From the NCBI GenBank assembly GCA_963851105.1, contig CAWKNP010000012.1, positions 9,444 to 73,443 of the forward strand: a DNA stretch of 64,000 bases, in the 5' to 3' direction. Made by a program: the position numbers and the translations under genes. Positions 1-64,000 of this stretch are shown one piece after another. Within the stretch, counting starts at the first letter, position 1, and the number at the start of each line of letters is the position of its first letter. The notes beneath the pieces are model-generated. The model did not search any database and had not been told where the DNA came from. It saw only the letters and a list, made by a program, of their open reading frames with translations. The stretch comes from an uncultured Actinomycetota bacterium (GTDB lineage Bacteria; Actinomycetota; Acidimicrobiia; Acidimicrobiales; Palsa-688).

Positions 1-1
1 C

Positions 2-991
2 CGCCGGTCGCTCCTGCTACTCAACCTGGAACATCAGGTCCAGATCGACGAACTCCCATGGGTGAAGGCCGTCGAACCCTTCCGTCAGCGCCGTGCGGAC
101 TCAGGCGTCAAGGCCCACGACACGCTGCGCCATGCGTGCCTGCTCGCCCTCAGCTCCTTCCCCCAAACGATTCTCCCGAACCCGCTGGTCCGCGAACTGA
201 CGGCGCTCGCGAAGCAAGCAGAGGTCGAAATCCCCTTCGTCGAGGAGGTCGCCGCCGACATCTTCATGGGTAGCTTTACGCTCAAGTGGAGAAAGGCCGC
301 CGCAGTCGCCGCAGACGTCATGGCGGGAAGCCTCTACGCCCGCTACTTCGACCTGCCCCCGGCCACAGCGTGGCCGGCTATCGACGAGCGAACATCATGG
401 GTCACGGAACGGGTGAAGACCCGCTGGGGCAAGAAGACCGCCGTCGACTTCACCCAGGTCTGCAACGAACGCGCAGGTGAGGCAGCTCTCGGCGACGGCA
501 ACTTCGTCGCTCGCAACGGCACCGTGATCGAGCAGAGCCAGATCCTCACTACCCACAACCTCGCGCCTCTTGTGGACCGCCTGGCCCTCACCAGCCGCGT
601 GTCGGACTCAGGAGCCGGGTGGGCCACCGCAGCGTTCGGCTGGATCGTCAAGGAGCAGACCACCCGCTACGACTCCTGGCGTTCGCAGCTCCAGATGCTC
701 AAGAACACCGCCTACGCCTTCCGCCAGGCCCTCTTCTTCCTCTCCTTCGTCGACACCAACACCCAACGCCAGGCCATCGACGGGCTGAGGTCCCGCGCTG
801 GGTCGGAGTCTGACGAGTGGCGTGCGCGGTTCGCAGCGGTCATCGACGGGCTCGACGCTGTCCTCGACGGAGGTCAGTTCGACACCACCGGCCACGCGGG
901 CGCGACAGGGCGCCGTTTCCTCGGCTGGTCGGTTGGCCGCCACTGGCTCCTCCCGCCCGCCGAAGACGCTCGAGCTGGAGCCCGCATATGA
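2..991 (+). CDS. hypothetical protein (5' partial; frame is open to the window start)
   Basis: Long ORF in the frame starting at position 2, with no stop before the window edge. Its stop overlaps the next gene's ATG (ATGA at 988-991). No recognisable catalytic motif. Confidence 0.5.
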   Translation, partial: RRSLLLLNLEHQVQIDELPWVKAVEPFRQRRADSGVKAHDTLRHACLLALSSFPQTILPNPLVRELTALAKQAEVEIPFVEEVAADIFMGSFTLKWRKAAAVAADVMAGSLYARYFDLPPATAWPAIDERTSWVTERVKTRWGKKTAVDFTQVCNERAGEAALGDGNFVARNGTVIEQSQILTTHNLAPLVDRLALTSRVSDSGAGWATAAFGWIVKEQTTRYDSWRSQLQMLKNTAYAFRQALFFLSFVDTNTQRQAIDGLRSRAGSESDEWRARFAAVIDGLDAVLDGGQFDTTGHAGATGRRFLGWSVGRHWLLPPAEDARAGARI

Positions 992-1923
992 GCACGCGCT
1001 CACGCGACATCTTCGAGGTTCTCGCAGATTGTTGCGACCGCCAGCCAAAACTATTCCTCGACTGTCCTCCCGACCGGCTGGACCGTGAGGCACAACTTGA
1101 TTCCTCGCGACCGTTCGCGGTCGAAGCCCGAGAGTGGATGCGCGAGAACGGGGACGAGGACCCCGCTGGATGGCTGGGACGAATCGTCGTCAGCTATCTG
1201 GCGGAGGCGTCTCATCAGCTGACGGTGTTGGCGCTGCTCCTGAAGAACAGGGCGGTCCACGCGACGCTCGACCCCCTGATCCGCGCCGTTCTCGAACGGT
1301 GTGGGCGTGTCTGCTGGATCCTTGATCCTGAAGCGACCGCTTCGCAGCGCTCCGCTCGGACCCAGTTGGAACTCGGTGTCTGTGCGCACCACTACGCAGA
1401 GGCCCTGTCTCTCGTCGATGCTGCCGAGGAGACTCGGACGGAGCTTCGGCATTGGCGTGGACAACACCGAACCCGCGTCCACGCCCGATACACGGTCGAT
1501 ACCAATGGCGAGAAGAAAGACCTGTCGGCGTGGAGCGTGAACGGCGAGACCTACCCCAACTACACCGGGGCCGTGGCGTATGCGCTCGATCGGCACCCGC
1601 AATCGCCGGCCGTATACGCCGGTCTCAGCGGCTTTTCGCACCCCAACGTATTCTTCGCTCAAGAGCGCCAAGGGCAGACCGTGGTCGCGCGGAACGTCAT
1701 GGTCATGCAAATGGATGCGATCGAACGCAACTTACGGATCGCCCTGGTCTCGCACCTCGCGGCCGTCAAGAGATGGGCTACGTACTACCTAGACCAGGAT
1801 TTGGCAGACGCGGTGGTCGCGGAGGGCGACCGACTGGCCGATAAGCTCGACGAGGCATCCGTCCTTCCGGATGTGCCGACCCCTTGCAGCCCGCCAACGT
1901 CGCCTTCGTACGAGCCGTCATAG
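988..1923 (+). CDS. hypothetical protein, translationally coupled to the upstream gene
   Basis: Track ORF 817..1923. The Arg-rich N-terminal extension looks like a spurious high-GC frame. ATG at 988 (MSTRSRDIFEV...) overlaps the upstream stop. No recognised domain. Confidence 0.5.
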   Translation: MSTRSRDIFEVLADCCDRQPKLFLDCPPDRLDREAQLDSSRPFAVEAREWMRENGDEDPAGWLGRIVVSYLAEASHQLTVLALLLKNRAVHATLDPLIRAVLERCGRVCWILDPEATASQRSARTQLELGVCAHHYAEALSLVDAAEETRTELRHWRGQHRTRVHARYTVDTNGEKKDLSAWSVNGETYPNYTGAVAYALDRHPQSPAVYAGLSGFSHPNVFFAQERQGQTVVARNVMVMQMDAIERNLRIALVSHLAAVKRWATYYLDQDLADAVVAEGDRLADKLDEASVLPDVPTPCSPPTSPSYEPS

Positions 1924-2190
1924 CAGCGGTGGCGCCAGGACCCAGGAGGAGATCGAGGTGAAGCGGTGACGAACGGTTTGATTCCCCGCGCAGAGGTCGT
2001 CCTACTCGCTGACAAGAACACGCCGACACCAAATTCGCTGCGCAACGCACGATGCGCTTGAGCAAGAAGGCTATGTCCCGCCACCGTAGCGATATCACGG
2101 ATGGTCCCAGGCGCGGAAAACTCGCTGCTCACGGGAACAGGTCGGTGTCGTTCCCTCCGATAGCGTAGTTTCGCGAATTGCCGATCGTCG

Positions 2191-3141
2191 TTAATCGGTG
2201 CGGGTTACCCTTTCTGTTAGCTCCTCAGCTCGTGTTGCTGCGCTCGGCTCTACATCGTGTGGGATGGGCGGAGGCGGGGCTGTCCTAAGGCCGTGGAGCT
2301 CGGTGCAAGCCCGGTACAGGACACGCTCGAGTTCGTACGCTGTCGGGATTCCAGCGTGGCGGCGATACGTGGTGAACGATCCCGGCGCCGGCGCGTAGCA
2401 GTAGAGGCCCACTGCGTCGACCACCTGGGCCGCGGTCTCAGCCCATCGGACGACGGCTGCGAAGTCGGTGTCGCCGAGTACGCGCACGCCCATGAAGAAG
2501 TAGATGCGGGGACGGCTTCCGTGAAGCCAGGTGGACAGATCACCGCCGCCAGCTCCACCGGCAGTCGGTGCCATGCCGACCATGGTGAGCCGCCGGGCGG
2601 CTTCGCCCTTCAGGTCGATCGACTTGAAGGCCAGCTCCTTGACCCGCTTGTTCGTGTCCGCCGACCCCGCCCTTCCCGCCGCCTTCTCTCCGGGGCTATT
2701 GGCATGCTTCGGAGTGCCCATCATCTTCGCCTCGAGGAGAAACTCGATCTCACGAGTCTCGTCGCCTGGATACACGCCATCGAGGTTGTGCTCCGGGATG
2801 ATCAGACCTGGAACACGACGGCGGACGTACAGCCTTTCGATGCCCGAACAGGTCTCCAGAAGATCGGCGAGGACGTTGTTGAACCAGTCGCCCTTGCCGT
2901 TCTGGATAGCCGCACTGAGCTCCTTGCTCTGCCGCTTCTTATCCTCCTCGTTCCCTTCAAGCACGGCCGGAAGTCCACTGTCGAACAGCGACATCGCTGC
3001 CAAGAAATCCGCCTCGACCTGATTCCAACTCGTCGCTTTGCTGACGGTCAGCCGGTCGTACATCGAAAGAAGCGGCCTGCAATAGGGATTCGACAGAAGG
3101 ACTGCCTTCGGCCTTCGGGGCGCGACCGGAGGTGGCGTCAA
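2191..3141 (-). CDS. putative Type II restriction endonuclease (PD-(D/E)xK-like)
   Basis: 316-aa ORF 19 bp downstream of the methyltransferase on the same strand. Contains 'GD...ETREIEFLLEAK' spacing consistent with a PD-(D/E)xK core. Function is inferred mainly from position. Start could alternatively be M27 (3063). Confidence 0.45.
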   Translation of the reverse strand: MTPPPVAPRRPKAVLLSNPYCRPLLSMYDRLTVSKATSWNQVEADFLAAMSLFDSGLPAVLEGNEEDKKRQSKELSAAIQNGKGDWFNNVLADLLETCSGIERLYVRRRVPGLIIPEHNLDGVYPGDETREIEFLLEAKMMGTPKHANSPGEKAAGRAGSADTNKRVKELAFKSIDLKGEAARRLTMVGMAPTAGGAGGGDLSTWLHGSRPRIYFFMGVRVLGDTDFAAVVRWAETAAQVVDAVGLYCYAPAPGSFTTYRRHAGIPTAYELERVLYRACTELHGLRTAPPPPIPHDVEPSAATRAEELTERVTRTD

Positions 3142-3159
3142 CGAAGCCTCAATCGCACG

Positions 3160-4863
3160 TCACCGAAGTCGTTCAAGGTCCCGGATGCCGTAGAGCTTCC
3201 GAGCAGTAGCCGTGGCCGCTTCGACGTCCCGAGCCGAGAAGGCCGATGCCAGCGCTCGTCGATCGGACAGAGATATCGACTCGGGTACAGGGACACGGAT
3301 ACGCCGTACATACTGGGCCTGGAACCTGTAGCAGCCGCCCCGCATCTTCACGCAGTAGGCCCCGACGAAGAGGTTCGCGACATCGGACAGCAATAGGCCA
3401 CCGAGCACGTCGAGATCCCACTGATCGCTCACGACGAAGTAGAGATTGTGGTGCGGGTAGAACCGGCCATCATCGAGGACCGGGTGGGAGGCGGCCTTGA
3501 TGTCCGGCAGAACGAGCTTTGGCCGGCTCTGCAGTTCGGCATGTACGCGGTCGATGGTGCGGTACCACTGCCCAGGATTCTTCCGGGCCGTGTGCCGGCC
3601 CCGGAGCCGAGTGGCGTCGGTGGTCAGGTAGTCCCGAAGTCGTGGGTACCGGGCGAGGTCGACGAGCCCGGCGTCGTCCCACGGGTTCACCAGGTAGCCA
3701 CCTGACCAGGACGCATGGCCGTCGGTGATGTCGGTGGCCTGCAGAAGTGGAAGGAGGCGGTCACTCTCGACCAACTCTGGGTCCTTCGTGATGTATACGT
3801 CGTCGCACCCGGTCGCCACGCCGATACCCACTCTTGTGCCCGTGCGCGGATCCTCAAGCGGCGGGAACTTCGCCTCCAGTTCGGCGACGAGGGCGAGCTG
3901 GGCTGGACTGCCCGTCGGCCAGAGGTCACGACCGTCGAACCACGAATCAAGCCGTGACGCCTCGACGCTCGGCGTTGACAGCGCCAGGCGCCGCGGGCGG
4001 CGGACCCACCGGGACAACTTGTTGGCGTCCGGCTCACCGAATGCAGCCTTCGCGTCCGCCACGACCGCTCGCCGTTGCGGTCCATTGCGCAACACGACGA
4101 CGGCGGGGTAGGCCGACACGTCGTCCTCGAAGGCGTCCACGTCGTGCATGGTGAGCACCGTGTCGACCGCGAACGAGGCGGCGACTAGCGACCGCAGATC
4201 GGCGCCGTACTGGTTGCGCATCCATCGGTCGGCGCAGATGTAGCCGAGCCTTCCCTCAGAGGCGAGCAGCTCCAAGCCGAGTTCGATGAAGCCGACATAG
4301 ATATCGCTCCTCCCCCGCATCGTCGTGCACCGGCGCCGGTAAGCGTCCATGACCTCAGGGTCGACGTTCTCCAACCGGATGTAGGGCGGGTTACCGACGA
4401 CATAGTGCGCTGAGCCGGACTCATGGTGGGCCAGCAAGAAGTCGTCGGTCGTCACCCAGGCTGACGCGATGTCCACAGCTGAGACGTGGTCGAGCCCGGC
4501 ATCCTCTAGACGCTCGGAAGCGGCCTTCCGGGCCCGCTCGGCGTTGGCGTCGAGCAGGTCGAAGGCCCGGATGGCTCCTTCGAGCGAGCGGAGCCCTCGT
4601 CCGTGTCGGCGGCACGACGCGATCAGACGATCGATCGCCGGGATTAGGAACGCGCCCATCCCGCATGACGGCTCGACCAGTCGCCGGGCTGCGAGATCCT
4701 GGTCCTCGGTGTACCCGACCAGATCGAGGATCAGTTCGACGATCCAGCGACGGGTGAACACCTCGCCGTAGTCCGAGCCCGGATCTCGGGTGAGTTCAGT
4801 GAGCGTCACCGGGCGGACCTCGATAAGTGACAGTTGACGTGGGGAAACCATGGCGACGACCAC
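3160..4863 (-). CDS. N6-adenine DNA methyltransferase, gamma class (Eco57I/TaqI-like)
   Basis: Motif I 'EPSCGMGAFL' precedes motif IV 'VGNPPYIRLE' (NPPY). 567 aa, with a C-terminal region the right size for a target-recognition domain. Confidence 0.85.
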   Translation of the reverse strand: MVVAMVSPRQLSLIEVRPVTLTELTRDPGSDYGEVFTRRWIVELILDLVGYTEDQDLAARRLVEPSCGMGAFLIPAIDRLIASCRRHGRGLRSLEGAIRAFDLLDANAERARKAASERLEDAGLDHVSAVDIASAWVTTDDFLLAHHESGSAHYVVGNPPYIRLENVDPEVMDAYRRRCTTMRGRSDIYVGFIELGLELLASEGRLGYICADRWMRNQYGADLRSLVAASFAVDTVLTMHDVDAFEDDVSAYPAVVVLRNGPQRRAVVADAKAAFGEPDANKLSRWVRRPRRLALSTPSVEASRLDSWFDGRDLWPTGSPAQLALVAELEAKFPPLEDPRTGTRVGIGVATGCDDVYITKDPELVESDRLLPLLQATDITDGHASWSGGYLVNPWDDAGLVDLARYPRLRDYLTTDATRLRGRHTARKNPGQWYRTIDRVHAELQSRPKLVLPDIKAASHPVLDDGRFYPHHNLYFVVSDQWDLDVLGGLLLSDVANLFVGAYCVKMRGGCYRFQAQYVRRIRVPVPESISLSDRRALASAFSARDVEAATATARKLYGIRDLERLR

Positions 4864-5238
4864 CTACGAACGTCAGTTCGATTATAGGGCGTTCGTCGTC
4901 GATGCGGGTGGATCATCGGTCTCACGGGCACCATAACTGCCTGGTGGCCGGTGGGCCGGGGATCAGCGCGTCTTCGGCAGACGCCGGTGAAATTGTTGGA
5001 GCGGCGTAGTCAGGCTGCTGTTCGAGAGCCAGGCGGGTCCTGATTCGGCCCGTCCAGTGCCAAGTATGCCGAGGCGGTGTGACACCTCACAGACACAGAG
5101 GGTTGCAGTGAATGGCCGAAGGTCAGAGTGGACAAACGGCGAGTGAGGGGAGGCATCCGCAAGTCGGGCGTCTCGGCAGCTGCTGTTGGTCGTGTCGGGT
5201 GACGTGACGTTGGGCTCGTGGTCGCCGATGGTGATCGT

Positions 5239-5615
<377 letters not shown>

Positions 5616-5842
5616 AAATCGATGGGGGGTGGACGGCGAGCAAGCTTGGGGTCGGTCGTGGAGGGGAAGTTCGCGACAGCACATTTGCAGCTCACGCGAA
5701 ACGTGTGCTGCTAGGACACGTCGTGCCATGAACAATCATTCAGTAGCAAGTGCACCTATGTAGTGCCCGCTCCAATGTCACCGCAAATGTCACCACCGCA
5801 GCTCAGGCCCCTTTTTCGAGCGACTTTGCTGCACTCATCGAC

Positions 5843-6206
5843 GCGGCTCAGGGGCGGTCGAAGCGGCGTTGGTCCGTGGAGAGGGCGGCGACCGCCGGGC
5901 GAAATCCTTGAAATTGCTGTTTCCGTTTTGGCCCATCCGGCGCCCGCTTGTAAATGACAAGAACTATCCGGAGGTGCCCTGTGCCACCCAATCCCGTCCC
6001 CGAACACACCTGGCTCACGATCGACGAGCTGGCCGGACTGCTCCACATCACTGAGCGCCACGTTCGCCGTCTCGTTGCCGAGGATCGCATCCCGTACACG
6101 AAGGTCGGCGGCCGGCTCCGATTCAACTTGGCCCGCGTCCAGGTCTGGCTCGACCGGAATAGCCACGATCCCGAGCAGGGCGTCTGGCGTGGAAGACCGG
6201 CTTGAG
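5843..6206. repeat. Direct repeat copy 1 (xis module, ~360 bp); second copy at 11471-11806
   Basis: About 85-90% nucleotide identity between 5910-6206 and 11511-11806, including promoter/RBS and coding region. Both units end in CCGGCTTGAG and begin with CGGCT(C/T)(A/G)G. Confidence 0.85.
5981..6205 (+). CDS. xis: excisionase / MerR-like helix-turn-helix DNA-binding protein (Xis family)
   Basis: 'LTIDELAGLLHITERHVRRLVAEDRIPYTKVGGRLRF' is a typical excisionase HTH. GTG start 6 nt after GGAGG. Located 313 bp upstream of the integrase. Confidence 0.7.
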   Translation: MPPNPVPEHTWLTIDELAGLLHITERHVRRLVAEDRIPYTKVGGRLRFNLARVQVWLDRNSHDPEQGVWRGRPA

Positions 6207-6517
6207 CCGCTGCGCCTCTTCGACCTCGACCTTCCTCGGCCGGTCAAGTCTCAAATCGAGACACCGAGATGCCCGTCCCAAATCGAGACGCCACCGCCAC
6301 TGTCTGAGATTGAGACGGACGATCCCGAGGTCGAAGACTCGACCAGCCAGCTGCGGATGGTGGCCGAAGTCGCCACAATGGTGGTGAACGCGCACGACCG
6401 ACTCGAGGCTGCGATCAAGGCAGCCCGGAGGGCCGGCTTCAGTTGGCGTGAGATCGGGATCGCTGCAGGCGACCCCCACCAGACCCTTCATCGCCGGCAC
6501 CGGCAAGGAGGAAGAGT

Positions 6518-7660
6518 ATGACTTCACGTCGTCGATTCGGTCGGATCCGAAGGCTGCCATCAGGACGATGGCAGGCCCGCTATCCAGATGGGTCTGGCGA
6601 TGATGTGCCGGCGCCGGAGACGTTCGCCTCGAAGGGGGACGCGGCCCGATGGCTCGTCATGGTCGAGGCCGACATGGCTCGCGGCCAGTACGTCGATCCT
6701 CGGGCGGGGCGGATCACGTTCGGCGAGTGGGCCAAGGAGTGGCTCGGTCGTCCCGGCAAGCGGGCCAACTCGATCGCTCGGGATCGCCAAGGCCTCGACG
6801 CGTTCACGCCGCACCTCGGCTTCCGCCCATTGGCTTCCATCACCCCCATGCACGTCCAGGCTGCCGTCGACGAGCGTGGCCGCCACTGCTCCCCGGCGAC
6901 CCTCGCTCGCGACGTCGCCGCCGTCCGAGCCGTCTTCAACGCCGCGGTAGACGCAGACCTGATCGCACGGTCGCCTGCAAGGAAGGTCGCCCTCCCGAAG
7001 GTTCGGCCTCCGGAGCGGACGCCGCTGACCGCCGAGGAGCTTCTCCGCCTGGCCGACGCAATCGTCGGCCGGTACCGGGCGCTGGTGCTCGTTGGAGGCG
7101 TCCTGGGGCTTCGATGGGGCGAGGCGATCGCGCTCAGGCTCTGCGACGCCGACTTCATGCGCCGGACCGTCAGAGTCGCCCAGACGGTCGAGGAAGTCGC
7201 CGGCCAGGTCCAGGTGGTCCCTGGCCAGGCGAAGACCGCCGGCAGTCTGAGGACGATCACGGCGCCACCGTTCCTAATCGACGAGCTGGCTCGTCATCTC
7301 GCCGCGTACAGGTCGGGCGCCGACCGAGGGGAACTGGTCTTCGTCGGACCGAGAGGAGGCATCCTCCGGCGCCGCTTCGGAGAGCGAACGTTCCGGCCTG
7401 CGGTGCAACGAGCCGGGCTCGACCCGTCGCTCACCTTCCAGGCACTCCGCCATGTCGCCATGACGGCCCTGGTCGATGAGAACGTGCATCCGAGAGTGAT
7501 GCAGGGCCGGGCCGGGCACGCCAGTTCCCGGCTGACGATGGAGCTCTACTCCCGCGTCAGCGACGGTGCCGACCGGGAGGCCGCGATGGCCCTTGAGAAC
7601 CGGTTCCGACCGGCATTGTCCGATGGGAACGGGCACGGAACGGGCACGGAGCCCTCCTGA
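6518..7660 (+). CDS. int: tyrosine-type site-specific integrase (phage integrase family)
   Basis: N-terminal 'RLPSGRWQARY' AP2-like DNA-binding motif. C-terminal 'LRHVAMTAL...GHASSRLTMELYSRV' gives the R...HxxR...Y catalytic pattern. Confidence 0.9.
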   Translation: MTSRRRFGRIRRLPSGRWQARYPDGSGDDVPAPETFASKGDAARWLVMVEADMARGQYVDPRAGRITFGEWAKEWLGRPGKRANSIARDRQGLDAFTPHLGFRPLASITPMHVQAAVDERGRHCSPATLARDVAAVRAVFNAAVDADLIARSPARKVALPKVRPPERTPLTAEELLRLADAIVGRYRALVLVGGVLGLRWGEAIALRLCDADFMRRTVRVAQTVEEVAGQVQVVPGQAKTAGSLRTITAPPFLIDELARHLAAYRSGADRGELVFVGPRGGILRRRFGERTFRPAVQRAGLDPSLTFQALRHVAMTALVDENVHPRVMQGRAGHASSRLTMELYSRVSDGADREAAMALENRFRPALSDGNGHGTGTEPS

Positions 7661-7711
7661 GGGACGTCGTTCGACCGTAAAACAGCAGGTCAGCGGGCAT
7701 GCACGCCTCCA

Positions 7712-7762
7712 AGACAACAGCACTGATAATGCTGAGGTCGATGGTTCGAGTCCATCTAGCCC
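7712..7762 (+). other. tRNA 3' fragment (anticodon arm with GAT anticodon + T-arm + acceptor 3' strand), Ile-like; probable att site remnant
   Basis: CAGCA-CTGATAA-TGCTG anticodon stem-loop. GATGG-TTCGAGT-CCATC T-arm. TAGCCCC acceptor strand followed by discriminator A. No matching 5' acceptor or D-arm upstream. Confidence 0.5.
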
Positions 7763-7848
7763 CACTGCCTGGACCGGTAAAAGCGCTGGTCAGGGCGGGT
7801 GCGGGGCGTAACCGGGAGTTACCGGTAGTCGGTTCGTTGGTCTTGCTT

Positions 7849-8502
7849 CTAGGTGCCGAGTCCCTGGTCGCGGGCTCGGCGGATGGCTTCGGTGCGATCG
7901 TCGACGCCGAGTTTGGTGAAGATGTTGCTGACGTGGTTGCGGACGGTCTTGGGCCGGATGCCAAGCCTGCGGGCGATAACGGGGTTGGGTTCGCCTCGGG
8001 CCATGAGGTCGAGGATTTCTCGTTCGCGTTCGGTCATGTGGGCAAACGCCCGTGGGGTCCCGCCGGTTTTGGTGCTGAGCAGGGCAGGTAGCCGGGCGGC
8101 CATCTGACCAGTGAAGACGGCTTCGCCTTCGAGGACGGTTTGGATTGCGTGGAGGAGTTCGGAGGGCTGGGATCCTTTGAGGATGTAACCGCGGGCACCG
8201 GCTTGGAGGGCGTCGACAAGTGAGGCGTCGTCGTCGGCCATGGTGAGCATCAAGATGGCGGGAGCGGGTTGGTGCCTCATGATCTCTCTGGTGGCGGCGA
8301 CGCCGTCCATCTCGGGCAGGTAGAGGTCCATGACGATGACGTCGGGTTGCGTGTCGGCCGCGATGCTCACTGCTTGGCGTCCGTCGCCGGCCTCTCCGAC
8401 GACATCGAAGCCGGGTGTGGATTGGAGCAAGGCTCGTAGACCGGATCGGACGACGGGATGGTCGTCGACGATGAGCACCCGGACGGGATACTCAGGTGTC
8501 AT
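7849..8502 (-). CDS. NarL/LuxR-family response regulator
   Basis: Receiver domain 'VRVLIVDDHPVVRSGL...VIVMDLYLPEMDG' plus C-terminal LuxR HTH 'LTEREREILDLMARGEPNPVIARRLGIRPKTVRNHVSNIFTKLGV'. Start ATG overlaps the kinase stop (ATGACACCTGA). Confidence 0.9.
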   Translation of the reverse strand: MTPEYPVRVLIVDDHPVVRSGLRALLQSTPGFDVVGEAGDGRQAVSIAADTQPDVIVMDLYLPEMDGVAATREIMRHQPAPAILMLTMADDDASLVDALQAGARGYILKGSQPSELLHAIQTVLEGEAVFTGQMAARLPALLSTKTGGTPRAFAHMTEREREILDLMARGEPNPVIARRLGIRPKTVRNHVSNIFTKLGVDDRTEAIRRARDQGLGT

Positions 8503-10642
8503 GGCCGTCGCGGGGGAGGGTGGCGGCGACGATGGTGCCGCCCCGGGGGTCACGGGTGATAGTGCAGGTGCCACCTAGTTCGATGGCTCGTTGATGCATG
8601 GTGGCTAGACCTCCTCCGGGACGATGCCCGTCGCCGAGCCCGATGCCGTCATCGGTGACCTCGATTCTCACGGCGTCGTCGGTGGCGTCGATTCGCACGG
8701 TGACGTGTTTGGGTTTGGCGTGGCGGGCGGCGTTAGTAACAGCCTCGGTGGCGATGCGATAGGCGGCGAGCTCCAACGGGGCCGGGAGCATGTCGAATCG
8801 ACCGCTGGTGCGCACGTCGGCTTCGAACCCGGCCGCGCCAGCCAGGGCTGCGGCTTGGCGGTCGACGGCGGCACCGAGTCCGAGTTCGGCCAATGCCGGT
8901 GGGCGCAACTCCTGCACCATGCGGCGAACGTCGCCGATGGCGTCGCGTACTTGGCCGCCCAGCTCGCCGAGCAGCTGTTCGGCGGGCGGGTGGCCCCGCA
9001 CCTGGTTGCGGGCTGCTTCCAAGCCGAACGACACCCCGGTGAGCAGGGGGCCGAGACCGTCGTGTAGTTCGCTCCAGATCCGCCGGCGTTCCTGCTCGCG
9101 CACCGCGGCGAGACGATCCCGCGACTCCTCGAGCTCGACGGCGAGGCGGGCCGAGGCGATGACCGCGGCGGCGTGGCGCGCCAAGTCGAGCAAGAGGCGC
9201 TGCTCGCGCCCCCGGAGTCGTTGCCCGCGATCAGCGGACACGGCCAGGCGACCGACGGTCTGGTCTCGGTGGACTAGTTCGGCCTCGAACACCTCGCTGC
9301 CCGCTTGGCCGCGTGCCGCCACCAGGTCCGGCTGGCCCGGGCGGGGAACGCTCAAAGCCACGTACGGCAGTCGCAGGGCTTTGGCGACCCCGTCGACAAC
9401 GGCGGCGACAACCTGGGCGGGGGGGATCTGGCCCTCGAGACGCAACGCCAAGCTGGCCAGCGCCTGGTAAGGCTCATCGCGCTGTCCGTACACCAGTCGA
9501 TTGGCGGTCCGTTGCAGCCGGTCCCGCAATGGTGCAAGGCACACCGCCACCAGCACTGCCGCGGCGAGCGACGGTACGGCGCCCGCCAGCAGGGTTCCGG
9601 CGGCGGCCACCGTGGCGGCGTAGATTCCTGCCAGGGAGAGGATGAGCGTCCCGTAGGTGAGGGAGCGGCTTACGACCAAGTCGATGTCGTAGAGCCGAAA
9701 ACGGGAGACGGCCACGGCGATGGCCAACGGCACCAGCAGCGTCCATGGGACCAAGATGACGGTGTCGAGCCACGGGCGGTAAGGGGATACGGCCTGGACG
9801 AGGGCCGCCGCCGCCGAGACGGCGGCGCACATCCCCACCGACCACAGGACCCAGGCCAGCTGGGTCCGCTCGGTGGGGTCGCCTCGGCGCCACCGAACGA
9901 CGAGGGCCCCGATGCCACCGACAACCACGATCGCCACCAGGAGCATGGCCACGGGAAACAGCACCGCCAGCGACGCGAGGGCGTGGATGCCGATCGGGTT
10001 GGTCAGCGCATGTCCCTTCGCATCGCAATTGCAGACGCCCCTGACGGCCCATGGGATCAGGGCGGTCACTGCGAAAAAGACCGAGGCAATGGCGGCAACG
10101 GCCATGAGCGGCCACCAACGGCGTCCCGGAAGGCGGCCGTCGGGGAACAATGCCACCACGGCGGCCAACGCCACGAACGACTGGGTGAAGCAAATGCTGA
10201 TGAGCACCCCCAACCAGGCCGCGGTCACGTCGCCGGGAGCCACCAGGTGGGGGTCAGGTTGTACGGCGCCGGTAACGAACTGAGCCAGGCCGCCGATGAG
10301 GAGGAGCCAACCGACTGGTCCCCCGCGGCGGCGGCCAGTCAAGAACATTCCTACGATTGGGAGGGAAAGGACGCGCAGTGCCCCTAACGGGTTCGTGTGG
10401 TTCACGGGCCACGACAGCAGCGGGGGCAGCGCCAGTGCGGCCAGGACGATCGCCGCCCCGAGCGCTGGGCCCAGCCAGGCGGTCGGGCGGAGGCCCCCGC
10501 CAGCGACCGATGCTGCTGGGGCGTCCTCCACGGGACCAGTTTGTAGCGGCATCTCGGGTGATGCCACCGGCAGCTGTTGATTGACTTGGGGAGCGCGGCT
10601 GGTGCGGCGGGGCTGACTACTGAGATCAGGGTTGGACGGCAT
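8492..10642 (-). CDS. sensor histidine kinase with polytopic N-terminal membrane domain, HisKA_3 + HATPase_c
   Basis: Ten or more hydrophobic segments. 'ERRRIWSELHDGLGPLL' H-box of HisKA_3 type. 'TEAVTNAARHAKPKHVTVRI...EVTDDGIGL' ATPase N and G boxes. Confidence 0.85.
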   Translation of the reverse strand: MPSNPDLSSQPRRTSRAPQVNQQLPVASPEMPLQTGPVEDAPAASVAGGGLRPTAWLGPALGAAIVLAALALPPLLSWPVNHTNPLGALRVLSLPIVGMFLTGRRRGGPVGWLLLIGGLAQFVTGAVQPDPHLVAPGDVTAAWLGVLISICFTQSFVALAAVVALFPDGRLPGRRWWPLMAVAAIASVFFAVTALIPWAVRGVCNCDAKGHALTNPIGIHALASLAVLFPVAMLLVAIVVVGGIGALVVRWRRGDPTERTQLAWVLWSVGMCAAVSAAAALVQAVSPYRPWLDTVILVPWTLLVPLAIAVAVSRFRLYDIDLVVSRSLTYGTLILSLAGIYAATVAAAGTLLAGAVPSLAAAVLVAVCLAPLRDRLQRTANRLVYGQRDEPYQALASLALRLEGQIPPAQVVAAVVDGVAKALRLPYVALSVPRPGQPDLVAARGQAGSEVFEAELVHRDQTVGRLAVSADRGQRLRGREQRLLLDLARHAAAVIASARLAVELEESRDRLAAVREQERRRIWSELHDGLGPLLTGVSFGLEAARNQVRGHPPAEQLLGELGGQVRDAIGDVRRMVQELRPPALAELGLGAAVDRQAAALAGAAGFEADVRTSGRFDMLPAPLELAAYRIATEAVTNAARHAKPKHVTVRIDATDDAVRIEVTDDGIGLGDGHRPGGGLATMHQRAIELGGTCTITRDPRGGTIVAATLPRDGHDT

Positions 10643-10739
10643 GTCACCCCTTCCTGTATCTGAGCCATCCGATCGGAGCCGTCGGTGAACGCGGCTTCAC
10701 CGGGCCAGTTATGTCGCGGCCCGGCGAAGCCGCGATCGG

Positions 10740-11240
10740 CTACGCGGAGAACGAAACCGGGCCACCACCCCGGGTGACCGCGAGGAAAGCGATAGGTGCG
10801 TCGCTGCAGCCGTTTGGGGTGCGGGCACCGACGGCGAATCCACTGAAGTGGTACGAGCCGTTGCCGCTGATTCCAGCGTAGGCGCCGGTGCCGTTGCTGA
10901 TTACGTAGGTGCCGGTGCCGCTGAAACGACTAACGCAGGTGACGCTATTGAACGTCCCGGAGGGACCGGGATTGTCAGTGTGGATCAGCGTCACAGTCCC
11001 GTTCGGGAAGGTGAGGGTCCCTTGACCGGTGGGGCCATTGCTCGGCTGCTCCACGTCGGTGCCGACAGCAGAGAAGGCGCCGTTGGCAATGACCGGGCCG
11101 CGACCGGCGTTGCTGGTCAAGATGATCGTGAACCGCTCGGTGCCCCCAGAGGGCTGTGCCGAGGCTTTGCCAGCCAACCCTGTCAGGGCCACCACGCCGG
11201 TGAGCAACACCGTCGCCATCGCAGTAGTGAACTTCTTCAT
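10740..11240 (-). CDS. secreted hypothetical protein (signal peptide)
   Basis: 'MKKFTTAMATVLLTGVVALTGLAGKASA' signal peptide with AGGAG 6 nt upstream. Gly/Thr/Ser-rich mature domain. First gene of a three-gene minus-strand unit with the kinase and regulator. Confidence 0.6.
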   Translation of the reverse strand: MKKFTTAMATVLLTGVVALTGLAGKASAQPSGGTERFTIILTSNAGRGPVIANGAFSAVGTDVEQPSNGPTGQGTLTFPNGTVTLIHTDNPGPSGTFNSVTCVSRFSGTGTYVISNGTGAYAGISGNGSYHFSGFAVGARTPNGCSDAPIAFLAVTRGGGPVSFSA

Positions 11241-11575
11241 ATGTCGCTCCTGTCTCCAACGATTTGGGTGCGGTGCTTGCCGCTTGGATGATCCCGGGCG
11301 TTTCCCACCGCTTCTGTCTGGGCCTTGTGCCCTCCGTCAGAGTGAAGCCACCGGTGTCCCGTTGTCATGGGGCCAGGTCCCGGCCAGCCGGGCAATTTGT
11401 CCTAGGACTCATGGCCTGCTTACTCACGACCTCGAACCGTGAATATGGGGGGCGGCATCTGAGCGCAGAATCGGCTTGAGCGGCGGGGCGCGACCGCGCC
11501 GCGAAAATTTGAAATTCCGGTTTCCGTTTTGGCCCATCGGGCGCCCGCTTGTAGATGACAAGAATTATCCGGAGG

Positions 11576-11805
11576 TGCCCTATGCCACCCAGTCCCGTTC
11601 CCGACACACCTGGCTCACGCTGGGCGAGCTGGCCGGACCGCTCCAGATCACCGAGCGCCATGTCCGCCGTCTCGTTTCTGAGAATCGCATCCCGTACCCG
11701 AAGGTCCGCGGCCGGCTCCGCTTCAACCTGGCCAGAGTCCAGGCGTGGCTCGACCGGAATAGCCACGATCCCGACCAGAGCGTCTGGCGTGGAAGACCGG
11801 CTTGA
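11576..11805 (+). pseudogene. second excisionase-like copy (xis paralog), N-terminus frame-disrupted relative to copy 1
   Basis: The HTH 'LTLGELAGPLQITERHVRRLVSENRIPYPKVRGRLRF' is conserved. A 1-nt deletion relative to copy 1 (GACACACC vs GAACACACC) puts the ATG in another frame. In-frame GTG sits directly against the GGAGG with no spacer. Confidence 0.5.
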
Positions 11806-11952
11806 GGGCGTTGTGGCGAACCGGAAGTTACCGGTGGTACCCCCTACGGGCACGACCCCTGGGCCGGACCACCTCCGGTTACGGACCGCCGGCAGATAGC
11901 CGCGTTCGACGCACGGCTGGGCCCATCAATGTGCCCGCCGAGGGTCGCCGCG

Positions 11953-12894
11953 TCACACCGGCAGCTGGGTGGGTATCGCGGGTGATTCGGCGCTCCTGCC
12001 GCGCCGAGCCCCGAATGCGTCGGCTCCGAGAACCGCCAGCGCGATCCACACCAGTGAGAAACCCGCCAGGCGGGCCGGTGGGAGCGTCTCGCCCAGGACC
12101 AACACACCGCACAACAACTGGCCGGTGGGGGTCAGGTACTGCAACAGCCCCAGCATCGACAACGGGATCCGGCGGGCCGCGGAAGCAAACAGGAGCAGCG
12201 GTACCGCGGTGACGATTCCGAGGGCGGCCAGCCCCAGATCTCGACCGATTGAGCCGTGGCCGAAGGCGGCAGTGCCTTGCACCTCGGCCAAGACGAGGGC
12301 GATGAAGGCGAAGGGGGCGAGCAACGCGGTCTCGACCGCGAGCGACGGGGCCGAGCCGATGGTCACCGCGTTCTTCTGGAATCCGTACCCGGCGAAGCTG
12401 ACCGCCAGGACCAGAGCAATCCATGGCGGCCGGCCGAAGCTCACCGTCAATACCGCCACTGATGCTGCTCCGAAACCAAGCGCGACCAGCTGCAACGATC
12501 GAAGACGCTCCTTGAGAACAAGTACGCCAAGGGCCACCGTCAGCAGCGGGTTCACGTAGTAGCCCAGTGCCGCCTCCACGACATGGCCATGATTGACCGC
12601 CCAGATGTAGAGGAGCCAGTTGCAGGCGATCAGCACGCTGGCGATAGCAAGGCGGCCCATCTGGCGGCGGTCGGCAAGCACTGGCCGTAGCCAACCGCGA
12701 GGACCTCGCCAGGCCAGGATGACGAGTACGACCAGAAACGACCACAGGATCCGGTGCAGCAGTATCTCGACGGCACCAACGGCCTGGAGGCGGTGGAATA
12801 CCAGTGGGAACAATCCCCACAATGAGTAGGCCGCCACCCCGGACAGAACACCCGCCCGATCGGCTCTGACATCGGTGGTGGGCGCGGCGGTCAC
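11953..12894 (-). CDS. rarD: RarD-type EamA/DMT family permease
   Basis: Ten-helix pattern with 'AYSLWGLFPLVF', typical of RarD/EamA. Confidence 0.8.
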   Translation of the reverse strand: MTAAPTTDVRADRAGVLSGVAAYSLWGLFPLVFHRLQAVGAVEILLHRILWSFLVVLVILAWRGPRGWLRPVLADRRQMGRLAIASVLIACNWLLYIWAVNHGHVVEAALGYYVNPLLTVALGVLVLKERLRSLQLVALGFGAASVAVLTVSFGRPPWIALVLAVSFAGYGFQKNAVTIGSAPSLAVETALLAPFAFIALVLAEVQGTAAFGHGSIGRDLGLAALGIVTAVPLLLFASAARRIPLSMLGLLQYLTPTGQLLCGVLVLGETLPPARLAGFSLVWIALAVLGADAFGARRGRSAESPAIPTQLPV

Positions 12895-13067
12895 AGCGAG
12901 ACGCTAGTCCCGGAGCCCTCCCTTCCTGCCCCCATTTTCCTCACACTCCAACGCAACTCCACCCCTCGGCTCTTCACATGAAGGCGAGAACAATGGCGGG
13001 AACGGAACGACAGGAGTGAGGAGGTGCGAACGCCATTCGGTGGAGTGCAGGGGTGAGGCCCGCCCGG

Positions 13068-13958
13068 CTACCAGCGCCCCTGAGCAACCTCGGAGTTGAC
13101 GACCGCGCCCACAATCACCGCCAAAGAGGTGAGAAAAAGCCACAGCAGCAGGACCACCACCGCGCCGAGTGCGCCGTAGGTTCCGGCAGCGCGGAACTTC
13201 GAGGCATTGGTGGCATACAGCGAAAGCCCGATCGACCCCGCGACCCAAATCGTCGCGGCCACGCAGGATCCCCACGTGATCCACTGCCAGCGGGGGCCTC
13301 TGCGATCAGGGCCGTACCGGTAGAGCACGGCCAGCCCGACGATCATGAGCGCCGCCAGGGCGGGAAATCGCAGAACGCTGGCACCGAAGCGGGTCACCCC
13401 CGCCAGACCGATATGGCTGAAGAACGAGGGAAGCGCAAGGAGGATACCGAGTGAGACGCCGAGCGCCACGATGACCCCCACGGTCAAGATGAGCGCCCGC
13501 AGGCGCAGCCTGACGTAACCCCGGGTCTCGGTCTCGCCATATGCCGCGGTGAGGGCGGTCAGGAGCCAACGCATGCCGCTCGACGCACTCCACAGCGCCA
13601 CCGACAGGCCCACCGCCAAGGCCAGACCGAGGCCACCAGACGAGCTGGAGGTGACGGTCTGCAGTTGGGCGCGGACGAGTTGGCGGGCCTCGGGTGGCAG
13701 GGTCGTAGCCAAGGAGGTGATCTGGCGGTCAACCTGGGCCCGGCTGACGACCAAGCCGTACATGGAGACCGCGGCGCCCAGCGCGGGAACGAGAGCCAGC
13801 ATGGCGTAGAAGGCGACGCCCCCGGCCAGCAATGGGACGTTCTCCACCCGGCTGCGGCGGATCGTCGCTCGAGCGACAGCCCGCCAACGCGGGCCGGAGG
13901 ATTCGACCTGACCCGACGGCATCAGCCAAGGCCGACGGGGCGCGACTTGCACCTGCAC
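13068..13958 (-). CDS. YihY/BrkB family inner-membrane protein
   Basis: 'VENVPLLAGGVAFYAMLALVPAL' N-terminal signature. Six hydrophobic segments. Confidence 0.8.
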   Translation of the reverse strand: MQVQVAPRRPWLMPSGQVESSGPRWRAVARATIRRSRVENVPLLAGGVAFYAMLALVPALGAAVSMYGLVVSRAQVDRQITSLATTLPPEARQLVRAQLQTVTSSSSGGLGLALAVGLSVALWSASSGMRWLLTALTAAYGETETRGYVRLRLRALILTVGVIVALGVSLGILLALPSFFSHIGLAGVTRFGASVLRFPALAALMIVGLAVLYRYGPDRRGPRWQWITWGSCVAATIWVAGSIGLSLYATNASKFRAAGTYGALGAVVVLLLWLFLTSLAVIVGAVVNSEVAQGRW

Positions 13959-14054
13959 CGGAACGATTCGAGGGGCGCCATCCCCGAGACGCTATGAGAA
14001 CACGAAGCTGTCCTCGACGCCCGGTATGGCGCCCTGCCTCGCCATCGGCCTGTC

Positions 14055-15185
14055 GTGAGCGAGGATGGTGCCGTGGCCTTGACGTGGGACCAGGTCCTGG
14101 CGTGGCGCATGCAACGCCAGTGGCTGACGCAACCGACAACGGGCGACGCGGTAGCAGTCGTCCGCCGGCTGGCCGGTGTGCAGGCCCAGGTGGCGTCCAG
14201 CGCCGCCAACGCGATCTCCTGCCGCCAGCAGTCGCCGCCGCCCGGCGAGGTCGAACAGCTCCTGTCCGAGCGGTCCTTGCTGCGGACGTGGGCGATGCGG
14301 GGCACATTACATTTGCTGGCCCCCGACGACGCGGCGTCGTACCTTTCCCTGCTAGCGGCATCCAGGAGCTGGGAAAAGGATTCGTGGCAGCGCACGTTTC
14401 TCAGCCTCGCTGACCTGGACCGCTTGACGAGCGTCGTCCGCGAGCTGCTGGACAGAAAGGTGTTGACCCGAGCTGAACTTGTGGCCGGTGTCGTGGATCG
14501 CACCGGGGACCAAGCGCTCGGCGACCATGTGGCGTCCGGCTGGGGCGCAGTGCTCAAACCTCTGGCGTGGCAGGGGGTGATCTGTCACGGCCCAACGTCC
14601 GGAGGGCGGATCTCTTTTACCCGGCCTGATACCTGGTTGCCCAACTGGCCGGGACTCCTCGCACCCGAAGACGCCGCCTCCGTCGCCATTCCCGCCTATT
14701 TGGGCGCCCACGGCCCGGCGAGCCCCGCCACGTTCGACCAGTGGCTTTGCCGGGGCGCCTCGAAGAAGGCGTCGTTGCGGGGTTGGTTCGACCATCTCGG
14801 CGGCCGGTTGACCTTGGTGGATGTCGAGGGAGAGAACCTTTATGCCCGCGCCGACGATATCGACGACCTCTCTACCGCCCGGGCAGCCAGTACGGTTCGG
14901 CTCCTTCCCGCATTCGACCAGTACATTCTGGCCCCCGGTACCGGTGACACCCGCATTATCTCCGCCTCCCGCCGATCGGCGGTGAGCCAGGCGGCCGGGT
15001 GGATATCGCCGGTGGTCGTGGCAGGCGGCCGGGTTGTCGGTACTTGCAAGGTCACCGACCAACAGCTAGCCATCGCACTTTTCGGTGAGGAGGGCCCTGT
15101 CGATCGCAGGGCCCTCGATGACGAGATCCGGGCTTTTGTTGACCGTTCCGGTGCCGACTACACCGTTACGGTCACGATTCTCTGA
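14055..15185 (+). CDS. winged-helix DNA-binding protein of the AlkZ/YcaQ-like (DUF1006) family
   Basis: Resembles the AlkZ/YcaQ family at 'LLRTWAMRGTLHLL'; 376 aa cytoplasmic. Family assignment is from memory of its motif pattern. Confidence 0.55.
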   Translation: MSEDGAVALTWDQVLAWRMQRQWLTQPTTGDAVAVVRRLAGVQAQVASSAANAISCRQQSPPPGEVEQLLSERSLLRTWAMRGTLHLLAPDDAASYLSLLAASRSWEKDSWQRTFLSLADLDRLTSVVRELLDRKVLTRAELVAGVVDRTGDQALGDHVASGWGAVLKPLAWQGVICHGPTSGGRISFTRPDTWLPNWPGLLAPEDAASVAIPAYLGAHGPASPATFDQWLCRGASKKASLRGWFDHLGGRLTLVDVEGENLYARADDIDDLSTARAASTVRLLPAFDQYILAPGTGDTRIISASRRSAVSQAAGWISPVVVAGGRVVGTCKVTDQQLAIALFGEEGPVDRRALDDEIRAFVDRSGADYTVTVTIL

Positions 15186-15283
15186 ACACGCCTGAGGCCG
15201 GCGGCAACCCCCCGCCTGGTCCCCAGCAGAAGTGCACCGTAGAGGTGCAATCCTGCTGGAAACGCTTCGGCAGGAAGTTGCGC

Positions 15284-18200
15284 CTAGCGGGCCCCCAGCC
15301 AGGTGGAGGCGAACGTCGTCGGCGCAGGCGCGGCGGCCGGGGCCGCCTTGGCCGCGGACACCGCAGACCCCGTGGTGGTTGAGGCCTTACCGAGGTCGAA
15401 GACCTGGACGGTTGTGCCGTTGACGATGGGCGTCGGGTCACCGGTGACCTGGGTACCGCCCGAGAGGGCCGTCACGTCGTAGACGTTCCAGATGTGTGAC
15501 AACCGGTGGTCGGCCACGATGGTGGTGAGCTCGCCGGCGGTCGTGGTTTCCCAGACCTCGGGAATGGCCTGGCCGATCCCGTACGGGGTTCCGTCGATCA
15601 GCACCACCGAGATATTTCCCACCGGCTTGGGCGCATCGGCGCCCGTTGTCTGGTCGTAGGCGTTCCACACACTCCCATTGAGGTGGTCGGCCGCATATTC
15701 CACCAGGTCGCCGTTTACTGCGCTGACCGTGTAGATGTGCGGCGTCGTTCCGATGAGAACGGGCGCGGGATTGCCGGCGATGGCGGGCGCCGCGGCGGCC
15801 GAGGCGGTCGTGTCGTAGGCGTTCCACACGACGCCGTGGGCGTGGTCGGCCACGTATTCGACCAGATGGTTGTTGGACGCGGCCCGGGTATAGACGTGGG
15901 GAACGCCGCCGACAATGAGGCCGGAGGGGCCCCCGGCAATGGTGACGCCGCCGCCGCCGGTTGCCGTCAGGTCGTAGATGTTCCAGGCGTGGCCGGAAGC
16001 GTTGTCATTCACAATCTCGACGAGGTCGCCGTTGGCGGCAATGCCGTAGACGTGGACGACGCCGCCGACCACGCGGGGATCGATATTGGTGACATGCGCC
16101 GATCCCGATCCGACAACGGTATTGATGTCGGTCGTGGTCCACGCACCGGCGGTGCCGTTGTTCTTGTATTGGATCAGGTCGCCGCCGGCGCCGAGGGCGA
16201 AGACGTTGAGGTTGGTGCCGTCGAATATCGCCTTGGGCGCCGAAATCACCGCCAGGGCCCCGGTGGTGGTGGCTGTCAGGTCAATCGGAGTCGACCACAT
16301 CGTGGCGCCGGTCTGATTGAACTCGAACAGGTCGTGGTTTGCCCCGGTGGCGAAGACGTGAGTCGTGTTCCCGCCATCGACCGTGGCGGCCACGGGACCG
16401 ATGTAGGTGGTCCCCGACGGGTTCGGGGCGACGGTAGCGGCCGCGAAATGGCTGTCATCGGTGAGTTGGGTGAATGCCTCGATGGTGGGTCCCGAGGCGG
16501 CGGGATTCACCCTGGTGACCGCCGCGCTGGCGGTGGCCGGTGCCGCGGCGCCGTTGAGGCCGACCAGCACCTGGCCTGAGGGCTGGAGACCGCCACCGTT
16601 GGGGCCGCTCACCCGCATGGCGCCGACGGAATCGATCCTGACCTCGCCACCGACGCCGAAGGTGGGGTCAGGGGCGCCGTTGTGGAACCGCATCACGATG
16701 GCAGGCGACGGGCCACAGGCGGCGAAATCGGCGTCGATGGCTATCACGTAGAGGTCGGCGCCCGAGAAGAGGATCTGGCCGCCGGTCGGCTTGCAGCTCT
16801 CGACCGGGCCGACCAGGAAGCCGCCGGTACCGAACGCCTGGTCAAAGGCGCCGGTGGCCAGCACGTGGCCGATGAACACCGACTGGCCACTGTTTCCGGT
16901 CACGTAGTAGCTACCGTCTTGGGCCTCGACGACGAAGGTTGGATTGTCAGCCGCGGGGAAAGCGGCGGTCGAGCCGCCCGTCCCGAAGCTCGTGTCGGGC
17001 GTCCCGGTGCTGATATAGCGCCGCAGGACCCAGGTCCGGGTGGCCGCGGTGTCGTCAGCCACCAGCGCCACGACGTCGTTGCTGTGGTTGATCGCAGCAC
17101 CTGCGTCCGCCGAGGTCGCGGCCGCGTCGGGGGCGGGAGCGCTCGGGGCAGCCGCAGCCGCAGCCGGGGTCGCGGCCGTCGCTGGAGCCCGCGCCACCGT
17201 GATGGTGATGAGCGGGCTCGTGGCAGGCGAACCCACACCGTTCGAAGCGATCACCCGGAAGCTGAAGCTGTGGGCCGCTGTCGGGGTGCCCGAGAGCAAC
17301 CCGGTCGTCGAGTTCAGGCTCAAACCGGTCGGCAGCTGGCCGGCGACGATGAAGGTGGGCGCCGGATTACCGCTGGCTGCGAACTGGTAGGAGTAGGCCA
17401 CCCCTACCGTTGCCGTTGTCGGAGGAGAGTCGGCGGTGAAATGGGGCGCGACGGGCCCGTTCGTGACGGTGATGGTCTCCGTCGGGGTGATCGCGGGCGG
17501 AGCGATGCCGTTGTCCGCCTGAACCTGGAACTGGAACTGGCCCACGGCGGTCGGGGTGCCCGACAGGACGCCTGTTGTTCCATTGAGGGCCAGCCCGGTC
17601 GGCAGGGTCCCGGACACCACGGAGAAGGTGGGTGCCGGGAAGCCGCTGGCTTGGAAGGTGTAGCTGTAGGCAACGTTGATACTGCCGGTGTTCGGAGGCG
17701 CCTGGGCCGTGAAGACCGGCGGCGCGGTCACATTGATCGTGAGCGCTGACGTAGTTGCGTCGGGGCTGACACCGTTGGTCGCCTTGACGGTGAACGTGAA
17801 GGCCCCGCTGACGGTCGGAGTCCCGGAGAGCACTCCGGTCGTCCCGTTGAGGGTGAGTCCGGTCGGCAGGCTGCCACTGGCCACGGAGAACGTCGGCGCG
17901 GGGATCCCGCTGGCCTTGAAGGTGTAGCTGTACGCCGCGCCCTTGGGTGCCGGGGTGGTCGGGATGGCGGCGGTGAAGACAGGCGAGGTCGGGGTCGGGG
18001 CGACGTGGATGGTGATCGACGGCGAGACCGCGTTCGGCGCGGCCCCGTTGGCGGCCACAACCGTGAAGGTGTAGTTCCCTGTCGCCGTCGGTGTGCCGGA
18101 CAGCACGCCGGTTACGACGTTCAGCGTGAGTCCGGGGGGAAGGGCACCGGTGTGGACGTAGAACCTCGGTGCCGGGCGGCCGCTCGCGGTGAAGGTGTAC

Positions 18201-19015
18201 CCGGAGTACGCGACGGCCTTGTTGGCGGTAAGCGGCGGTGTGTCGGCGGTGAAGTGCGGCGCGATGGGGGCGAGGGCGGGGGCCAGCTTGAAGGCGAACG
18301 TCTTGTCCGGCAACGGGAACATTCCGGTGGATGGCTGATGGCCGAAGGTCGTGTCGAGCTGGCCGGTCGGGGTAAGGGCGGCCAGATATCCCCGGTTGTT
18401 GATGTTGGCGGTATCGGTCGTGAGAAGGCTGACCACCACGTGACCGTCATTTCGCACTGCGATGGAACCCTGCGACGCCGTCACGGTCACGGGCTGCAAC
18501 CGAACGCTTGCGTCACCGTTGGTGCCGAAGGCGGAGTCCACGCCACCGTCCGCGGTGACCCGGGTGACGATGAAGAACGTGCCCGAGGGGTCGAGGCCGA
18601 AGGCGTAGATGCGCCCCGTGGGATCGATGGCGAGGCGGGAGTAGTTGAAGCTGGGGTTGAGGACGAACGTGCCGCTGGCACCGAAACCCGCGTCGGGCAG
18701 CCCGGTGGTCAGGAGTCGGGTGATTCTGCCTCCACCGCCGCTGGCGTTGGAAGCAGCGAGAACCAGGGCCCGGCCGACGTCGTCGACGATGGTGGTCCCG
18801 AACACCGCCCCGGGGACCACCGTGACCCCTCCGGTCCCGTAGGTCGTGTCGACCCAACCGGGGGTGGTGGCTGACGCCGGTGCGACCCCGGCGCTCAACA
18901 TCACGGTAAGCATGGCGCTGCACACGACCACGCACTTGAACAAATGACGTTTGATCACATCGACTCCCCTCGGGCGGTACCAGCTGGCCGCAGCCCACCC
19001 ACAAATGCGACGCAC
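15284..19015 (-). CDS. large cell-surface repeat protein: signal peptide, FG-GxG 'delta-60-like' repeats, five putative-Ig (He_PIG-like) domains, C-terminal 6-7-blade beta-propeller-like repeats
   Basis: Five roughly 100-aa repeats of the form 'AYSYTF.ASG.PAPTF.V.SG.LP.GL.LN..TG.LSGTP'. 'FGTGG'/'FGTNG' repeats. About 55-aa repeats 'hVY....NG.LVEY......W..YD.T'. Hydrophobic N-terminus. The true start may be the GTG a few codons upstream. Confidence 0.8.
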   Translation of the reverse strand: MRRICGWAAASWYRPRGVDVIKRHLFKCVVVCSAMLTVMLSAGVAPASATTPGWVDTTYGTGGVTVVPGAVFGTTIVDDVGRALVLAASNASGGGGRITRLLTTGLPDAGFGASGTFVLNPSFNYSRLAIDPTGRIYAFGLDPSGTFFIVTRVTADGGVDSAFGTNGDASVRLQPVTVTASQGSIAVRNDGHVVVSLLTTDTANINNRGYLAALTPTGQLDTTFGHQPSTGMFPLPDKTFAFKLAPALAPIAPHFTADTPPLTANKAVAYSGYTFTASGRPAPRFYVHTGALPPGLTLNVVTGVLSGTPTATGNYTFTVVAANGAAPNAVSPSITIHVAPTPTSPVFTAAIPTTPAPKGAAYSYTFKASGIPAPTFSVASGSLPTGLTLNGTTGVLSGTPTVSGAFTFTVKATNGVSPDATTSALTINVTAPPVFTAQAPPNTGSINVAYSYTFQASGFPAPTFSVVSGTLPTGLALNGTTGVLSGTPTAVGQFQFQVQADNGIAPPAITPTETITVTNGPVAPHFTADSPPTTATVGVAYSYQFAASGNPAPTFIVAGQLPTGLSLNSTTGLLSGTPTAAHSFSFRVIASNGVGSPATSPLITITVARAPATAATPAAAAAAPSAPAPDAAATSADAGAAINHSNDVVALVADDTAATRTWVLRRYISTGTPDTSFGTGGSTAAFPAADNPTFVVEAQDGSYYVTGNSGQSVFIGHVLATGAFDQAFGTGGFLVGPVESCKPTGGQILFSGADLYVIAIDADFAACGPSPAIVMRFHNGAPDPTFGVGGEVRIDSVGAMRVSGPNGGGLQPSGQVLVGLNGAAAPATASAAVTRVNPAASGPTIEAFTQLTDDSHFAAATVAPNPSGTTYIGPVAATVDGGNTTHVFATGANHDLFEFNQTGATMWSTPIDLTATTTGALAVISAPKAIFDGTNLNVFALGAGGDLIQYKNNGTAGAWTTTDINTVVGSGSAHVTNIDPRVVGGVVHVYGIAANGDLVEIVNDNASGHAWNIYDLTATGGGGVTIAGGPSGLIVGGVPHVYTRAASNNHLVEYVADHAHGVVWNAYDTTASAAAAPAIAGNPAPVLIGTTPHIYTVSAVNGDLVEYAADHLNGSVWNAYDQTTGADAPKPVGNISVVLIDGTPYGIGQAIPEVWETTTAGELTTIVADHRLSHIWNVYDVTALSGGTQVTGDPTPIVNGTTVQVFDLGKASTTTGSAVSAAKAAPAAAPAPTTFASTWLGAR

Positions 19016-19182
19016 GACGGCAACTCACGCCGGGGTGGAACGGTGGCACCGTAGCATCGGTTAGTCGAAAATTCGCCGCAAGGAACGCAACTATGTCCAA
19101 TCGGACCACGAGAACCACCTGAAGTTGCCTGAGGTCGGTGGCTTCCCGGCGGCGGTTGACGAGCCCCGCGGAGGTGGACGAC

Positions 19183-20124
19183 CTAGGTGCCGGGGACCGT
19201 TGTGCCGGGGACGGTCACGAACGTCGGGGTAGTCGTCGGCGGCGGCGGGTTGGTCGATTTAGTCGTCGTGGGCGGCGGGGCCGCAGTGGTCGCCGGTGTC
19301 GTTGCCGGGGTGCTCGGCGGGGGAGGCGGAGGCGGATTCGTCGGCCGGGTGATGGGCCGAGTCGTCCCTCCGGTGGTCCCACCGGTGTTGCCGGCATTGT
19401 TCGTGGTGCCCGCGGGCGTCTGGGTGACCCCCCCGGCGGCACCCGTGGTCACCGCGGCCGCCACGGTGGTCGCGGTCGGAGTACCGGGAACCGTTGCGGC
19501 TGTCGTGTCGGTGGTTGCCGGTTGGGTCGTCACCACACCGAAGGGGCCGCTCACCACGGTCGTGGCCGTGCTCGGCGTCGACAAGGCGACGCTGGGGCTG
19601 CCCTTGTGGGAGCCCCCGCTGCGGCTGATGAATCCGATGACCCCCAACACCACCACGACACCGACAGCCGCCGCGATCATTCCCCGATGGCTGCGCCCGC
19701 CGCCCTGCGGTCGGGCGAAGTGCCGCGGCGCCGATTCCCCGCCGAAGAGTGCGGCGTCGCCGCCGACCATCGTGGGGGCCGCAGCGGCCGTGCCCGCGTC
19801 GGAGGCGGTCGCTCCCGCGGCGGCCCAGGCTGGAGCCGCCGGCCGGGACAGGAATGGCACCGGCCTGGTCTCGTCGTTGCGTTCCTCGATCGCAGCAGTG
19901 GCGGCCGCGGCGACGGCGGCCGCCAGCTCGGGTGACACGTCGCCACCGTCGCGGCGGCGCACATGCTTCTTCACTTCCGTCACCCGCGGATCACCGCCCG
20001 CGACTGCTCCGGTACCGGTCGCCTCGGGCTCGTCGGGGGCGCCTAGGTCGTAGCGATCCTCGAAATCCCACAGCCAGTCCCCGGTTACGTCGTCGCGGGT
20101 GCTGACAGTGTCCTCTGAATCCAT
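19183..20124 (-). CDS. Thr/Pro-rich single-pass membrane protein (hypothetical)
   Basis: Acidic N-terminal domain 'MDSEDTVSTRDDVTGDWLWDFEDRYD', one transmembrane segment 'MIAAAVGVVVVLGVIGFI', then a long T/P/G-rich tail. Start chosen at M51 of the track ORF. Confidence 0.45.
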   Translation of the reverse strand: MDSEDTVSTRDDVTGDWLWDFEDRYDLGAPDEPEATGTGAVAGGDPRVTEVKKHVRRRDGGDVSPELAAAVAAAATAAIEERNDETRPVPFLSRPAAPAWAAAGATASDAGTAAAAPTMVGGDAALFGGESAPRHFARPQGGGRSHRGMIAAAVGVVVVLGVIGFISRSGGSHKGSPSVALSTPSTATTVVSGPFGVVTTQPATTDTTAATVPGTPTATTVAAAVTTGAAGGVTQTPAGTTNNAGNTGGTTGGTTRPITRPTNPPPPPPPSTPATTPATTAAPPPTTTKSTNPPPPTTTPTFVTVPGTTVPGT

Positions 20125-20192
20125 TGGCCCCAGTCTAGGGGTGTTCCGGGTGTCCCTTTGGTGTCGCGGTCGCCTTTCGGTCGTTCCAGAGG

Positions 20193-20241
20193 CCAAAGTG
20201 CTGTGAAACGACGTAATACCATCGTTTCCCAGCACTTTGGG
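20193..20241. repeat. 49-bp imperfect palindrome (about 19-bp arms, loop TAATACC), copy 1
   Basis: CCAAAGTGCTGTGAAACGACG-TAATACC-ATCGTTTCCCAGCACTTTGGG. Near-identical copy at 40987-41036. Confidence 0.8.
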
Positions 20242-20343
20242 TCGGCGCCCCGGGCGCAAGCACCACGGCACCACGGCACCACGAGAATTATCGCGCCTAG
20301 AGATCCCCCATTCCTGGGAATCGCGCCCCTAGGGTTGGGCCGA

Positions 20344-21135
20344 GTGGCACCCGTCGAGCACCACGCCGCCAATACCCGGCGTGCGTACCGGTCGGACTTT
20401 GCCCATTTCACCAGGTGGTGCCGGACGGCCGGCATACCGCCGCTGCCGGCGACACCCGAAGCGGTCTACCTCTATTTGATGGACCTGGTGGCCGACAACA
20501 ACTCGGCCGGGTACGCCGTCGCCACCGTCGAGCGCCGGTTGGCCGCCATCACCGCCGTGCATCGGGGCGACGGGAACCCGCCAACCCCGGCCCAGCATCC
20601 GCAGGTTCGTCAGCTGATGGCCGCCATACGGCGAACCTACGGCCGGCCGCCCAACGCCCGCGACCCGCTCACCGGCGACCAGCTGGCCGTCATCATCGAC
20701 CACTTGAACCTGGCGACCTGGTCGGGACTGCGCGACCGGGCCCTGCTGCTGTTCGGCTTCGCCAGCGCGCTGCGACGCACCGAACTGGCCGCCCTCACCA
20801 TTGAGCAACTGGCCCCCCACGACGGCGGCTACCTCGTCACGTCACGGCCGGCGAAGCCGGCAATACATGTTCAGGCGCGACCAGGTTCCCCGCTGTGTCC
20901 CGTCGCCGCGGTCGACGGTTGGCTGGCCGCGGCCGGGATCGCCTCGGGCCCGGTGTTCCGGAAGGTCACCCGCTACCAGACCGTCGTCGCCCCCGCGCTG
21001 GCGCCCGCGGCCGTGGCCCTGATCGTCAAACGAGCTGCGCAGGCGGCCGACCTGCCAGCCGACCGGCTGGCCGCTCATTCGCTGCGCGCCGGGCGAGCCC
21101 CGGTCACCCCGGCGCGGGTGGGCAGCCGGCCATGA
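20344..21135 (+). pseudogene. tyrosine recombinase/integrase, C-terminally truncated (no catalytic Tyr region)
   Basis: N-terminal core-binding domain 'NTRRAYRSDFAHFTRWC'. Catalytic R ('ALRRTELAAL') and 'HSLRAG' (HxxR) are present. The ORF stops 18 aa later without the LGH...Y segment. Start codon uncertain. Confidence 0.6.
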
Positions 21136-22643
21136 CGCCCGACGCTCCCGGGCTCCGGCGCCGGCGGCCCACCGCGACCTCGGCCTACGGCGTCTCCCGC
21201 CGCGAAAGCCACGACGCCTCGGCCTTCTACGCCCGATTCGGCACCCCTGATGTCTCCGCCGACGACCTGGTCAACGCGCCCAAGGCCGTCGACGAGATCT
21301 GGGTCGGCGACGCCCGGGCCATGGACACCTGCGGCGACGTCGCCGACGCCTCGGTCGCGCTCGTCGTCACGTCACCGCCGTATTTCGCGGGCAAGGAGTA
21401 CGAGCAGGCCCTCGGAAACGGACACATCCCTGCCACCTACCAGGAGTACCTGATCGCGCTCGAGGACGTCTTCGCGGAGTGCGTCCGCAAGCTCGAGCCC
21501 GGCGGTCGCATCGCCGTCAACGTGGCCAATCTCGGCCGCAAGCCCTACCGCTCCCTCTCGGGCGATGTCACCACCATCCTCCAGGATCGCCTCGGCCTGC
21601 TGCTCCGCGGCGAGATCGTCTGGTGGAAGGCCCACGCGGCCGGCGGGTCCTGCGCCTGGGGCACCTACCAACGGCCGGGCAACCCGGTGCTGCGCGATCT
21701 GACCGAGCGGGTGGTGGTGGCGTCGAAGGGACGTTTCGACCGGGCGATCAGTGCGGCCGACCGGGCCCGCCAGGCACTGCCGTGCGCCGGCTCGATTTCC
21801 ATGGACGAGTTTGTCGACGCCACCACCGATATGTGGGACATCCCGGCCGAGTCGGCCACCCGCGTCGGCCACCCCGCGCCCTTTCCCGTCGAGCTTCCCC
21901 GCCGCCTGATCGAGCTCTACACCTATCGCGGCGATCTGGTGCTCGACCCGTTCATGGGATCAGGGTCGACCGCGGTCGCCGCCGTCCGCACCGGGCGGGC
22001 CTACGTGGGCTTCGACACCGACGCCGGGTACGTCGCCCGGGCGAGGGCCCGCGTCGCCGCCGAAAGAGCCGAAGAACAAGGCGGGCGGACCGCGCCGGGC
22101 GCTCGCCACATCGTGGTGCCCGCGGTGCAGAAGCGGGCGGGAAAAGGGGCGGGACAGTCCGCCGATCCTGACCGCATAACCACCGCCTTCCGCCAGGGCC
22201 GAAAGGCACGTGAGGTGGCCCGGCTCGTGCTCGAGGTCGCCGGCTTCGCGGGCATCGAGGAGAACGTAAGCCTTCGCGATCTCGGGCTGGAACTGGCGTT
22301 TCGCGCCCGCGACGGCAACGGCGAACGGTGGCTGTTTGACCTGGCCGGCGCCTTTTCGGTCACCCGCCCCGGGCTGCGGCGGGCCGACAACATCTGGCGC
22401 GTTCTCGGGAAGGCGGCGGTCCTGCAGGCCGCGGCGGGGCGCCCCGCCGGCGCGCCGCGTCGCCTTGGCCCGCTGGTGGTGCTCACGACCGACGCTCCGA
22501 TCGCAAGTACCCCGGCCGGCCGGGCCCTGGCCGTCGCGGTGGACAGATCTGCGGGCCCGATCCACGACGTCATCGAGCTCACCGATCCCGTCGCACTGGC
22601 CCGGCTAAGCAGTTACGCGGCATCGGCTCCCCCGGCGCCGTGA
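21132..22643 (+). CDS. beta-class DNA methyltransferase (N6_N4 Mtase family; SPPY then FxGxG) with ~200-aa C-terminal extension, orphan
   Basis: 'VVTSPPYFAGKEY' motif IV precedes 'LDPFMGSGST' motif I. ATG overlaps the stop of the truncated integrase (CCATGA). No cognate nuclease adjacent. Confidence 0.85.
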   Translation: MTPDAPGLRRRRPTATSAYGVSRRESHDASAFYARFGTPDVSADDLVNAPKAVDEIWVGDARAMDTCGDVADASVALVVTSPPYFAGKEYEQALGNGHIPATYQEYLIALEDVFAECVRKLEPGGRIAVNVANLGRKPYRSLSGDVTTILQDRLGLLLRGEIVWWKAHAAGGSCAWGTYQRPGNPVLRDLTERVVVASKGRFDRAISAADRARQALPCAGSISMDEFVDATTDMWDIPAESATRVGHPAPFPVELPRRLIELYTYRGDLVLDPFMGSGSTAVAAVRTGRAYVGFDTDAGYVARARARVAAERAEEQGGRTAPGARHIVVPAVQKRAGKGAGQSADPDRITTAFRQGRKAREVARLVLEVAGFAGIEENVSLRDLGLELAFRARDGNGERWLFDLAGAFSVTRPGLRRADNIWRVLGKAAVLQAAAGRPAGAPRRLGPLVVLTTDAPIASTPAGRALAVAVDRSAGPIHDVIELTDPVALARLSSYAASAPPAP

Positions 22644-22714
22644 TCGCGCCGGCCGCCCTCGGGAACCGACGGGCCAACCGGTAACATCGCTCTAACCGGG
22701 GCCATCGAAGTGGT

Positions 22715-22757
22715 CAGCAGCAGAGCTGCGTGGTTGGTTCGAGTCCAGCCGGTCCCA
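22715..22757 (+). other. tRNA-like 3' fragment (T-arm GTTGG-TTCGAGT-CCAGC + acceptor strand CGGTCCC + A)
   Basis: GGTTCGAGTCC T-loop signature with a pairing stem. The upstream sequence cannot be folded into D and anticodon arms of normal length. Confidence 0.35.
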
Positions 22758-22899
22758 CGTGCAAGCTTTTCGACGAGCGCTGCTGGCCCTCGCCGCCACC
22801 GCGCTGGTGGCGGTGATCGTTCGCCTGCGAGGTAGCGGGGGGACGCCGCCGCAGACCGGCGGTTGGCGGGAGCTTTCAGGCCCGGACCTTCGCTGACCG

Positions 22900-24003
22900 A
22901 TGCGCGCTGTCCTGCTGGGTATGGGAGCTGTCGGCATTCGGGCGGCCCGGCAACTGGTCGCGACCGAAGGCCTTGACCGCCTCGTCCTCGTCTACGACGA
23001 CCGGACCAAGCTGGCCGAGATCGCCGATGCGCTGAACAGCCCGACCCGGGTGGAGACGGTGTTCGCGTCCCGAGGTGGATTTCCGGCCGAGGTACTCGAT
23101 GACGCCGATGTGGTCGTCCTGACGACGCCGACCGGTCACCGGGCGGTCGCCGAGCTGGCGCTGGAGCGGGGTGTCCACGTGGTCTCGGTCTGCGACGCCA
23201 TCGAGTCGGTGCGGGGGCTCCTCGCGCTCGACGCCGAGGCTCGGGAACGAGCGGTCTCGGTAGTGGTGGGCGCCGCCTTCTCACCGGGGCTCAGTTGTGT
23301 GCTGGCGCGCCACGCCGCCTCCTCTTTCGACAGCATCGAGGAAATCCACGTGGCCAGCATCGGCACCGGTGGCCCCGACTGCGCCCGCCGCCACCACGCC
23401 GCCCGCTCGGAGACGGCGGTCGACTGGCGAGACGGCGCCTGGCGCCGCCGGCCGGGCGGTTCGGGGCGCGAGCTGTGCTGGTTCCCCGACCCCATAGGCG
23501 GCGCCGACTGCTACCGGGCCGCCAAGCCCGACGCCCTCCTCCTCGTACCGGCATTTCCCGGGGTCAAACGGGTGACCGCCCGCATGGCCGCCACCCGACG
23601 CGACCGTCTCACTGCGTGGCTGCCCATGCTGCGCCCCCCCCACCCCGAGGGGATGCTCGGAGCAGTGCGGGTGGAGTTGCGGGGGATGCGGGGCTCGGCG
23701 CGCGACGCCGAGGTCTACGGCGCCCTTGACCGGCCCGCGGTCGCGGCGGGCACCGTGGCCGCGGTCGCCGCCGTCTGGACTGCCGACGGCCGCCTGTCCC
23801 GGCCGGGCGCCGGCGGGTTGGCCGAGTTGATCGACGAACCGGTGCCGTTCCTGCAGGAGTTGGCCCGCCGGGGTGTGAGGGCGGCGGTGTTCGAGGGCCA
23901 GCACGGCGACGGCCAGGCGATCACCGGGTGGAAGGCGAACGGCCACGCCAGTGCGTCCGTGGGTGCGGTGCCGCTCGGCTCCCTGCCCCCCGGGCCGGGA
24001 TAG
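22900..24003 (+). CDS. saccharopine-dehydrogenase-like NAD(P)-binding protein
   Basis: N-terminal 'VLLGMGAVGIRAARQL' Rossmann GxGxxG followed by 'VVVLTTP' and 'VHVVSVCD' strands. Confidence 0.5.
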   Translation: MRAVLLGMGAVGIRAARQLVATEGLDRLVLVYDDRTKLAEIADALNSPTRVETVFASRGGFPAEVLDDADVVVLTTPTGHRAVAELALERGVHVVSVCDAIESVRGLLALDAEARERAVSVVVGAAFSPGLSCVLARHAASSFDSIEEIHVASIGTGGPDCARRHHAARSETAVDWRDGAWRRRPGGSGRELCWFPDPIGGADCYRAAKPDALLLVPAFPGVKRVTARMAATRRDRLTAWLPMLRPPHPEGMLGAVRVELRGMRGSARDAEVYGALDRPAVAAGTVAAVAAVWTADGRLSRPGAGGLAELIDEPVPFLQELARRGVRAAVFEGQHGDGQAITGWKANGHASASVGAVPLGSLPPGPG

Positions 24004-24016
24004 GGCCGAAGCTCAC

Positions 24017-26092
24017 GTGGCCGACGACGGCGGCCAGAGCGACATCGGAGTCCCGGGCCACACCGAGGCCGCCGCGGGCGCACCAGGGCGCCCGCGACGT
24101 GACCTGCGGGCGCCCGAGGCCCGAGGAGCCGCTCAAGGGTCCGCCGCGGCGGCGTCGCCGCCAAGGCGCCGGCGAGGGGCGGGGAGCCACGCCGCCCCTG
24201 GCGGTCGGGCCGGGCTGTTCCGTTCGCCGCTCGTTCTTGTCGGCATCGCCGTGGTCGCCGTCGTGGCCGCGACACTGGCGGTAGTCACCCTTACCAAAGG
24301 GTCCCCGCCGGCGGCTACCCCGGTAGTGACGTCGTACCTCAACGCCTGGAGCCGGCGGGACTTTGCTGCCATGGCTGCCATGGTGGAGCACCCGCCACCG
24401 GACTTCGCGGCCATGCACCAAGGGGTCGTCGACGACCTGGCGGTGACCAGTTGGCAGTACCAGTTGGGTTCGGTCAAGTCCCACGGCAGCACCGCCGACG
24501 CCAATTTCACCGCCCATGTCGTGTTGGCGGGTCTCGGACCGTGGGATTACCCGGGGTCGGTCCATCTGGCCCGGGTGTTCGGCCACTGGCTGGTTGAGTG
24601 GACGCCGGCGACGATCATCCCCGCACTGGTGCCGGGCGCCCACTTGAGCCTCCAACGCACCTGGTCACCCCGTGCCCCCATCCTGGGCGCCGGCGCCACG
24701 GTTCTGGCGGGACCGGCCGACGTGGTCACCGTGGGCCTCCAGGGCAACGCCATTTCCAGCCCGAGCGAGATGACCAGCGCCCTGACGCAAGCCGGCTTCT
24801 CGTCCACCGCCATCGCAGCCGCCCTCAAAGCGGCCGCAACCCACCCGAGCCAGTTCGTTCCCGTCGGCGATCTTTCCGATGCCCACTACCAACAGGTCAA
24901 GCCCGTCATTTTCCGCGTCCCGGGCACCCGGTTCCAACGCAAGTCGGGGCAGTCAAGCGTCACCCCCGACCTGGCCGCCCACGTCGTGGGGTCCGTCGGT
25001 GCCATCACTGCGGAGCAACTGCGACAACTGGGCCCGCCTTACCAGCCGAGCGACAGCGTCGGCCAGATCGGGATCGAGGCCCAGTACGAACGGCAGCTGG
25101 CCGGGACGCCGGGAGGTTCGATCCAAGTCGTGGCGGCCGACGGATCGACGATCGCCACCGCCTTCAGCACTGCCGCCAAGGCGGGAGCGCCGGTGCAGAC
25201 GAGCATTGACCTCCACGTCGAGCAGGCCGCCGAGTCGGCGCTCAACGGGGTCAAGCAGCCCGTCGCATTGGTCGCGATCCGGGCGTCGACCGGTGAAGTC
25301 CTGGCCGCGGTCAGCCGTCCGAACAACACCTCGTTCGACCGGGCGCTCAACGGGCAATATCCCCCCGGGTCGACCTTCAAGGTGATCACCACTGCTGCTT
25401 TGTTGGCCACCGGTCTGACGCCGGACAGTCCGACGACCTGTCCGCCGACGCTGGCCGTGCAGGGACGAACTTTCAAGAACTTCGAGGGTGAGTCCGCCCT
25501 GAACATCTCCTTGCTGCGGGCCTTCGCGATTTCGTGCAACACCGCCTTCATCAGCCTGGCCCAGAAACTGACGGGAGCCCAGTTGATCTCTACCGCCGGC
25601 CAGTTCGGCATCGGACCGGCGCCGCAGCCCGGCCTGGCTGTGTTCGGGGCGACGATCCCGCCCCCGGTGGACGACGTGGAAAAAGTGGCGAGCGCCATCG
25701 GGCAGGGCCGGGTCCTGGCCAGTCCCTTGCAGATGGCAGGCGTCGCGGCGGCGGTGGCGAGCGGCGCCTTTCATCCCCCGCGGCTGGTGGCCGGCGCTCC
25801 CGACGACACCGCCAAGGCGACCTCCCTGGCGCCTGCGGTGGTGGACGGGTTGCGCACCATGATGGCGGCGGTGGTCGCCTCGGGCAGCGGAACGGCGGCG
25901 CGCGTCGCCGGGAACCCGGCAGTCTCGGGAAAGACGGGGACGGCGGAGTTCGGAAATGCCGTCCCCCCGCTGACCCATGCTTGGTTCATCGGCTACCGGG
26001 GAGATCTGGCCTTTGCCATTGTGGTCGAGGGCGGAGGGGTTGGCGGCATGGTGGCGGCGCCCCTGGCGGCGAAGTTCCTGAAGGCGCTGTAG
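24017..26092 (+). CDS. penicillin-binding protein (transpeptidase) with N-terminal NTF2-like domain
   Basis: SxxK 'GSTFKV', SxN 'SCNTAF' and KTG 'SGKTGTAE' motifs. One transmembrane segment. GTG start chosen to avoid overlapping the upstream gene; the track ORF begins at 23951. Confidence 0.85.
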   Translation: MADDGGQSDIGVPGHTEAAAGAPGRPRRDLRAPEARGAAQGSAAAASPPRRRRGAGSHAAPGGRAGLFRSPLVLVGIAVVAVVAATLAVVTLTKGSPPAATPVVTSYLNAWSRRDFAAMAAMVEHPPPDFAAMHQGVVDDLAVTSWQYQLGSVKSHGSTADANFTAHVVLAGLGPWDYPGSVHLARVFGHWLVEWTPATIIPALVPGAHLSLQRTWSPRAPILGAGATVLAGPADVVTVGLQGNAISSPSEMTSALTQAGFSSTAIAAALKAAATHPSQFVPVGDLSDAHYQQVKPVIFRVPGTRFQRKSGQSSVTPDLAAHVVGSVGAITAEQLRQLGPPYQPSDSVGQIGIEAQYERQLAGTPGGSIQVVAADGSTIATAFSTAAKAGAPVQTSIDLHVEQAAESALNGVKQPVALVAIRASTGEVLAAVSRPNNTSFDRALNGQYPPGSTFKVITTAALLATGLTPDSPTTCPPTLAVQGRTFKNFEGESALNISLLRAFAISCNTAFISLAQKLTGAQLISTAGQFGIGPAPQPGLAVFGATIPPPVDDVEKVASAIGQGRVLASPLQMAGVAAAVASGAFHPPRLVAGAPDDTAKATSLAPAVVDGLRTMMAAVVASGSGTAARVAGNPAVSGKTGTAEFGNAVPPLTHAWFIGYRGDLAFAIVVEGGGVGGMVAAPLAAKFLKAL

Positions 26093-26100
26093 CCGGCGCA

Positions 26101-27009
26101 GTGACCACGGCTGCGGTGTACCAGGGCGATTTTCCCGACCCGTTCGTGCTCGTGGCGGGCAGCGGGTACTTCGCCTTCAGCACCAATTCCCGAGGCATCA
26201 ATGTTCCCGTCATCGCCTCCCCCGACCTTTCCTCCTGGCGCGAGCTGGGCGACGCTTTGCCCGTCCTGCCGGCGTGGGCCGAAGCGGGCAACACCTGGTC
26301 GCCCTCCGCGTTGGCCCGTGCGAGCGGTTACGCCCTGTACTACACCGTCCGCGAACCCCGCTCCGGTCGCCAGGCGATATCGGTGGCGCTCGCCGACAGA
26401 CCCGACGGCCCGTACCGCGACACCAGCGACGGTCCCCTCATCTTTCAACCTGAGCTCGGAGGTTCCATCGATCCGAGTCCCTTCGTCGATGAGGACGGCC
26501 AGGCGTACCTGCTGTGGAAGGCCGATTCCAACGCCCTCGGTCGGCCGGCGACCCTGTGGGCCCAGCCGCTGGCCGCCGACGGATCGGCCCTGGTCGGGGC
26601 GCCGACGAAGCTGCTGACCCACGACTGCCGGTGGGAACGGCCCCTCATCGAGGCTCCTGCGCTGGTACGGACCGACAACGCGTACTACCTCTTCTATTCC
26701 GGCAACTGGTGGGCCAGTGCCGACTATGCCATTGGCTACGCCGTCGCCGAGGAGATCCTCGGGCCCTACCGGAAGGTGACCACCGTGGGTCCATGGTTCG
26801 GCTCCGACGGCGAAGTGGCAGGCCCCGGGGGCCAGGAGTTCTTCCGCGACACGACCGGGGTGCTGCAGATGGTCTTTCACGGATGGCAGCCGGGAGTCGT
26901 CGGCTATCCCGAGGGGGCTCGCAGCCTGCGGATCACGCCGGTCGCTGTGGCAGAGCTGCCCCGCCCACCGGAGGCGCAAGTCATGGGTGCCGGTGGGGAA
27001 GGCGGATGA
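26101..27009 (+). CDS. glycoside hydrolase family 43 protein (cytoplasmic)
   Basis: 'GDFPDPFVLVAG', 'DPSPFVDEDGQAYLLW' and 'YYLFYSG' blade motifs typical of GH43. GTG start directly after the PBP stop. No signal peptide. Confidence 0.75.
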   Translation: MTTAAVYQGDFPDPFVLVAGSGYFAFSTNSRGINVPVIASPDLSSWRELGDALPVLPAWAEAGNTWSPSALARASGYALYYTVREPRSGRQAISVALADRPDGPYRDTSDGPLIFQPELGGSIDPSPFVDEDGQAYLLWKADSNALGRPATLWAQPLAADGSALVGAPTKLLTHDCRWERPLIEAPALVRTDNAYYLFYSGNWWASADYAIGYAVAEEILGPYRKVTTVGPWFGSDGEVAGPGGQEFFRDTTGVLQMVFHGWQPGVVGYPEGARSLRITPVAVAELPRPPEAQVMGAGGEGG

Positions 27010-28078
27010 CGAATCGATCGCCTTCGTACGTCAGGTGGCCGCCTTGCGCCTCGATCAAGCCCCGGGCGATCGCCAGCCCGAGCCCGCTGCCGCCTTTGCC
27101 GTCGAGGCTGACGAAACGTTCGAATATCCGGTCGCGCATGCCCTCCGGCACGCCCGGCCCATCGTCGATGACGGCGATCTCGACCAGGCCGGCACCGGCA
27201 TCGACCTCGATCGTGACCTCCGCCCGGGCGTGGCGGCGGGCGTTGTCGAGCAGATTGGCGAGGGCGTTCTTGGTCGCTTCCCCCGAGAGCAGGACCTGGC
27301 CGGGCCGATTGCCCCGCACCACCAGGTTGGTGGCCACCCCGTGGTTGCCCGGATGGGGGCGATCGAGTTCCGCCTGGCACAACTCGACCACATCGAGCGC
27401 CTGGGGCGCCGGTACCTCGCCCTGGTCGACGCGGGCCATTTGCAGCAACGAGGTCAGGAGTTTTCCCGCCCGCTCCGCCTCCCGTGACAGGTTGGCCAGC
27501 AGACGCTCCTGCTGGCTGGTGGCGCCGCCGACGAGCAACGCGTCGGTCGAGGCCCGGATTCCCGCCAAGGGCGTGCGCAACTGGTGGGCTGCGTAGGCGA
27601 GGAATTCCCGCCGCTGGCGCGCCGCGCCACTGGCGGAGACCGCGCTGTCGCGGGCGGCGGCGATGAGGGTGACATTGATCGCCAGGATCAATAGCAGCGC
27701 GACGCCGTTGGCCACCGAGATCACACCGCTGTCGCGGTCGTTCATGACCAATGCCACCGTCGAGGTGACGGCGCTCTCCAGCGCCAGCGCCATACCGGCC
27801 CGCCGGCCGGCCAGGGCCGTGCCGATGGCGGTCGGAACCAGGTAAAACAACGCAAGGGACAACACCGGCCCGGTGGCGTAGTCAGCCACACCGAGTCCCG
27901 CCACGGTAAGGGCCAGGACGGCGATGGTCAGGCGCGCGTTGTACCGGGTCGAGGTGAACTCGGCACCCCACCAGTCACCGGCGAGCAGGCGCTTGGCCTC
28001 CCGCCACGAGCGCCCATCAGGAACGAAGGACATAGCCGCGACTGCGAACGGTGTGGACCAGGCGAGGCCCATGGGCAT
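26981..28078 (-). CDS. sensor histidine kinase (HisKA + HATPase_c)
   Basis: 'EFLAYAAHQLRTPLAGI' H-box. 'VIDDGPGVPEGMRDRIFERF...GSGLGLAI' G-boxes. Two N-terminal transmembrane segments. Alternative start at M16 (28033). Confidence 0.85.
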   Translation of the reverse strand: MPMGLAWSTPFAVAAMSFVPDGRSWREAKRLLAGDWWGAEFTSTRYNARLTIAVLALTVAGLGVADYATGPVLSLALFYLVPTAIGTALAGRRAGMALALESAVTSTVALVMNDRDSGVISVANGVALLLILAINVTLIAAARDSAVSASGAARQRREFLAYAAHQLRTPLAGIRASTDALLVGGATSQQERLLANLSREAERAGKLLTSLLQMARVDQGEVPAPQALDVVELCQAELDRPHPGNHGVATNLVVRGNRPGQVLLSGEATKNALANLLDNARRHARAEVTIEVDAGAGLVEIAVIDDGPGVPEGMRDRIFERFVSLDGKGGSGLGLAIARGLIEAQGGHLTYEGDRFVIRLPHRHP

Positions 28079-28703
28079 CGAGCTTGCGGCGCAGCGCGCT
28101 GATGTGGACCTCCACCAGATTGGGGTCGTAGGAGTCGAAGCCCCAGATCTGCGAGAGGAGCTGGCCTTTGGAGAAAACCTGGTCGGGGGCGTGAGCGAGC
28201 ACCGACAGCAACTCGAACTCCGTTGGTGTCAGATCGAGGGTGGTTCCGGCTCGGATCGCTTCCTTTGCATTGTCGTCGACAAGGAGGTCACGTATCTCGA
28301 CGACCGGGGAGTTGCCCCGCCCGCTGCGGCGCAACACGGCCCGGACCCGCGCAAGGAGCTCGGCCATGGCGAAGGGCTTGACGATGTAGTCGTCACCGCC
28401 GGCATCGAACCCCGCCAAGCGATCGTCGAGGCCGTCGGCGGCGGTCAGGAACACCACCGGGATTCCCGCCAGGGCGATCACCTGGCGGGCCACCTCGAAG
28501 CCGTCGGGGCCCGCGGGCAGCTGGATGTCGACGATTGCTACGTCGGGTCGGAATTCGTCGATCACGGCGGCGATCTCCTCGCCCGTCGGCTGCGCCCGAA
28601 CGACAAAGCCGAATCCTTCGAAGGCGATGGCGACCGCTTCGCGTACCGACATGTCGTCTTCGATCAGCAGAACTCGGCTGCATGCGATTGCGGTGATGCT
28701 CAC
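28017..28703 (-). CDS. OmpR-family response regulator
   Basis: Receiver 'RVLLIEDDMSVREAV...VAIVDIQLPAGPDG' plus winged-helix 'LTPTEFELLSVL...VHISALRRKL...VRSRGYVL'. GTG start at 28703. Confidence 0.9.
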   Translation of the reverse strand: MSITAIACSRVLLIEDDMSVREAVAIAFEGFGFVVRAQPTGEEIAAVIDEFRPDVAIVDIQLPAGPDGFEVARQVIALAGIPVVFLTAADGLDDRLAGFDAGGDDYIVKPFAMAELLARVRAVLRRSGRGNSPVVEIRDLLVDDNAKEAIRAGTTLDLTPTEFELLSVLAHAPDQVFSKGQLLSQIWGFDSYDPNLVEVHISALRRKLDAHGPRLVHTVRSRGYVLRS

Positions 28704-28737
28704 GAGTTTGGTCCCCCTGCCGGGCTTGGAATCATGG

Positions 28738-29133
28738 TTATGGGGATTTTCCCACCTCGGCACGGCGGTTGGCGGCGGTGAGGCCGACGGCGAGTCCGAG
28801 CAGAGCGATATCGAGCGCTACCGCGGCACCGGTCAAGCTGATGAGGGCAGGTGGGGGATGGGCGAGGCGAGCGCATCCACACCCTCCGGGCAGGCGGGCG
28901 GTCCAATGCACGATCGCCGCGAAGGGCCCCGGCAGAACGGCGAGGATCGACCATGCCGGCGGCCACGGCGATTTCGGCCGCATGACAATGGACGCGCCCA
29001 GGCCGACTTGGACAACACCGAGTCCGCTGCCCGACCAGCCACTGACCGCGGCCAGCAGGAAGGCCGAGATGAGCAGCCCCGCGGCGAGCGCGATGCCGCC
29101 GCCGGCAAGGCGTTGTCCGTCGGCGGCGGGCAC
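28738..29133 (-). CDS. small membrane protein (hypothetical), upstream of the OmpR-type two-component system
   Basis: Four hydrophobic segments. Ends 35 bp before the response-regulator start. No homology recognised. Confidence 0.4.
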   Translation of the reverse strand: MPAADGQRLAGGGIALAAGLLISAFLLAAVSGWSGSGLGVVQVGLGASIVMRPKSPWPPAWSILAVLPGPFAAIVHWTARLPGGCGCARLAHPPPALISLTGAAVALDIALLGLAVGLTAANRRAEVGKSP

Positions 29134-29584
29134 GGCGGGACTCTAGCGCCGAAGGGCAGCAAAACGGTTGTGCCGGTGTCGTATGGAAACTGTCGCCTTG
29201 TCAGGAATGGCCGAAATACGGAGGGAACAGAATGTTTCCTATCGGTGAATAGTTGAGCGAGAGCACGATTGTTGCACGCGCACGCTGGCGCGCGCTGTGT
29301 TGACAGGCTTGAATGTCGCTGATTTCTTCGAGCGAGTTGCCGTCGCCCGAGAGCCAGCCCTTGTATCTAGGCAGCAGGTCGACCGTCGTTTGCGGGACCC
29401 GGTGCCCGTTCAACCTAGCGATCCGTCATGCCGATGACGACGGTGATCAGTCCAAGCCGTGCCCGCATGTCGGGTCCAACCGAAGGGCAAGATGGTTTCT
29501 GTCGACGGCCATACGTGGAAATCTCCCACCTGCCATTCGTCCAATGGAGGCGGAACGAGGCAACGCCGCGTTCGGTGCCTTGCC

Positions 29585-30955
29585 ATGTTCGCTTCCCTCG
29601 CATTGGCAGCCTCGGCGGCGCTGACGGCGTCGGTCATCGCGGCGCCCGCCGCCGGTGCCAGCCCGAGCGCGCCACCCCAGCTGTCGATAACTGCGTCGAC
29701 GGCGACGACCGTCGGATTTGAGATCTTCGCCAACGTCCACTTGAACGGCGCCAGCAATCCGACGGGCACCATGACATTCCGCCTCTTCGGCAGCAATGAC
29801 ACAAATTGTCTTTCACCGATATTCACTTCGACGGTCGCGGTCGGAGGAACGTCGATCAACTCCGACCATTTTTCGACGACCTTGGCGGACACGTATCAAT
29901 GGGAAGTCAGCTACAGCGGCGACGCCAACAACAGCCCATCAGGCCCGACGGCCTGTTCGGACCCCCGCGGCACGGTATCGGTGTCGCGGTACAGCTCGAG
30001 TCTCGGAGTCACCGCCACCGGAGCATCGATGGGCACCATCCGGGCAGTCGCAGGATTGGGTGGATTCAATCCAACAGGAACCGTCACATTCCTGCTCACC
30101 CCTCCCGGCGACACCTTCTGTTCTGGGACGCCGGTGTTCACCTCGACTATGGCGGTCAACGGCAACGGGGCGTACACATCGGCCCCGTACACGCCGTCCG
30201 CGAGCGGGTCCTACAAGTGGCGGGCCACCTACAGCGGTGACCTGAACAACACCCCCGGTCAGGTGACATCATGCCTCGATCCGAGTGCCGCGGTAACGGT
30301 GCCGCCGTTCGCCACTTTCACTTACCCGGCCAACGGCCAAAGCAACGTGGACGCATCGGCGTCCCTTACCTGGCAACTGGCCAGCGGGGCATCGCTCTTC
30401 TACCTGACAGTAGGGACATCCTGGGGAAGCTCCGACCTCGCCGGCGTCTATATCGACCCATCGCAAGCGTGGTATCCGCTGCGCGCGCTACCGACGGGAA
30501 CGGTCTACTCCACTCTCTATACCAAGGTCAACGGGGTCTGGTCGGGTGCCCAGACGATTACCTTCAGCGCCGGCGTCTCCACCCTGGCCAAACTGATGTC
30601 CCCGGTGAACGGCCAGACCAATGTAGATCCCGACGGCCTCTTCACCTGGGCCCGGGCCGTGAATGTCCGTGGCTACGAGCTGATGATCGGGACGTCACCA
30701 GGAGGCTCCGACGTGATCGACAGCGGATTCCTCCCTTGGTCACAGAACACGTTCAATCCGCCGCCGCTGCCTGGTGGTCGCACCCTCTACGCCATGCTCG
30801 GCACCATGCGCAACCGCATCTGGAACTGGCAGACCATCACCTTCACCACCAGCGGTGGCGCGGCCACCAACTCGTTGCCCTCGGCAACGCCGATCGAGGC
30901 GGCCCAGGGAGTGGTGGCGGCCCCCGCGGCCGGCCAAAGTGCTGCAGGACTATGA
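29585..30955 (+). CDS. secreted protein with two Ig-like repeats of the same family as the giant gene at 56.7 kb, plus additional beta-rich domains
   Basis: Signal peptide 'MFASLALAASAALTASVIAAPAAGA'. Repeats 'TGT.TF.L.....C......FTS...V.G.......T.....Y.W...YSGD.NN'. Confidence 0.7.
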   Translation: MFASLALAASAALTASVIAAPAAGASPSAPPQLSITASTATTVGFEIFANVHLNGASNPTGTMTFRLFGSNDTNCLSPIFTSTVAVGGTSINSDHFSTTLADTYQWEVSYSGDANNSPSGPTACSDPRGTVSVSRYSSSLGVTATGASMGTIRAVAGLGGFNPTGTVTFLLTPPGDTFCSGTPVFTSTMAVNGNGAYTSAPYTPSASGSYKWRATYSGDLNNTPGQVTSCLDPSAAVTVPPFATFTYPANGQSNVDASASLTWQLASGASLFYLTVGTSWGSSDLAGVYIDPSQAWYPLRALPTGTVYSTLYTKVNGVWSGAQTITFSAGVSTLAKLMSPVNGQTNVDPDGLFTWARAVNVRGYELMIGTSPGGSDVIDSGFLPWSQNTFNPPPLPGGRTLYAMLGTMRNRIWNWQTITFTTSGGAATNSLPSATPIEAAQGVVAAPAAGQSAAGL

Positions 30956-30996
30956 CACCCGAGGGTGGGAGTAGATTCAGGCCGTCAGCCGGTTGC

Positions 30997-31072
30997 GGGG
31001 ACGTAGCTCAGTGGCTAGAGCACCTGCCTTGCACGCAGGGGGTCGTGGGTTCGAGTCCCATCGTCTCCACCC
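30997..31072 (+). tRNA. tRNA-Ala (anticodon TGC)
   Basis: GGGGACG acceptor, GCTCAGTGG D-loop, CCTGC-CTTGCAC-GCAGG anticodon arm, GGTTCGAGTCC T-loop, CGTCTCC-A 3' end. Confidence 0.9.
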
Positions 31073-31176
31073 CGCATCACCTGGTATCGGCGGAGATGGC
31101 CGGCGTCAGTCCAGTCGGTTCGAGTGCCGGGTCCTCTAAGCTCGGGCGCAGAGCCGTAGGCGTAAGGAGGAGATCC

Positions 31177-31350
31177 ATGGAGTTCGGAGACCTGGCGAAC
31201 AAGGCGAAGGATCTTGCCGCCGACAACGCGGACAAGATTTCCGACGCGATCGACAAGGTTGGCGACATCGTCGGCGAGAAGCTCGGATACGAAGACAAGG
31301 TCGACTTGGTGGGCAAGAAGCTCAAAGGTCTCATCCCGAACAAGGACTGA
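31177..31350 (+). CDS. small (57 aa) Lys/Asp-rich helical protein; resembles the MT0933/Rv0909-like small-protein family
   Basis: Perfect AGGAGG 7 nt before the ATG. 'MEFGDLANKAKDLAADNADKISDAIDKVGDIVGEKLGYEDKVDLVGKKLKGLIPNKD'. Family assignment is from memory. Confidence 0.55.
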   Translation: MEFGDLANKAKDLAADNADKISDAIDKVGDIVGEKLGYEDKVDLVGKKLKGLIPNKD

Positions 31351-31390
31351 CAGTCGAGTTGGTCCACGGTTTGAGCAGCTGTTGCCCTCG

Positions 31391-32611
31391 TTATGCGATT
31401 TGGGCGGGCGAGGCGGGGGTGGAGGCGGCCGGCGTTGCGGGTGCCGTGCCGTTGGTCGTGATGGCCAGACCCGTGGTCGCCTTCTTCAACGTGTCGAGGA
31501 TGGACAGGCCCTGGCCGACCATCCCCGTGAGGACCTCATTGACGCCTTCGGTGCCGTTGAGGACGGTGAGGTTGGCACCGGCGAGCCCCCGCGCTGCGGC
31601 CGCGACGAGCGCAGGCAGCGAATCAATGATGCGGATGGCGGCGAGGAGCTCCTGGTTACCCTCGCGAAGCGAGTCGGCCCGGGCCTTGTTGGCGTCGGCC
31701 TCGGCCTCCGCGGTGATGCGCTCGGCGTAGGCGGAGCCGTCGGCGGCGAACTTGGCCTGGTCGCGTTGCGCCTCGGCCAGGGTGCGTTGGCGGTAGGCCT
31801 CGGCGTCGGCGGGGCGGCGAACCTCGGCTTCGAGGCGCTGGGCGGCGAGTTCCGCTTGGCGCTGTGCCAATCTGGTCTGCTCCTCGATGACGTTCTGGGA
31901 CGCCTTGGCCGCCGCCAGCGGCCCGGCTTGCGCCGCCTGGGCCTTGGCCTGCTCGGTTTCGGCCATGAAGCCCGCCGTCTTGATGGCGACGTCGCGCTCG
32001 TACTCGGCCTTGAGGGCGATCGCTTCCTGCTCCCGCTGATTCGCTTCCTGATCGGCCTTGGCCTGGGCAATTCGGGCCTGGCTGGCGACGGCGGCGGCGT
32101 GGGGGGCGGCAAGGTTGTTGATGTAGTTGGTGGCGTCCTCGATCTCCTGGATCTGCAGGGCATCGACGACCAGGCCGAGCTTCTCCATCTCGCCGTGGCT
32201 GCCGTCCTTGATCTCCTGGCCGACCCGGTCGCGCTCGCGGATGATTTCCTCGACCGTGAGGGCGCCGATGATCGAGCGGAGGTGGCCGGCGAACACCCGT
32301 CCGACCAGCTCTTCCACCCGGTTCTGCTCGGTCAGGAAACGCCGGGCGGCATTGGCGATCGACACCGGATCGTCGCCAACCTTGAAGACCGCCACCGCAC
32401 GGACGTTCAGCCGGATGCCCTGGATCGTGATGCACTCCTCGATGATCTCCGCCTCCCGGAGGGCAAGGGAGAGGATGCGGGCCTTTTGCTTGACGGGCAG
32501 GACGAAGGTGCCGTGGCCAGTGACGATCCGGAACTGGGTGTCCTGGGATTGGCGTTTCGACCCTGAGATCAGCAGGGCTTCATTTGGTGCCGGTACGTGC
32601 CAGAAAAACAT
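31391..32611 (-). CDS. flotillin-like SPFH/band-7 protein
   Basis: SPFH core followed by a long Ala/Glu/Gln-rich coiled coil 'AQAKADQEANQREQEAIALKAEYERD...'. Confidence 0.85.
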   Translation of the reverse strand: MFFWHVPAPNEALLISGSKRQSQDTQFRIVTGHGTFVLPVKQKARILSLALREAEIIEECITIQGIRLNVRAVAVFKVGDDPVSIANAARRFLTEQNRVEELVGRVFAGHLRSIIGALTVEEIIRERDRVGQEIKDGSHGEMEKLGLVVDALQIQEIEDATNYINNLAAPHAAAVASQARIAQAKADQEANQREQEAIALKAEYERDVAIKTAGFMAETEQAKAQAAQAGPLAAAKASQNVIEEQTRLAQRQAELAAQRLEAEVRRPADAEAYRQRTLAEAQRDQAKFAADGSAYAERITAEAEADANKARADSLREGNQELLAAIRIIDSLPALVAAAARGLAGANLTVLNGTEGVNEVLTGMVGQGLSILDTLKKATTGLAITTNGTAPATPAASTPASPAQIA

Positions 32612-32642
32612 TGCGACCCCCTTGGGTCTGGGCCCGGGCGGG

Positions 32643-33035
32643 CTAGGGAAAGGGTGTGACGATCACCGAGCGTGCCGAGGTGACCTCGACGACGAGGACC
32701 TTGGCGTGCTTGTCGATGGGCTCGTCGGACCAAGCCGCGAACGCTTCGGTGCCGCCACGAACCGACAACAACACCTCACCCGGTCCGTTGACCGGGATTG
32801 GAATCGTCACCCGCCCGATGACCCCGACCACGCTCCCGGCATCAGCCGACACGTCCGACCACCTTGCTCGCCCGAAAGCGTTTCGCACTCCCTGTGATTT
32901 CCACTGTACCGACTGGCCGTCGCTGGCGGTCCCGGCCGATTCGCACCGCCGATCCAAAAGGACATTCAGGCGATCACCACTATCTGTACGGAATAGGAAC
33001 CCGCTTTGCCGGTGCACAGCATGGCCTCGCCACAT
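32643..33035 (-). CDS. NfeD-like OB-fold protein (flotillin partner)
   Basis: C-terminal 'GSVVGVIGRVTIPIPVNGPGEVLLSVRGGTEAFAAWSDEPIDKHAKVLVVEV' resembles the NfeD beta-barrel. Immediately upstream of the flotillin gene. N-terminus and start uncertain. Confidence 0.45.
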   Translation of the reverse strand: MWRGHAVHRQSGFLFRTDSGDRLNVLLDRRCESAGTASDGQSVQWKSQGVRNAFGRARWSDVSADAGSVVGVIGRVTIPIPVNGPGEVLLSVRGGTEAFAAWSDEPIDKHAKVLVVEVTSARSVIVTPFP

Positions 33036-33532
33036 GTGGTGCGGGACGCGCTGATCTGGGCGCTGCCGATCCCGACCGCGATCGAGGTCACCGAGGAAGT
33101 ACCGCAGCCGCCACCCGGTATGCAGGTACCCGGGGGTGCGGCCGTGACGACGACGTCACCTTGTTGTTGCACGACGGCGGGGTTGGGCGGGTTCGGGAAC
33201 TTCCAGTACGTACTGTTGAGCACTACGACAATCGTGGTGCCCTTGGTCACCGACACCGTCGTGCCGTCGTCGCGATCCGTCAGTTGGATCGTTCCCGACC
33301 GGGGCGCGGGGCGAGTGGTCGCTGTCGTCGTCGCCGTGTGCCTGCCGACAGTCGTAGGGGTGGTCGCCCCACTCGACGAGGTATCCGGTGAGAGGGTCGT
33401 GCTGGTGGTAGTGACCATCGTGGAGGTGGTCGCCAGCGTCTTGGTGGCGGTGCCGGCACCGCAGCCGGCCGACGCCACGACAACCAACCCGGTCACCAGA
33501 GCCGCAATCGGCCGTCGTCTGATCACAGTCAT
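32966..33532 (-). CDS. lipoprotein with Thr-rich linker (hypothetical)
   Basis: 'LVTGLVVVASAGCGAG' lipobox-like sequence. Start chosen at M17 of the track ORF. Overlaps the NfeD-like ORF, so one of the two starts is wrong. Confidence 0.45.
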   Translation of the reverse strand: MTVIRRRPIAALVTGLVVVASAGCGAGTATKTLATTSTMVTTTSTTLSPDTSSSGATTPTTVGRHTATTTATTRPAPRSGTIQLTDRDDGTTVSVTKGTTIVVVLNSTYWKFPNPPNPAVVQQQGDVVVTAAPPGTCIPGGGCGTSSVTSIAVGIGSAQISASRTTCGEAMLCTGKAGSYSVQIVVIA

Positions 33533-33769
33533 GGCAAGAGTAGCAACGGCCGCCGGGAGCGGGTGCCGCCACTTGAGCATGCCCAGCCGCGTCGATGACC
33601 AGCAACTAACCTCTGAGATGGCGGTTTCCGGTTCGTGGTGATTCGGTTCCGCCTGCTTTCACATGGGGATCGTTCATCAGTTTCTGCCAGGAAGAGCAAC
33701 CCTGCGGGCACCTGGGGGGTCTGAACGGATGGTTCACCACGGCGCTTCCCCAACCACCACGTCCATCTG

Positions 33770-36700
33770 ATGCTCTTCCCGACACTTTCCTTCGCCGCCT
33801 TTTTTGCTGTCGTGTTGCCCGTCAGCTGGATACTGATGCCGCACCGCGTCCGCTGGCGGCTGTTCATGGTGGCGGTCAGCTGGATCTTCTACGGCGCGGC
33901 CGACTGGCGGTTCGTGCCCCTCCTGGCGGGCTCGACCATCGTCAATCACTTCTTCGCCTGGCGCATCTACCATGCCGCCGGCAAGGCCCGGCGGGCCTGG
34001 ACGATCGGTGCTGTCACGACGAATCTGGCCGTGTTGGCGTGGTTCAAGTACATCGGTTTCCTGTCCCTGTCGTCCCAGAGCCTCCTGCACGACGTAGGGA
34101 TCCACGCCCATGTGCCCCTCCCCGAGGTGCTCTTGCCCATTGGGATCTCCTTTTTCACCTTCCAGGCACTGAGCTACGTGATCGACACGTCGCGGGGGAA
34201 GATCCAGCCGGTTTCGTTGCTCGAGTTCGCGGTCTACCTGTCGTTCTTCCCCCACCTCGTGGCGGGCCCCATCGTGCGGGCGACGGAGTTCCTGCCCCAG
34301 ATCAAGGAGCGGATCCGGCCCCGCCACGTGGACGTCGGCAAGGCGTTCTGGTTGATCTCGCTCGGTCTGTTCAAGAAGGTGGTCATCGCCAGCTACCTGG
34401 CCACCTACGCCGCCGACCCCGTGTTCGGCTTCCCCCGCCAGCACGCCGGCGTCGAGGCCCTCTTCGGCGTCTACGCCTACGCCATCCAGATCTATGCCGA
34501 CTTCAGCGGGTACACCGACATCGCCATCGGCCTCGCCCTGCTCCTCGGCATCAAATTCCCACAGAACTTCAACTCTCCTTATGCCGCCGCCAGCCTTCAG
34601 GACTTCTGGCGGCGGTGGCACATGACGCTGTCACGGTGGCTGCGGGACTACCTGTACATCCCCCTCGGCGGCAGCCGGCGAGGCCGGGTCCGGACCTACG
34701 TCAACGTCATGATCACCATGCTCCTCGGTGGGCTCTGGCACGGCGCCGCCTGGACATTCGTAGCGTGGGGGGCCCTCCACGGCGCCGGTTTGGTCGTCGA
34801 ACGGGCACGCCACGAATGGCGGTCGGCACCGGTCGGAGCAGAGCCCGACCATCGCAGAAGTCAGTCGTCCGCAGTCGGCGCGGACGCTGCTCCCACCCCG
34901 GAGGAATTCCTGGTCACAGCGTCGGTGGCGGCATCGGCGCGCGGGAGGAGTCCCGCCGTCGCCTCGGCTCGGGCGACCACGCCCAGGCCCTCGCCGGCGG
35001 CCTCACCGGGAGCGGCACCCCGGGCGCCCGTACCTCCTCCGGTGCCCTCGCCGGCGCCCTCACCTCTCCCGATGCCAGTGCCCTCGTCGGCGCCCGTACC
35101 TCCGCCGATGCCCTCGCCGGCGCCGTCGCCGGCGGCCTCCCCGGGAGCGGCGCCCCGGGCGCCCGTACCGCCCGCGGTGCCCTCGTCGGCGCCCTCACCG
35201 GGAGCGGCGCCCCGGGCGCCCGTACCTCCCCCGGTGCCCTCGTCGGCGCCGGTACCGGGAATGGTGCCCCGGGCGCCGGTACCTCCTCCGGTGCCCTCGT
35301 CGGCGCCCGTACCTCCGCCGATGCCGTCGTCACCTTCGTCGGCGCCGGTTCCCCGTCGGCGCCGGCGCCGGCGCCGGCAGACGAAGGTCCCGTTGTCCGC
35401 CGGCCGAAGGTTGCGACCCTTGCCCGCGACGAGGTCCTTACGGCCCGCCTGGCGGCTGCGACGCCGACAACTCCGGCCAATGGCGCTGTTTCGGATCCCG
35501 CCCCTGCCAATGGTGCGGCGACGGACCCCGGACCCTCCAACCTTGCGGCCAGGAACGAGGGAGCCATCGGCGCGGCCGGTAGCGCTCCCGCCGCTGGTCT
35601 CGCGCCCGATCCTGCCCCAGTCCGTGCTCTCGCATCCGCACCCGCACTCCCGAGTGCTCCTACCACGAGTGCTCCCCCCCGGGATTCCGCCGCCGCCGCC
35701 ACATCCTCGGCCACGGGCCGCCCGCCAGTCGTCCCACCCGCTGGGGTCACCGGCCGACCGGCACCGGGCACGGGCTTCCGCCGCCCCGAGGGCGCCGCGG
35801 CGCCGGCATCTGCCAGTGCGGGCCCTCCGCCCGCAGCCGCCGGTCCGGCCGCCGGCCGCCCCCGCCCCTGGCTGCCGCTGTTGTCACCCTCACGTGGTGC
35901 CGGGTCACCGCCCGCCCCGCCGGCCGCCGACTCTCTGCCCGACATCGCCCTGCCCGCGGCCGCTGCGCCCGCCCCGCCCGCGTCCGCTGCGCCCGCCCCG
36001 CCCGCGGCCGCTGCGCCGGCCCCGCTCCGTGGCCTCGCCCGCCTTCGCCTCCCGCTGTCCTTGCCTCGTCGTGGAGCCGGCACCCCGCCACCGGGCCACC
36101 CGACCGCCGAAGCCGGCCGACCTGACATTGCCCCGCCTTCCCTCCACGCCGCCCCTCCTGACAACGCCCCGCCTGGCATCGGGCAAGCCGCCCCGCCTGA
36201 AGGCGCCCCGCCTTCCGCCGCCCACGCCGCCCCGCCTGACAACGCCCCGCCTGGCATCGGGCAAGCCGCCCCGCCTGAAGGCGCCCCGCCTTCCGCCGCC
36301 CACGCCGCCCCGCCTGACAACGCCCCGCCTGGCATCGGGCAAGCCGCCCCGCCTGAAGGCGTCCCGCCTTCCGCCGCCGAAGCCCGCCCCCGTGAAGGCG
36401 CCTCGCCTTCCGCCGCCGAAGCCGGCCCGCCTGCGGCCGGCCGATCCCGCCTCCGGCTGCCGGTGCTGACGCCTGGTGGTGGTCTCGACTCTCCTACTGG
36501 CGGTTATGACGCCACTGCGGCCGGCCGCCGGCCCCGCCTTCGGATGCCGGTGTTGTCGCCTGGCCGTGGTGCCGACTCTCCGTCCGCCCGTGATGACGCC
36601 GGCTGGCCCCGTCTCCGCCTACCCGTGTGGTCGTCCGGTCGCGGATCCGGGGCCCCACCGCGGCCGGCTCGCCGGCGGCGGCCGCCGTTGTCGCCCACGG

Positions 36701-37032
36701 CGCAGTTGTGGGTCGGCCGGCTGATCACCTTCCACGTGGTGTGCCTGGCGTGGATATTTTTCCGGGCCACGTCGTTCCACAACGCCATCGAGGTGCTGCG
36801 GCGCATCGCCACCCTCGGCGGCCACCACCAGCCCTTCAACTGGAAAGTCGCGGCCGTCGTCGTGGGAGCACTCGCCATCCAGCTCGGCCCCCGGGGCGTC
36901 GGCGCCCGCCTTCAGATCATCTTCGCCCGGAGCCCGTTGTGGTGCCAGGTGGTCGCGGTGGCCGCGGTGTTGACGGCCATTGACCTGCTCGGCCCGGCCG
37001 GGATCGCCCCGTTCATCTACTTCCGCTTCTGA
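33770..37032 (+). CDS. MBOAT-family O-acyltransferase (AlgI/PatA/DltB-like) interrupted by a ~1.9-kb Pro/Ala-rich low-complexity insertion; frame changes between the N-terminal core and the C-terminal helices
   Basis: N-terminal core (frame of 33770) through 'WHGAAWTFVAWGALHGAGLVVER' (~34810), including the conserved His region. C-terminal 'LWVGRLITFHVVCLAWIFFRATSF...FIYFRF' lies in the frame of ORF 34039..37032. Both frames are open across 34039-36469. Confidence 0.6.
36148..36381. repeat. 78-bp tandem repeat x3 inside the MBOAT insertion (26-aa unit HAAPPDNAPPGIGQAAPPEGAPPSAA in one frame, TTPRLASGKPPRLKAPRLPPPTPPRL in the other)
   Basis: Direct sequence reading. The units are near-identical. 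Confidence 0.85.
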
Positions 37033-37039
37033 TGCCCCG

Positions 37040-38053
37040 ATGACGGCACGACGCCCGCGTCATGAAGTGGAGGGCCGCCGAACGGTGTCGGCCGCCCGCG
37101 CCATCGCCGTCTCCCTCCTCGGCATGTTGATCGCCGCCATGTTGAACGCTGACTCGATGGTTGCGACCATCGAGGGTCAGTCGTTCGGCACCTCCCGTTC
37201 AGTCAGCCTGGCTCTCGCCAGGCCGGTGCGCAGCATCAGCCACTGGACGGGACTGAACCTCCCGAGGAAGCTGATCGACGACACCGTAAGCCCGCACCAT
37301 TCTGTTCCCGTGGCGGTGACGCTTCCCCGGCGTGGCGCGCCAACCACCACACCGGCCGACGCCGGGCCGGTTGCGTCGACCACCACGACCCTCCCGCCCC
37401 GGCGAATGCCAACCGCGGCCCAGCCACTCAAAGTCTGGCTGGCCGGCGATTCGCTGATGGGGACCGTCGCAGAATCCTTCGCCGAGAAGGCAGGAGGCAA
37501 CGCCCTCCTCCAAGCCGGCCAGGAGTTCCGTATCGGCACCGGCCTGGCCCGACCCGACGTCTACGACTGGCCGGGCGCCATCAGCCACGAAGCGGCCACT
37601 GCCAACCCCGACGTGATGATCCTGGTGTTCGGGGCGAACGACGACCAGGACATGAGTGTGAACGGGCATCGTGTCTCTCTGCAGAGCGCGGAATGGCAAC
37701 AGGAGTACAGCCGCCGCGTCAACCAGATCCTCGATGTCGCGGCCAACGGAGTCCGTCAGGTCATCTGGCTTGGCCTGCCGGCGGTGCGTCGGCCCCGCCT
37801 CAACCAGACGAAAGACCTCATCAACGCCGCGGTCAAGGCAGCCGCGGCCGAACATCCCAATGTCACCTATCTCGATCTGGGACCGCTCATCGACGGGCCC
37901 GGCAACAGCTTCGCCACCTACCTGACCAACTCCAGTGGCAAGGCCGTCACGGTCCGGGAGTCCGACGGCATTCACATCACCAAGGCGGGCGCCGACCTGG
38001 TGACACCCACCATCCTGGCTGACATCAACCAGCTCTGGCACCTGCCCCACTGA
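37040..38053 (+). CDS. SGNH/GDSL-like hydrolase (PatB/AlgJ-like O-acetyltransferase partner), exported
   Basis: 'KVWLAGDSLMG' (GDS block I), 'VFGANDD' (block III), 'DGIHIT' (block V). N-terminal transmembrane or signal segment. ATG is 8 nt after the MBOAT stop. Confidence 0.7.
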   Translation: MTARRPRHEVEGRRTVSAARAIAVSLLGMLIAAMLNADSMVATIEGQSFGTSRSVSLALARPVRSISHWTGLNLPRKLIDDTVSPHHSVPVAVTLPRRGAPTTTPADAGPVASTTTTLPPRRMPTAAQPLKVWLAGDSLMGTVAESFAEKAGGNALLQAGQEFRIGTGLARPDVYDWPGAISHEAATANPDVMILVFGANDDQDMSVNGHRVSLQSAEWQQEYSRRVNQILDVAANGVRQVIWLGLPAVRRPRLNQTKDLINAAVKAAAAEHPNVTYLDLGPLIDGPGNSFATYLTNSSGKAVTVRESDGIHITKAGADLVTPTILADINQLWHLPH

Positions 38054-38060
38054 CTCGGCG

Positions 38061-39347
38061 CTAGTGCTCGGGGGCGACGACGATCGTCGCGGGGAAACCG
38101 AGGTCGAGCACAGGCGTGTTGATGTCCTCGAGTTCCCGGCCGCGGGTTTCCGGGAAGAACCGAGCCACGATCACGATCACGCCAATAGGGCCGAGGATGA
38201 GGACGGCCACCACGTCGGGCAGGTTGCCGAAGACCCGCAGCAAGATGCCGCCGAGGGCCAGGCTCATGACCTCGCCGATCACGAGGGCGACGGACACCGC
38301 GGCGCCGCCGAAGGCCCGCATCGGGGTGGTGAACAACTCCGACGTGAACGCCCCAAGCGCCGGCCGGGCGCCGAGACTGCCGCTGAGGGTCAAGGCGATG
38401 GCGCCGCCGAACTCGATCGGTGTCCGGGCCACGAAGAAGAACAGCAGGGCCCCGATCACCGCCAGAGCTGCGAAGGAACAACCGACCACTTTTCTCCCGT
38501 AATGGTCGGACATTGGTCCCGCGGCCAACTGGACAAAGATCGCAGGCATACCACCGATGGTGACCAACCAGCCAACTGTCGCGGGCGTCAGGTGACGTTG
38601 CGTCTGCAGGAAGTCCGGAGCCAGCGCCACCGCGTGGGTGGTCAGCGCCCCGAGGACCGCGGTCGCCCACAACAGCATGAGCCAGCGGCGGTTGGGCGGC
38701 TGCAGGATCTGGCGCCATCGCTCCACCAGCAGGCCTTGGCGTTTGGCCTCGACGAAGCGCCGGCTCTCCGGTAGGCGCCGGCGCAGCACGGCGAGACCGA
38801 GCAGGGGGGGTGCGGCCAGCGCGTAGAGCCACCGCCACGACAGCCCCACGGGGCCGTACAGGATCGAGCTGGTCCCGACGCCGAGGGCCGCCATGGTGGC
38901 CAGCCAGCCGAAGCCGAGTCCGCGCGACGACGCCGGCAGTTCCTCGGCCACCATGGTCCACGCCACCGCCTGCTCGGCGCCGAGGAAGCCGCGGGCGAAG
39001 AACTGGCAGGCCGCGAAGACCGCGATGCTCGGGGCGAGGGCGGTGAAGCCGGTGGCGACCGAGTAGCCGAGCACCGACACGAGCAGGACGGTGCGCCGAC
39101 CCCGCCGGTCCGCCTGGCGGGTGAGGAGGATGGCGGGCAGGGCACCGAGATAGAGGACGCCCAGCCACAGCGATGCTCCCGACTGCGTGAGCCCGAACGA
39201 AGCGCGGATCTGTTTGAGGGCCACCGAGACCAGGTTGAGGTCGTAGCCCTGGAAGAACGACGCCCCCCCGAGCAGGGTCAACAGGAACCAGTGGTGCCGG
39301 TCGAGCCGACCCGCCGTGGCCCGAATTGTTTGCACGCTGCCGAGCAT
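38061..39347 (-). CDS. MFS transporter
   Basis: Twelve hydrophobic segments, 428 aa, 'GRRTVLLVSVLGY' loop 2-3 signature. Confidence 0.85.
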   Translation of the reverse strand: MLGSVQTIRATAGRLDRHHWFLLTLLGGASFFQGYDLNLVSVALKQIRASFGLTQSGASLWLGVLYLGALPAILLTRQADRRGRRTVLLVSVLGYSVATGFTALAPSIAVFAACQFFARGFLGAEQAVAWTMVAEELPASSRGLGFGWLATMAALGVGTSSILYGPVGLSWRWLYALAAPPLLGLAVLRRRLPESRRFVEAKRQGLLVERWRQILQPPNRRWLMLLWATAVLGALTTHAVALAPDFLQTQRHLTPATVGWLVTIGGMPAIFVQLAAGPMSDHYGRKVVGCSFAALAVIGALLFFFVARTPIEFGGAIALTLSGSLGARPALGAFTSELFTTPMRAFGGAAVSVALVIGEVMSLALGGILLRVFGNLPDVVAVLILGPIGVIVIVARFFPETRGRELEDINTPVLDLGFPATIVVAPEH

Positions 39348-39400
39348 GGTCGAATTCCGGCGCCAAGAGTGACCGACCCCGCAGGGGTACGGTCAATCCG

Positions 39401-40240
39401 ATGGCCGTGGGAGACCAGAGCCAACCGGCGCCCGGGTGGTACCCCGATCCCGCCGGTCAGGTCGCGGTCCGCTGGTGGGACGGTCGCTCCTGGACCCCGG
39501 CCGTGGCCCCGTACCCACCGCCGGGTAGCGATCCGACGCCCGGCGCTGAGCGGCGCCTGTTTCCCGCTCACGCCGGGTGGCTCGGCGTAGCGGGCGTCCT
39601 CTTCGGACTGTTCGCCGGCGGGATCCTGCAGATTGTGGCCTCGGTCATCGTTCCCGGGAGCACAGCGGCGCAGATCCTGGTCGGCGAGCTGGGCCTATGG
39701 CTCGGGTTGGGGGCAACCTGCGTGGTGGCCAGCCACCGCTACGGGACGGCCTCGCTGAGCCGGGATTTCCAATGGCGGGTCCGGGTAGTCGATCTGGCCT
39801 ACGGGCCCCTCGCGGCGGTGGCCTGCGTGGTAGTGGCCGGGTTGATCGGGGGCGCCTTCCAGGGCACCCGCTTCTCGGGAAGCAACACCGACATCATCAC
39901 CAGCCAGCGGGGGAACACCGTCGGCGTCGCTGTTGTTACCGTAATTGCCGCCGTCGGAGCGCCGGTGTTCGAAGAGCTGTTCTTCCGGGGCTTTCTACGT
40001 ACCAGTCTGGCCAGTCGTCTCGGCTCGGGAGCTATATGGGCGCAGGCCATACTCTTCGGATTCGCCCACTACCAGTTCGGCCTCGGGCTCGGGAACGTAT
40101 CGGTTGTCACCGCGACCGCCGGCATCGGGGTGGTGCTCGGCTACACCGCCCATCTGACCCGCCGACTGGGCGCGGGGACCATTGCCCACGGATTGTTCAA
40201 CCTCTTTGTGACCCTTAGCATCATTGGAGTAATTCGATGA
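39401..40240 (+). CDS. CPBP-family (CAAX/Abi) intramembrane metalloprotease with N-terminal DUF2510-like segment
   Basis: 'PGWYPDPAGQVAVRWWDGRSW', then 'EELFFRGFL', 'FGFAHY', 'HGLFN' motifs. Confidence 0.8.
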   Translation: MAVGDQSQPAPGWYPDPAGQVAVRWWDGRSWTPAVAPYPPPGSDPTPGAERRLFPAHAGWLGVAGVLFGLFAGGILQIVASVIVPGSTAAQILVGELGLWLGLGATCVVASHRYGTASLSRDFQWRVRVVDLAYGPLAAVACVVVAGLIGGAFQGTRFSGSNTDIITSQRGNTVGVAVVTVIAAVGAPVFEELFFRGFLRTSLASRLGSGAIWAQAILFGFAHYQFGLGLGNVSVVTATAGIGVVLGYTAHLTRRLGAGTIAHGLFNLFVTLSIIGVIR

Positions 40241-40971
40241 CCACCTCTACCCCGACCTCCTCGACCCGACCCCAGCCTCCGGAGTCGCATCACCGTGACA
40301 TCCAGGGAGGCGCGGCGCGCGCCGCCGTCCTTGGCGTGAGCGACGGCCTGGTCACCAACGTCTCGCTCATCTTGGGCATCGCAGGCGCCAACACCGCCCC
40401 AGGAACGGTTCGCCTCGCCGGCCTGGCGGGGATGTTGGCCGGCGCCTTCTCCATGGCGGCCGGCGAGTATGTGTCGATGAAGGCCCAGACCGAGCTGCTC
40501 GAACGGGAGCTCGAGATGGAACGACTCGAGTTGCACCGTTCCCCCGAGGCCGAGCAGGCGGAGCTGGCCCAGCTCTACGAATCCCGGGGCGTCGATCCCG
40601 ACACCGCGGGCGAGCTGGCGTCGGAAATGATGCGCACGCCCGAGCTCGCGCTCGAGACCCACGCCCGAGAGGAGCTGGGCGTCGACCCTACTTCCCTCGG
40701 AAACCCCTACCAGGCCGCAATCGCGTCGGCGGCCAGCTTCGGCGTGGGCGCGATCGTGCCGCTCATGCCTTGGTTCTTCATCAATGGCACCGGGGCCGTG
40801 TTCATCTCCGTGGTACTGGGGGCGGTGGCCGCAGTCATGATCGGCTCCGCCCTGGCCCGCTACACCGGACGTTCGTGGGTGCGCAGCGCGGCGCGGCAGC
40901 TCTTCGTCACCGTCGCAGCCGCCGGCGTCACCTACGGTCTCGGCGCGTTAGTGGGGACCAGCATCAGCTAG
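40237..40971 (+). CDS. VIT1/CCC1-family iron/manganese transporter
   Basis: 'GAARAAVLGVSDGLVTNVSLILGIAGA' N-terminal signature and five transmembrane segments. ATGA overlap with the upstream stop. Confidence 0.85.
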   Translation: MTTSTPTSSTRPQPPESHHRDIQGGAARAAVLGVSDGLVTNVSLILGIAGANTAPGTVRLAGLAGMLAGAFSMAAGEYVSMKAQTELLERELEMERLELHRSPEAEQAELAQLYESRGVDPDTAGELASEMMRTPELALETHAREELGVDPTSLGNPYQAAIASAASFGVGAIVPLMPWFFINGTGAVFISVVLGAVAAVMIGSALARYTGRSWVRSAARQLFVTVAAAGVTYGLGALVGTSIS

Positions 40972-40986
40972 CGCTGCCCGCCCCAA

Positions 40987-41036
40987 CCCAATGTGCTGTG
41001 AAACGACGTAATACCGTCGTTTCGCAGCACTTTGGC
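40987..41036. repeat. 49-bp imperfect palindrome, copy 2 (between convergent VIT and MscS genes)
   Basis: CCAATGTGCTGTGAAACGACG-TAATACC-GTCGTTTCGCAGCACTTTGGC. Loop identical to copy 1. Confidence 0.8.
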
Positions 41037-41039
41037 TCG

Positions 41040-42194
41040 CTAGGCCCTCCCGGGAGGCCGCTCCCCCGGAGGAGGCGTGGCCGCCGGCGGCGCCTCCCCG
41101 GACCCCGCAGCCGCAGCTTCCGAGGCCTCCCCGGGCCCCCCCGGCGCAGCCGCGGCCTCCCCGGGCGCAGCAGCCGCCGCCGCCGCAGCCGCCGCCGCTG
41201 CTTCCACGGGCGCCCCAGCCGCACCCGCAGCCGCAGTGTCCTCGGGGTCGCCGGCGCCGGCGCCGCCCGCACTGGGGACCCACGCCACTTCCTCGCGCCG
41301 GAGGCGCTCGATGATGCGCCCCCGCAAGGCCCGGGCAATGGCGGCGTTGTTGCCCACCGCCGACTTGGCCACGATGCGGATGGTGACGCCGTCGGCCGCG
41401 ACACCCTGGACCCCGAGCACCGCCGGCGGCTCGAGGATCTTGCCCTCCCATTCCGGGTCTCGGGCAAACGCCGCCCCCTCCTCCGCCGCCAGTGCCTGGA
41501 CCCGGTCGAGGTCGGTGCCCGGGGGGACGACGACGTCGACGATCGCCTGGCTGAAGCCCTCGGAGCTGTTGCCGACCTTGCGGATCTCGCCGTTGGCGAT
41601 GTACCAGACGGTCCCGTCGACCGCCCGCACCCGGGTGGTGCGCAGGTTGAGCCCCTCCACGGTGCCATTGACGTCGTTGGTCGTGATGGTGTCGCCCACG
41701 CCGTACTGGTCCTCGATCACGATGAGGAGGCCCGAGAGGAAGTCCTTGACCAGCGACTGGGCACCGAAGCCGACAGCCGCGCCGATGACCGTGGCGGTGG
41801 CCACGAAGGGCCCCAGGTTGATCCCGATGACCCCGAGGATCGTGAGGAAGGCGATCACCCAGACGATCGTGCGGAAGACGTCGCCGAGCACCGTTGCGAC
41901 GGTGCTCGCCCGCTCGGTGGCCCGCACCGACGTCAGGCGAGCCGGCGCCCGCAGTTGCAGCGCCCGGATCAGCCGTCGTACCGCTCGCGGCACCAATCGG
42001 GTGACGAGCCAGGCGCTGAACACCACCACGACGATGCGGAACGGCCCCACCGACAGCGCCTGGACGGTGTGGGCGGTGGTGTCGGACACACCGTGGTCGT
42101 GCAGGAACTGATAGATCGATCCGCCTGACGATGGGGCGGCGAGCAGCATCAGCGGATGGTACCGGGTCCAATTCCTGAGTGGTTGGGTCGACAT
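41040..42194 (-). CDS. MscS-family mechanosensitive channel with Ala-rich C-terminal tail
   Basis: Transmembrane region plus 'GFGAQSLVKDFLSGLLIVIEDQYGVGDTI' MscS pore/beta-domain signature. Start chosen at 'MSTQPL'; the track ORF extends to 42233. Confidence 0.85.
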   Translation of the reverse strand: MSTQPLRNWTRYHPLMLLAAPSSGGSIYQFLHDHGVSDTTAHTVQALSVGPFRIVVVVFSAWLVTRLVPRAVRRLIRALQLRAPARLTSVRATERASTVATVLGDVFRTIVWVIAFLTILGVIGINLGPFVATATVIGAAVGFGAQSLVKDFLSGLLIVIEDQYGVGDTITTNDVNGTVEGLNLRTTRVRAVDGTVWYIANGEIRKVGNSSEGFSQAIVDVVVPPGTDLDRVQALAAEEGAAFARDPEWEGKILEPPAVLGVQGVAADGVTIRIVAKSAVGNNAAIARALRGRIIERLRREEVAWVPSAGGAGAGDPEDTAAAGAAGAPVEAAAAAAAAAAAAPGEAAAAPGGPGEASEAAAAGSGEAPPAATPPPGERPPGRA

Positions 42195-42264
42195 TTCACG
42201 GCGTCGCCTATAGGCTGGAAACCAAACAAGCAATCAGACGACCCTCTTGAGGAGGAATCACCGA

Positions 42265-42900
42265 ATGGCAATTCAGCTCGGAGACGTAGCCCCCGACTTC
42301 ACCACCGACACCACCGAGGGGACCATCGTGTTCCACGAATGGCTCGGCGACGGATGGGGCGTGCTCTTCTCCCACCCGAAGGACTTCACCCCGGTTTGCA
42401 CCACCGAGCTCGGCGCGGTCGCCAAGCTGAGCGACGAGTTCGCCAAGCGCAACACCAAGGTCGTGGCCATCAGCGTCGACCCGCTCGAATCCCATCAGCG
42501 CTGGATCTCCGACATCAACGAGACCCAGGACACCAACGTCAACTTCCCGATCATCGCCGACCCGGACAAGAAGGTCGCCGACCTTTACGGGATGATCCAC
42601 CCCAATGCCAGCGACACCGCAACCGTCCGCTCGGTCTTCATCATCGGCCCGGACAAGAAGGTCAAGCTGACCCTTACCTACCCCGCCAGCACGGGCCGCA
42701 ACTTCCAGGAGCTGCTGCGGGTCCTCGACTCCCTGCAGCTCACCGCCGGCTACTCGGTCGCCACGCCGGCCGACTGGAAGAACGGGGAGGATGTCATCAT
42801 CGTCCCCGCCGTCTCCGACGAGGCTGCCAAGGACAAGTTCCCCAAGGGCTGGGAGGCCAAGAAGCCCTACCTGCGCATCACGCCGCAGCCCAACCTGTAG
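42265..42900 (+). CDS. 1-Cys peroxiredoxin (AhpC/TSA family, Prx6-like)
   Basis: 'DFTPVCTTE' peroxidatic-Cys motif. GAGGAGG RBS 7 nt before the ATG. Confidence 0.9.
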   Translation: MAIQLGDVAPDFTTDTTEGTIVFHEWLGDGWGVLFSHPKDFTPVCTTELGAVAKLSDEFAKRNTKVVAISVDPLESHQRWISDINETQDTNVNFPIIADPDKKVADLYGMIHPNASDTATVRSVFIIGPDKKVKLTLTYPASTGRNFQELLRVLDSLQLTAGYSVATPADWKNGEDVIIVPAVSDEAAKDKFPKGWEAKKPYLRITPQPNL

Positions 42901-42924
42901 TCACACCGCCGTCGTATCGTCAAG

Positions 42925-42950
42925 GGGGCCGGTCCGAGAGGGCCGGCCCC
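42925..42950 (+). terminator. GC-rich hairpin (11-bp stem, GAGA tetraloop) between peroxiredoxin and thiolase genes
   Basis: GGGGCCGGTCC-GAGA-GGGCCGGCCCC. No clear U-tract, so terminator versus attenuator is uncertain. Confidence 0.4.
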
Positions 42951-42974
42951 TTACACGTTCCCGAGGAGGGCTCC

Positions 42975-44174
42975 ATGCCGAGCGCGGTAATTGTCGATGC
43001 GGTCCGTACCGCCGGCGGCAAGCGCAACGGGAAGCTGTCCGGTTGGCATCCCGCCGACCTGGCCGCCGAGACCCTGAAAGCGCTGGTCGAGCGCAACGAC
43101 CTCGACCCTGCCCTCATCGACGACGTGATCATGGGCTGCGTCATGCAGATCGGGGCTCAGGGCGTCAACGTGGCCCGCAACGCGGTGCTGGCCGCGGGCT
43201 TCCCCGAGTCGGTGCCCGCCACGACGATCGACCGGCAGTGCGGGTCGTCGCAACAGAGCGTCCATTTCGCCGCCCAGGGAGTCATGGCCGGCGCCTACGA
43301 CATCGTGATCGCGGCGGGCGTCGAGGTCATGAGCCTGGTCCCCATGGGGGCGACCATGTTCGCGCCCGGCACCGGCATCCCCTTCGGGCCCAAGATGATG
43401 GCCCGCTACGAGGCCGTTGGCGGCCTCGTGCCCCAGGGAATCTCGGCCGAGCTGATGGCCGACAAGTGGGATCTGACCCGCGCCGACCTCGACGCCTACA
43501 GCGCCCGCAGCCATCAGCGGGCGCAGGCGGCGACCATCGAGGGGCGCTTCGAACGCGAGATCATCCCGGTGGCGGTCAAGGCCCGGGACAAAGAGACCGG
43601 CCAGGTCATCGAACCCGACGCCATGCTGGCCCGCGACGAGGGCATCCGTCCCGACACGACCGTCGAGACGCTGGCCAACCTGCGGGCCGCCTTCAAGCCC
43701 GACGGGGGCAAGGTGACTGCGGGCAACTCCTCGCAGATCACCGACGGCGCCTCGGCGGCGCTCATCATGAGCGAGGAGCGCGCCGCCGCCGGTGGCTACA
43801 CGCCGCGGGCCCGCTTCCACAGCTTCGCCCTGGCCGGCGCCGACCCGATCCTGATGCTCACCGCGCCCATCCCGGCCACAACGAGCGTGCTCGAGCGGGG
43901 GAAACTGCGTCTTGACGACATCGACCTGGTCGAGATCAACGAGGCGTTTGCGTCGGTGGTCTTGGCCTGGGAAAAGGAGCATCACCCCGACATGTCCCGG
44001 GTGAACGTGAACGGCGGCGCCATCGCCCTCGGCCATCCGCTGGGAGCGTCGGGAACCAAATTGCTGGCAACGCTGCTGAACGAGTTGGAGCGCCGCGGTG
44101 GCCGTTATGGCCTGCAGACCATGTGCGAGGGCGGCGGGCTGGCCAACGCCATGATCATCGAGCGCCTCGGCTGA
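42975..44174 (+). CDS. acetyl-CoA C-acyltransferase (thiolase)
   Basis: 'RQCGSSQQS' active-site Cys region, 'NGGAIALGHPLGASG' and 'CEGGG' C-terminal motifs. GAGGAGGG RBS. Confidence 0.9.
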   Translation: MPSAVIVDAVRTAGGKRNGKLSGWHPADLAAETLKALVERNDLDPALIDDVIMGCVMQIGAQGVNVARNAVLAAGFPESVPATTIDRQCGSSQQSVHFAAQGVMAGAYDIVIAAGVEVMSLVPMGATMFAPGTGIPFGPKMMARYEAVGGLVPQGISAELMADKWDLTRADLDAYSARSHQRAQAATIEGRFEREIIPVAVKARDKETGQVIEPDAMLARDEGIRPDTTVETLANLRAAFKPDGGKVTAGNSSQITDGASAALIMSEERAAAGGYTPRARFHSFALAGADPILMLTAPIPATTSVLERGKLRLDDIDLVEINEAFASVVLAWEKEHHPDMSRVNVNGGAIALGHPLGASGTKLLATLLNELERRGGRYGLQTMCEGGGLANAMIIERLG

Positions 44175-44215
44175 CGGTCCGCCTGGGTTGCCCACGGCCG
44201 TAGCCTGGTACTGGA

Positions 44216-44464
44216 ATGGTGCTCAAGGTCCTGGTCGCGGTGGTGGCATTTGTGGTCATCATCAAGGTTGGCGTGTTCTTCCTTCGGGCCCTGGCCACCC
44301 CGATACCGGTGCCCGATCCGGGCGAGCTACGAAAGGTCAACCTGAGGTACGAGTGCACCATCTGCGGGGCGCAGGTCAAGATGACCAAAGCGGGTGAGGA
44401 CCTGCCGCCGCCGCCGCGTCACTGCCTCGAGGACATGGAACTGAAGGCCCCTGCCATCGAGTAG
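44216..44464 (+). CDS. small membrane protein with CxxC...HC motif (hypothetical)
   Basis: N-terminal transmembrane segment 'VLKVLVAVVAFVVIIKVGVFF', then 'YECTICGAQ...PRHC'. Confidence 0.4.
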   Translation: MVLKVLVAVVAFVVIIKVGVFFLRALATPIPVPDPGELRKVNLRYECTICGAQVKMTKAGEDLPPPPRHCLEDMELKAPAIE

Positions 44465-44534
44465 TGGGGTTGTCCCCAGATTGGGGAAAACCTGGGGAGG
44501 GTAACACGCCTGTAACTTTGCGCTTACCTGGGTG

Positions 44535-44855
44535 TTACCGGTAGCGAGTGGCGGTAATGAAGCCGCAGGTGATCAATCCGAGCCCGACGAAGAGATAGGC
44601 GTTCTTGGCGCCCCCGGGCAACAGGCCCAGGTAATTGCACACGATGGTCAACATCCCGAGGACGAGGAACGCGAGCAGGAGGACGGGCACCCACTTCGGG
44701 CTTTCCTTGTAGTACTTCGGGGTGGGCGGGGTGTACCGGCCCGATACCGGTGCGGGAGCGCCACTCTTCGCCACCGGCCTGTTGCCCCCTTTGGGGGTCA
44801 CCCGGCCGCCCTTCGGCGTCGCCCGTCCCGGGGCGGTCTTGGTCCGTCTCGCCAT
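44535..44855 (-). CDS. crgA: cell-division protein CrgA-like (two-TM septation protein)
   Basis: Basic N-terminus 'MARRTKTAPGRATPKGG', 'YTPPTPKYYKESPKWVP', two transmembrane segments. Sits upstream of trpG-pknB. Start chosen at M33 of the track ORF. Confidence 0.65.
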   Translation of the reverse strand: MARRTKTAPGRATPKGGRVTPKGGNRPVAKSGAPAPVSGRYTPPTPKYYKESPKWVPVLLLAFLVLGMLTIVCNYLGLLPGGAKNAYLFVGLGLITCGFITATRYR

Positions 44856-44922
44856 ACGCCCGAGGATAGCCCTGACCCAAACTCGCCTGCGGGCGGGGAC
44901 GCCGCCACCTACGCTGCGAACC

Positions 44923-45525
44923 GTGTCCGCCCGGATCCTCGTCGTCGACAACTACGACAGTTTCGTCTACAACCTCGTGCAGTACCTGGGCGAGCTGGGC
45001 GCCGATCCGATCGTGTTCCGCCATGACGCCATCGACGCCGACGGCGTCGCCGCCATGACGCCGGCGGGAGTCCTCATCTCGCCGGGCCCTGGACGCCCGG
45101 AGGATGCCGGCGCCAGCAACGACGTGATCCTGGCGCTGGGCACCGCCGGTGTGCCGGTGCTCGGGGTTTGCCTCGGCCACCAGTGCATCGGCCAGATCTT
45201 CGGCGGTCGGGTTGTCCGGGCGAGGGCGGTCATGCATGGCAAGACCTCGCTCGTGCATCACAACGGCCAGGGCGTCCTGGCCGGCCTACCCGATCCCTTC
45301 CGGGCCACGCGGTACCACTCGCTGGTGGTCGACGCGGCGTCGGTGCCCCCCACCCTCGAGGTCACGGCGTGGACCGACGACGGCACCGTCATGGGCCTGC
45401 GCCACCGCGAGCTACCGATCGAAGGGGTGCAGTTCCACCCCGAGTCGATCCTCACCGACGAGGGCCACCGCCTGTTGGCCAACTGGCTGGCGCGCTGCGG
45501 CGCCGAGGTGCCTGCCGCCGGCTAA
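44923..45525 (+). CDS. trpG: anthranilate/aminodeoxychorismate synthase glutamine-amidotransferase component (TrpG/PabA)
   Basis: 'ILVVDNYDSFVYNLVQYL', catalytic 'GVCLGHQ', 'FHPES'. Confidence 0.85.
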   Translation: MSARILVVDNYDSFVYNLVQYLGELGADPIVFRHDAIDADGVAAMTPAGVLISPGPGRPEDAGASNDVILALGTAGVPVLGVCLGHQCIGQIFGGRVVRARAVMHGKTSLVHHNGQGVLAGLPDPFRATRYHSLVVDAASVPPTLEVTAWTDDGTVMGLRHRELPIEGVQFHPESILTDEGHRLLANWLARCGAEVPAAG

Positions 45526-47468
45526 GCCTTCGATGTGGTTGTCGTGGCGGGGACGGTCGACCCTGTCGTCGAGGTCGTCCCCGACATCGTGATGGTGACG
45601 GTCGATCCCTTGGGCGCGGTGCCCCCGCTCGGATTCTGGCTGATGACCGTTCCATTTTTCGAGCCGCTGACGGCCACGCTGAAGCCGGCGCCGGTCAGGG
45701 TGGCCTGGGCCGACGACAGAGTCTGGCCAGTGACGTCAGGCACGGGCACCGCCTGGGGACCCGACGACACGTAGATCGTGACTCTGGCACCGGAGGCGAC
45801 GCTGGTGCCCGCGGGGGGATCGGTCCTCGTCACCTTGTTGGATGGCTCGCTGGTCGACGCTTCCGTTGCCTGCGCCACCTTGAACCCCAGTCCGCCCAAG
45901 TCGGCGCCCGCGGCGGTGGGGTCCTTGCCCGCCTCGTCGGGAATCTTGACCTGAGCCTTGCCGAGCGAGATGGTCAGAGTGACGGTGCTGCCCTTGTCGG
46001 CCGGGGTACCGGCCGCCGGCTGGGTGTCGATCACGGCACCCGCGGGCACGGTGTCGGAGTTCTGGGTGGGGCCGGCCGCGGGCACGAACCCGTATTGGGG
46101 GCTGCGCAGGGTGTTTTCCGCGGTCTGCTGATCCTGACCCCGGACGTCAGGCACCTGGACCTGCACGGGGGCCGAAGCGACGACGAGGTTTACCGTCGAG
46201 CCCTTCTTGACGATGGTCGCGGGCTTGGGGTCGCTGTCGGTGACCGTGCCCGTGGGCGAAGAGAGCTTGGTCTTCAGACCGAGCCCTTCCAGTTCGGTGA
46301 CCACGTCGGCGACGGGGTGGCCCACGATGTCGGTCGGGATCGCGACCTGGCCGCCTGTCGAGCTGCCGAAGACGCCGAGCTGGTTGCCGAGGAGGAACAA
46401 CAACCCCACCAGCACCGCCAGCATGAGGACCAGCACGACGATGTAGGCGCCGCTGCGCCGGCGGGTGGTGGCCTCGGGGGGCGGCCCGCCGCCGTAGCCG
46501 GACGGCACGGCGCGCCCGGCGCGGGTCGCGGCCACACCCGCGGGCATGACCCGCGTGCCGGCGTACTGCTGACCCCGGGTGGGGCCGGCGGCGGCCGCCA
46601 GCGGCTGGGCCAGGACACCGCTGCCGCGGACGTAGCGCATGAGGTCGGCGCGGAGCTCGTCGGCCGACTGGTACCGGTCGGCCGGATCTTTGGCCATGGC
46701 CTGGAGGATGATCGCCTCGAGGGAAGGCGGCACCGCCCGGTTGACCAGCGTCGGGGCGATGGCTTCTTCCCGCACGTGCTTGTAGGCAATGGCGACGGGG
46801 TTGTCGCCCGAGAAAGGCGGCCGCCCGGTCACCATCTCGTAGAGGACGACCCCGAGGGAGTACACGTCGCTGCGGGCATCGACCGGGTAGCCCTGGGCCT
46901 GCTCGGGCGAGAAATAGGTGGCCGTCCCCATGACCGTTCCCGTCTGAGTCAGGCCTTCCTTGGCGCCCACCGCCCGGGCGATGCCGAAGTCGGTGACCTT
47001 GACCTGTCCCGACTTGTCGATCAGCACGTTCGCCGGCTTGATGTCGCGGTGGATGACGCCGTGGGTGTGGGCGAAGGTCAAGGCGGCGGCCACATCCGCG
47101 GCCAGCGTGGCGGCATGATCGGCGTCGAGGGGTCCCTGGCGCAGCAACTGCGCGAGCGTGCGGCCGTTGACGTACTCCATGACGATGAAGTAGGTGTGCT
47201 CGCCCTCACCCCAGTCGTAGACCGAGACGATGTTCGGGTGCGAGAGGTTGGCCGCCGCCTGGGCCTCCCGCCGGAACCGTTCCACGAACGAGCGGTCGAC
47301 CGACAGCTCGGGGAACAGGACCTTCAGCGCGACCGGCCGGTCGAGCAGCAGGTCCTTGGCCAGGTACACCTGGGCCATGCCGCCGCGGGCCACGTGGCGT
47401 ACGAGCTCGTAGCGATCATTGAAGACACGAGCCGCCGGTCGCTCCTGCCCGGGGGGAGGCTGGGTCAT
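45522..47468 (-). CDS. pknB: Ser/Thr protein kinase PknB with four PASTA domains
   Basis: 'ARGGMAQVYLA', 'HRDIKPANVLI', 'DFGIAR', one transmembrane segment, four ~65-aa PASTA repeats. Start at 'MTQPPPGQ'. The 1,166-aa track ORF merges it with an upstream junk frame. Confidence 0.9.
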   Translation of the reverse strand: MTQPPPGQERPAARVFNDRYELVRHVARGGMAQVYLAKDLLLDRPVALKVLFPELSVDRSFVERFRREAQAAANLSHPNIVSVYDWGEGEHTYFIVMEYVNGRTLAQLLRQGPLDADHAATLAADVAAALTFAHTHGVIHRDIKPANVLIDKSGQVKVTDFGIARAVGAKEGLTQTGTVMGTATYFSPEQAQGYPVDARSDVYSLGVVLYEMVTGRPPFSGDNPVAIAYKHVREEAIAPTLVNRAVPPSLEAIILQAMAKDPADRYQSADELRADLMRYVRGSGVLAQPLAAAAGPTRGQQYAGTRVMPAGVAATRAGRAVPSGYGGGPPPEATTRRRSGAYIVVLVLMLAVLVGLLFLLGNQLGVFGSSTGGQVAIPTDIVGHPVADVVTELEGLGLKTKLSSPTGTVTDSDPKPATIVKKGSTVNLVVASAPVQVQVPDVRGQDQQTAENTLRSPQYGFVPAAGPTQNSDTVPAGAVIDTQPAAGTPADKGSTVTLTISLGKAQVKIPDEAGKDPTAAGADLGGLGFKVAQATEASTSEPSNKVTRTDPPAGTSVASGARVTIYVSSGPQAVPVPDVTGQTLSSAQATLTGAGFSVAVSGSKNGTVISQNPSGGTAPKGSTVTITMSGTTSTTGSTVPATTTTSKA

Positions 47469-47494
47469 CGCAGAGAGCCTGTCACACGACGCAT

Positions 47495-48961
47495 CTAGGG
47501 GCCTTGCAGGGCGGCGGTGAGGATCGCCTTGGCGATGGGGGCGGCGATGACGCCGCCGGTGGCCTCCCCGCCCTCGGGCTGGCTCTCGACGAGGACCGCG
47601 ACCGCCACCTTGGGCTGAGTCGCCGGGGCGAAGCACACGAACCAGGCGTGGATGGTGTTGTTGCCCGTCTGGGCGGTACCCGTCTTGCCCGCCACCTGGA
47701 TGCCGGGGATCTGGGCCGCGGTGCCGGTACCCGACTGGACGACCGATTGCATCAGCTGGGTCATCTGCGTCGCCGTCTCCGGCGAGGTGGCGGTCATCCA
47801 CGGCGACGGCTGGTACGTCCGCACGACCTGGCCTTGGGAGTTGGTGACCTGGGCGAGGACGTGCGGTGTCATCATGACGCCGCCGTTGGCGATGGCGCCC
47901 GCGATCATGGCCATGTTGAGCGGGACGGCCTGGACGTTCTGCTGGCCGATCGCCGACTTGGCCAGGCCCGGCAGGTCGTGGACGAAGCTGCTGGCCGGTG
48001 GAAACAGAGACTGGGCCGCTTCGGGGAGGTCGAGCGGGGGCGTCTTGTCGAAGCCGAAGCTGATCGCCTCGTCGGCCAGGGACTGGGGCCCGAGGTCGAG
48101 GCCGATGGCCGCGAAGCCGCTGTTGCACGACACCCGGAACAGGTCCGGCAGGGTCCCGCCGCACACCTCGCCCCCGAAATTGCGCAGCAGCTGGCCGCCC
48201 GTCTGGGGGAGAGGCAGGGCCGACAGCTGTGGGTAGACCTTGGTGGCCAGCGTGGGGTTCTTGTCGAAGACCGCCGACGAGGTGATCACCTTGAATGTCG
48301 ACCCGGGGAAGAAGCGCTGGCGGAAACTGGCGGCCAGCAGGGGCTGGTCGGGGCTGGCATTTTGCGCCTGCCAGTAGGTGCGGACCTGCTGCTGATCGTG
48401 CGACGACAGCGGGTTGGGGTCGAACGACGGATTGCTGTACATGGCGAGGATGGCCCCGGTGGTCGGATCGAGTGCCACGACTGCGCCCTTGCGGGCGCCT
48501 AGCTGGTTCTTGGCCAGCTGTTGCAACTTGTCGGAAAGCGTCAGCGTCACCGTCTGGCTCTTGTCCTGCTTGACCGTCAGGTCCTTCAGGCTGTGGGGGA
48601 GTTGCAGCGGGCTGTTGGCGCCGGTCAGGTCGGCATCGAAGCTGCGCTCGGCGCCCTCGAGCCCGTAGGTGAAGGAGAAAAAGCCGGTGATCTGGCCGAA
48701 CAGGTCGCCCCGGGGATAGGTCCGCAGATACTTGAGCGCGTCCGACGTCGGCTGTGAGTGGGCCAGGACGACTCCATCGGACGACGTGATGTCGCCCCGC
48801 TTGGTCGTGAACTTGGCCAGCGCCAGGCGGGTGTTCAGATGGTTGTGATCCAGGTTGGACGCCCGGACGACCTGGATGTAGTTGAGCTGGAGGAACAGCA
48901 GGACGAACAGCACGGCGATGCCGACGCCCGCGATGCGGATCTGGCGGTTCATGCGGTTCAC
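47495..48961 (-). CDS. pbpA: class B penicillin-binding protein PbpA
   Basis: 'GSTFKVITSSA' (SxxK), 'SCNSGFA' (SxN), 'AGKTGTAQ' (KTG). N-terminal transmembrane segment. Confidence 0.9.
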   Translation of the reverse strand: MNRMNRQIRIAGVGIAVLFVLLFLQLNYIQVVRASNLDHNHLNTRLALAKFTTKRGDITSSDGVVLAHSQPTSDALKYLRTYPRGDLFGQITGFFSFTYGLEGAERSFDADLTGANSPLQLPHSLKDLTVKQDKSQTVTLTLSDKLQQLAKNQLGARKGAVVALDPTTGAILAMYSNPSFDPNPLSSHDQQQVRTYWQAQNASPDQPLLAASFRQRFFPGSTFKVITSSAVFDKNPTLATKVYPQLSALPLPQTGGQLLRNFGGEVCGGTLPDLFRVSCNSGFAAIGLDLGPQSLADEAISFGFDKTPPLDLPEAAQSLFPPASSFVHDLPGLAKSAIGQQNVQAVPLNMAMIAGAIANGGVMMTPHVLAQVTNSQGQVVRTYQPSPWMTATSPETATQMTQLMQSVVQSGTGTAAQIPGIQVAGKTGTAQTGNNTIHAWFVCFAPATQPKVAVAVLVESQPEGGEATGGVIAAPIAKAILTAALQGP

Positions 48962-50295
48962 GCCGCCACCGTGAAGTCGGCGGCCGCCCCGGCCGCCACG
49001 ATCTCCGGCGCCGAGGAGTCATTGCTGATCCGCAGCAGCAGCGCCAGCAGGATGTAGTTGGCGATGAGGCTGCTGCCGCCGTAGCTGACGAACGGCAGCG
49101 TGATGCCCGTCAGCGGGATGATCCGGGTAACGCCGCCCAGGATCACGAAGACCTGAACGCCGATGATGAGCGAGAGCCCGGTGGCCAGGAGCTTGTCGAA
49201 CGGCCGCTCGCAGCGCACCGCGATACGCAGGCCGGTGCCTACCATGAGGAGGAACGCGGCCACGACGGCGACGGCACCGAACAGCCCGAGCTCTTCCGCG
49301 ATGGCGGCAAAAATGAAGTCCGTCGCCACCTCGGGGATCCGCTGCGGGCTGCCGAGGCCGGGACCGTCGCCGAACACACCGCCGGCGGCCATGGCGAACT
49401 GCGCCTGGATGATCTGGTAGCCAGTGGTGTTGTAGTGGGGCCACGGGTTGCGCCACGTACCGATCCGGGTCTTGGCGTGGCCGATCACCTTGGCCGCGAA
49501 GGCGGCGCCGACAGCGAACAGGACAGCGCCGATGGCGAGGTATTCGTTGCGGCCGGTCGAGACCCACAGCATGCTGACGAACAGTGCGAAGAACAAGAAC
49601 GAACTGCCCAGGTCGTTCTCGAAGGTGAAGATGGCGAGCGACAGGCCCCATGCCACGACCAGCGGCGCCAGGTACTTCGGGTCGACGAACAAATAGCGCC
49701 CGACCTTCAGGGTCCCCTGCGAGAGGAGTTCGGCGCGTTCGACCATGTAGGAGGCAAAGAACACCGCGAGGGCGATCTTGGCCAGCTCGCCGGGCTGGAA
49801 GGTCACGCTGCCGACGCGGATCCACAGCCGGGCGCCGTTGATGTTCTGGCCCACGACCGGCAGGAGGGGCATGAGCAGCAGCCCGATGCCGAGGAAGGCG
49901 AAGATATAGCGGTAGCGCTCGAGGTCCCGGGCCTTCTTGACCACGAACAGGGTGAGGAGGAACGCACCGATGCCGATGGTCGTCCACAGGGCCTGCAGGC
50001 CCGCGAGGTGGCGGTTGAGGCGGGCGATGAACACGTAGCCGACACCGTTGAGCAGGGCCGCGGTGGGCAGGAGGATCGGGTCGGCGTAGGGGGCCAGCTT
50101 GCGCATCCCGAGATGGGCGAGGACGAGGAGCCCGCAGATGATGCCGAGGAAGGGGCCGATGTTGGCGGGCAGAGAGCCCGCCTTGCCCAGGCTGGCCAGT
50201 ACGTAGAGGCCCGCGGTCAGCATGATCGCGAGCACGATCAGGCCCAACTCGGTCCGGCGGCGCGCCGGCAGACGGTAAGTGGAATTGGCGATCAC
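48958..50295 (-). CDS. rodA: FtsW/RodA/SpoVE-family peptidoglycan polymerase (RodA)
   Basis: Ten transmembrane segments, 'FQPGELAKIALAVFFASY' signature. Stop overlaps the pbpA start. Confidence 0.9.
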   Translation of the reverse strand: MIANSTYRLPARRRTELGLIVLAIMLTAGLYVLASLGKAGSLPANIGPFLGIICGLLVLAHLGMRKLAPYADPILLPTAALLNGVGYVFIARLNRHLAGLQALWTTIGIGAFLLTLFVVKKARDLERYRYIFAFLGIGLLLMPLLPVVGQNINGARLWIRVGSVTFQPGELAKIALAVFFASYMVERAELLSQGTLKVGRYLFVDPKYLAPLVVAWGLSLAIFTFENDLGSSFLFFALFVSMLWVSTGRNEYLAIGAVLFAVGAAFAAKVIGHAKTRIGTWRNPWPHYNTTGYQIIQAQFAMAAGGVFGDGPGLGSPQRIPEVATDFIFAAIAEELGLFGAVAVVAAFLLMVGTGLRIAVRCERPFDKLLATGLSLIIGVQVFVILGGVTRIIPLTGITLPFVSYGGSSLIANYILLALLLRISNDSSAPEIVAAGAAADFTVAA

Positions 50296-50299
50296 CAGG

Positions 50300-51580
50300 T
50301 CACCGGTGGGGCACGGTCGTCGCCACCGTCGTGGTCGGGGCGGTGGTGGTGGTCGTGGTCGTGGTCGTGGTCGTTGTGGTCGTCGTGGCGTTGTTGATGT
50401 AGTCGAGGGCGGCTTGCAGCGACGGTTCTTCCTTGCCTTCCTTCACCGCCGGCTGATAGCTGGCGGCCACGTCGGTCAACTTGACGCCGGTGCTCTTGGC
50501 CACCGTCGGCTGAAACCACAGCAGGCCGCCCGGGCGACCCTTGTAGACCGTGAGGAGGTCGTGGTCGAGGCCGACGAAGTACGTTCCGCGGGCGTAAAGG
50601 GCAACCGCCACGCCCGCGCCGCCCACCAGAGCGATCAGTAGGGCCAGGAAGGCGACGACCCGAAGCGTGATGGGCCGGGACTTGACCACGACCGGAACGT
50701 CTTGCCGGCGGGCACGGCTGCGGCGGCCATCGGGGGGCCCGGTAGTTCCCGCCCCCTTTTTCCCCGGCTGTTCGTCGGACTCCACTGGCGGGATGGGGGA
50801 GGGGATGAACACACCGGGATTGGTTTTCAGCGCCTCCGACGCGACCAGAGGCAGGTCCCCGTCATCGACCACGTCGATGATCACCACCGTGATGTTGTCG
50901 TTGCCCCCCCGGTTCTTGGCCGCGTTCACCAGCTCCCGGGCGGCGTCGTCGGCCTCTGCCAGGCGCCGCAGGATGCTGGCGATCTGGGTGTCGTTCAGTT
51001 CCCGGGAGAGGCCGTCGCTGCACAGCAGCAGACGGTCGCCCTTGAGCGGCAGGACCTGCAATACGTCCACGCTGACCTCGGAATCCACACCCAGGGCCCG
51101 GGTGAGGACGTGGCGTTGGGGGTGGACGGTCGCCTCGACCTCGGAGAGCTGGCCGTCGTCGACCAGTTCCTGGACCAGGCTGTGGTCGGTCGTCAGCTGT
51201 TCCAGCTCGCCGCCTCGCAGCAGGTAGACGCGGGAGTCGCCCACATTGATGATCGCCAGGCGATCCTCGCCGTCCTCGCTGACGAGGGCCACCGCCACGA
51301 GCGTCGTGCCCATGCCGTGGAGGTCGGGGTTCGCCTGGGCCCGGTCCCAGATGGAGCGATTGGCTTGGTGGGTGGCCTCGACCAGGCCCTCGGTCCCGCT
51401 CTTGCGCTCGTAGGCCGCTTTGAGGGCTTCCACCGCCGCCAGCGATGCCACTTCCCCGGCCGCGTGGCCACCCATGCCGTCGGCCACCGCGAACAGGTCG
51501 GCGGTGACGAGGAGCTGGTCCTGGTTGGATGTCCGGACACGCCCGATGTCGGTGGCGGCGCCCGCTCGGAGGGTGGTCAT
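50300..51580 (-). CDS. pstP: PP2C-family Ser/Thr phosphatase PstP with transmembrane segment and extracellular Thr-rich tail
   Basis: 'DIGRVRTSNQDQ', 'FAVADGMGGHAAGEVAS', 'LCSDGLS', 'GGNDNITVVI'. Poly-Thr is encoded by (GTCGTG)n on the plus strand. Confidence 0.9.
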   Translation of the reverse strand: MTTLRAGAATDIGRVRTSNQDQLLVTADLFAVADGMGGHAAGEVASLAAVEALKAAYERKSGTEGLVEATHQANRSIWDRAQANPDLHGMGTTLVAVALVSEDGEDRLAIINVGDSRVYLLRGGELEQLTTDHSLVQELVDDGQLSEVEATVHPQRHVLTRALGVDSEVSVDVLQVLPLKGDRLLLCSDGLSRELNDTQIASILRRLAEADDAARELVNAAKNRGGNDNITVVIIDVVDDGDLPLVASEALKTNPGVFIPSPIPPVESDEQPGKKGAGTTGPPDGRRSRARRQDVPVVVKSRPITLRVVAFLALLIALVGGAGVAVALYARGTYFVGLDHDLLTVYKGRPGGLLWFQPTVAKSTGVKLTDVAASYQPAVKEGKEEPSLQAALDYINNATTTTTTTTTTTTTTTAPTTTVATTVPHR

Positions 51581-52054
51581 CGGGACAGCTCGAGGACCGA
51601 TTTGCCCACCTGCAGTCGGTCGCCCTTGTGGAAGGCAACCGTGCCGGTGACCGGGCGGTCGTTGACGAAGGTCCCGTTGGTGGAGCCCAGATCCTCGACG
51701 AACAGGGAGCCATCGCGGCGAAATACCCGGGCGTGGAGGGTCGAGACAAAGGTATCGTCAGGCAGGGAGATGCCGCAGCCGATGGCCCGGCCGACGGTGA
51801 GTTCGTCGCCCAGTTCGAACGACTGGCCGTACTGGTCGGCGGGCTCGAGCACCACCAGCCGTTCCGGGGCGTTGCCGGCCCATGGCGCCCGGTTCTCGCG
51901 CGCCGCGGCGGGCGGGGGCGGGGGCCGCCACCGCGATCTGGACCGACTTCGGTTCCCGCAGCTCGGCCCACACCGCCCGCAGGACGCGGATGAAGAACAG
52001 GTAGAGCAGGCCGAGGAAGATCAGCTTGAGGGCGGTGAGGAGGGAATCAGGCAT
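51577..52054 (-). CDS. fhaB: FhaB/FipA-like protein (transmembrane + FHA domain) with an apparent +1 frameshift in a G/C-rich run
   Basis: N-terminal transmembrane segment 'MPDSLLTALKLIFLGLLYLFFIRVLRAVW' in one frame. FHA domain 'LVVLEPADQY...TVGRAIGCGISLPDDTFVSTLHARVF...EDLGSTNGTFVN' in the +1 frame. The frames diverge near the GGGCGGGGGCGGGGGCC run around 51900. Confidence 0.65.
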
Positions 52055-52061
52055 CGTGGGC

Positions 52062-52721
52062 CTACTGGGCCTCGAAGCGCAGGTGGGTCGAACCGATGGT
52101 GATCTCGTCGCCATGATGCAGCCGGTGGGTGTGGACCACGACACCATTGACCTTGGTGCCGTTCGTGCTTCCCAGGTCGGCCACGAGGTAGCCGCCGTCG
52201 CCGTCGGTGGCCGGGCGGACCTCGACGTGGCGGCGGCTGGCGTTGGCGTCGGCCAGCACGATCTCGCATTCCGGCAGGCGACCGATGGTCACCGGTGTGC
52301 TCCCGAGGCGGTAACGGCTGCCGTCGCGCAGGACGAGCTCCGCGGGACCGCCCGCCGCCGCGCTCATGGTTCCCGACACCAGCACGATGCCCGGTGAAAG
52401 GTCGTCATCGGTGGTCATCTCGATCGAAACCGCCCCGAGGAAGATGTAGTTCTCGGCGCGGGCGTGCTCGCGCGCCGCGGTGACGAGCTCGTCGATCAGT
52501 TCCTTCTCGATGGGTGCGAAACGCTCCCGGTCAGCGGGACCGAGGGTCACGGTGAACTGGTTGGGGGTGAGAGTGCCGCGGGGCGCAACGGTGCGGTTGA
52601 CATCCATTTCGCGGGTGAGGCGGCGCCCGATCTCGACGGGTTGCAACCCGCTGCGAAACGCCTTCGCGAAGGCGCCTTCGACGAGGCGCTCGAGCCGTCG
52701 CTCGAACTGCTGGAGTCCCAT
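52062..52721 (-). CDS. fhaA: FhaA-like protein (DUF3662 N-terminal domain + C-terminal FHA)
   Basis: 'MGLQQFERRLERLVEGAFAKAF' N-terminus. C-terminal 'YRLGSTPVTIGRLPECEIVLADANASRRH...DLGSTNGTKVNG' FHA. Confidence 0.85.
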   Translation of the reverse strand: MGLQQFERRLERLVEGAFAKAFRSGLQPVEIGRRLTREMDVNRTVAPRGTLTPNQFTVTLGPADRERFAPIEKELIDELVTAAREHARAENYIFLGAVSIEMTTDDDLSPGIVLVSGTMSAAAGGPAELVLRDGSRYRLGSTPVTIGRLPECEIVLADANASRRHVEVRPATDGDGGYLVADLGSTNGTKVNGVVVHTHRLHHGDEITIGSTHLRFEAQ

Positions 52722-52785
52722 GGTCGCCCAGATGCTATCGAGGCGGGGCTGCTCGCCGGGGAGCGCTAATCTGACGGTTCCACTC

Positions 52786-52869
52786 GGGCGAGTGGCGGAA
52801 TAGGCAGACGCGCAGGATTCAGGTTCCTGTGTCCGAAAGGATGTGGGGGTTCAAGTCCCCCCTCGCCCA
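52786..52869 (+). tRNA. tRNA-Leu (anticodon CAG), long variable arm
   Basis: GGGCGAG/CTCGCCC acceptor, GCGGAATAGGCAGA D-arm, CAGGA-TTCAGGT-TCCTG anticodon arm, variable stem-loop, GGGGG-TTCAAGT-CCCCC T-arm. Confidence 0.85.
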
Positions 52870-52905
52870 CCGCAGGCGCGGTCGGCGCCGCTGCGCCACC
52901 CGGGG

Positions 52906-54186
52906 CTACGCCAGGGCGCAGCTCCAGGTCAGGTGGCCCGACAGCGGCGCCGCGCCAGGCTCGCTCAGGGGCAGGTTGGCGAACTGGAGGTCGCCTCCGC
53001 CGCTGGGTTGCACCGTCAGCACCGCCGTGGTGGCGGTGGTGGCCGACCACGACCGGTAGCGGGAGGCGTTGCTGGCGGTGGCCGACAACGAAAGGTCGGG
53101 GCGTTTGTACGTCCCGGGGGCCCCGGTCCCCGGTGGAAGCCCGAAGTCGAGGTGGAACGTCGAGCCGTCCGCCAACTTGGCCGCGAACGCCCAGCTGGAG
53201 CGCTGCGCCGCCTGGAGACAGGTGCCGCCCGACTGGAACTTGGGCACCACCTGGGTCGCGGCCACAGTTTGGGTGTTGATGGTCCCGCTTATATTGAGGG
53301 GGCCCTGCAGGCGGGCGTGTCGGATGGACGGGAAGACTTTGGCGACCGCCCGGTGCAGTGAACCGGAGCTGCCCACGGCGTCAACGCCCAGCCCCGCCAG
53401 GACCAGCAGCACCAAAAAGGCGGGGCCCAGGCAGCCACAGCCCCGGCGCCTGCGGGCGGTTGTACCCCCTTGGTTGTTGACTGCGCCGGTGGAAGTGCTG
53501 GCGCCGGCGTTGGCCGCCCTGGCGGCGTTGGAGACGGCGGCGGCGGTCGCCATGGCCCCCATGATCGATTGCATGGTCTCGATGGCCGAGGCGGCATCGG
53601 GGGCGGCGACTTCGTCGACCCGTATGACCCGCCAGCCGTCGCCCGTTCCGATCGGGGTGCCGCAGAAGCGGCAAGTCCCACCGACGCTCTCGGAGAGCAG
53701 GGCGCCACAGTTGCCGCAACGCTCCCCGGCGCCCGCCCGGGACGTCTCGGCGCTGGCGGGACGCTGGAAGCACCAGTTCTCGATGTGCCGTTCTTCCTTG
53801 CCCCGCTTTCCCTCGGTCGGTCGCCAGTGGGAGCTGAAGTGCACGACGATGGTGTCGTGGCTGGCGTCGGACGCGATCGAGACCAGCTGGCCGCTCTCGG
53901 CATCGTCGTCGGCGGGCGCCACGACCCGTTGTTCCCGGCAGGCCTCTTCGATGGCCCCGCGATGGCGCTCCATGAGCGGGGGGGCCAGGACGCCGGCGCT
54001 CAGCTCCGGTTTGCAGCGGGCGTAGGCCTGGCCGACCAGCCAGAACGCCTGCTGGGCCTCGGCGAGGAAGGAGTCCAGGTTGAACAGGTGATCGCGGGCC
54101 GCAATGGTTGCGACGGCCTGGGCCACGCTCTCGGGATCGGGCGCCATGTGGGGGGTGCCTCCGAAAGGAAACGGCGGGTCGGTCAT
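52906..54186 (-). CDS. hypothetical membrane protein: cytoplasmic N-domain, zinc ribbon, one transmembrane segment, extracellular C-domain
   Basis: 'CGNCGALL...CRFCGTPIG' zinc ribbon. 'GCGCLGPAFLVLLVLAGLGV' transmembrane segment. 426 aa. Confidence 0.55.
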   Translation of the reverse strand: MTDPPFPFGGTPHMAPDPESVAQAVATIAARDHLFNLDSFLAEAQQAFWLVGQAYARCKPELSAGVLAPPLMERHRGAIEEACREQRVVAPADDDAESGQLVSIASDASHDTIVVHFSSHWRPTEGKRGKEERHIENWCFQRPASAETSRAGAGERCGNCGALLSESVGGTCRFCGTPIGTGDGWRVIRVDEVAAPDAASAIETMQSIMGAMATAAAVSNAARAANAGASTSTGAVNNQGGTTARRRRGCGCLGPAFLVLLVLAGLGVDAVGSSGSLHRAVAKVFPSIRHARLQGPLNISGTINTQTVAATQVVPKFQSGGTCLQAAQRSSWAFAAKLADGSTFHLDFGLPPGTGAPGTYKRPDLSLSATASNASRYRSWSATTATTAVLTVQPSGGGDLQFANLPLSEPGAAPLSGHLTWSCALA

Positions 54187-54317
54187 GGCGCAGCAACCCT
54201 CGAGTCGAGGATCGGTTCACCTTTGCCTGCGGTCCTCGCGCCCATGACCTGCCCCCCTTGCCCCGCGGCCCCCGCATCCCCGCTGCTTGAGCATAGGAGT
54301 CCCGGTAGGGTTCGCAC

Positions 54318-54890
54318 GTGTCCGAGTTCACTGCGTCTGGGTTCACCGCCCGCCTGCGAGAAATCGTGATGGACCCGGCGGTGCTCACGCACCTGGCGGA
54401 GCCCATCCGGCTGGCGTCGGGGGAGATGAGCCGGGACTTCATCGACGCCAAACTGGCCGTGGACGACGCCGACGATCTCGCCCTGGCAGGCACGGCGATG
54501 GCGGCCGCAGCCGCCGATGCCGGGGTCGACTACGACGCCGTGGGCGGCCTCGTGCTCGGCGCCGTCCCCTTCACGTTCGCGGTTGCCCAGTCGGCACGCT
54601 GCCGGTGGTTTCTCATCCGCAAAGAGCCCAAGGGGCGGGGCACCGATCGCTGGGCGGAGGGCGCCCGTCTCGGCCCCGGGACCCGGGTCATGCTGGTCGA
54701 CGACGTCATTACCACCGGAGGCTCGATCCAGCAGGCGTATGAGAGAGTTGCCGCCGAGGGCGCCCGCGTGGTCTTCGCCACCACCCTCGTCGACCGCGGC
54801 GACGCCGCCGCCGCCTTCTTCCGTCAGGCCGGGGTTCCCTACCGGCCCATGTTGACCTACCGCGACCTGGACATCGCGCCGGTCGGATAG
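54318..54890 (+). CDS. phosphoribosyltransferase (OPRT-like type I PRTase)
   Basis: 'VMLVDDVITTGGS' PRPP-binding motif; 190 aa. Confidence 0.7.
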   Translation: MSEFTASGFTARLREIVMDPAVLTHLAEPIRLASGEMSRDFIDAKLAVDDADDLALAGTAMAAAAADAGVDYDAVGGLVLGAVPFTFAVAQSARCRWFLIRKEPKGRGTDRWAEGARLGPGTRVMLVDDVITTGGSIQQAYERVAAEGARVVFATTLVDRGDAAAAFFRQAGVPYRPMLTYRDLDIAPVG

Positions 54891-54894
54891 ATAC

Positions 54895-56382
54895 TTACTT
54901 CGGGAGCTGGTTGGCCTTGAACCAGGCGTCGATCTTGGCCTGGGCTTGCTGTTGTAACTGAGGCATGACCGTCGCCGGGTTGGCACCGCCCACGATCTGG
55001 CCGAAGGCGGCGGACATCAGGTCGTGGACATCGGCGAACGCCGGGAGCCATGCATCATTCTCGGCGGAAGCTTCGGGCAGTCCTGCGACCCAGACGGAGG
55101 GATCAACCCCGACAGCCTGCTTGATTCCTTGCCCGAAGGCGTCGCCGTTGGCCGTCAAACCCGCCATGACCCCGAAGCCGCCATAGGACAACTCACGCTC
55201 GCGCGCCGGCTCGACGGCGAAAAACTTGAGGACCTCCCACGCCAGGTCGTGGTGGGCGCTGGCCGCGACGATGGATCCCAAGCTCACCTCGAGGAAGTTG
55301 AACCGCCGGGCGGGGCCCGCGGGCAGGGGCGCGGCCCGCCACGCGAAGGGGACCTGCGACGCGAACGGACTGTTGAGTTCGCAGCTGCACAGATCGATCA
55401 TGGCCAGCTTCCCCGCCCGCCACGCCGCCAGCTCCTCAGTGCCGGGTGCCGCCCCGGGGGCCAGTTGCGCGATCTGAGCGGGCGTGGGATGGACGTGGTA
55501 CTTGTTGACCAGGTCGGCGGCGAACTGGGCGCCGGCGATGGCCGCCGGGGTGTCGAGAATGGCCTGGCGCTTTGCCGGGTCGTAGAGGTGGCCGCCGAAG
55601 CTGAACAACGACGCTTCGGGCCGGAATCGGGCGGCCCCGAAACGGGTGACCTTGGTGATGTCGAACCCCGCCTGGCCTGGGTGCTTTCCGTCACTATCGA
55701 CCGTCAACGCCTGGGCCGCCTGCAGGAATGAACCGGTCAGCAACCAGGAATTGTCCGACCATGAAGACGGTGGCGGCTGGACGCCGGCATGGGAAAAAAG
55801 GTCGACGTTGTAGGCCAGGGCGTGGTCGTGGAACCCGAGCGGGAGACCGGGGATGGCTTTGGTCCGCCCGTAGTAACTGGGCAGGGTGGTGGCCGCCGTT
55901 GCCTGCGATTGAAAGGCACTCATCGCCACGCCGTCACGGTGGATGAGGGCCTGGAGATCCAACCAGACGTGACGATCCACCAGGCGCGACACCTCCCCCA
56001 GCCCGATGCCGAGGACGATGTCGGGTGCCGAACCGCGGGCGATCAGTGCCGCCAACTGGGTTTCCGCGGCGGCCGCCGACGACGCCCGCAGGAAGTCGAT
56101 CCCCACCTGGGGGTGGGCGGCGATGAAGGCCTGGGCCAGCGCCTGCTGCACCTGGCGTTGCGGCGCCGTGTTGCCACCGTCGAAGCCAACGAGGATCTGG
56201 ACCCGCCCGACCAGCTTCGGGGGAGCCGACTGGTGGGTGCCGTGCTGACACGCTGCCAGCAGCGCCGCGGCGCCCGAGACCGAGACGCCGAGATTGAGGG
56301 CGTCGCGCAAGAAATCACGGCGTGTCAATCGGCCGAAGCCGTAGGCACTCAGGAGATCCTTCGTCGACGCAGGGCCGCTCAT
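54895..56382 (-). CDS. ABC transporter extracellular solute-binding protein (family 1, sugar-type), Tat/lipoprotein-type signal
   Basis: 'LTRRDFLRDALNLGVSVSGAAALLAAC' twin-Arg signal plus lipobox Cys. About 470-aa mature domain. Start at M45 of the track ORF. Confidence 0.85.
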   Translation of the reverse strand: MSGPASTKDLLSAYGFGRLTRRDFLRDALNLGVSVSGAAALLAACQHGTHQSAPPKLVGRVQILVGFDGGNTAPQRQVQQALAQAFIAAHPQVGIDFLRASSAAAAETQLAALIARGSAPDIVLGIGLGEVSRLVDRHVWLDLQALIHRDGVAMSAFQSQATAATTLPSYYGRTKAIPGLPLGFHDHALAYNVDLFSHAGVQPPPSSWSDNSWLLTGSFLQAAQALTVDSDGKHPGQAGFDITKVTRFGAARFRPEASLFSFGGHLYDPAKRQAILDTPAAIAGAQFAADLVNKYHVHPTPAQIAQLAPGAAPGTEELAAWRAGKLAMIDLCSCELNSPFASQVPFAWRAAPLPAGPARRFNFLEVSLGSIVAASAHHDLAWEVLKFFAVEPARERELSYGGFGVMAGLTANGDAFGQGIKQAVGVDPSVWVAGLPEASAENDAWLPAFADVHDLMSAAFGQIVGGANPATVMPQLQQQAQAKIDAWFKANQLPK

Positions 56383-56684
56383 AGTCAGATTTCTTCTTTC
56401 GCCTGTGGCCCGCCAAGGGTGTGTCGCACGACGCCCCGAGTCTTGCTGGAATCGCGCTGAGGTTGGGTAATGGCATCTGCCGGCGCCCGCGAACGGCCCG
56501 TGGAAGCGACGCAAGGGATCCTCTGAACGACATCTGATACCAAGATTTACCTTTGTCCGTTGCGTCGGCTACTCTCATGGAGATCAACGGTCAATCGTAC
56601 GGGCTTGGGCTGGTTCGGCGGTTTGGACATACTTCTTGAAGCTGACGCAGATCTCGTCAGCATCTGTCAGGGGAAAAGAATCAG

Positions 56685-59600
56685 ATGAAGCGCAGCAAGC
56701 GTCCCGAGGACTCGGGCGTGCCGTCGTCGACCGAAGAGGTCGACTCCATTTTCCGTTTCAGTGAGCGTCATTTGGGTATACGGCACCATCGTCACAATGA
56801 AGGACGTTTTGCCGTCGGGGGCACAAGGGGGATGGTGAAGATGGGCAACCGGTTGCGAGGGGGCACCCAATCGAGTCCAGGAGACCGCCGGCTGCTTCGG
56901 GGCCACGGCCTGAGGTCTTTGCGCGGGCCCGGTTCGGGCGCGGACTCCCCGTCCCGACCCGGGCGCCGCGTCGTCCAGGGCCTGGTGGCCCTGGCGATCG
57001 GTGTCGCCCCCTTTGCCATTGGTATCCCCGCCGCCTTGGCGGGCGTCGGCTTCGGCGTCACCCCGAACTTCCCGTCGAATGTCACCGTCGGCGACAGCGG
57101 AACGCCGGCATCCCTGCAGATCCAAAACACCGCCAATGGCGCGCAGTTCCACCTCACGGCGACGCTCTCCACCATCAACTTGGTCCCGGCGTGCGGTTCG
57201 ACCGGGTTCACCCCCACCGGCGACTGCCCCGCGGCCGACGCGCAACCCGGGGTCTTCCAGTTGAGTCCGACCGGTAGTGGTGAGGCCGGGACTGCCTGCG
57301 CAGGAAAGACCTTCACGATCACTGTCATCGATCCCGCCACCGGGCAGGTGACGTTCACCCCCGTGGGGGGCCCCGTGATCCTCGGTCCCGCCGACGGTCT
57401 CGGACCGCTTTCCCCGGTCTGTCGCATCGATTTCACGTTCAGCGTCCTTAGGGAACCAACCATCGACGCCGACCCGGCACCCGGTATCCAGACGGCGGAG
57501 CTGGGTTTCGCCCAAGGCACCACGAGCGACGGCGTTCCCGGTTCGGGCCTCGGCTCCAACCTCACCACCGTTGCCAAGGCCCAGCCGGCTCTGACGACGA
57601 CCGCGACCACGACCGGCAGGGTGGGCGCCCCGATCACTGACACCGCCCACCTCGTGGCGGCGGCGCCTCCCGCGCCCGCCCCCACCGGGACCATCACCTT
57701 CACCCTGTTCACTACCGCCAACTGCACCGGCCCGGGCGTGTTCACCTCCACAGTGACCGTGACCTCCGGCGGTGGCAATTACACCTCGGGACCGTTCACA
57801 CCGACCGCGCCCGGCACATACAAATGGATCGCGGCCTACAGCGGCGACGCCAACAACGCTGCCCTCACCACCGCCTGCGGTGACCCCGGCGAGACCAGCA
57901 CGATCTCCCGACGGACCCCCGCCATCGTCACCACTGCCTCGGCGCCAACCACAATTGGCGGCCCGATCTCGGACAGCGCAGTGCTTTCCGGCGGGTTCAA
58001 CCCCACCGGCTCGATCGTCTTCAACGTGTTCGGCCCGAACGACGCCACCTGTACGAGGGCGGTGGCTTTCACCTCCACGGTGCCGGTCGCCGGCAATGGC
58101 ATCTACAACTCGGGGCCGTTCATCCCGACCGCACCCGGCTCCTATAACTTCGTCGCCAGCTACAGCGGTGACGCCAACAACGCGCCGGTGACCAGCGCCT
58201 GCGGCGCCGCCAACGAGAACACCACCGTCAACAAGGCGACTCCCGCCATCGTCACCACCGCTTCGGGCGCCGGCCCCGTCGGGGGGACCATCGCCGACAG
58301 CGCGGTCCTGTCCGGCGGTGTTGCCCCCACGGGGACCATCGTCTTCAAGGTCTTTGGCCCCAACGACGCCACCTGCACCGGAGCGGTGGCGTTCACGTCG
58401 ACGGCGACAGTGAACGGCAACGGCACCTATCCCTCGGCCAACTTCACGACCACCGCCGCCGGCACGTACCGGTTCGTGGCCTCCTACAGCGGCGACGCCA
58501 ACAACGCCGCGGTCACGACGTTGTGCAGCGACCCGGCCGAGGCGGTCGTCGTCACCAGGGCCACCCCTGCCATCGTGACGACGGCTTCGCCGACGGTGCC
58601 CGCCGGCGGCGCCATAAGTGACACCGCCACCCTTTCCGGCGGCGTGGCTCCAACGGGAACGATCACCTTCACCCTCTTCGGCCCCGCCAACATCAACTGC
58701 ACCGGCGCCGCCATCTTCACCTCGGTCGTTGCGGTCGCCGGCAATGGCGTCTACCCCTCGGGACCGTTCACGGTGACCACGCCGGGGACGTACAACTGGG
58801 TGGCGGCCTACAGCGGCGACGCCAACAACGCCGCCGCCGTGAGCCCCTGCGGCGCCCCCAATGAATCGGTGATCGTCACCAAGGCCAACCCGGCCATCGT
58901 CACGCAAGCCTCCTCGTCGGTCCCCGCCGGCGGCCCGATCACCGACACCGCCACCCTGTCGGGCGGCGCCGCCCCCACCGGGTCGATCACCTTCACGGTG
59001 TTCGGCCCGAACAATGCCACCTGCACCGGGGCCGCTGTGTTCACCTCCACCGTGCCCGTCGCGGGCAACGGCAACTACACCTCAGCACCGTTCACCACTC
59101 CCGCCGCCGGGGTCTACCGCTTCGTCGCCGCCTATAGCGGCGATGCCAACAACACCGCGGTCACGACGGGCTGCAACGACGCCAACGAGAGCGTCATCGT
59201 CACCAAGGCGCCGCCCGCCATCGTGACCCACGCCTCGGCGCCCGTGGCGGCCGGCGGCACGATCCGCGACGTCGCCACCCTCTCCGGTGGCGTCAACCCA
59301 ACCGGCACCATCAGATTCACGGTCTTCGGCCCCAATGACGCCACCTGCTCCAGGGCGGCGATCTTCACCTCGATCCGGCCGGTCAGTTCCGGCAATGGCA
59401 ACTACTCCTCGGCACCGTTCACCGTCACGGTGGCCGGGACCTACCGCTTCATCGCGGCGTACAGCGGTGACGCCAACAACGTCGCCGTCGCCACGACGTG
59501 CAACGACGCCAACGAGAGCGTCGTCGTCAGCCCGGCGACGCCGGCCATCGTGACCAACGCCTCGGCGACGGTCCCCGCCGGCGGGCCGATCAGTGACTCC

Positions 59601-62600
59601 GCCACCCTCTCCGGCGGCGTCAACCCCACCGGGACGATCACCTTCACCGTCTTCGGTCCCAATGACGCCACCTGCACCGCGGCCCCCGCGTTCACTTCGA
59701 TCGTGGCGGTTACCTCGGGCAATGGCACCTACCCGTCGGGGCCGTTCGTGACCACGGCCGCCGGGACCTATCGCTTCATAGCGGCATACAGCGGTGACGC
59801 CAACAACGTCGCCGTCACCACGTTGTGTAACGACCCCAATGAGAGCGTTGTCGTTGGCCCCGCCAACCCGACCCTGGTCACGGCGGCCTCGGCGTCGGTT
59901 CCCGTCGGCGGCACGGTCAACGACACCGCGACGCTGTCGGGTGGCGTCAACCCGACGGGCACCATCACCTTCGAGTTGTTCGGCCCGACCCCGGGATGCA
60001 CCGGCGCTGCGATCTTCACCACCACCAAGCCCGTTTCCGGCAACGGCAACTACACGTCGGCTTCGTTCACCGTCACCGCGCCGGGTACCTACAACTTCGT
60101 GGCCTCGTACAGCGGCGACGCCAACAACGCGGCCATCCCGTTCACCGCCTGCGGCGCCGCGGGCGAGAACGTGACCATCACCAAGGCGGCCCCGGCCATC
60201 GTGACCACCGCGAGCGCCCCGACGCCTGCCGGCGGCCCCATCAGTGACACCGCCACCCTTTCCCTCGGTGTCGCCCCCACCGGCACGATCACGTTCTCCA
60301 TCTACGGCCCGAACAACGTCGGGTGTACCGGTGCCGCCATCTTCACCTCCACCAAGGCAGTCAACGGCAACGGCAACTACACCTCGGACCCGTTCACCAC
60401 GTCGGTGGCCGGGACCTACCGCTTCATCGCCGCCTACAGCGGTGACGCCAACAACAGCGCCGTGACCTCCGGCTGCAACGACGCCAACGAGAGCGTGCTG
60501 GTGACGCCCGCGGCGCCCGCGATCATCACCCACGCCTCGGCGACGGTCAGCGCCGGTGGCGCCATCGCCGACACCGCTACCCTCTCGGGCGGCGTCAACC
60601 CGACCGGGACCATCACCTTCACCCTGTTCGGCCCCAACGACGCGACCTGCGCCCGCGCCGCCGTCTTCACCTCGGTCAAGGCGGTCAGCGGCAACGGCGA
60701 CTACACCTCCGCCAGCTTCGTTGCGAATGCCGTAGGGACCTACCGCTGGGTGGCCGTCTACAGCGGCGACGCGAACAACGCCGGCGTCACCAGCGCCTGC
60801 AACGCGGCCAACGAGAGCGTCGTCGTCACCAAGGCGCCACCGGCCATCGTGACCGTCGCCTCGGCGTCGACGCCGGTGGGTGGATCCATAACCGACACCG
60901 CCACGCTGTCGGGCGCCGTCAACCCGACCGGGACGATCACCTTCAACGTGTTCGGCCCCAATGACGCCACGTGCGCCAACGCGCCGGCGTTCACCTCCAC
61001 CAAGGCGGTCAGCGCCAACGGCAACTACACCTCCGATCCCTTCATCGTGACCGTGGCCGGCACCTACCGCTTCACGGCCGCGTACAGCGGCGACGGCAAC
61101 AACTTGGCGGTTACTACGGCGTGCAACGACGCCAACGAGAGCGTCGTGGTCGGCCCGACGACGCCCACCATCGTGACCGTCGCCTCGGGCCCGGTGCTCG
61201 CCGGCGGCGCCATCAGCGACACCGCCAGCCTGACCGGCGGCGTAGACCCCACCGGAACGATCACCTTCACCGTGTTCGGCCCCGACAACGCCACCTGCAG
61301 CGGTCCCGCCGTCTTCACCTCGATCAAGACGGTCACCGGCAATGGCAACTACACCTCGGACCCGTTCACAGCAACGGCCGCCGGCACCTACCGTTTCATC
61401 GCCACCTACAGCGGTGACGCCAACAACATCGCCGTCCACAGCGGCTGCAACGACGCCAACGAGAGCGTGGTCGTCCGCCCCCGGTCCCCGATAATCGTGA
61501 CCCAGGCGTCGGCTCCGGTGACCCTCGGGGGCACCATCAGCGACACCGCCAGCCTGACCGGCGGCATCGCCCCGACCGGCACCATCGTCTTTACCGTCTT
61601 CGGCCCGAACAACGGCACCTGCACCGGAGCCGCAGCGTTCACGGCGACCGTTACGGTGACCGGCAACGGCAACTACTCCTCGGGCCCCTTCACCCCGACG
61701 GCCCCTGGTACCTACCGCTTCGTCGCCACCTACAGCGGTGACGCCAACAACTCCCCCGCCGGGCCGACCGCGTGCGGCGATCCCGCCGAGTCGGTTGTCG
61801 TATCCACCGCCAACCCGACCATCGTCACCCATGCCTCGCCATCGGTCCCGGTAGGCGGAACGATCACCGACACCGCCACCCTTGCCGGCGGCAACGCCCC
61901 CACTGGCACCATCACCTTCCAGGTGTTCGGGCCGGACAACACCACCTGCACCGGTATCCCGGCGTTCACTTCAACCAAGACGGTCGCCGGCAACGGCAAC
62001 TACACCTCGGATCCGTTCATGGTGCCGGCCGCCGGCGCCTACCGCTTCGTGGCGACCTACAGCGGCGACGCCAACAACAGTCCCGCTGGACCCACATCCT
62101 GCTCCGATGCCAACGAGGTGTCGTCGGGCAACAAGGTCAGCCCGGCCATCGCCACGATCGCCTCGGCCGGGGTCTCGGTCGGTGCTGCCATCAAGGACAC
62201 TGCCATCCTGACCGGCGGCTTCAACCCCACGGGCACCATCACCTTCAATCTGTTCGGCCCCAACAACACAACCTGCACCGGGGCGGCCGCCTTCACCGGC
62301 TCGGTCCCTGTGCACGGCAGCGGCAACTACGACTCACCGCCGTTCACCCCGACGGCACCGGGCAATTACACCTTCGTGGCCACCTATAGCGGCGACACCA
62401 ACAACAACGCCGCGGGACCGACCACGTGCAACGACCCCAACGAGACGGTGGTGGTCAGCTTCGTCGCCGCCAGCATCTCCACCACCGCGTCGCCCGCCGC
62501 CGACGTCGGCCAGCCCGTCTTCGACACCGCGACCCTTGGTAGTTCGGGCCACCCGACCGGGACCATCACCTTCACCCTGTTCGGACCCAACGACGCCACC

Positions 62601-64000
62601 TGCACGGGTACGCCGGCGTTCACCTCCACCAAGACCGTCAACGGCGCCGGCACCTACACGTCGGACTCCTTCCTGCCGACGGCCCCCGGCACGTACTCGT
62701 TCGTGGCGACCTACAGCGGCGATGCCAACAATGCCGCCGCAGGACCCACGCCCTGCAACGACCCCGCCGAGCAGGTCACAGTGCTGCCCCGCCCGCAGAT
62801 CGCGGTAACCAAGTCCCCCAGTCCGACGACGCTGCCCGAGCCCGGAGGCAACTTCACCTTCACCGTCACCGTGCACAACCCGAGCTCAGTCGACCCGGTC
62901 AAGATCACGTCGCTGATCGACAACATCTACGGCGACCTCGCCACCCTGCCCGGTTCGACCTGCGGGACCCTTATCGGCGTCACGCTGGCCCCAGGGGCGA
63001 CCTCGCCGCCGTGCAGCTTCACCGGGCCCTTCCACGGCAGGGGTGGCGACAGCCAGACCGACACCGTGACGGTCACCGGCATCGACACCCAGGGGATCAC
63101 CGTCACGGCGTCCGCGCAGGCCACGGTGACGCTCACCGCCGTCCTTCCGGTGATCCACGTGACCAAGGCGGCCAGCCCGCTCACCAAGGTGGAGCCGGGT
63201 GGCATCTTCACCTTCACCGTCCAGGTGTCCAACCCGAGCACCATCGACCCGATCACGATCACCTCGCTGACCGACAACATCTACGGTGATCTCTCCACTC
63301 GGGCCGGCTCGACCTGCGGCGCCCTCATCGGCACCACCCTGGCGCCCGGTGCGAGTTCGCCACCGTGCAGCTTCACCGGGCCGTTCAACGGCAAGGGCGG
63401 CGACAGCCAGACCGACACCGTCACGGTGACGGGCATCGACAGCAACGGGCATACCGCGACCGATACCGCCCAGGCCACGGTGACCCTGACCAGCCTGACC
63501 CCGGTCATCGCGGTGACCAAGGCAGCCGACCCGCTGACCCGACCCGAGCCGGGCGGGACCTTCACCTTCACGGTGCAGGTATCCAACCCCTCGGCCACCG
63601 ATCCCATCAAGATCACGTCGCTGACGGACAACATCTACGGCGACCTGGCGACGCGGCCCGGTTCGACCTGCGGCGCCCTGATCGGCGTCGTCCTAGCCCC
63701 AGGAGCGGTATCGGCGCCGTGCTCGTTCACCGGTCCCTTCACCGGCCATGGGGGCGACAGCCAGACCGACACGGTCACCGTCCACGGCGTCGACTCCTTC
63801 GGGAACACCGCCTCGGCGACCGCCCAGGCCACCGTGACGCTGACCACGGTCAACCCGGAGATCAAGGTCACCAAGGCCGCCAACCCCCTCAGCCTCCCCG
63901 TCCCCGGCGGCAACTTCACCTTCACCGTGCAGGTGTCCAATCCCTCGACGGTCGATCCGGTCAAGATCACGTCGCTGGTCGACAACATCTACGGTGATCT
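56685..64000 (+). CDS. giant secreted/surface adhesin-like protein (3' partial): ~16 tandem 108-aa Ig-like repeats followed by four or more DUF11-like ~119-aa repeats
   Basis: Continuous plus-strand frame with no stop from 56646 to the window end (codons at 57081=GTC, 57781 'YTSGPFTPTAPGTYKWIAAYSGDANNA'). Repeat markers 'PAIVT' recur every ~324 bp from 57921 to 62470. 'VTK...PGG.FTFTV.VSNPS' recurs every ~357 bp from 62800. Alternative starts at 56832 or 56841. Hydrophobic segment at aa ~100. Confidence 0.85.
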   Translation, partial: MKRSKRPEDSGVPSSTEEVDSIFRFSERHLGIRHHRHNEGRFAVGGTRGMVKMGNRLRGGTQSSPGDRRLLRGHGLRSLRGPGSGADSPSRPGRRVVQGLVALAIGVAPFAIGIPAALAGVGFGVTPNFPSNVTVGDSGTPASLQIQNTANGAQFHLTATLSTINLVPACGSTGFTPTGDCPAADAQPGVFQLSPTGSGEAGTACAGKTFTITVIDPATGQVTFTPVGGPVILGPADGLGPLSPVCRIDFTFSVLREPTIDADPAPGIQTAELGFAQGTTSDGVPGSGLGSNLTTVAKAQPALTTTATTTGRVGAPITDTAHLVAAAPPAPAPTGTITFTLFTTANCTGPGVFTSTVTVTSGGGNYTSGPFTPTAPGTYKWIAAYSGDANNAALTTACGDPGETSTISRRTPAIVTTASAPTTIGGPISDSAVLSGGFNPTGSIVFNVFGPNDATCTRAVAFTSTVPVAGNGIYNSGPFIPTAPGSYNFVASYSGDANNAPVTSACGAANENTTVNKATPAIVTTASGAGPVGGTIADSAVLSGGVAPTGTIVFKVFGPNDATCTGAVAFTSTATVNGNGTYPSANFTTTAAGTYRFVASYSGDANNAAVTTLCSDPAEAVVVTRATPAIVTTASPTVPAGGAISDTATLSGGVAPTGTITFTLFGPANINCTGAAIFTSVVAVAGNGVYPSGPFTVTTPGTYNWVAAYSGDANNAAAVSPCGAPNESVIVTKANPAIVTQASSSVPAGGPITDTATLSGGAAPTGSITFTVFGPNNATCTGAAVFTSTVPVAGNGNYTSAPFTTPAAGVYRFVAAYSGDANNTAVTTGCNDANESVIVTKAPPAIVTHASAPVAAGGTIRDVATLSGGVNPTGTIRFTVFGPNDATCSRAAIFTSIRPVSSGNGNYSSAPFTVTVAGTYRFIAAYSGDANNVAVATTCNDANESVVVSPATPAIVTNASATVPAGGPISDSATLSGGVNPTGTITFTVFGPNDATCTAAPAFTSIVAVTSGNGTYPSGPFVTTAAGTYRFIAAYSGDANNVAVTTLCNDPNESVVVGPANPTLVTAASASVPVGGTVNDTATLSGGVNPTGTITFELFGPTPGCTGAAIFTTTKPVSGNGNYTSASFTVTAPGTYNFVASYSGDANNAAIPFTACGAAGENVTITKAAPAIVTTASAPTPAGGPISDTATLSLGVAPTGTITFSIYGPNNVGCTGAAIFTSTKAVNGNGNYTSDPFTTSVAGTYRFIAAYSGDANNSAVTSGCNDANESVLVTPAAPAIITHASATVSAGGAIADTATLSGGVNPTGTITFTLFGPNDATCARAAVFTSVKAVSGNGDYTSASFVANAVGTYRWVAVYSGDANNAGVTSACNAANESVVVTKAPPAIVTVASASTPVGGSITDTATLSGAVNPTGTITFNVFGPNDATCANAPAFTSTKAVSANGNYTSDPFIVTVAGTYRFTAAYSGDGNNLAVTTACNDANESVVVGPTTPTIVTVASGPVLAGGAISDTASLTGGVDPTGTITFTVFGPDNATCSGPAVFTSIKTVTGNGNYTSDPFTATAAGTYRFIATYSGDANNIAVHSGCNDANESVVVRPRSPIIVTQASAPVTLGGTISDTASLTGGIAPTGTIVFTVFGPNNGTCTGAAAFTATVTVTGNGNYSSGPFTPTAPGTYRFVATYSGDANNSPAGPTACGDPAESVVVSTANPTIVTHASPSVPVGGTITDTATLAGGNAPTGTITFQVFGPDNTTCTGIPAFTSTKTVAGNGNYTSDPFMVPAAGAYRFVATYSGDANNSPAGPTSCSDANEVSSGNKVSPAIATIASAGVSVGAAIKDTAILTGGFNPTGTITFNLFGPNNTTCTGAAAFTGSVPVHGSGNYDSPPFTPTAPGNYTFVATYSGDTNNNAAGPTTCNDPNETVVVSFVAASISTTASPAADVGQPVFDTATLGSSGHPTGTITFTLFGPNDATCTGTPAFTSTKTVNGAGTYTSDSFLPTAPGTYSFVATYSGDANNAAAGPTPCNDPAEQVTVLPRPQIAVTKSPSPTTLPEPGGNFTFTVTVHNPSSVDPVKITSLIDNIYGDLATLPGSTCGTLIGVTLAPGATSPPCSFTGPFHGRGGDSQTDTVTVTGIDTQGITVTASAQATVTLTAVLPVIHVTKAASPLTKVEPGGIFTFTVQVSNPSTIDPITITSLTDNIYGDLSTRAGSTCGALIGTTLAPGASSPPCSFTGPFNGKGGDSQTDTVTVTGIDSNGHTATDTAQATVTLTSLTPVIAVTKAADPLTRPEPGGTFTFTVQVSNPSATDPIKITSLTDNIYGDLATRPGSTCGALIGVVLAPGAVSAPCSFTGPFTGHGGDSQTDTVTVHGVDSFGNTASATAQATVTLTTVNPEIKVTKAANPLSLPVPGGNFTFTVQVSNPSTVDPVKITSLVDNIYGD

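What the first reader, a model, noticed from the sequence alone, without database searches (positions are those of the whole stretch)
5843..11806. Duplicated xis module as ~360-bp direct repeats bracketing an integrase, a two-component system and a secreted-protein cassette
Copy 1 (5843-6206) and copy 2 (11471-11806) share about 85-90% identity, including the GGAGG and start region, and lie exactly 5.6 kb apart. Each unit begins with CGGCT(C/T)(A/G)G and ends with CCGGCTTGAG. Between them are int, a tRNA 3' fragment, a NarL-type RR/HK pair and a secreted protein. This looks like either two adjacent integrative elements that have decayed or a segment primed for recombination between the repeats, which would delete the two-component system and int together. 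Copy 2 carries a 1-nt indel that breaks its start context.
Basis: seen in the sequence. Interest (0 to 1): 0.6.

Follow-up and report, generated by a model that had tools for sequence, protein, structure and literature searches.

The report
Relic excisionase beside an integrative element
The ~325-bp direct repeat is real: its second copy is the dead front end of an older xis-int recombination module lying next to an intact one, which is the ordinary pile-up and decay of integrative elements at a tRNA gene.

Summary
The repeat is confirmed: window 5883-6212 and 11486-11812, 324 nt, 88.6% identical, one 1-nt indel, 5600 nt apart.

Copy 1 is the start of an intact xis-orf110-int operon. It ends in a 48-nt tRNA-Ile(GAT) 3' fragment, the att core at 7718-7765. 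Many metagenomic relatives carry the same three-gene module. Two of them are bounded by an intact tRNA-Ile on one side and this core on the other.

Copy 2 is a pseudogene:
- It has a frameshift at codon 8.
- Three near-invariant residues are replaced.
- No orf110 or int follows it.
- It is joined directly to the distal part of the flank that normally follows the att core.

So module 2 was once complete and lost about 1.6 kb.

The two copies are no closer to each other than to elements from other samples (all pairs 86-88%). They therefore reflect two separate acquisitions, not a recent duplication.

The response regulator, kinase and secreted-protein genes form a block that is also conserved elsewhere. 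Here the block lies between the att of element A and the xis relic, so it is most simply cargo of the decayed element B.

Recombination between the repeats is possible but weakly primed: the longest identical run is 29 nt.

This is a known kind of structure in an undescribed Acidimicrobiia element family.

The parts
4963..5735 (-). Divergently transcribed low-complexity ORF upstream of xis1, containing hexamer arrays at 5237-5609. It belongs to element A.
   Evidence: ORF list. TRF arrays. Homology to L085 starts at 5211 and to L001 at 5575. The N-terminus MARRVLAA is shared with the gene upstream of L002 xis-a.
5736..5882 (+). Distal upstream region of xis1, with a tandem AATGTCACC pair at 5774-5794. 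It is not part of the repeat.
   Evidence: Conserved in L001 and L002 copy a. The motif pair is unique in the window; the other three hits lie in coding sequence.
5883..6212 (+). Repeat copy 1: proximal upstream region, xis1, and the first 8 codons of orf110.
5981..6205 (+). xis1: 74-aa HTH_17 excisionase-family protein with a GTG start.
   Evidence: Pfam HTH_17, E 4e-12. PHROG excisionase families. 37 homologues, most of them exactly 74 aa.
6189..6521 (+). orf110: small conserved gene that overlaps the xis stop by 17 nt and the int start by 4 nt. Its C-terminal part is a RelI/ClpC2-type HTH.
   Evidence: Found between xis and int in L001, L085, L086, L089, L091-L093, L097, L099, L104 and L105. 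Alignment A7. PDB 9sdc RelI, E 4e-9. No Pfam family.
6518..7660 (+). int: tyrosine recombinase, 380 aa.
   Evidence: Pfam Phage_integrase, Phage_int_M and SAM_1. phrog_1, E 1e-59. 96% amino-acid identity to L001 and L085, with differences mostly at third codon positions.
7661..7717 (+). int-side arm of the att site. It contains the motif AAAACAGCAGGTCAGCGGG and a pseudo-tRNA 5' part.
   Evidence: Conserved in L001, L003, L086 and L123. Rfam tRNA scores 29.7 bits over 7695-7764, but ARAGORN makes no call.
7718..7765 (+). att core: 48 nt equal to the tRNA-Ile(GAT) anticodon stem through the 3' end.
   Evidence: Alignment with the intact tRNA-Ile of L003. L003 and L123 carry this core both in an intact tRNA-Ile and after int, 9.5 and 10.5 kb apart. 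It is the only copy in the window.
7766..7835 (+). Post-core flank no. 1: arm-like motif AAAGCGCTGGTCAGGGCGGG and hairpin AACCGGGAGTTACCGGT.
   Evidence: Homology to L001 and L085 ends at 7829-7835. It resembles the flank after the intact tRNA in L003 (z 3.5) but not the L003 flank after int (z -0.6).
7840..11408 (-). Three-gene block: response regulator (7849-8574), HisKA_3 sensor kinase (8492-10642) and a 166-aa secreted-type protein (10740-11240). Inferred to be cargo of the decayed element B.
   Evidence: Pfam. The block is 77-79% identical in nucleotides to L165 and L166, with sharp ends at 7840/7848 and 11408. Relatives have the same gene order.
11486..11812 (+). Repeat copy 2: proximal upstream region, xis2, and the first 8 codons of orf110.
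11582..11805 (+). xis2 pseudogene. ATG at 11582, 1-nt deletion after 11604 (codon 8), and the HTH frame ends at TGA 11803-11805.
   Evidence: Alignments. The HTH frame has no start codon after the shift. Lineage-specific changes are 7 non-synonymous to 1 synonymous, including L20P, T40P and G43R at near-invariant columns.
11813..11850 (+). Post-core flank no. 2, distal part only, fused directly to xis2. It marks a deletion of about 1.6 kb covering orf110, int, the arm and the core.
   Evidence: 7810-7829 against 11819-11838 matches 18/20 (family D16). These are the only 2 hits in 64 kb, against 0.03 expected. The pattern taken from 11820-11842 hits only L001 2249 and L085 3375, each about 45 nt after that locus's att core, among 166 loci. 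Alignment A6.
11953..12894 (-). EamA/RarD-type transporter gene. It is the first gene to the right of the relic.
   Evidence: Pfam EamA. Relatives are Acidimicrobiales MAGs at no more than 79% amino-acid identity.

Best explanation
The window holds two related tyrosine-recombinase integrative elements of one family, side by side and in the same orientation. They target the 3' half of tRNA-Ile(GAT).

Element A runs from off-window on the left to about 7835. It carries a restriction-modification system as cargo and an intact xis1-orf110-int operon ending in the att core.

Element B runs from about 7766 to about 11850. It carries the response regulator, kinase and secreted-protein block as cargo. 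Its recombination module has been destroyed by three kinds of damage:
- A deletion of about 1.6 kb, between the end of xis (GTGGAAGACCGGCTTGAG) and a similar arm-like motif just past the att core, removed orf110, int and the core.
- xis2 has a frameshift.
- xis2 has replacements at conserved residues.

The ~325-bp 'direct repeat' is therefore the shared front end (promoter-proximal region plus xis) of two independently acquired homologous modules. It is not a duplication made in this genome.

Consequences:
- B can no longer excise, so its cargo is fixed in the chromosome.
- A may still excise, by Int and Xis acting on a tRNA-Ile attL (not in the window) and the att at 7718-7765.
- RecA-type recombination between the two xis copies could delete int, att and the cargo block, but it is disfavoured by the divergence.

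What is shown: the repeat, the gene content, the pseudogene state of xis2, the fused att-flank fragment, the star-like relationship of the copies, and the tRNA-Ile-bounded architecture in relatives.

What is inferred: tandem site-specific integration (accretion), the cargo status of the two-component block, and the activity of element A.
For: - The repeat is real and includes non-coding DNA.
- xis-orf110-int is the canonical module in at least 11 related loci.
- L003 and L123 show an intact tRNA-Ile, then cargo, then xis-int and a 48-nt core repeat, 9.5 and 10.5 kb apart.
- xis2 is frameshifted and has L20P, T40P and G43R. Its lineage-specific changes are 7 non-synonymous to 1 synonymous, against 5:5, 5:5 and 2:6 in the other three lineages.
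- The 38 nt after xis2 are homologous to the distal post-core flank of the window, L001 and L085 (family D16).
- Copy 1, copy 2, L001 and L085 are equidistant at 86-88%, with informative sites split 2/3/2. xis2 is slightly closer to L085 (91.0%) than to xis1 (89.6%).
- Homology to other elements stops at about 7835, and homology to the L165/L166 block runs 7840-11408. The window is a clean mosaic of module A, cargo block and module-B relic.
- Partial copies of the same module beside a full one recur in L002 (590 nt) and L087 (330 nt).
- L001 has a fragment of the window's 316-aa restriction-modification-linked ORF about 900 nt after its att.
- Tandem accretion followed by decay is documented for actinomycete and other integrative elements (PMC9513070; PMC5704250).
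Against: - No intact tRNA-Ile and no second att core are in the window. Neither the left end of A nor the right att of B is seen directly.
- In L165 the homologous three-gene block sits among housekeeping genes with no xis or int within 9 kb. The block could therefore be plain chromosome rather than cargo.
- No related genome with conserved synteny was found. Even brkB is not next to rarD in relatives, so no empty site exists for comparison.
- Whether the post-core flanks derive from the element or from the chromosome could not be settled.
- The frameshift rests on one base in a metagenome-assembled contig and could be an assembly error.
Confidence: 0.62

Rival explanations
1. Campbell-type homologous integration. 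A 5.6-kb circular element (xis-orf110-int-attP plus the two-component cargo) recombined through its xis region, by RecA, with the xis of a resident, already truncated relative. It did not use Int and att. The two repeats would be the hybrid recombination joints, and recombination between them would regenerate the circle.
For: - The unit between the repeats, exactly 5600 nt, contains every part of a minimal element: xis, orf110, int, both arm motifs and the core.
- The att next to int is followed by a flank resembling the one found after the intact tRNA in L003, which gives it an attP-like look.
- The truncated module-2 end, fused to an att flank, would be the resident relic.
Against: - It needs the same number of events as accretion, plus a pre-existing relic.
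- Only 29 nt of uninterrupted identity is available for RecA.
- The DNA left of copy 1 and right of copy 1 is contiguous, at similar identity, in L001 and L085. Copy 1 therefore looks like an undisturbed native module.
- The attP-like reading of the flank is weak: z 3.5 in one comparison and nothing for L123.
Confidence: 0.15
2. xis2 is a live, domesticated stand-alone HTH regulator, or a spare excisionase acting in trans on element A. The apparent frameshift would be an assembly error.
For: - The upstream region, GGAGG and start codon are conserved.
- The HTH frame is open to the normal stop.
- The contig comes from a metagenome assembly (sources).
Against: - Three near-invariant residues are replaced, two of them by proline within or beside helices.
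- Lineage-specific changes are 7 non-synonymous to 1 synonymous.
- Third-position bias is lost: differences by codon position are 8/3/10.
- None of the rarD-linked relatives fetched carries a xis homologue next to rarD.
Confidence: 0.08
3. Copy 2 arose in this genome by segmental duplication of copy 1 and then diverged.
For: - The copies are in direct orientation and lie close together.
- Both keep the same stretch, from the upstream region to 7 nt past the xis stop.
Against: - Copy 2 is no closer to copy 1 (87.2%) than to L085 (86.3%) or L001 (85.7%). Copy 1 is just as close to those two.
- Only 2 sites unite copy 1 with copy 2, against 3 and 2 for the other two groupings.
- Copy 2 has its own att-flank fragment. 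That fragment matches L001 and L085 about 10 nt further than the window's own flank no. 1 does.
Confidence: 0.05
4. The arrangement is an assembly chimera, or the similarity is due to chance.
For: The source is a metagenome-assembled contig. The source record itself could not be fetched.
Against: - E 4e-115.
- Repeats diverged by 12% do not cause assembly collapse.
- The mosaic boundaries coincide with gene and module boundaries seen in independent contigs.
Confidence: 0.02

Closest known systems
Tandem accretion and decay of integrative elements at tRNA hot spots (ICESt1/CIME in Streptococcus thermophilus; AICE/DAICE arrays in Streptomyces; PMC5704250, PMC9513070)
   Same: - Two related elements with the same integration specificity lie side by side.
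- The element farther from the presumed tRNA has decayed and lost its integrase.
- Cargo is retained.
- Related genomes show remnants of the same kind.
   Different: - Only one complete att copy is visible here.
- The decayed element has also lost its right att core, so it is not a cis-mobilizable element (CIME).
- No conjugation or replication genes are seen in either element.
- The host is an Acidimicrobiia-type actinobacterium, where such elements have not been described, as far as the papers searched show.
pSAM2/pMR2-type actinomycete integrative elements (xis-int-attP module). The best annotated match is Micromonospora rosaria plasmid NC_006910.1.
   Same: - A small excisionase-family HTH gene lies immediately upstream of a tyrosine integrase.
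- attP lies just downstream of int and is identical to the 3' part of a tRNA gene.
- The Int of NC_006910.1 is 34.6% identical over 95% of the length, and an 'excisionase family DNA-binding protein' is annotated beside it.
   Different: - Int identity is only about 35%.
- An extra conserved gene (orf110, RelI/ClpC2-type HTH) sits between xis and int.
- The target is tRNA-Ile(GAT).
- No Rep, TraB/FtsK or Nudix-type genes were detected in the 7.8 kb visible.
Mycobacteriophage and actinophage tyrosine integrase plus HTH_17 Xis cassettes (L5-like)
   Same: Integrase fold, an HTH_17 excisionase, and att sites overlapping a tRNA gene. There are 284 phage records with weak Int matches, mostly Mycobacterium phages.
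   Different: - Identity is below 33%.
- No phage structural genes are nearby.
- The gene order xis-orf110-int, with overlapping reading frames, is specific to this family.
RelI antitoxin of M. tuberculosis (Rv2664, PDB 9sdc) / ClpC2 N-terminal HTH family. This applies to orf110 only.
   Same: The C-terminal 67 residues of orf110 align with RelI residues 10-75 at E 4e-9. The family is actinomycete-specific (PMC13284704).
   Different: - No RelS (RelE/ParE-like) toxin gene lies next to it. Its partner genes are xis and int.
- The N-terminal 36 residues are unrelated.

Membership tests
tRNA-targeting tyrosine-recombinase integrative element (genomic island / IME-like) | Encodes a tyrosine recombinase | tested here: met
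   Pfam Phage_integrase E 2.5e-15 plus N-terminal and central domains. phrog_1 E 1e-59.
tRNA-targeting tyrosine-recombinase integrative element (genomic island / IME-like) | att site identical to the 3' part of a tRNA gene, next to int | tested here: met
   The 48-nt match to tRNA-Ile(GAT) at 7718-7765 begins 58 nt after the int stop.
tRNA-targeting tyrosine-recombinase integrative element (genomic island / IME-like) | Element bounded by direct att repeats: an intact tRNA at one end and a partial copy at the other | tested here: inconclusive
   Met in relatives L003 and L123. In the window only one core is present and no tRNA-Ile. The left end lies outside the window.
tRNA-targeting tyrosine-recombinase integrative element (genomic island / IME-like) | Excises as a circle and re-integrates | not testable with these tools
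   Needs reads or PCR.
AICE (actinomycete integrative and conjugative element, pSAM2 type) | Carries FtsK/TraB-type transfer and Rep replication genes | tested here: not met
   There are no such domains in the ORFs of 1-7700 or 7766-11850. The part of element A left of the window is unseen.
Tandem accretion array | Two or more elements of the same att specificity, adjacent and in the same orientation | tested here: met
   Two homologous xis-led modules lie in direct orientation 5.6 kb apart, and each ends in the same kind of post-core flank.
Tandem accretion array | att repeats at both outer ends and at the internal junction | tested here: inconclusive
   The internal junction att is present (7718-7765). 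At the right outer site, the core is deleted and only the distal flank is left. The left outer site is off-window.
CIME (cis-mobilizable decayed element) | Has lost int but keeps both attL and attR | tested here: not met
   Element B lacks a right att core.
Excisionase / recombination directionality factor (HTH_17, MerR-like) | Small HTH_17 protein encoded immediately upstream of int | tested here: met
   Met for xis1: 74 aa, HTH_17 E 4e-12, in an operon with int. xis2 has the domain in a broken frame and no int.
Excisionase / recombination directionality factor (HTH_17, MerR-like) | Stimulates attL x attR recombination by its integrase | not testable with these tools
   Requires an assay.
RelS-RelI toxin-antitoxin (orf110) | RelI-like protein encoded next to a RelE/ParE-like RelS toxin | tested here: not met
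   orf110 matches RelI. Its neighbours, however, are an HTH_17 protein and an integrase.

The most novel reading that the evidence does not exclude
Partial copies of this module's front end beside a full module may not be random decay.

The pattern recurs in three unrelated assemblies:
- The window: upstream region plus xis.
- L002: upstream region, xis and half of orf110.
- L087: upstream region only.

In the window, the deletion junction falls between the xis end and a similar arm-like GGTCAG motif of the att site.

The novel reading is that elements of this family regularly recombine through the xis region or arm-like motifs. The mechanism could be homology-driven Campbell insertion of small int-attP circles, or Int acting on pseudo-sites. 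The result would be capture and fixation of cargo such as the two-component block, leaving xis relics as scars.
Probability: 0.12. Interest if true: 0.5.

Novelty: new member of a known kind. Interest (0 to 1): 0.25.

Why it matters
The finding gives a clean, dissected example of how an integrative element becomes fixed. One short-homology deletion removes int and att, and a two-component sensing cassette is left as permanent chromosome.

It also defines a previously undescribed xis-orf110-int element family that targets tRNA-Ile in Acidimicrobiia-type actinobacteria, which are known mostly from metagenomes.

For annotation, it warns that the second 'excisionase' here is a pseudogene, and that the tRNA-like hit at 7695-7764 is an att site rather than a gene.

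It does not open a new mechanism. Accretion and decay of integrative elements are well documented.

Tried and rejected
- **Source contig.** Exact look-ups of Int, RarD and the 100%-identical kinase P0038 found no record. The DNA left of the window, where tRNA-Ile is expected, could not be read.
- **Empty-site search through RarD.** 80 loci were fetched, the best at 77-79% amino-acid identity, all Acidimicrobiales MAGs. None shares any neighbour with the window, not even brkB. No ancestral or empty state could be defined.
- **Second att core or tRNA-Ile in the window.** None found with up to 3 mismatches.
- **Element-derived versus chromosomal post-core flank.** The window flank resembles the L003 attL flank (z 3.5) and not its attR flank (z -0.6). 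L123 gives nothing, no native tRNA-Ile locus was among the fetched loci, and by eye the L003 attR flank also shows faint similarity. I treat this as unresolved.
- **Sigma-70 promoter and terminator scans of both copies.** No sites found.
- **Other AATGTCACC occurrences** (27668, 37859, 57078). All lie in coding sequence and were judged chance.
- **L002 element boundary.** A search for a tRNA-Glu att repeat found none. The tRNA-like fragment at L002 ~7575 is from a different, degenerate tRNA.
- **Further module relics.** blastn-short of 11807-11960, 11241-11490 and 7766-7850 against all loci found none at E 0.05 or better. The att-flank fragment was found only by pattern search and alignment.
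- **PDB sequence search with the Xis family profile.** No hit.
- **xis-orf110 as a RelS-RelI-like toxin-antitoxin pair.** Rejected, because RelS is a RelE/ParE-like RNase and xis is an HTH_17 protein.

Full report
**Observation.** The repeat is real.
- The repeat finder reports two gapless blocks: 5908-6003/11509-11604 (92%) and 6004-6206/11604-11806 (90%). They are offset by one base, so there is a single 1-nt indel.
- blastn joins them into 5883-6206 against 11486-11806: 324 nt, 88.6% identity, E 4e-115.
- The similarity covers about 95 nt of non-coding DNA, the GGAGG, the start codon, the whole 74-codon frame and 7 nt beyond the stop. It then ends abruptly at ...GACCGGCTTGAG.
- The genes listed between the copies are all there. 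ARAGORN finds no tRNA in the region.
- The 48 nt at 7718-7765 are identical in register to the anticodon stem through the 3' end of tRNA-Ile(GAT). Rfam's tRNA model scores the site at 29.7 bits. It is a pseudo-tRNA, that is, an att site.

**What copy 1 belongs to.**
- xis1 starts at GTG 5981 and encodes a 74-aa HTH_17 protein. A search of 5.8 billion proteins returns only 37 relatives, most of them exactly 74 aa and called excisionase-family by JGI.
- A 110-codon gene (6189-6521) overlaps the xis stop by 17 nt and the int start by 4 nt.
- The order xis-orf110-int is found in L001, L085, L086, L089, L091-L093, L097, L099, L104 and L105. More distant relatives have xis-int.
- Int is a tyrosine recombinase. 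It is 96% identical in protein and 92-93% identical in DNA to L001 and L085, with about 80% of differences at third codon positions. It is therefore under purifying selection.
- In L003 and L123 an intact tRNA-Ile(GAT) lies 9.5 and 10.5 kb upstream of xis-int, and the 48-nt core is repeated just after int.
- The family thus consists of integrative elements that insert into tRNA-Ile, with xis-(orf110)-int-att at their right end and variable cargo.
- In the window, the cargo to the left includes an Eco57I-type methyltransferase and an adjacent 316-aa ORF. The left end of the element is outside the window: there is no tRNA-Ile, no second core, and no second hairpin motif to the left.

**What copy 2 is.**
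- xis2 keeps the RBS and an ATG (11582) but lacks one base at codon 8. The HTH frame that follows has no start codon of its own.
- Compared with xis1, L001 and L085, its lineage-specific changes are 7 non-synonymous to 1 synonymous, against 5:5, 5:5 and 2:6 for the others. They include L20P, T40P and G43R at columns that are invariant or nearly so in 29 family members.
- No orf110 or int follows. Instead, the 38 nt right after the repeat (11813-11850) are homologous to the distal part of the flank that follows the att core:
  - AACCGGAAGTTACCGGTGGT matches 7810-7829 at 18/20 (family D16). These are the only two such sites in 64 kb, against 0.03 expected.
  - The pattern taken from 11820-11842 occurs, among 166 fetched loci, only in L001 and L085, about 45 nt after the att core in each (alignment).
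- Module 2 was therefore once a complete xis-orf110-int-att unit. It lost about 1.6 kb between the xis end (GTGGAAGACCGGCTTGAG) and the similar arm-like motif (GTGAAAGCGCTGGTCAG) just beyond the core. This is a short-homology deletion that removed exactly the parts needed for mobility.

**Relationship of the two copies.**
- In a four-way alignment, copy 1, copy 2, L001 and L085 are mutually 85.7-87.8% identical.
- Parsimony-informative sites split 2 (c1+c2), 3 (c1+L001) and 2 (c1+L085). Singletons are 12, 18, 14 and 15.
- In the coding part, xis2 is 91.0% identical to L085 and 89.6% to xis1.
- So the copies are not products of a duplication in this genome, and there is no sign of gene conversion between them. 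They are two family members acquired separately.

**What lies between.**
- Homology of the window to other elements stops at 7829-7835.
- From 7840/7848 to 11408 the window is 77-79% identical to two contigs (L165, L166). Both carry the same secreted-protein, kinase and regulator block.
- The block is a discrete unit seen in three different neighbourhoods. In L165 it sits among housekeeping genes, with no xis or int nearby.
- In the window it lies exactly between the att of element A and the xis relic. That is where the cargo of a second element would lie if it were inserted in the same orientation at the same site.
- The pattern expected from tandem accretion is: newest element next to the tRNA, older element pushed outward and decaying. 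It fits, and it is documented in Streptomyces and streptococci (PMC9513070; PMC5704250).
- Independent support that this family piles up and leaves front-end relics:
  - L002 has a 590-nt, ~88% direct repeat (upstream region, xis and 60 codons of orf110) 2.9 kb from a full copy.
  - L087 repeats 330 nt of its xis upstream region in front of a patatin gene.
  - L001 has a piece of the window's 316-aa ORF about 900 nt past its att.

**Limits.**
- The accretion order, the cargo status of the two-component block and the activity of element A are inferences.
- The source contig could not be fetched.
- Relatives found through RarD are too distant to share any synteny.
- I could not decide whether the post-core flanks derive from the element or the chromosome. 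This leaves room for a rival: a 5.6-kb int-attP circle entering by homologous recombination at xis.
- The frameshift is one base in a metagenome assembly.

**Recombination potential.** The copies are direct, so a crossover would delete orf110, int, att and the cassette, or release them as a 5.6-kb circle. However, the longest uninterrupted identity is 29 nt, followed by 27 and 16. From general knowledge of RecA-dependent recombination and mismatch-repair barriers, 11-13% divergence strongly lowers the rate. 'Primed' overstates it.

**Comparison with known systems.**
- The best annotated relative of Int is the integrase of the 11-kb Micromonospora rosaria plasmid NC_006910.1, at 34.6% identity, with an annotated excisionase beside it.
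- Phage integrases match at below 33% identity.
- The module works like the pSAM2/L5-type xis-int-attP cassette. It differs by the inserted orf110, whose C-terminal part is a RelI/ClpC2-type HTH (PDB 9sdc, E 4e-9) with no RelS toxin partner.
- No conjugation or replication genes were seen, so it is not shown to be an AICE.

**Verdict.** This is an ordinary, well-understood kind of structure in a little-studied lineage. The refinements are a second copy that is a pseudogene, independent origin of the two copies, the deletion junction, and the extra gene.

Noticed in passing
window 6189-6521 (+): orf110 is a conserved 110-codon gene wedged between xis and int, overlapping both. It has no Pfam or PHROG family. 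Its C-terminal 67 residues match the M. tuberculosis RelI antitoxin (PDB 9sdc, E 4e-9), a ClpC2-type HTH family specific to actinomycetes. No RelS-like toxin is adjacent. It may be a second directionality or regulatory factor.
   Followed up: partly
window 7680-7696, 7783-7799, 6186-6206 and 5845-5860: A GGTCAG-centred motif (AAAnCnGCnGGTCAGnGGG) occurs in direct orientation on both sides of the att core. Weaker look-alikes sit at the xis end and about 135 nt upstream of xis1. The motif is conserved in L001, L003, L086 and L123. These are candidate Int arm-type sites, and the module-2 deletion junction lies at one of them.
   Followed up: partly
window 5774-5794: A tandem pair AATGTCACC-N3-AATGTCACC lies in the distal xis1 upstream region. 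It is conserved in L001 and in L002 copy a, and absent from copy 2. It is a likely operator for an unknown regulator.
   Followed up: partly
window 5237-5609 (ORF 4963-5735, - strand): Dense hexamer arrays, (GTGGCG)13 and (GGTGGT/GGTCGT)~40, fill a divergently transcribed ORF. Depending on frame they give poly-Pro, poly-Thr or His-Asp runs. The ORF's N-terminus MARRVLAA is conserved upstream of xis in L002, where 50-nt tandem repeats occur instead. This is a hypervariable low-complexity gene linked to the module.
   Followed up: no
window 2191-4863 (- strand): An Eco57I/TaqI-type N6-adenine methyltransferase (567 aa) lies next to an adjacent 316-aa ORF with no known family. This is probably a restriction-modification or defence cargo of element A. 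A 100-nt fragment of the 316-aa ORF (86% identity) lies about 900 nt after the att of L001. GC content is lowest here, at 0.61-0.63.
   Followed up: partly
window 7695-7764: Rfam's tRNA model passes its gathering score here (29.7 against 29 bits), but ARAGORN makes no call. The 5' half does not form an acceptor or D arm. It is an attP-type pseudo-tRNA that automatic annotation could miscall.
   Followed up: yes
L002 6893-7485 vs 9810-10405; L087 897-1228 vs 3389-3710: Two unrelated assemblies carry their own ~88-93% direct repeats of parts of the same xis module. In L002 the full copy leads a TrwC relaxase-helicase operon of an element integrated at tRNA-Glu with a different integrase. The xis-orf110 pair is therefore shared between int-led and relaxase-led modules.
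   Followed up: partly
window 7840-11408; L165 8810-12265; L166 3661-7604: The secreted 166-aa protein, the multi-pass HisKA_3 kinase and the GerE regulator travel as one block with sharp homology ends in three different genomic neighbourhoods. The small secreted protein has no known family and is always divergently placed upstream of the kinase. It may be the ligand or partner of the sensor.
   Followed up: no

Follow-up and report, generated by a model that had tools for sequence, protein, structure and literature searches.

A lineage-restricted family of 48-bp palindromes in uncultured Acidimicrobiales resembles REP-like or bidirectional-terminator elements

The window analyzed here, a stretch of 64,000 nucleotides from an uncultured member of the Acidimicrobiales (99% identical to ENA ERZ25039475 contig_16484), contains two near-perfect palindromes of 48 nt that have the same orientation, lie 20,795 bp apart, and are identical at 45 of 48 positions (Table 1). 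Copy 2 occupies the 68-bp gap between the convergent genes for a VIT1/CCC1-family transporter and an MscS-type channel, beginning 16 nt past the VIT1 stop codon and ending 4 nt from the MscS stop codon on the opposite strand. Copy 1 sits between divergent genes, one encoding a 313-aa protein, whose ATG is 68 nt away, and the other a tyrosine-recombinase-like protein. The interval between the copies holds genes for a PBP, a two-component system, tRNA-Ala, and Band-7, MBOAT, GDSL lipase, MFS transporter, and CPBP protease proteins, and no compositional break was found within it.

Table 1. Features of the window (positions counted from its first nucleotide)
Feature	Position	Strand	Remarks
Eco57I-type restriction-modification methylase	3160-4863	-	
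Second integrase	6452-7660	+	PF00589
Weak tRNA-like match	7695-7764		29.7 bits; not called by ARAGORN; adjoins second integrase
Gene for 313-aa membrane-anchored Thr/Pro-rich protein	19183-20124	-	No Pfam family
Palindrome copy 1	20193-20240	+	CCAAAGTGCTGTGAAACGACGTAATACCATCGTTTCCCAGCACTTTGG; left arm 20193-20211, loop region 20212-20221 (CGTAATACCA), right arm 20222-20240
Short tandem repeat	20255-20282		GCACCACG x3, between copy 1 and the TAGGCGCGATAAT motif
TAGGCGCGATAAT motif	about 20284-20296	-	Kept in all four lineages
Degenerate tyrosine-recombinase-like gene	20340-21135 (start approximate)	+	SAM-like N-domain, weak catalytic-domain match
N4/N6 DNA methylase gene	about 21132-22643	+	Start overlapped by recombinase-like gene
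Recombinase-like plus methylase gene pair	20340-22643	+	Also at L010:7423-9725 and L011:2154-4453
VIT1/CCC1-family iron/manganese transporter gene	40237-40971	+	PF01988; 3' end faces copy 2
Palindrome copy 2	40988-41035	+	CCAATGTGCTGTGAAACGACGTAATACCGTCGTTTCGCAGCACTTTGG; left arm 40988-41008, loop 41009-41014 (TAATAC), right arm 41015-41035
MscS-type mechanosensitive channel gene	41040-42233	-	PF00924; GC3 0.87; convergent with VIT1
Tandem repeats	57774-63994	+	Fourteen 324-bp repeats (71% matches), then 354-bp repeats to window end

Two other regions of the window are recorded here as observations in their own right. The segment from the Eco57I-type methylase to the tRNA-like match is probably another integrated element, inserted at a tRNA remnant. 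The tandem repeats near the window end encode, on the plus strand, Ig-like units containing AAYSGD and are part of a very large repetitive surface protein gene; a GC3 heuristic wrongly favors the minus strand there.

An earlier note on this DNA had described two palindromic copies at these sites, and both are real, their positions differing by at most one base from those given there. The arms of copy 1 (19 nt) are 95% complementary and those of copy 2 (21 nt) are 90% complementary, and the two are the cleanest hairpins among the 83 short-range inverted repeats of the window. A 23-mer common to both copies, GTGCTGTGAAACGACGTAATACC, occurs exactly twice in the window when up to 3 mismatches are allowed and in none of 100 shuffles. 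When 66-nt segments were folded as RNA, both strands of both copies gave energies between -29 and -40 kcal/mol and z-scores between -4.9 and -8.0, and none of 200 shuffles was equally stable in any of the four cases, so that chance, as that note had also held, does not account for the copies. The elements are ∼49% GC in a window and genome of 68% GC. The loop had been described as the 7-nt TAATACC; the loop proper has 6 nt, TAATAC, and the final C is the first base of the 3' arm. Across the family described below, the layout is 21-bp arms around a 6-nt TAATAC loop with an A3...T3 base. In copy 1, where the family-consensus loop reads on the plus strand, a C.A mismatch at the closing pair produces a larger loop.

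Alignment of 350 bp around each copy showed that the likeness is confined to the palindrome and a trailing TCG, the flanks being unalignable. Because the likeness ends at the palindrome borders, the copies are not duplicated flanking sequence, the origin that the earlier note had named as counting against its reading. That only these two copies exist, which that note had coupled with such an origin, does not hold either, since further members occur in another genome and at another locus. The two sites are thus members of a small, lineage-restricted family of ∼48-bp palindromes in uncultured Acidimicrobiales.

The VIT1 neighborhoods of relatives (loci L001-L006 and L012-L021) were compared in order of falling VIT1 identity to the window. 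The family hairpin is present at the VIT1/MscS junction in L001 (VIT1 100% identical), where it is a perfect 21+6+21 palindrome, in L005 (98%), and in L002-L004 (94%). In L012 and L013 (85%) it is strongly diverged, with the loop AAATAC, and still well paired; the L012 copy is identical to copy 2 of L005 at only 29 of 48 positions (60%) with pairing retained. Three lineages carry no hairpin at this junction: in L006 (87%) the two genes are 10 bp apart, in L016-L019 (83%) they overlap by 8 nt, and in L020 and L021 (81%) an M23 peptidase gene lies between VIT1 and MscS. A different, AT-rich perfect palindrome stands there in L014 (84%; L014:5124-5169) and L015 (80%; L015:10746-10789), consisting of A5, stem, AGGA loop, stem, and T5 at 33-39% GC. 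These two palindromes are mutually homologous, differ by compensatory changes in the stem, and by their sequence have the appearance of a canonical bidirectional intrinsic terminator. In the outer arms, CCAAAAAGTG/CACTTTTTGG, they resemble CCAAAGTG/CACTTTGG of the family, and the family covariance models match L015 weakly (22-25 bits). The presence of an unlike palindrome at the same place in L014 and L015 argues that the VIT1/MscS junction is a site selected for a hairpin, and the three lineages without one indicate that the hairpin is dispensable there. The junction therefore repeatedly holds a long palindrome yet can do without one. In L001, the MscS gene call (L001:10728-11783, 351 aa) spans the hairpin and overlaps VIT1 by 8 nt, for which an indel in the Ala/Pro-rich C-terminal tail is the likely cause; the palindrome would then fall inside coding sequence.

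The copy-1 site has a different history. Copy 1 is identical in L008, from the same species, and in L009, which is 100% identical to the window over its 3.8 kb, and it also occurs in L010, a locus that shares its sample with the 98% lineage and in which the stretch from hairpin to ATG of the 313-aa gene is kept as well. It is absent in L011, which comes from the same sample as a copy-2 contig of the 94% lineage and retains the recombinase-like and methylase genes. Since copy 1 is missing from L011 while these genes are kept, copy 1 is younger than copy 2 and independent of them. The flanks in L010 are collinear with those in the window, and with respect to these flanks the asymmetric loop reads in the opposite direction, being GTAATGCT in L010 and GGTATTAC in the window on the 313-aa sense strand. 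Compared with the consensus GTAATACC, the L010 loop agrees at 6 of 8 positions on the 313-aa sense strand and at 3 of 8 on the strand that carries the consensus in copy 1 of the window. Judged from these sequences, the state of the L010 loop is that of a loop inversion or else of a re-insertion in opposite orientation.

The genes beside copy 1 were also compared. The recombinase-like open reading frame stops soon after an HSLRAG motif, so that the C-terminal region for the catalytic tyrosine is apparently missing. It encodes about 263 aa in the window and 263 or 264 aa in L010 and L011, and it overlaps by 4 nt the gene for the methylase (∼500 aa), which has a long C-terminal extension. Conservation of this pair in three lineages speaks for a working module of two genes rather than an integrase in decay. 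No link between copy 1 and the recombinase-like gene, called a truncated integrase in the earlier note, can be demonstrated; the gene is present without a hairpin in L011. It is also unrelated to the integrase near the family copies of L007 (see below), and we rejected a conserved integrase association on this ground.

Other observations at this locus concern the surrounding DNA. The TAGGCGCGATAAT motif to the right of copy 1 could be a -10 element, and TAGACT, which precedes the ATG of the 313-aa gene by 7 nt, would be consistent with a leaderless mRNA. In L008, a strain 99.4% identical to the window, an extra 7.46 kb (L008:1275-8738) joins at about window position 21380, >1 kb from copy 1. 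This insert encodes an intact 473-aa integrase, a second N4/N6 methylase, and about eight proteins without a Pfam family, and is a strain-variable island beside the methylase.

Members of the family at unrelated positions were found in one further species. A search with a pattern of the right arm and loop gave a single match among 185,579 species-representative genomes, Acidimicrobiales bacterium SMAG_U5494. Its locus (L007) holds two tandem copies, A and B, that have the same orientation and start 93 bp apart. Copy A begins 59 nt past the stop codon of a gene for a DUF2510-type membrane protein; an rnpB gene and an unrelated integrase lie upstream. Copies A and B are identical to copy 2 of L005 at 41 and 39 of 48 positions, respectively (81-85%), and copy A shares with it a 30-nt inner block exactly. 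The VIT1 region of SMAG_U5494 (L020) has no hairpin at its junction. Its proteins are 70-88% identical to those of the window, a range shared by L006, L012, L014, L015, and L016, and SMAG_U5494 is a genus-level relative of the window lineage. Non-orthologous copies in different species (81-85%) are therefore more alike than the orthologous copies of L005 and L012 (60%). This discordance points either to movement or overwriting by a "master" sequence or to a sequence-specific constraint that L012 escaped, and it is the sole feature of the family that goes beyond an ordinary terminator.

Other searches bear on copy number and distribution. Two covariance models (R1 and R2) found no further copies in ∼250 kb comprising the window and all fetched loci, much of which is orthologous to the window region. 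With two copies in the 64-kb window and two in the 3.4 kb of L007, copy density is clearly below that of classical REPs. Neither scans of IMG/VR nor a BLAST search of plasmid and phage collections with the 48-mer returned anything relevant. At the Rfam 15 gathering score only tRNAs in the window reach threshold, and at E ≤ 10 only generic miRNA-precursor hairpin models appear, far below their thresholds. A pattern of the inner stem and loop, GAAACGANGTAATACCNTCGTTTC, had no matches in GTDB representative genomes or JGI metagenome contigs; the left arm of most relatives has AAAGTGACG, which makes this pattern too strict. The right arm and loop pattern likewise gave no matches in the metagenome contigs, although the JGI-derived loci L002, L004, and L005 fit it, which indicates that the contig collection does not include these samples and that its negatives are weak. 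A concatenated query of the translated hairpin (QSAVKRRNTVVSQHFG and variants) had no matches in the protein database.

Pairing of the stem was assessed in an alignment of 10 sequences related by descent (window copies 1 and 2, L001, L005, L002, L007 A and B, L010, L012, and L013). Standard pairs fill 88% of the cells, and 8 of the 21 stem pairs have changed on both sides, so that the changes across genomes are compensatory, a point on which the earlier note had proposed a check. The covariation score was 0.303 compared with 0.177 in shuffles (0 of 500 as high), and pairing fell to 32-52% when the 3' partner was slid by 1-3 columns. Columns 22/39 follow a path through A-U, G.U, and G-C, and columns 26/35 through C-G, U.G, and U-A; columns 12/49 alternate between G-C and C-G, and columns 16-18 show a block change in L012. 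Template switching in DNA palindromes can yield symmetric changes without RNA selection, which makes this covariation weaker evidence than that for an ordinary RNA. Given template switching and the shared descent of the sequences, the covariation supports maintained pairing and not specifically selection for an RNA structure.

The loop is less constant than the stem pairing. Across the family it reads TAATAC, T-ATAC, GAATAC, TAATGC, or AAATAC, and at the copy-1 site of L010 it is inverted, so the argument from loop conservation to a specific function, made in the earlier note, fails. The identical loop of copies 1 and 2 reflects recent common descent or palindrome correction.

Changes in the arms point to turnover at the DNA level. 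The left inner arm is AAAAGTGACG in L005 and L002 and CAAAGTGACG in L007, and in all three xAAAGTGACG stands opposite CGTCGTTTCx, giving two G.T wobbles and one or two mismatches. In the window, L001, and L010 it is TGAAACGACG, which exactly matches the reverse complement of CGTCGTTTCA, the right arm of L001 and L010; the window copies have G and C at the last base of that arm. The change from AAAAGTGACG to TGAAACGACG thus amounts to four clustered substitutions, with a perfect palindrome in L001 and L010. On the sequence comparison, the likeliest source of these substitutions is either template switching that corrected a quasipalindrome or conversion of one copy by another. Correction of quasipalindromes when replication switches template is a described mechanism (PMC7202029), and the "perfecting" of an arm is alike in both cases; here it is read from sequence comparison, in which gene conversion would look the same. 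Correction or conversion of the arms would explain both the likeness of copies 1 and 2 and the low functional weight of their shared loop. Arm perfecting and loop inversion would then be DNA-level dynamics by which the palindromes also change.

Taken together, the family looks like a REP-like or bidirectional-terminator element and not a new kind of system. Our preferred reading, in which we have moderate confidence, is that the palindrome is a REP-like element of low copy number and works as a 3'-end or bidirectional-terminator hairpin. We infer that the element is transcribed, that it has a termination or stabilization activity, and that some route exists for its copying. A transcript of either strand would fold into a very stable stem-loop. 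At copy 2, a two-way 3'-end hairpin of this kind would serve as a weak intrinsic terminator, as a block to 3' exonucleases after termination farther downstream, or as both, which is the action thought to belong to REP elements and to U-tract-poor actinobacterial hairpins. Selection for pairing would keep the hairpin at the VIT1/MscS junction, and the same sequence would have been copied to other intergenic sites, giving copy 1 and the tandem pair behind an unrelated gene in another species. Of the options that the earlier note listed, a bidirectional terminator or REP-like element agrees with the position of copy 2 and with its A3-stem-loop-T3 layout; the terminator option does not extend to copy 1, which is not in a terminator position. 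Between divergent genes there is no upstream transcript to terminate, and copy 1, being young and without an evident terminator role, may be neutral. A protein-binding site or a small RNA, also on that list, is a possible but improbable function.

Comparison with bidirectional intrinsic terminators shows likeness and difference. An A-run, stem-loop, and T-run lie within 20 nt of both stop codons at copy 2, and L007 A and B, behind a gene, also fit stop-codon proximity, whereas copy 1 does not. Terminators evolve by compensatory change (PMC5381666), as do the stems of the family, and the sister lineages L014 and L015 carry the canonical A5/T5 version at the same junction. On the other side, intrinsic terminators have a U-rich tract of ∼7-9 nt with a matching A-tract, but the T-run of the family has only 3 nt, which belong to the palindrome. 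For this genome the stem is unusual in its length and its AT-richness, and the family sequence recurs at other loci, including the non-terminator position of copy 1. A consensus terminator scan found no sites at either copy locus, and the U-tract does not extend past UUUGG, the AAA/TTT being followed directly by GG. Mycobacterial RNA polymerase has been reported to need a U-tract in vitro (PMC3993855), which together with the short U-tract makes true intrinsic termination doubtful.

The nearest actinobacterial counterpart is TRIT, the "Tuberculosis Rho-independent terminator," a hairpin reported to be restricted to Mycobacterium, with 147 copies per genome, and to be centered about -8 from the stop codon, inside coding sequence (PMC3152330). 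Both are actinobacterial, sequence-conserved, largely bidirectional gene-end hairpins without a classical U-tract. The present family, in contrast, is low-copy, lies outside coding sequence (+17), and occurs in Acidimicrobiales. By host, copy number, and position it is not TRIT, a distinction drawn against the description of TRIT and not its consensus sequence.

REP and BIME elements of Enterobacteria and Pseudomonas and the REPIN-RAYT systems (PMC3116915, PMC3337134) provide the other comparison. REPs of Escherichia coli are reported to be dual terminator/stabilizer elements of 3'UTRs and, when between convergent genes, to be associated with raised expression (bioRxiv 10.64898/2026.03.23.713779). 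Like REPs, the family members are short extragenic palindromes, all of them intergenic except for the L001 gene call through the hairpin, that occupy several non-orthologous intergenic sites in related species with presence/absence differences between close relatives, lie between convergent genes and in tandem clusters, and give stable transcript hairpins on either strand. In the partial genomes covered they are fewer in number, as REPs occur tens to hundreds of times per genome and the family has two copies in 64 kb and no extras in ∼250 kb. The 21-bp, nearly perfect arms also contrast with the short, imperfect stems of REPs, and the family lacks a GTAG-type 5' motif. REPINs are inverted doublets, whereas the sole doublet of the family (L007 A and B) is direct, and gene annotation and scans of the window and loci show no counterpart of the single-copy RAYT flanked by REPs. 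We know of no REP family from this high-GC actinobacterial class.

The strongest competitor to a gene-end hairpin, possible but on balance unlikely, is a selfish REP-, PATE-, or MITE-like mobile hairpin that is copied by a trans-acting single-strand enzyme, such as a RAYT or an IS200/IS605-type HUH transposase, able to recognize the particular sequence of the hairpin, any terminator effect being incidental. The identity of 81-85% between non-orthologous loci, in genomes only ∼70-88% identical in protein and against 60% for the orthologous L012 copy, is what mobility would produce, as are the varying presence at orthologous sites, the tandem pair in L007, and an element AT-richer than its genome; the opposite loop orientation in L010 is compatible with independent insertion. 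Against it, the annotated and scanned genes include no such transposase, no target-site duplication is visible, and neither the ∼250 kb nor the IMG/VR, phage, and plasmid collections contain extra copies. The L007 pair is direct where REPINs are inverted, and the persistence of a covarying hairpin over a long time at the VIT1 junction suggests selection at the level of the host.

A related proposal, to which we give slightly less credence still, is an undescribed REP-like system of the Acidimicrobiia with the hairpin as its recognition unit, in which a dedicated trans-acting factor, a RAYT/HUH-type enzyme or a hairpin-binding protein, would hold the hairpin sequence constant over genus-level divergence and copy it into, or overwrite, terminator positions. 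If true, it would explain why the non-orthologous copies are more alike than the orthologous ones.

It is improbable that the element is instead a structured RNA, either a 3' or 5' UTR hairpin recognized in trans, through which one RNA-binding protein co-regulates VIT1 and the 313-aa and DUF2510 proteins, or a short stable RNA. Covariation of the stem and the wide retention of the loop core AATAC are in line with this idea, and so are the G.U wobbles, which favor the sense strand in L012 and L013 (-24.4 versus -17.3 kcal/mol on the VIT1-sense and opposite strands) and in copy 1 (-31.8 versus -26.2 on the sense strand of the 313-aa gene and its complement). Most copies fold equally on both strands, and only L012, L013, and copy 1 fit a strand-specific RNA function, so that we make no claim for either strand. 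Moreover, the Rfam hits are generic miRNA-hairpin noise, the L010 loop is inverted relative to the flanking gene, conservation of the loop is no higher than overall identity predicts, and the neighboring genes have no evident common function.

Slightly less probable again is a site at which a protein binds double-stranded DNA, whether an operator or a lox/FRT-like core on which the neighboring tyrosine-recombinase-like protein would act. The layout does resemble that of a recombinase core, in that the arms are inverted about an asymmetric spacer (6-8 bp in lox/FRT) and the two copies have the same spacer; in addition, copy 1 is ∼100 bp upstream of the recombinase-like gene, and the sequence is conserved across species. 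This reading has to contend with L011, which keeps the recombinase-like and methylase genes without the hairpin, and with copy 2 and the L007 copies, which have no adjoining gene of that type, the L007 integrase being unrelated and next to rnpB. The recombinase-like open reading frame apparently lacks the catalytic-tyrosine region, the arms vary by compensatory pairs with their bases not conserved, the arms, at 21 bp, are longer than is usual in operators, copy 2 is flanked by the 3' ends of genes, and recombination of the direct copies would excise housekeeping genes (PBP and tRNA-Ala).

That the copies are attL/attR-type direct repeats bounding a 20.8-kb island brought by the neighboring integrase can be dismissed as highly improbable, despite the direct repeats and the integrase-like gene ∼100 bp inside one of them, given that the interval consists of core genes (PBP, two-component system, tRNA-Ala, Band-7, MBOAT, MFS, VIT1) with no compositional break, that gene order across copy 2 is kept in the hairpin-less L006 and L016-L019, that the 94% lineage has copy 2 while L011 from the same sample as one of its contigs lacks copy 1, and that the strain-variable segment of L008 joins away from copy 1.

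Several known site types were also considered and rejected. For integron attC/attI sites, there is no hairpin behind the gene to the left of copy 1 and no cassette array. The parS site is a 16-bp palindrome, TGTTTCACGTGAAACA, with half-sites abutting head to head; in the element GTGAAAC and GTTTCAC are everted and 20 nt apart, and the left GTGAAAC is not kept across the family. A parS search of the window that allowed up to 3 mismatches gave no site. A CRP-like TGTGA...TCACA site would have a spacing of 6 nt, the element has 20 nt, and its left half-site is not conserved.

If the preferred reading of a low-copy REP-like gene-end hairpin is true, the family is a small case of a palindromic element serving as a two-way gene-end hairpin in a poorly studied, uncultured actinobacterial class. 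It would also present hairpin turnover in the form of gain, loss, replacement by unrelated palindromes, template-switch "perfecting," and flipping. Such elements are useful for annotating transcript ends in high-GC genomes without classical U-tract terminators, and the discordance between orthologous and non-orthologous copies hints at a factor that copies or binds the hairpin in a sequence-specific manner.

Follow-up and report, generated by a model that had tools for sequence, protein, structure and literature searches.

The window (the whole 64,000-nucleotide stretch of DNA analysed here), from an uncultured bacterium whose relatives are Acidimicrobiales, carries what its sequence suggests is a PatA/PatB-type envelope acylation pair, i.e., one operon of two genes predicted to O-acylate, and most likely to O-acetylate, a cell-envelope glycan outside the cytoplasm. 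The first gene, encoding an MBOAT acyltransferase, is divided between two reading frames in the given assembly, and the change of frame lies inside a giant Pro/Ala-rich loop. We consider it probable that the gene is a single open reading frame (ORF) of about 1087 codons, and that the base missing at 35354/35355 reflects a consensus error of the assembly. Since the piece after the break has the tyrosine that would relay the acyl group to the partner enzyme, the capacity of the organism to modify its wall polymer would hinge on a single base. Acetyl is the presumed acyl group and an envelope glycan the presumed acceptor, the choice of polymer being likewise presumptive. The locus is made up of the following parts.

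33770-34804 (forward strand), MBOAT catalytic core, residues 1-345, in frame 2 (position modulo 3; Pfam PF03062, E 8e-35)
34805-36720 (forward strand), giant Pro/Ala-rich low-complexity loop of 646 residues, in frame 2 to 35354 and frame 1 beyond (from composition and GC)
35351-35355 (forward strand), frame-change site, a C4 run followed by G (from blastn, three-way alignment and repaired translation)
36721-37032 (forward strand), C-terminal module, in frame 1 (from translation, hydropathy and dN/dS)
37040-38053 (forward strand), PatB-family (DUF459) SGNH acyltransferase partner (Pfam PF04311, E 3e-55)

The MBOAT core opens at 33770, and its match to PF03062 covers residues 104-351 of the ORF at 33770-36469 with a score of 121.2 bits (cut-off 27). 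The invariant catalytic histidine lies in WHMTL (34616-34630), where WHMTLSRWLRDY (34616 onward) aligns with the DltB segment WHMSLSFWFRDF and the W-H-x-x-L-S-x-W-x-R-D-Y context of this residue is present. A phmmer comparison with the DltB structure 6BUG gives an E value of 1.7e-36, with FWRRWHMTLSRWLRDY aligned to FWNRWHMSLSFWFRDF. After the loop, which lies between the anchor motifs WGALHGAGL and FHVVCLAW, the last core helix LITFHVVCLAWIFFRAT (36721-36771) is read in frame 1, followed by two more hydrophobic helices (36835-36885 and 36937-36993, from hydropathy), the motif FIYFRF (37012-37029) and the stop codon (37030-37032). FIYFRF fits the FXYXXF acyl-shuttle motif of PatA-type MBOATs, and is out of frame with the core in the given assembly. 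PatA-type MBOATs have this motif together with two extra transmembrane helices, and the shuttle tyrosine is necessary for PatA function (bioRxiv 10.1101/2024.09.17.613324; PMC12148441). The arrangement described in the initial annotation, a core and its last helices in different frames with Pro/Ala-rich repeats between them, is thus borne out by the Pfam match, the translations and the GC content of the roughly 1.9-kb loop (75-82%).

The DUF459 gene begins 8 nt past the MBOAT stop codon on the same strand. Its product scores 187 bits against PF04311 (cut-off 27.2) and has the catalytic serine in a GDS motif (37442-37462) and the aspartate and histidine in DGIH (37964-37981), in agreement with the SGNH hydrolase proposed initially. 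An N-terminal membrane anchor (37100-37144) is followed by a Pro/Thr linker; an alternative start lies near 37067, where the gene call of a sister species maps. The protein matches the PatB structures 7TRR/7TJB (E 2.9e-22), and the gene is intact, matching that of the sister species over its full length. It falls below the PatB equivalog cut-off (NCBIfam NF045704; 98.8 bits versus 580), and we therefore place the partner, on sequence grounds, in the PatB family without assuming the same function. Among related loci with enough downstream sequence, 112 of 122, mostly from Actinomycetota and some from Chloroflexota, have an SGNH partner directly after the MBOAT gene. The PatA/PatB-like pairing suggested at the outset is supported by the family assignment, the structural matches and this recurrent gene order. 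JGI annotates many of the MBOAT homologues as AlgI. Genes observed nearby include an MFS transporter, a CPBP protease, VIT1 and MscS, and a PknB/PstP/PbpA/RodA module lies 8-14 kb from the locus.

In the proposed mechanism, the PatA-type core would take an acyl group from a cytoplasmic donor via the invariant histidine, and would pass it, at the outer face of the membrane, to the tyrosine of the MBOAT's own FIYFRF motif. The membrane-anchored PatB/DUF459 SGNH enzyme would then accept the acyl group at the serine of its GDS motif before transferring it to the polymer. The loop before the last three helices would have grown within the genus, by in-frame tandem duplication, to about 650 residues.

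The position of the frame change is defined by comparison with the sister species (L082), which has about 88% nucleotide identity over 16 kb and the same gene order as the window. There, the gene is one intact ORF of 1019 amino acids with a homologous loop of 578 residues (P0121); P0121 and P0122 are two independent single-frame proteins of this length from JGI metagenomes, both with the homologous loop and 98% core identity to the window. By blastn, the window has exactly one 1-nt gap relative to L082, at 35354/35355 (GGTTCCC-CGTCGG versus GGAGCCCTCGATGG), upstream of which frame 2, and downstream of which frame 1, is in register with the L082 ORF. Addition of one base yields a continuous ORF of 1087 codons with no internal stop. 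The change of frame noted initially therefore exists; it lies about 550 nt into the loop, beside a C4 run in sequence of roughly 80% GC, and not at the loop boundaries near 34810 or 36700, and the repeats are not its cause. Core and C-terminus share a single frame in 148 of 152 related loci.

Both halves of the gene are under purifying selection. Relative to L082 (dS about 0.3), dN/dS is 0.035 for the core and, with frame 1 used for the last 112 codons, 0.057 for the C-terminal part, which means that this part has been translated in that frame. Core amino-acid identity is 98% to L082 and 100% to L163, a contig of the same species as the window (98.2% identical), with four synonymous and no non-synonymous changes between the latter two.

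Two further readings of the frames were considered and rejected. A codon-preference score favoured frame 1 at 34880-35300 and would have placed the shift near 34900. This score is misleading: the second base of Pro/Ala/Ser/Thr codons is C, and the frame one base earlier automatically reads NNC codons. The same bias gives frame 0 the top score at 35420-35960, a region shown by homology to be read in frame 1, and it recurs in the sister ORF. The placement by homology was therefore retained. An antisense gene in the loop was rejected as well: the in-register minus-strand frame is open at 34861-35883, but it has a lower score and R-rich junk upstream, and the ORF list holds no ORF of at least 60 amino acids in this frame. 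Two forward frames are indeed open across 34039-36469, the 2.4 kb noted initially, and this double opening has no special significance. When codons of the real frames were shuffled, each off-frame segment was free of stops in 19-36% of trials, and we attribute the double open frame to base composition, as the second base of Pro/Ala/Gly codons is never T and GC3 reaches about 0.9. The out-of-frame reading gives R-rich peptides such as ...APVPRRRRRRRRQTK....

In the reading supported by homology, the loop is 25% Pro and 23% Ala. It is probably cytoplasmic, judging from the published PatA model, charge and hydropathy, and would be disordered. It contains the following repeats and conserved islands.

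34987-35308 (forward strand), imperfect 57-bp (19-codon) tandem repeat (families D2/D3), 5.3 copies, 74% matches (TRF)
35398-35439 (forward strand), conserved island RRPKVATLARDEVL, frame 1, anchoring the frame downstream of the break
35752-35781 (forward strand), conserved island GRPAPGTGFR, frame 1
35946-36034 (forward strand), 24-bp tandem repeat (family D5) encoding an AAAPAPPA-type peptide, 3.7 copies, 90% matches
36066-36481 (forward strand), 39/78-bp tandem repeat (family D1), 78-bp unit in 3.4 copies, 95% matches
36434-36600 (forward strand), 87-bp repeat with the motif R-x-R-L-P-V-L-S-P-G-R-G, 1.9 copies (TRF)

The 57-bp array encodes ...APRAPVPPPVPSSAPVP... in frame 2, and the 78-bp unit encodes APPSAAHAAPPDNAPPGIGQAAPPEG. 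Near-perfect repetition is confined to the 78-bp and 24-bp arrays. This agrees with the initial annotation for the 78-bp repeat; the near-perfect repeat of about 66 bp reported beside it is one spacing inside the 57-bp family (D3). Counted by eye, R-x-R-L-P-V-L-S-P-G-R-G occurs about five times in the window (35860-36660) and about seven times in the sister species, of which a regular-expression scan recovers two and four, respectively. The two islands are kept in relatives with shorter loops and anchor the frame-1 reading: RRPKVATLARDEVL corresponds to RRPKVATLARDE in P0121, RRPKVITLPRDE in P0005, RRPKVVTVARGE in P0002 and PRLKVAIVAQDV in P0003, and GRPAPGTGFR to GRPAPGAGFR in P0121 and P0001 and to GRQPPGAGFR in P0003.

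By these comparisons, the giant loop is real, and is an expansion of a loop already variable in relatives rather than a foreign insertion. As for an insertion at the same loop in orthologues, a homologous giant loop is present in the sister species, and the equivalent loop in most relatives has a few dozen residues, making that of the window about 15 times the usual length. No other part of the locus varies as much, and the amplified units differ between the window and the sister species, with about 275 bp of the 57-bp array being surplus relative to L082 (blastn gap). Among the relatives examined, the giant loop is found only in the window's own clade, and a survey of 150 cluster representatives revealed no other giant disordered loop. 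The long matches inspected proved to be of other kinds: P0178 runs on into the partner gene through a frameshift, P0168 has additional membrane helices in this loop, P0197 has an insertion elsewhere in the core and, from match coordinates, P0201 and P0234 have N-terminal extensions. In L069 and L034, a second, downstream MBOAT copy creates the false appearance of 2.8-kb "loops".

We note that frame breaks in the long-loop clade occur in three relatives, L081 (contig_32612), L163 (contig_16484) and L164 (contig_132993_np1212), whose contigs are regarded as long-read assemblies from their names only, whereas MEGAHIT and JGI relatives are intact across the loop. L163 has at least eight breaks and L164 at least two, all within the loop. 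As the breaks are confined to the loop in contigs with long-read-style names and the remaining relatives examined keep the frame, the most likely cause is a consensus indel. L163 is also exactly one base short over the same junction: the junction spacer is 17 nt in L163 and 23 nt in the window, both 2 modulo 3 in the three-way alignment. This shared state implies either a systematic error specific to the sequence context or a real mutation common to both strains. Among the matches listed in a metagenome scan, almost all were distant relatives (45-57% identity), and no further alleles of the same species were found.

The main alternative, although less likely, is a genuine 1-nt deletion that became fixed in the species very recently. 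The MBOAT, lacking its last three helices and the shuttle tyrosine that PatA requires, would then be a non-functional young pseudogene, with the out-of-frame loop free to gain small indels. The common -1 frame state of the window and L163, despite their 6-nt in-frame indel difference, is consistent with such a deletion, and the many additional small indels of L163 occur only in the loop, as expected after lost constraint. Moreover, no other broken gene was found among the window genes tested, which points to a low general error rate: 13 neighbouring genes each align with an L082 gene over the full length and in one segment, the PknB kinase gene, as a fourteenth, aligns in one segment over the part available, as L082 ends inside it, and 8 further genes have complete Pfam domains. 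However, the C-terminal dN/dS at a dS of about 0.3 requires that any inactivation long postdate the divergence from the sister species, the core protein is identical between the two strains, and the partner gene is intact. In the long-loop clade, moreover, breaks were found only in contigs with long-read-style names, one of which belongs to a different lineage (84% identity) and has its breaks elsewhere; this also fits a technical cause better. We thus infer that an artefact, and not a mutation, accounts for the missing base; the first of the options offered initially, a real giant disordered loop combined with an assembly indel, is best supported by the intact sister ORF and the single 1-nt gap.

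It is doubtful that selection, as opposed to neutral low-complexity growth, has shaped the loop into a cytoplasmic scaffold, or that the enzyme is truly split in this species, with a C-terminal shuttle fragment acting in trans like DltX. The loop does carry conserved short RRPKVxTLARDEV and GRPAPGxGFRRPE motifs and several copies of R-x-R-L-P-x-L-S-P-G-R-G; were it a scaffold, these could tether or regulate envelope O-acetylation via cytoplasmic partners, e.g., the PknB/PstP/PbpA/RodA module.

A frameshifted or two-part product, made by a -1 ribosomal shift at the break or by separate synthesis of the C-terminal helices with FIYFRF, appears highly improbable. DltX provides a precedent for a shuttle motif on a separate protein, and gene callers annotated separate C-terminal ORFs (P0125 and P0123, of 114 and 146 amino acids), but neither gives positive evidence for the window. 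By inspection, no X XXY YYZ slippery heptamer is present at 35345-35360 (GTT CCC CGT CGG), the break has no long homopolymer for transcriptional slippage, and it is not conserved, the sister species and nearly all related loci being in frame. No Shine-Dalgarno-like sequence is seen by eye before the first in-frame ATG (Met of ...RLRMPVLSPG..., near 36545), and a separate fragment would, unlike DltX, need to provide the last core helix. Destruction of the gene by repeat expansion itself is the least credible proposal, for although the loop is highly variable, with a longer 57-bp array and other units amplified, every repeat period (57, 24, 39/78 and 87 bp) is divisible by 3, the sister species has a comparably long loop in an intact ORF, and the frame change is a 1-nt gap away from any repeat boundary.

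The locus offers an extreme case in which in-frame tandem duplication has enlarged a permissive loop of a polytopic membrane enzyme. Annotated as is, it would count as a broken gene or two odd ORFs; with the missing base read as an assembly error, it illustrates how 80% GC repeats can create false pseudogenes in long-read metagenome assemblies.

Like the PatA/PatB systems of Neisseria gonorrhoeae and Campylobacter jejuni, the locus pairs an MBOAT gene with a downstream DUF459/PatB-family SGNH gene whose product has an N-terminal membrane anchor; it also has the invariant MBOAT histidine, the Ser/Asp/His motifs of the partner, and two extra C-terminal helices ending in FXYXXF (FIYFRF here, FIYANF in NgPatA). 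It differs in its host, a Gram-positive-type actinobacterium (in a 2022 review, the PatB family is given as exclusively Gram-negative), in its more distantly related partner (see the NF045704 score above), and in its loop of roughly 650 residues instead of a few dozen. The closest solved MBOAT structures are those of DltB (6BUG and 8JEM; E about 1e-36) from teichoic acid D-alanylation, in which the same logic, from MBOAT to tyrosine shuttle to SGNH enzyme, is used by DltB, DltX and DltD; in the alignment, the giant loop occupies the position of the Lys-rich loop before the final helix of DltB. However, the MBOAT is under the DltB equivalog cut-off (TIGR04091; 183 versus 375 bits), the partner is of PatB rather than DltD type, and the shuttle motif is fused to the MBOAT, whereas in Dlt systems it resides on the separate small membrane protein DltX (bioRxiv 10.1101/2024.09.17.613324; PMC12148441). 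AlgI/AlgJ/AlgF/AlgX (alginate), WssH/WssI (cellulose) and Bacillus PatA1/PatB1 (secondary cell-wall polysaccharide) belong to the same MBOAT-plus-SGNH class of O-acetylation systems and share the C-terminal FXYXXF shuttle; unlike the alginate-type systems, the partner here matches DUF459 and general GDSL/SGNH families in Pfam, and not the AlgX domain.

The MBOAT gene begins with the N-terminus MLFPTLSF... found in all homologues and is read in frame mod3=2 through its core, and the translation closes in frame mod3=1 with LITFHVVCLAWIFFRATSF...FIYFRF and a stop, ending at 37032. The MBOAT core, frame change, Pro/Ala-rich repeats and SGNH partner described in the initial annotation are all present, but its ~66-bp repeat period is not, a 66-bp spacing occurring once, inside the 57-bp family. 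The features of the gene pair are:

33770-36469, frame mod3=2: open reading frame with the MBOAT core (PF03062, 121 bits, residues 104-351)
34987-35308: 57-bp tandem repeat (5.3 copies, 74% matches)
35398-35439, frame 1: conserved loop island RRPKVATLARDEVL, common to shorter relatives
35752-35781, frame 1: conserved loop island GRPAPGTGFR, common to shorter relatives
35946-36034: 24-bp tandem repeat
36066-36481: 39/78-bp tandem repeat (78-bp unit, 95% matches)
36434-36600: 87-bp tandem repeat
37012-37029: FIYFRF motif, the C-terminal end of the protein, preceded by three hydrophobic segments (hydropathy)
37040-38053: SGNH partner gene (DUF459, PF04311, 187 bits)

On alignment with a sister species, the frame change comes down to a single missing base. 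The loop, translated in frame 1 and used as a query, recovered P0121, a 1019-aa single-frame MBOAT whose contig, L082 (JGI 3300055098), has the gene order of the window at about 88% DNA identity; P0122, a second, independent 1019-aa copy, differs from P0121 by four substitutions and zero indels. In the blastn alignment with L082, frame 2 of the window stays in register with the sister ORF up to 35353; one gap of 1 nt then opens on the window side (GGTTCCC-CGTCGG versus GGAGCCCTCGATGG), and from there on it is window frame 1 that keeps the register. With one base inserted after 35354, the ORF runs for 1087 codons without a stop, with the predicted junction peptide ...SSAPVPPSAPAPAPADEGPVVR. The two islands, being common to shorter relatives, anchor the frame-1 reading downstream of the break. 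Core homologues are typically 467-480 aa long and those of the closer clade 510-630 aa; the comparison of orthologues proposed in the initial annotation places the extra residues of the closer clade at exactly the same loop, in a single frame.

A break near 34900, indicated by codon-preference analysis, was rejected as a composition artefact: Pro, Ala, Ser and Thr codons have C at position 2, and a frame shifted back by one base therefore reads nothing but NNC codons. Between 34880 and 35960, the frame one base upstream beats the true frame on both codon preference and GC3, and since off-frame reading scores better in such P/A/S/T-rich coding sequence, frame-plot methods mislead in these regions. 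Both frames are indeed open over a long overlap, but this has no special meaning and is compositional, as each off-frame segment was free of stops in 19-36% of codon-shuffling trials.

The frame change is most likely technical. We lean towards a consensus error as the cause of the missing base, that is, towards the assembly indel first offered as one of several options, with a real loop as in the intact sister ORF P0121. Thirteen neighbouring genes match L082 genes at full length in single segments, and eight other genes of the window have complete Pfam domains; the window is thus otherwise clean, which we counted for an artefact. Core and C-terminus lie in one frame in 148 of 152 related loci. 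Within the long-loop clade, frame breaks occur in L081 (contig_32612), L163 (contig_16484) and L164 (contig_132993_np1212), which, judging from contig naming only, are long-read assemblies. L163, with 98.2% identity to the window over 12.4 kb, is from the same species. It has at least eight frame changes and L164 at least two, all within the loop, and several genes of L081 are broken; 22 of the 26 indels between the window and L163 fall inside 35065-36601.

A very recent, real inactivation of the MBOAT gene is a less probable reading, to which we give limited credence. The window and L163 each lack exactly one base at this junction, the spacer that separates GGTTCCC from GCAGACG measuring 23 nt in the former and 17 nt in the latter; the shared deficit could stem either from a systematic error tied to the sequence context or from a deletion common to the species. 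Against inactivation, the breaks found in relatives of the long-loop clade lie in the three contigs named, the MEGAHIT and JGI relatives being intact. In addition, dN/dS versus L082 (dS about 0.3) comes to 0.035 in the core and to 0.057 across the last 112 codons, at the C-terminus, in frame 1, so this part was translated in frame 1 for essentially all its history. A frameshifted or two-part product is very improbable, the break site having no slippery heptamer and the shift not being conserved in the sister ORF or in the loci with a single frame.

The loop (about 34805-36720) has a GC content of 75-82% and comprises 25% Pro and 23% Ala, with Arg/Lys exceeding Asp/Glu; every repeat period is a multiple of three. 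Between fixed anchor motifs it measures 35 aa in the relative P0083, 108-180 in the closer clade, 578 in P0121 and 646 in the window. Counted as nucleotides beyond conserved anchors, related loci have a median of 40 and a 90th percentile of 149, compared with 402 in loci L001 and L159, 754 in L081, 1686 in L082 and about 1890 in the window and L163. No comparable disordered loop was found among the best 150 representatives at 50% identity. The giant low-complexity loop is an unusual variant feature, seen only in this clade, at a site that repeatedly tolerates insertions. Window and sister species both have the conserved islands and both carry the motif R-x-R-L-P-x-L-S-P-G-R-G, counted by eye about five times in the window and about seven times in the sister. 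Different units are amplified, 57-bp and 78-bp arrays in the window and a 60-bp AVPPGVEAGAGTVAAARG array in the sister, so the loop is evolving fast via in-frame duplication. Among relatives, the same loop of P0168 holds two additional predicted membrane helices, and that of locus L137, an independent case, is 393 nt long and contains STAVVDAGR tandem repeats. P0178 (908 aa) is an artefactual gene model at this loop, a frameshift run-on that joins its own MBOAT core and DUF459 partner.

Elsewhere in the window, the MscS-like gene (minus strand, 41055-42149) differs from L163 by indels of 3, 7 and 1 nt at 41085, 41186 and 42031, in another low-complexity stretch that is rich in GC (77%). At 351 aa, the gene as called in L163 is shorter than the window match of 365 codons, so indel errors may affect L163 beyond the MBOAT loop too. 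The gene upstream of the pair (33006-33580; minus-strand ORF 32966-33580) codes for a protein of about 186-204 aa that is rich in Thr and Ser and has a hydrophobic segment at its N-terminus. Its identity to the L082 counterpart is only 71%, compared with 91-98% for flanking genes; it has the look of a rapidly evolving protein, probably a secreted one or a lipoprotein. A conserved actinobacterial cell-wall/division cluster (44538-51757) follows the acetylation pair at a distance of 7-14 kb on the downstream side, and a plus-strand frame (56646-63998), open for >2450 codons and running off the window end, contains two tandem arrays. Genes of the cluster and the two arrays are:

44538-44816: crgA
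45524-47089: PknB-like kinase
47495-49018: PbpA
48958-50442: RodA/FtsW
50300-51757: PP2C phosphatase
57774-62412, plus strand: 324-bp tandem array, 14.3 copies
62835-63994, plus strand: 354-bp tandem array, 3.3 copies

This frame has Pfam Ig-like domains (Big_3_5 above cut-off, E 3e-11; Big_15 just above, 29.8 versus 27 bits) and has the appearance of a giant, repetitive surface protein. The three 118-codon minus-strand ORFs at 62927-63988 merely shadow the 354-bp repeat in antisense.

The PatB family and DUF459 are one and the same (PMC9487903). The partner matches the solved PatB structures 7TRR and 7TJB (E 2.9e-22) in an alignment that includes AGDSLMG and DGIH, and has an N-terminal hydrophobic anchor; its score of 98.8 bits is below the NCBIfam PatB equivalog cut-off of 580, so we place it in the PatB family without assuming an identical acceptor. 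The pair is conserved: in 112 of 122 loci the MBOAT gene is followed directly by a DUF459 homologue. Most of these loci come from Acidimicrobiia, Thermoleophilia and other Actinomycetota, and some from Chloroflexota. The locus is a PatA/PatB-type MBOAT-SGNH pair, a known kind of system. The DltB structure 6BUG aligns with the window MBOAT (E 1.7e-36), catalytic His context included, and the loop takes the position of the Lys-rich loop preceding the final helix of DltB. We infer a cytoplasmic loop from the positive-inside rule and from the number of helices between it and the C-terminal motif, which is extracytoplasmic. In PatA, the invariant Tyr of the C-terminal FXYXXF motif is auto-acetylated (bioRxiv 10.1101/2024.09.17.613324 = PMC12148441). 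The window protein ends in FIYFRF, on the segment downstream of the frame break, so the shuttle Tyr is encoded after the break and a truncated MBOAT product would be inactive. In Dlt systems the FXYXXF motif sits on the separate microprotein DltX (bioRxiv 10.1101/2024.09.17.613324 = PMC12148441), whereas in the window it is encoded within the C-terminal part of the MBOAT gene itself.

Follow-up and report, generated by a model that had tools for sequence, protein, structure and literature searches.

Results

One reading frame runs to the end of the window

This locus raises the question of whether the last 7.3 kb of the window (the whole 64,000-nucleotide stretch of DNA that was analysed) carries a crowd of small genes or one very large gene. 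The ORFs of at least 80 aa listed in the region number 34, with 23 being antisense and 11 being sense-strand but out of frame with the giant gene. Plus frame 3 is stop-free from 56646 to 63998 (2451 codons) and reaches the window edge. As GC at its codon positions 1, 2 and 3 is 0.54, 0.62 and 0.89, as expected in a 68% GC genome, we take this frame to be a real gene, and the long antisense ORFs have the mirror-image pattern (GC1 0.85-0.93, GC3 0.52-0.57). The listed ORFs are shadows or artefacts of the giant gene, which was missing from the list only because its reading frame leaves the window. Hence, the single plus-strand frame of at least 7.3 kb claimed by the sequence-only reading holds, as does its dismissal of the listed ORFs as artefacts, but not its statement that all of them are antisense.

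Protein searches gave 433 homologs at E≤1e-10 with a best protein match of 80% identity, and the end-to-end orthologs came from Acidimicrobiales/Acidimicrobiaceae MAGs. One collinear alignment spanned the entire ORF against four full-length orthologs and thus no frameshift is indicated; the in-frame stop or misread frameshift to which the earlier reading had declared itself vulnerable was not found. In the collinear alignments to five orthologs (P0002 to P0006, 68-80% identity), 229-372 ortholog residues extend past the window end. By comparison with these proteins, the full-length product is predicted to be about 2615-2760 aa and the window would hold the first 87-90% of one gene of about 8-8.2 kb. 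The features of the locus are collected in Table 1.

Table 1. Features of the giant gene, its 5′ flank and its paralog, in window coordinates.
Feature	Position	Strand	Remarks
Secreted paralog, 456 aa	29585..30955	+	Two Big_3_5-type units, then unrelated C-terminal region
Intergenic region and 5′ leader, divergent	56383..56840	.	Between solute-binding-protein gene and giant gene; contains ATG 56685
Giant surface-protein CDS, 5′ part	56841..63998	+	2386 codons, cut off by window end
Predicted signal peptide, 67 aa	56841..57041	+	Basic n-region, hydrophobic core, AxA-G; by inspection
N-terminal non-repeat head domain, 184 aa	57042..57593	+	Four conserved Cys; family without Pfam/NCBIfam model
Stalk part 1: 16 tandem Big_3_5 Ig-like units	57594..62792	+	107-109 aa each, two invariant Cys per unit
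Stalk part 2: 118-aa DUF11-type units	62793..63998	+	Three complete units and first 48 aa of a fourth
Complete DUF11-type units	62793-63146, 63147-63500, 63501-63854	+	354 bp, two Cys each

The start codon and a predicted signal peptide

ATG 56841 appears to be a better start than ATG 56685, given that its product begins MGNRLRGG and the orthologs begin MG(H/I).. or MANRLSSG.., that a Shine-Dalgarno-like AAGGGGG lies 9 nt upstream, and that GC drops to 0.47-0.62 across 56736-56825, with an in-frame GC3 of 0.40-0.55 there. The hydrophilic N-terminus of about 100 residues that had been singled out as unusual exists only if ATG 56685 is taken as the start. The gene upstream, which encodes a solute-binding protein, is on the minus strand (ATG 56382), and a look-up of the exact sequence of its product gave no match. 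An Rfam search of the 458-bp leader gave no riboswitch or other RNA element, the leader contained no sigma-70-like promoter, and comparison with the upstream DNA of orthologs gave no conservation. A terminator-like hairpin at 56726-56744 did not exceed shuffle expectation.

By inspection, the protein has the N-terminal secretion signal of a sortase substrate: an n-region of about 42 aa that is basic, rich in Gly, Ser and Arg and contains an RR pair, followed by a 24-residue hydrophobic core, VVQGLVALAIGVAPFAIGIPAAL (hydropathy peak at 56973-57030), and an AxA-G that is conserved in orthologs. Cleavage would occur after ALA and before GVGFG. The RR pair before the core is compatible with either Sec or Tat export. 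RRVVQG matches the Tat consensus only in part, and the Tat route would hardly be expected to carry a chain of some 2700 aa with many putative disulfides.

The head domain has a confident model and belongs to an unnamed family

Sequence searches of Pfam, NCBIfam and the PDB gave no match for the head domain; in the PDB, neither single sequences nor profiles gave anything significant for the head, the Big_3_5 unit or the DUF11 segment. The AlphaFold2 (AF2) model of the head (pLDDT 95.4) resembles cohesin- and adhesin-like beta-sandwiches, among them cohesin modules from cellulosomes and from glycoside hydrolases of Clostridium perfringens (2vo8, 2w1n), these fold matches being generic beta-sandwiches of 13-17% identity. 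The family comprises at least 724 sequence clusters, its members mostly lying right after signal peptides (typically beginning near residue 37) and some having two or three tandem copies. When genome contigs were searched with the head domain only two distant loci were found, and a search of metagenome contigs gave no match. We know of no ligand or binding activity for the head domain, Big_3_5 or DUF11. Set against the adhesive region of fibrillar adhesin-like proteins, which usually occupies one end of the chain (PMC8286594), the protein has a distinct N-terminal non-repeat domain with a confident model that matches no known adhesive family.

Sixteen diverged Ig-like units of constant number

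The sequence-only reading had estimated about 16 copies of a 108-aa unit, and the count is exactly 16, each of 321-327 bp (Tandem Repeats Finder reported a period of 324 and 14.3 copies). The units belong to Pfam family PF16640, Big_3_5, the bacterial Ig-like domain of group 3 (246.2 bits against a cut-off of 35.5, E=2.7e-74, 16 stretches). Modelling of one unit had been proposed as a check, and AF2 gave unit 5 a confident fold of seven strands (pLDDT 96.8), and Foldseek matched it most closely, among solved structures, to the repeat domains of adhesins from Gram-positive bacteria (TM 0.68-0.75), the best superposition being with stalk domains of Cpe0147-type adhesins. Hence, the unit is predicted to be an Ig-like beta-sandwich. 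The secreted paralog was also described correctly as carrying two copies of the unit: it aligns with units 5-6 of the giant protein (BLASTP E=3e-36, 41% identity) and keeps all 18 invariant unit positions, and its two Big_3_5 stretches score 24.9 bits, under the 35.5 cut-off.

The DNA repeats had been called near-identical and hence substrates for length variation. Neither description fits. Identity between units averages 69% (range 60-80%) and is 59% at third positions, and the longest exact word common to units is 34 bp. Each of the four complete orthologs (68-73% identical) has 16 units, as does the window gene, and for 11-12 of the window gene's 16 the best ortholog match stands at the same position. 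With such diverged units and a count that is equal in five of five genes, the gene does not have the make-up of a contingency-type length-variable gene. On these comparisons the array is ancient, with its units conserved in position, rather than a rapidly varying tract.

A phase- or length-variable adhesin, in which near-identical repeats would recombine or slip such that repeat number differs between strains, is therefore highly improbable. Arrays elsewhere do homogenise or change number, as mean unit identity is 81-84% in Solirubrobacteraceae relatives and other relatives carry 27 units, and the number of DUF11 units varies among orthologs (5 or 6). However, unit divergence, the shortness of the exact matches and the presence of 16 units in five of five independent assemblies argue against it, and the DUF11 units, which are 75-77% identical to each other, share no exact word longer than 23 bp. 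For the Big_3_5 array these sequence comparisons largely refute the length-variation model.

The stalk continues in DUF11-type units

A switch to DUF11-like units of 357 bp had been placed near 62790. The switch is at 62793, and the length had been misjudged, the true unit being 354 bp. The resemblance to DUF11 was well founded: the product of 62760-63998 scanned alone scored 32.6 bits with PF01345 (cut-off 24.6) over four stretches, a match that was absent from the scan of the whole protein at E≤0.01, and the related family DUF7507 gave 13.6 bits against a cut-off of 27. The stalk of tandem domains described for fibrillar adhesin-like proteins (PMC8286594) is present at 57594-63998, made up of 16 Big_3_5 units and no fewer than 3.4 DUF11 units. 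The cysteine residues number 42 (4 + 16×2 + 3×2), every one at a conserved paired position, which suggests one putative disulfide per repeat.

Assemblies are notorious for collapsing or expanding long repeat arrays, and the window carries no read support. Yet there is only the slightest chance that the gene was wrongly assembled or is a pseudogene, since assemblers have little trouble with repeats of 60-80% identity, no stop or frameshift interrupts 7.3 kb, the alignment to orthologs from independent assemblies with the same unit number is collinear and gap-poor, and all 42 cysteines and all invariant positions are kept.

A conserved position beside a wall and division cluster

The giant gene adjoins the fhaA-pstP-rodA-pbpA-pknB wall and division cluster, and two orthologous loci (L003 and L004) have the same chromosomal neighbourhood as the window. 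This conserved position, together with the constancy and register of the 16 units at only 68-73% protein identity, could be explained by a fixed-length spacer or envelope component that is not an adhesin, in which selection would keep 16 Big_3_5 units such that the wall and the head, or the fibre layer as a whole, are a defined distance apart. Such a component might act as a surface coat, as a hydration or defence layer or in cell-cell spacing. We regard this explanation as quite unlikely. The constant count may merely reflect diverged repeats that lack recombination substrates, total length is not fixed given the variable DUF11 count, and the neighbourhood could be coincidence, as the genes are divergent and no co-transcription is evident.

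A bolder proposal, which we consider unlikely though not far-fetched, is that the head is the founding member of an undescribed ligand-binding family displayed on stalks of conserved length in soil Actinomycetota. The 16 Big_3_5 units would have been selected as a fixed reach (a molecular ruler), possibly tied to the adjacent wall-growth and division cluster.

Orthologs end in a sortase-type signal

As the C-terminus of the giant protein lies beyond the window, any prediction of its anchor is an extrapolation from orthologs. The six complete ortholog C-termini carry LALTG (five) or IAFTG (one); next come some 20 hydrophobic residues and then a basic tail of RRRR (four orthologs) or RRR (two). 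The closest ortholog (P0003, 80% identical) was the only one with a tail that reached the curated cut-off of the NCBIfam LPXTG_anchor model TIGR01167 (17.8 against 15.9 bits). The same order of LAxTG motif, membrane helix and Arg cluster most likely closes the giant gene too, some 0.7-1.1 kb past the window end. In soil and freshwater actinobacteria, LAXTG serves as the signal for class E sortases (PMC5148588), and we infer from the ortholog tails that the giant protein is anchored by a sortase.

A scan of 30 ORFs of the 64-kb window gave no sortase domain, no sizeable frame of the window contained a TLxTC-type sortase motif, and no sortase was seen in the flanks of the L003 and L004 loci. Distant relatives having the same head and stalk end in ...LPLFTG and then a stop, without a helix, which indicates that the C-terminal module is exchangeable between lineages. 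A protein that is not wall-anchored, being instead released, held by an uncleaved N-terminal hydrophobic segment or fitted with another C-terminal module, would agree with this exchange, with the lack of a sortase in the window, with the position of the C-terminus past the window end, and with a hydrophobic core that at 24 residues is long for a cleaved signal peptide. We nevertheless find it very unlikely, given the sortase-type signals of all six closest relatives with a complete C-terminus, the conserved AxA-G behind the hydrophobic core and the typical start of the head-domain family right after signal peptides.

Two other readings were not adopted. A pilin polymerised by a class C sortase was rejected because neither the window protein nor any of five orthologs had a YPK/PKN-type pilin motif (Lys makes up only 1.2% of residues). 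An exosortase link, prompted by a weak EpsH match 7 kb downstream in the L003 locus, was set aside because the ortholog tails are of the LAxTG type and not PEP-CTERM.

Discussion

The single giant gene that the sequence-only reading proposed, encoding a secreted tandem-repeat surface protein, is supported. We think it probable that the gene encodes a fibrillar, monomeric, wall-anchored surface protein of an Acidimicrobiia-like actinobacterium composed of a head, 16 Big_3_5 units, about six DUF11 units and an LAxTG-type end. In this scheme the long N-terminal signal peptide would export the protein, the mature chain would comprise a beta-sandwich head of about 184 aa (the presumed ligand-binding tip) followed by the two kinds of stalk unit, and a class E-type sortase acting on the C-terminal signal would link the protein covalently to peptidoglycan. 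Covalent anchoring of the stalk would hold the head many tens of nm from the wall. An adhesin function is a reasonable guess from the architecture.

A layout of N-terminal head, stalk and C-terminal sortase motif is standard for fibrillar adhesin-like proteins in Actinobacteria (PMC8286594). The giant protein resembles such proteins (Monzon et al. 2021, PMC8286594; SdrG, Cna and Cpe0147 types) in its very long chain, signal peptide, N-terminal non-repeat tip and tandem Ig-like stalk, and its orthologs match their C-terminal sortase-type signal. It differs in that its head falls outside the listed adhesive families and lacks a Pfam model, in that its stalk units apparently rely on a Cys pair (judging from the invariant cysteines) where Cpe0147- and Cna-type stalks have ester or isopeptide cross-links, and in that the host is of an environmental Acidimicrobiia lineage rather than a pathogen. 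The class E sortase substrates ChpA-C, the chaplins of Streptomyces coelicolor (PMC5148588), share with the orthologs the L-A-x-T-G motif, short spacer, hydrophobic helix and Arg cluster. They are of the same phylum (Actinomycetota) and have a soil/freshwater habitat in common with the closest MAG relatives. However, chaplins are small and amyloid-forming, whereas the giant protein has about 2700 aa of Ig repeats, and one ortholog has IAFTG. In MAGs of Actinomycetota and Chloroflexota, proteins annotated as "Ig-like domain repeat protein" or "beta strand repeat-containing protein" (PF16640 plus PF01345 DUF11/PF24346 DUF7507) have the same domain families in the same order, and the closest of these are 68-80% identical over the full length with no difference in kind. 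The collections searched contained no sequence with 90% or higher identity to the window copy.

The giant protein is an ordinary kind of protein, fibrillar-adhesin-like, and the current understanding of surface proteins is unchanged by it. The gene map is corrected, one gene of about 8.2 kb taking the place of 34 spurious ORFs, and domain-family curation and binding studies gain a well-defined object in the unnamed head domain. The stable, diverged 16-unit array set against the homogenised arrays of Solirubrobacteraceae provides a small natural experiment in repeat-array evolution. An uncultured Acidimicrobiia lineage also gains a major surface structure, probably attached via an LAxTG sortase signal.

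The giant gene and its start codon

In the window, which has a GC content of 68.1%, plus-strand frame 3 stays open without a stop for 2451 codons, starting at 56646 and reaching 63998, where the last complete codon ends. The GC contents at codon positions 1, 2 and 3 of this frame were 0.54, 0.62 and 0.89, as is typical of genuine genes in high-GC genomes, and the two long antisense ORFs gave the mirror pattern. A sequence-only reading had proposed this single long frame; that finding is genuine, and the gene was called correctly. The frame was absent from the ORF list because the lister leaves out ORFs that run off the sequence end. The same reading held that the ORFs listed here were all antisense artefacts. 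Artefacts they are, as all 34 listed ORFs of at least 80 aa inside the region are shadows of the single real frame, but 23 are antisense and 11 are sense-strand ORFs in the remaining two frames.

Translation from ATG 56685, the start first proposed, places about 96 hydrophilic residues ahead of the first hydrophobic segment, and this N-terminus of about 100 residues had been considered unusual. That view depends on ATG 56685, and several lines favour ATG 56841 as the probable start: AAGGGGG precedes it with a spacing of 9 nt, GC and in-frame GC3 drop to intergenic-like values over 56736-56825, the protein then begins MGNRLRGGTQ beside ortholog starts of MGHQGQ.., MGIRRQ.., internal MGHEGQ.. 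and MANRLSSGEG.., and protein and DNA similarity to the orthologs starts only at the RRxVQGLVAL segment. The presequence from ATG 56841 has 67 aa, made up of an n-region of about 42 aa, basic and rich in Gly/Ser/Arg, and then the hydrophobic core VVQGLVALAIGVAPFAIGIPAAL; ALA stands ahead of GVGFG, and its counterpart in orthologs is AFA/AYA/AVA-G. The n-region exceeds the usual length, a genuine if minor peculiarity, and includes an RR pair, which leaves Tat export of the giant protein formally conceivable. The 5' leader, inside the N-terminal extension first proposed, also holds a 7-bp GC-rich hairpin (56726-56744, +) followed by TCCATTTTCC; the hairpin was not above shuffle expectation and showed no conservation in orthologs.

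Coordinates of features in the window and in related loci
Feature	Sequence	Position	Strand	Remarks
Eco57I-type methylase	window	3160-4863	-	
Tyrosine integrase	window	6518-7660	+	
Second large putative surface protein	window	15284-19015	-	1243 aa; four He_PIG putative Ig domains (E=2.2e-40)
N6/N4 DNA methylase	window	20895-22643	+	
Two-unit secreted paralog	window	29585-30955	+	
tRNA-Ala(TGC)	window	30997-31071		42 bp downstream of paralog
Conserved actinobacterial wall and division cluster	window	44722-56382		GATase (trpG/pabA-like), pknB, pbpA, rodA, PP2C pstP, fhaB, fhaA; then phosphoribosyltransferase and Tat-signal solute-binding-protein genes
tRNA-Leu(CAG)	window	52786-52871		within wall and division cluster region
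426-aa protein	window	52906-54186	-	
Long antisense ORF	window	56667-58907		GC1 0.85-0.92, GC3 0.52-0.57
Head domain	window	57042-57593	+	non-repeat; four conserved Cys
Big_3_5 array	window	57594-62792	+	exactly 16 units, 107-109 aa each (YSGD anchoring)
Long antisense ORF	window	59082-61832		GC1 0.85-0.92, GC3 0.52-0.57
DUF11 units	window	62793-63998	+	three full 118-aa units; a fourth present for its first 48 aa
Second large gene, convergent, directly downstream of giant ortholog	L003	18492-21152	-	weak Big_3_5 match
Second large gene, convergent, directly downstream of giant ortholog	L004	10250-12727	-	no Pfam match
Proteins with alternative ending	L001	22-4692; 6116-9538		

The stalk repeats

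Tandem Repeats Finder reported a 324-bp period (14.3 copies, 57774-62412, 71% matches) followed by a 354-bp period (3.3 copies, 62835-63994, 77% matches). Together with delimitation of the units on the YSGD motif, this bore out the sequence-only reading in its coordinates, in the length and number of the units and in the point of the switch. Pfam identifies the 108-aa unit as PF16640 Big_3_5 (E=2.7e-74, 246 bits, 16 matched stretches), and the C-terminal 118-aa unit scanned alone passed the DUF11 cut-off (32.6 vs 24.6 bits, four stretches), in line with the resemblance noted earlier. An AlphaFold2 model of unit 5, built on the 16 units together with both units of the paralog, had seven strands and a mean pLDDT of 96.8. 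The closest solved folds, at TM-scores of 0.68-0.75, were stalk repeat domains from adhesins of Gram-positive bacteria, for example Cpe0147 of Clostridium perfringens. This match is generic Ig-like because identity was only 13-17% and E-values were weak (from 2e-3). Across the 18 units 18 positions were invariant, two Cys among them. Each of the 42 Cys in the window protein occupies a conserved paired position, with four in the head, two in each of the 16 units and two in each complete DUF11 unit, a pairing that suggests one disulfide per repeat domain.

The repeats had been described as near-identical at the DNA level, a description that failed. Pairwise identity of the Big_3_5 units averaged 69% in DNA (range 60-80%), 62% in protein and only 59% at third codon positions, and the longest exact word common to two units was 34 bp. 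The DUF11 units shared 75-77% identity, and no exact word between them exceeded 23 bp. As the repeats have diverged, assembly collapse is unlikely. Four complete orthologs (P0002, P0004, P0005 and P0006; 68-73% identical) aligned collinearly from end to end, and each had exactly 16 Big_3_5 units and five or six DUF11 units. In each ortholog the best match to 11-12 of the 16 window units stood at the equal ordinal position. The Big_3_5 array is therefore older than these species, which have preserved both number and order. Diverged units and a constant count of 16 also rule out a contingency-type repeat gene. Repeat-driven length variation is real for the family, since homogenised arrays exist among more distant relatives (mean unit identity 81-84% in the Solirubrobacteraceae proteins P0009 and P0028) and the relative P0001 has 27 units, but it is unsupported for the window gene.

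The head domain

The head domain had no Pfam match even at E<=10, no NCBIfam match and no PDB sequence relative in single-sequence or profile searches. An exhaustive HMMER search gave a family of 724 cluster representatives at E<=1e-3 (497 at E<=1e-10), in which the domain typically begins at about residue 37, directly behind the signal peptide, of proteins of 260-1070 aa, sometimes as two or three tandem copies (e.g., P0121, P0122 and P0128). Partner domains include Big_3_5, DUF7507, PKD and FG-GAP; short proteins of little beyond the head domain have no Pfam family among their precomputed assignments and go by the name 'hypothetical protein'. The AlphaFold2 model (16-sequence alignment) was an all-beta sandwich with a pLDDT of 95.4, and a role as a putative binding module is plausible.

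The C-terminus and wall anchoring

The best protein match was P0003 from an Acidimicrobiaceae MAG (80% identical). Projection of the window end onto the orthologs left 229-372 residues, which predicts a full-length protein of about 2615-2760 aa; the closest relative gives 2736 aa. The six orthologs complete at the C-terminus carry LALTG (five) or IAFTG (one). Behind this motif come a short polar linker, a hydrophobic stretch of about 20 residues and a basic tail, which reads RRRR in four orthologs and RRR in two. The P0003 tail scored above the curated cut-off of NCBIfam TIGR01167 LPXTG_anchor (17.8 vs 15.9 bits) and the other tails scored below it. Class E sortases, which serve wall anchoring in soil and freshwater Actinobacteria, recognise the motif LAXTG (PMC5148588). 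We infer a sortase step of wall anchoring from these motifs. No sortase is encoded within the 64-kb window or in the ortholog flanks, and the lack of a nearby gene is not unusual for a housekeeping sortase.

A different ending was seen in 18 of 274 retrieved relatives, some with the head, Big_3_5 and DUF11 layout, which lack the LAxTG, helix and basic tail (among them P0009, P0012, P0015, P0016, P0019, P0023, P0060, P0101, P0102 and P0114; the ending also occurs at the two L001 positions). Their C-terminus is a conserved domain of about 90 aa that contains two Cys and stops exactly at P-x-F-T-G (e.g., KLPLFTG*). The domain had no NCBIfam match, and in L001 no hydrophobic segment follows in any frame. 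It may represent a C-terminal signal for sorting or processing that has yet to be described.

Genomic neighbourhood and other genes

The wall and division cluster lies beside the giant gene, followed by a phosphoribosyltransferase gene and the adjoining Tat-signal solute-binding-protein gene, from which the giant gene is divergent. A matching neighbourhood with a syntenic wall and division region flanks the ortholog in L003 (Acidimicrobiales MAG, GCA_050744165.1), and L004 shares the neighbourhood for the adjoining solute-binding-protein gene; this places the window sequence on the chromosome of a member of the Acidimicrobiia. In both loci the second large convergent gene (825-886 aa) is followed by a YkuD L,D-transpeptidase gene and then a Peptidase_M15_4 gene, and by analogy these three genes probably lie just past the window end.

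Elsewhere in the window, the paralog does carry two Big_3_5-type units as first reported; in its C-terminal half an unrelated segment of about 90 aa (…P.NGQ.NVD…W…), which had no Pfam match, occurs twice. At the N-terminus of the 426-aa protein a Tim44-like domain scored weakly, under the Pfam cut-off; the protein further has a CxxC...CxxC segment and a membrane helix, and its C-terminal part is rich in Ser/Thr/Ala. L003 has no gene at the matching position. The two methylases and the integrase, all in the first third of the window, suggest an island of mobile or restriction-modification type there.

Relation to fibrillar adhesin-like proteins

Fibrillar adhesin-like proteins are single chains in which tandem stalk domains form a rod, with a non-repeat region at a terminus and an anchor to the surface, and in Actinobacteria the typical layout is an N-terminal head and a C-terminal sortase signal (PMC8286594). 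The giant protein fits this definition and layout, with the anchor extrapolated from orthologs: it has the stalk, and its terminal non-repeat head, the putative binding module, would be the adhesive region. It has no pilin motif, which rules out a pilin. The giant protein is a new representative of an already well-known kind of protein, with some novelty in its unnamed head-domain family and in the strictly conserved count of 16 units.
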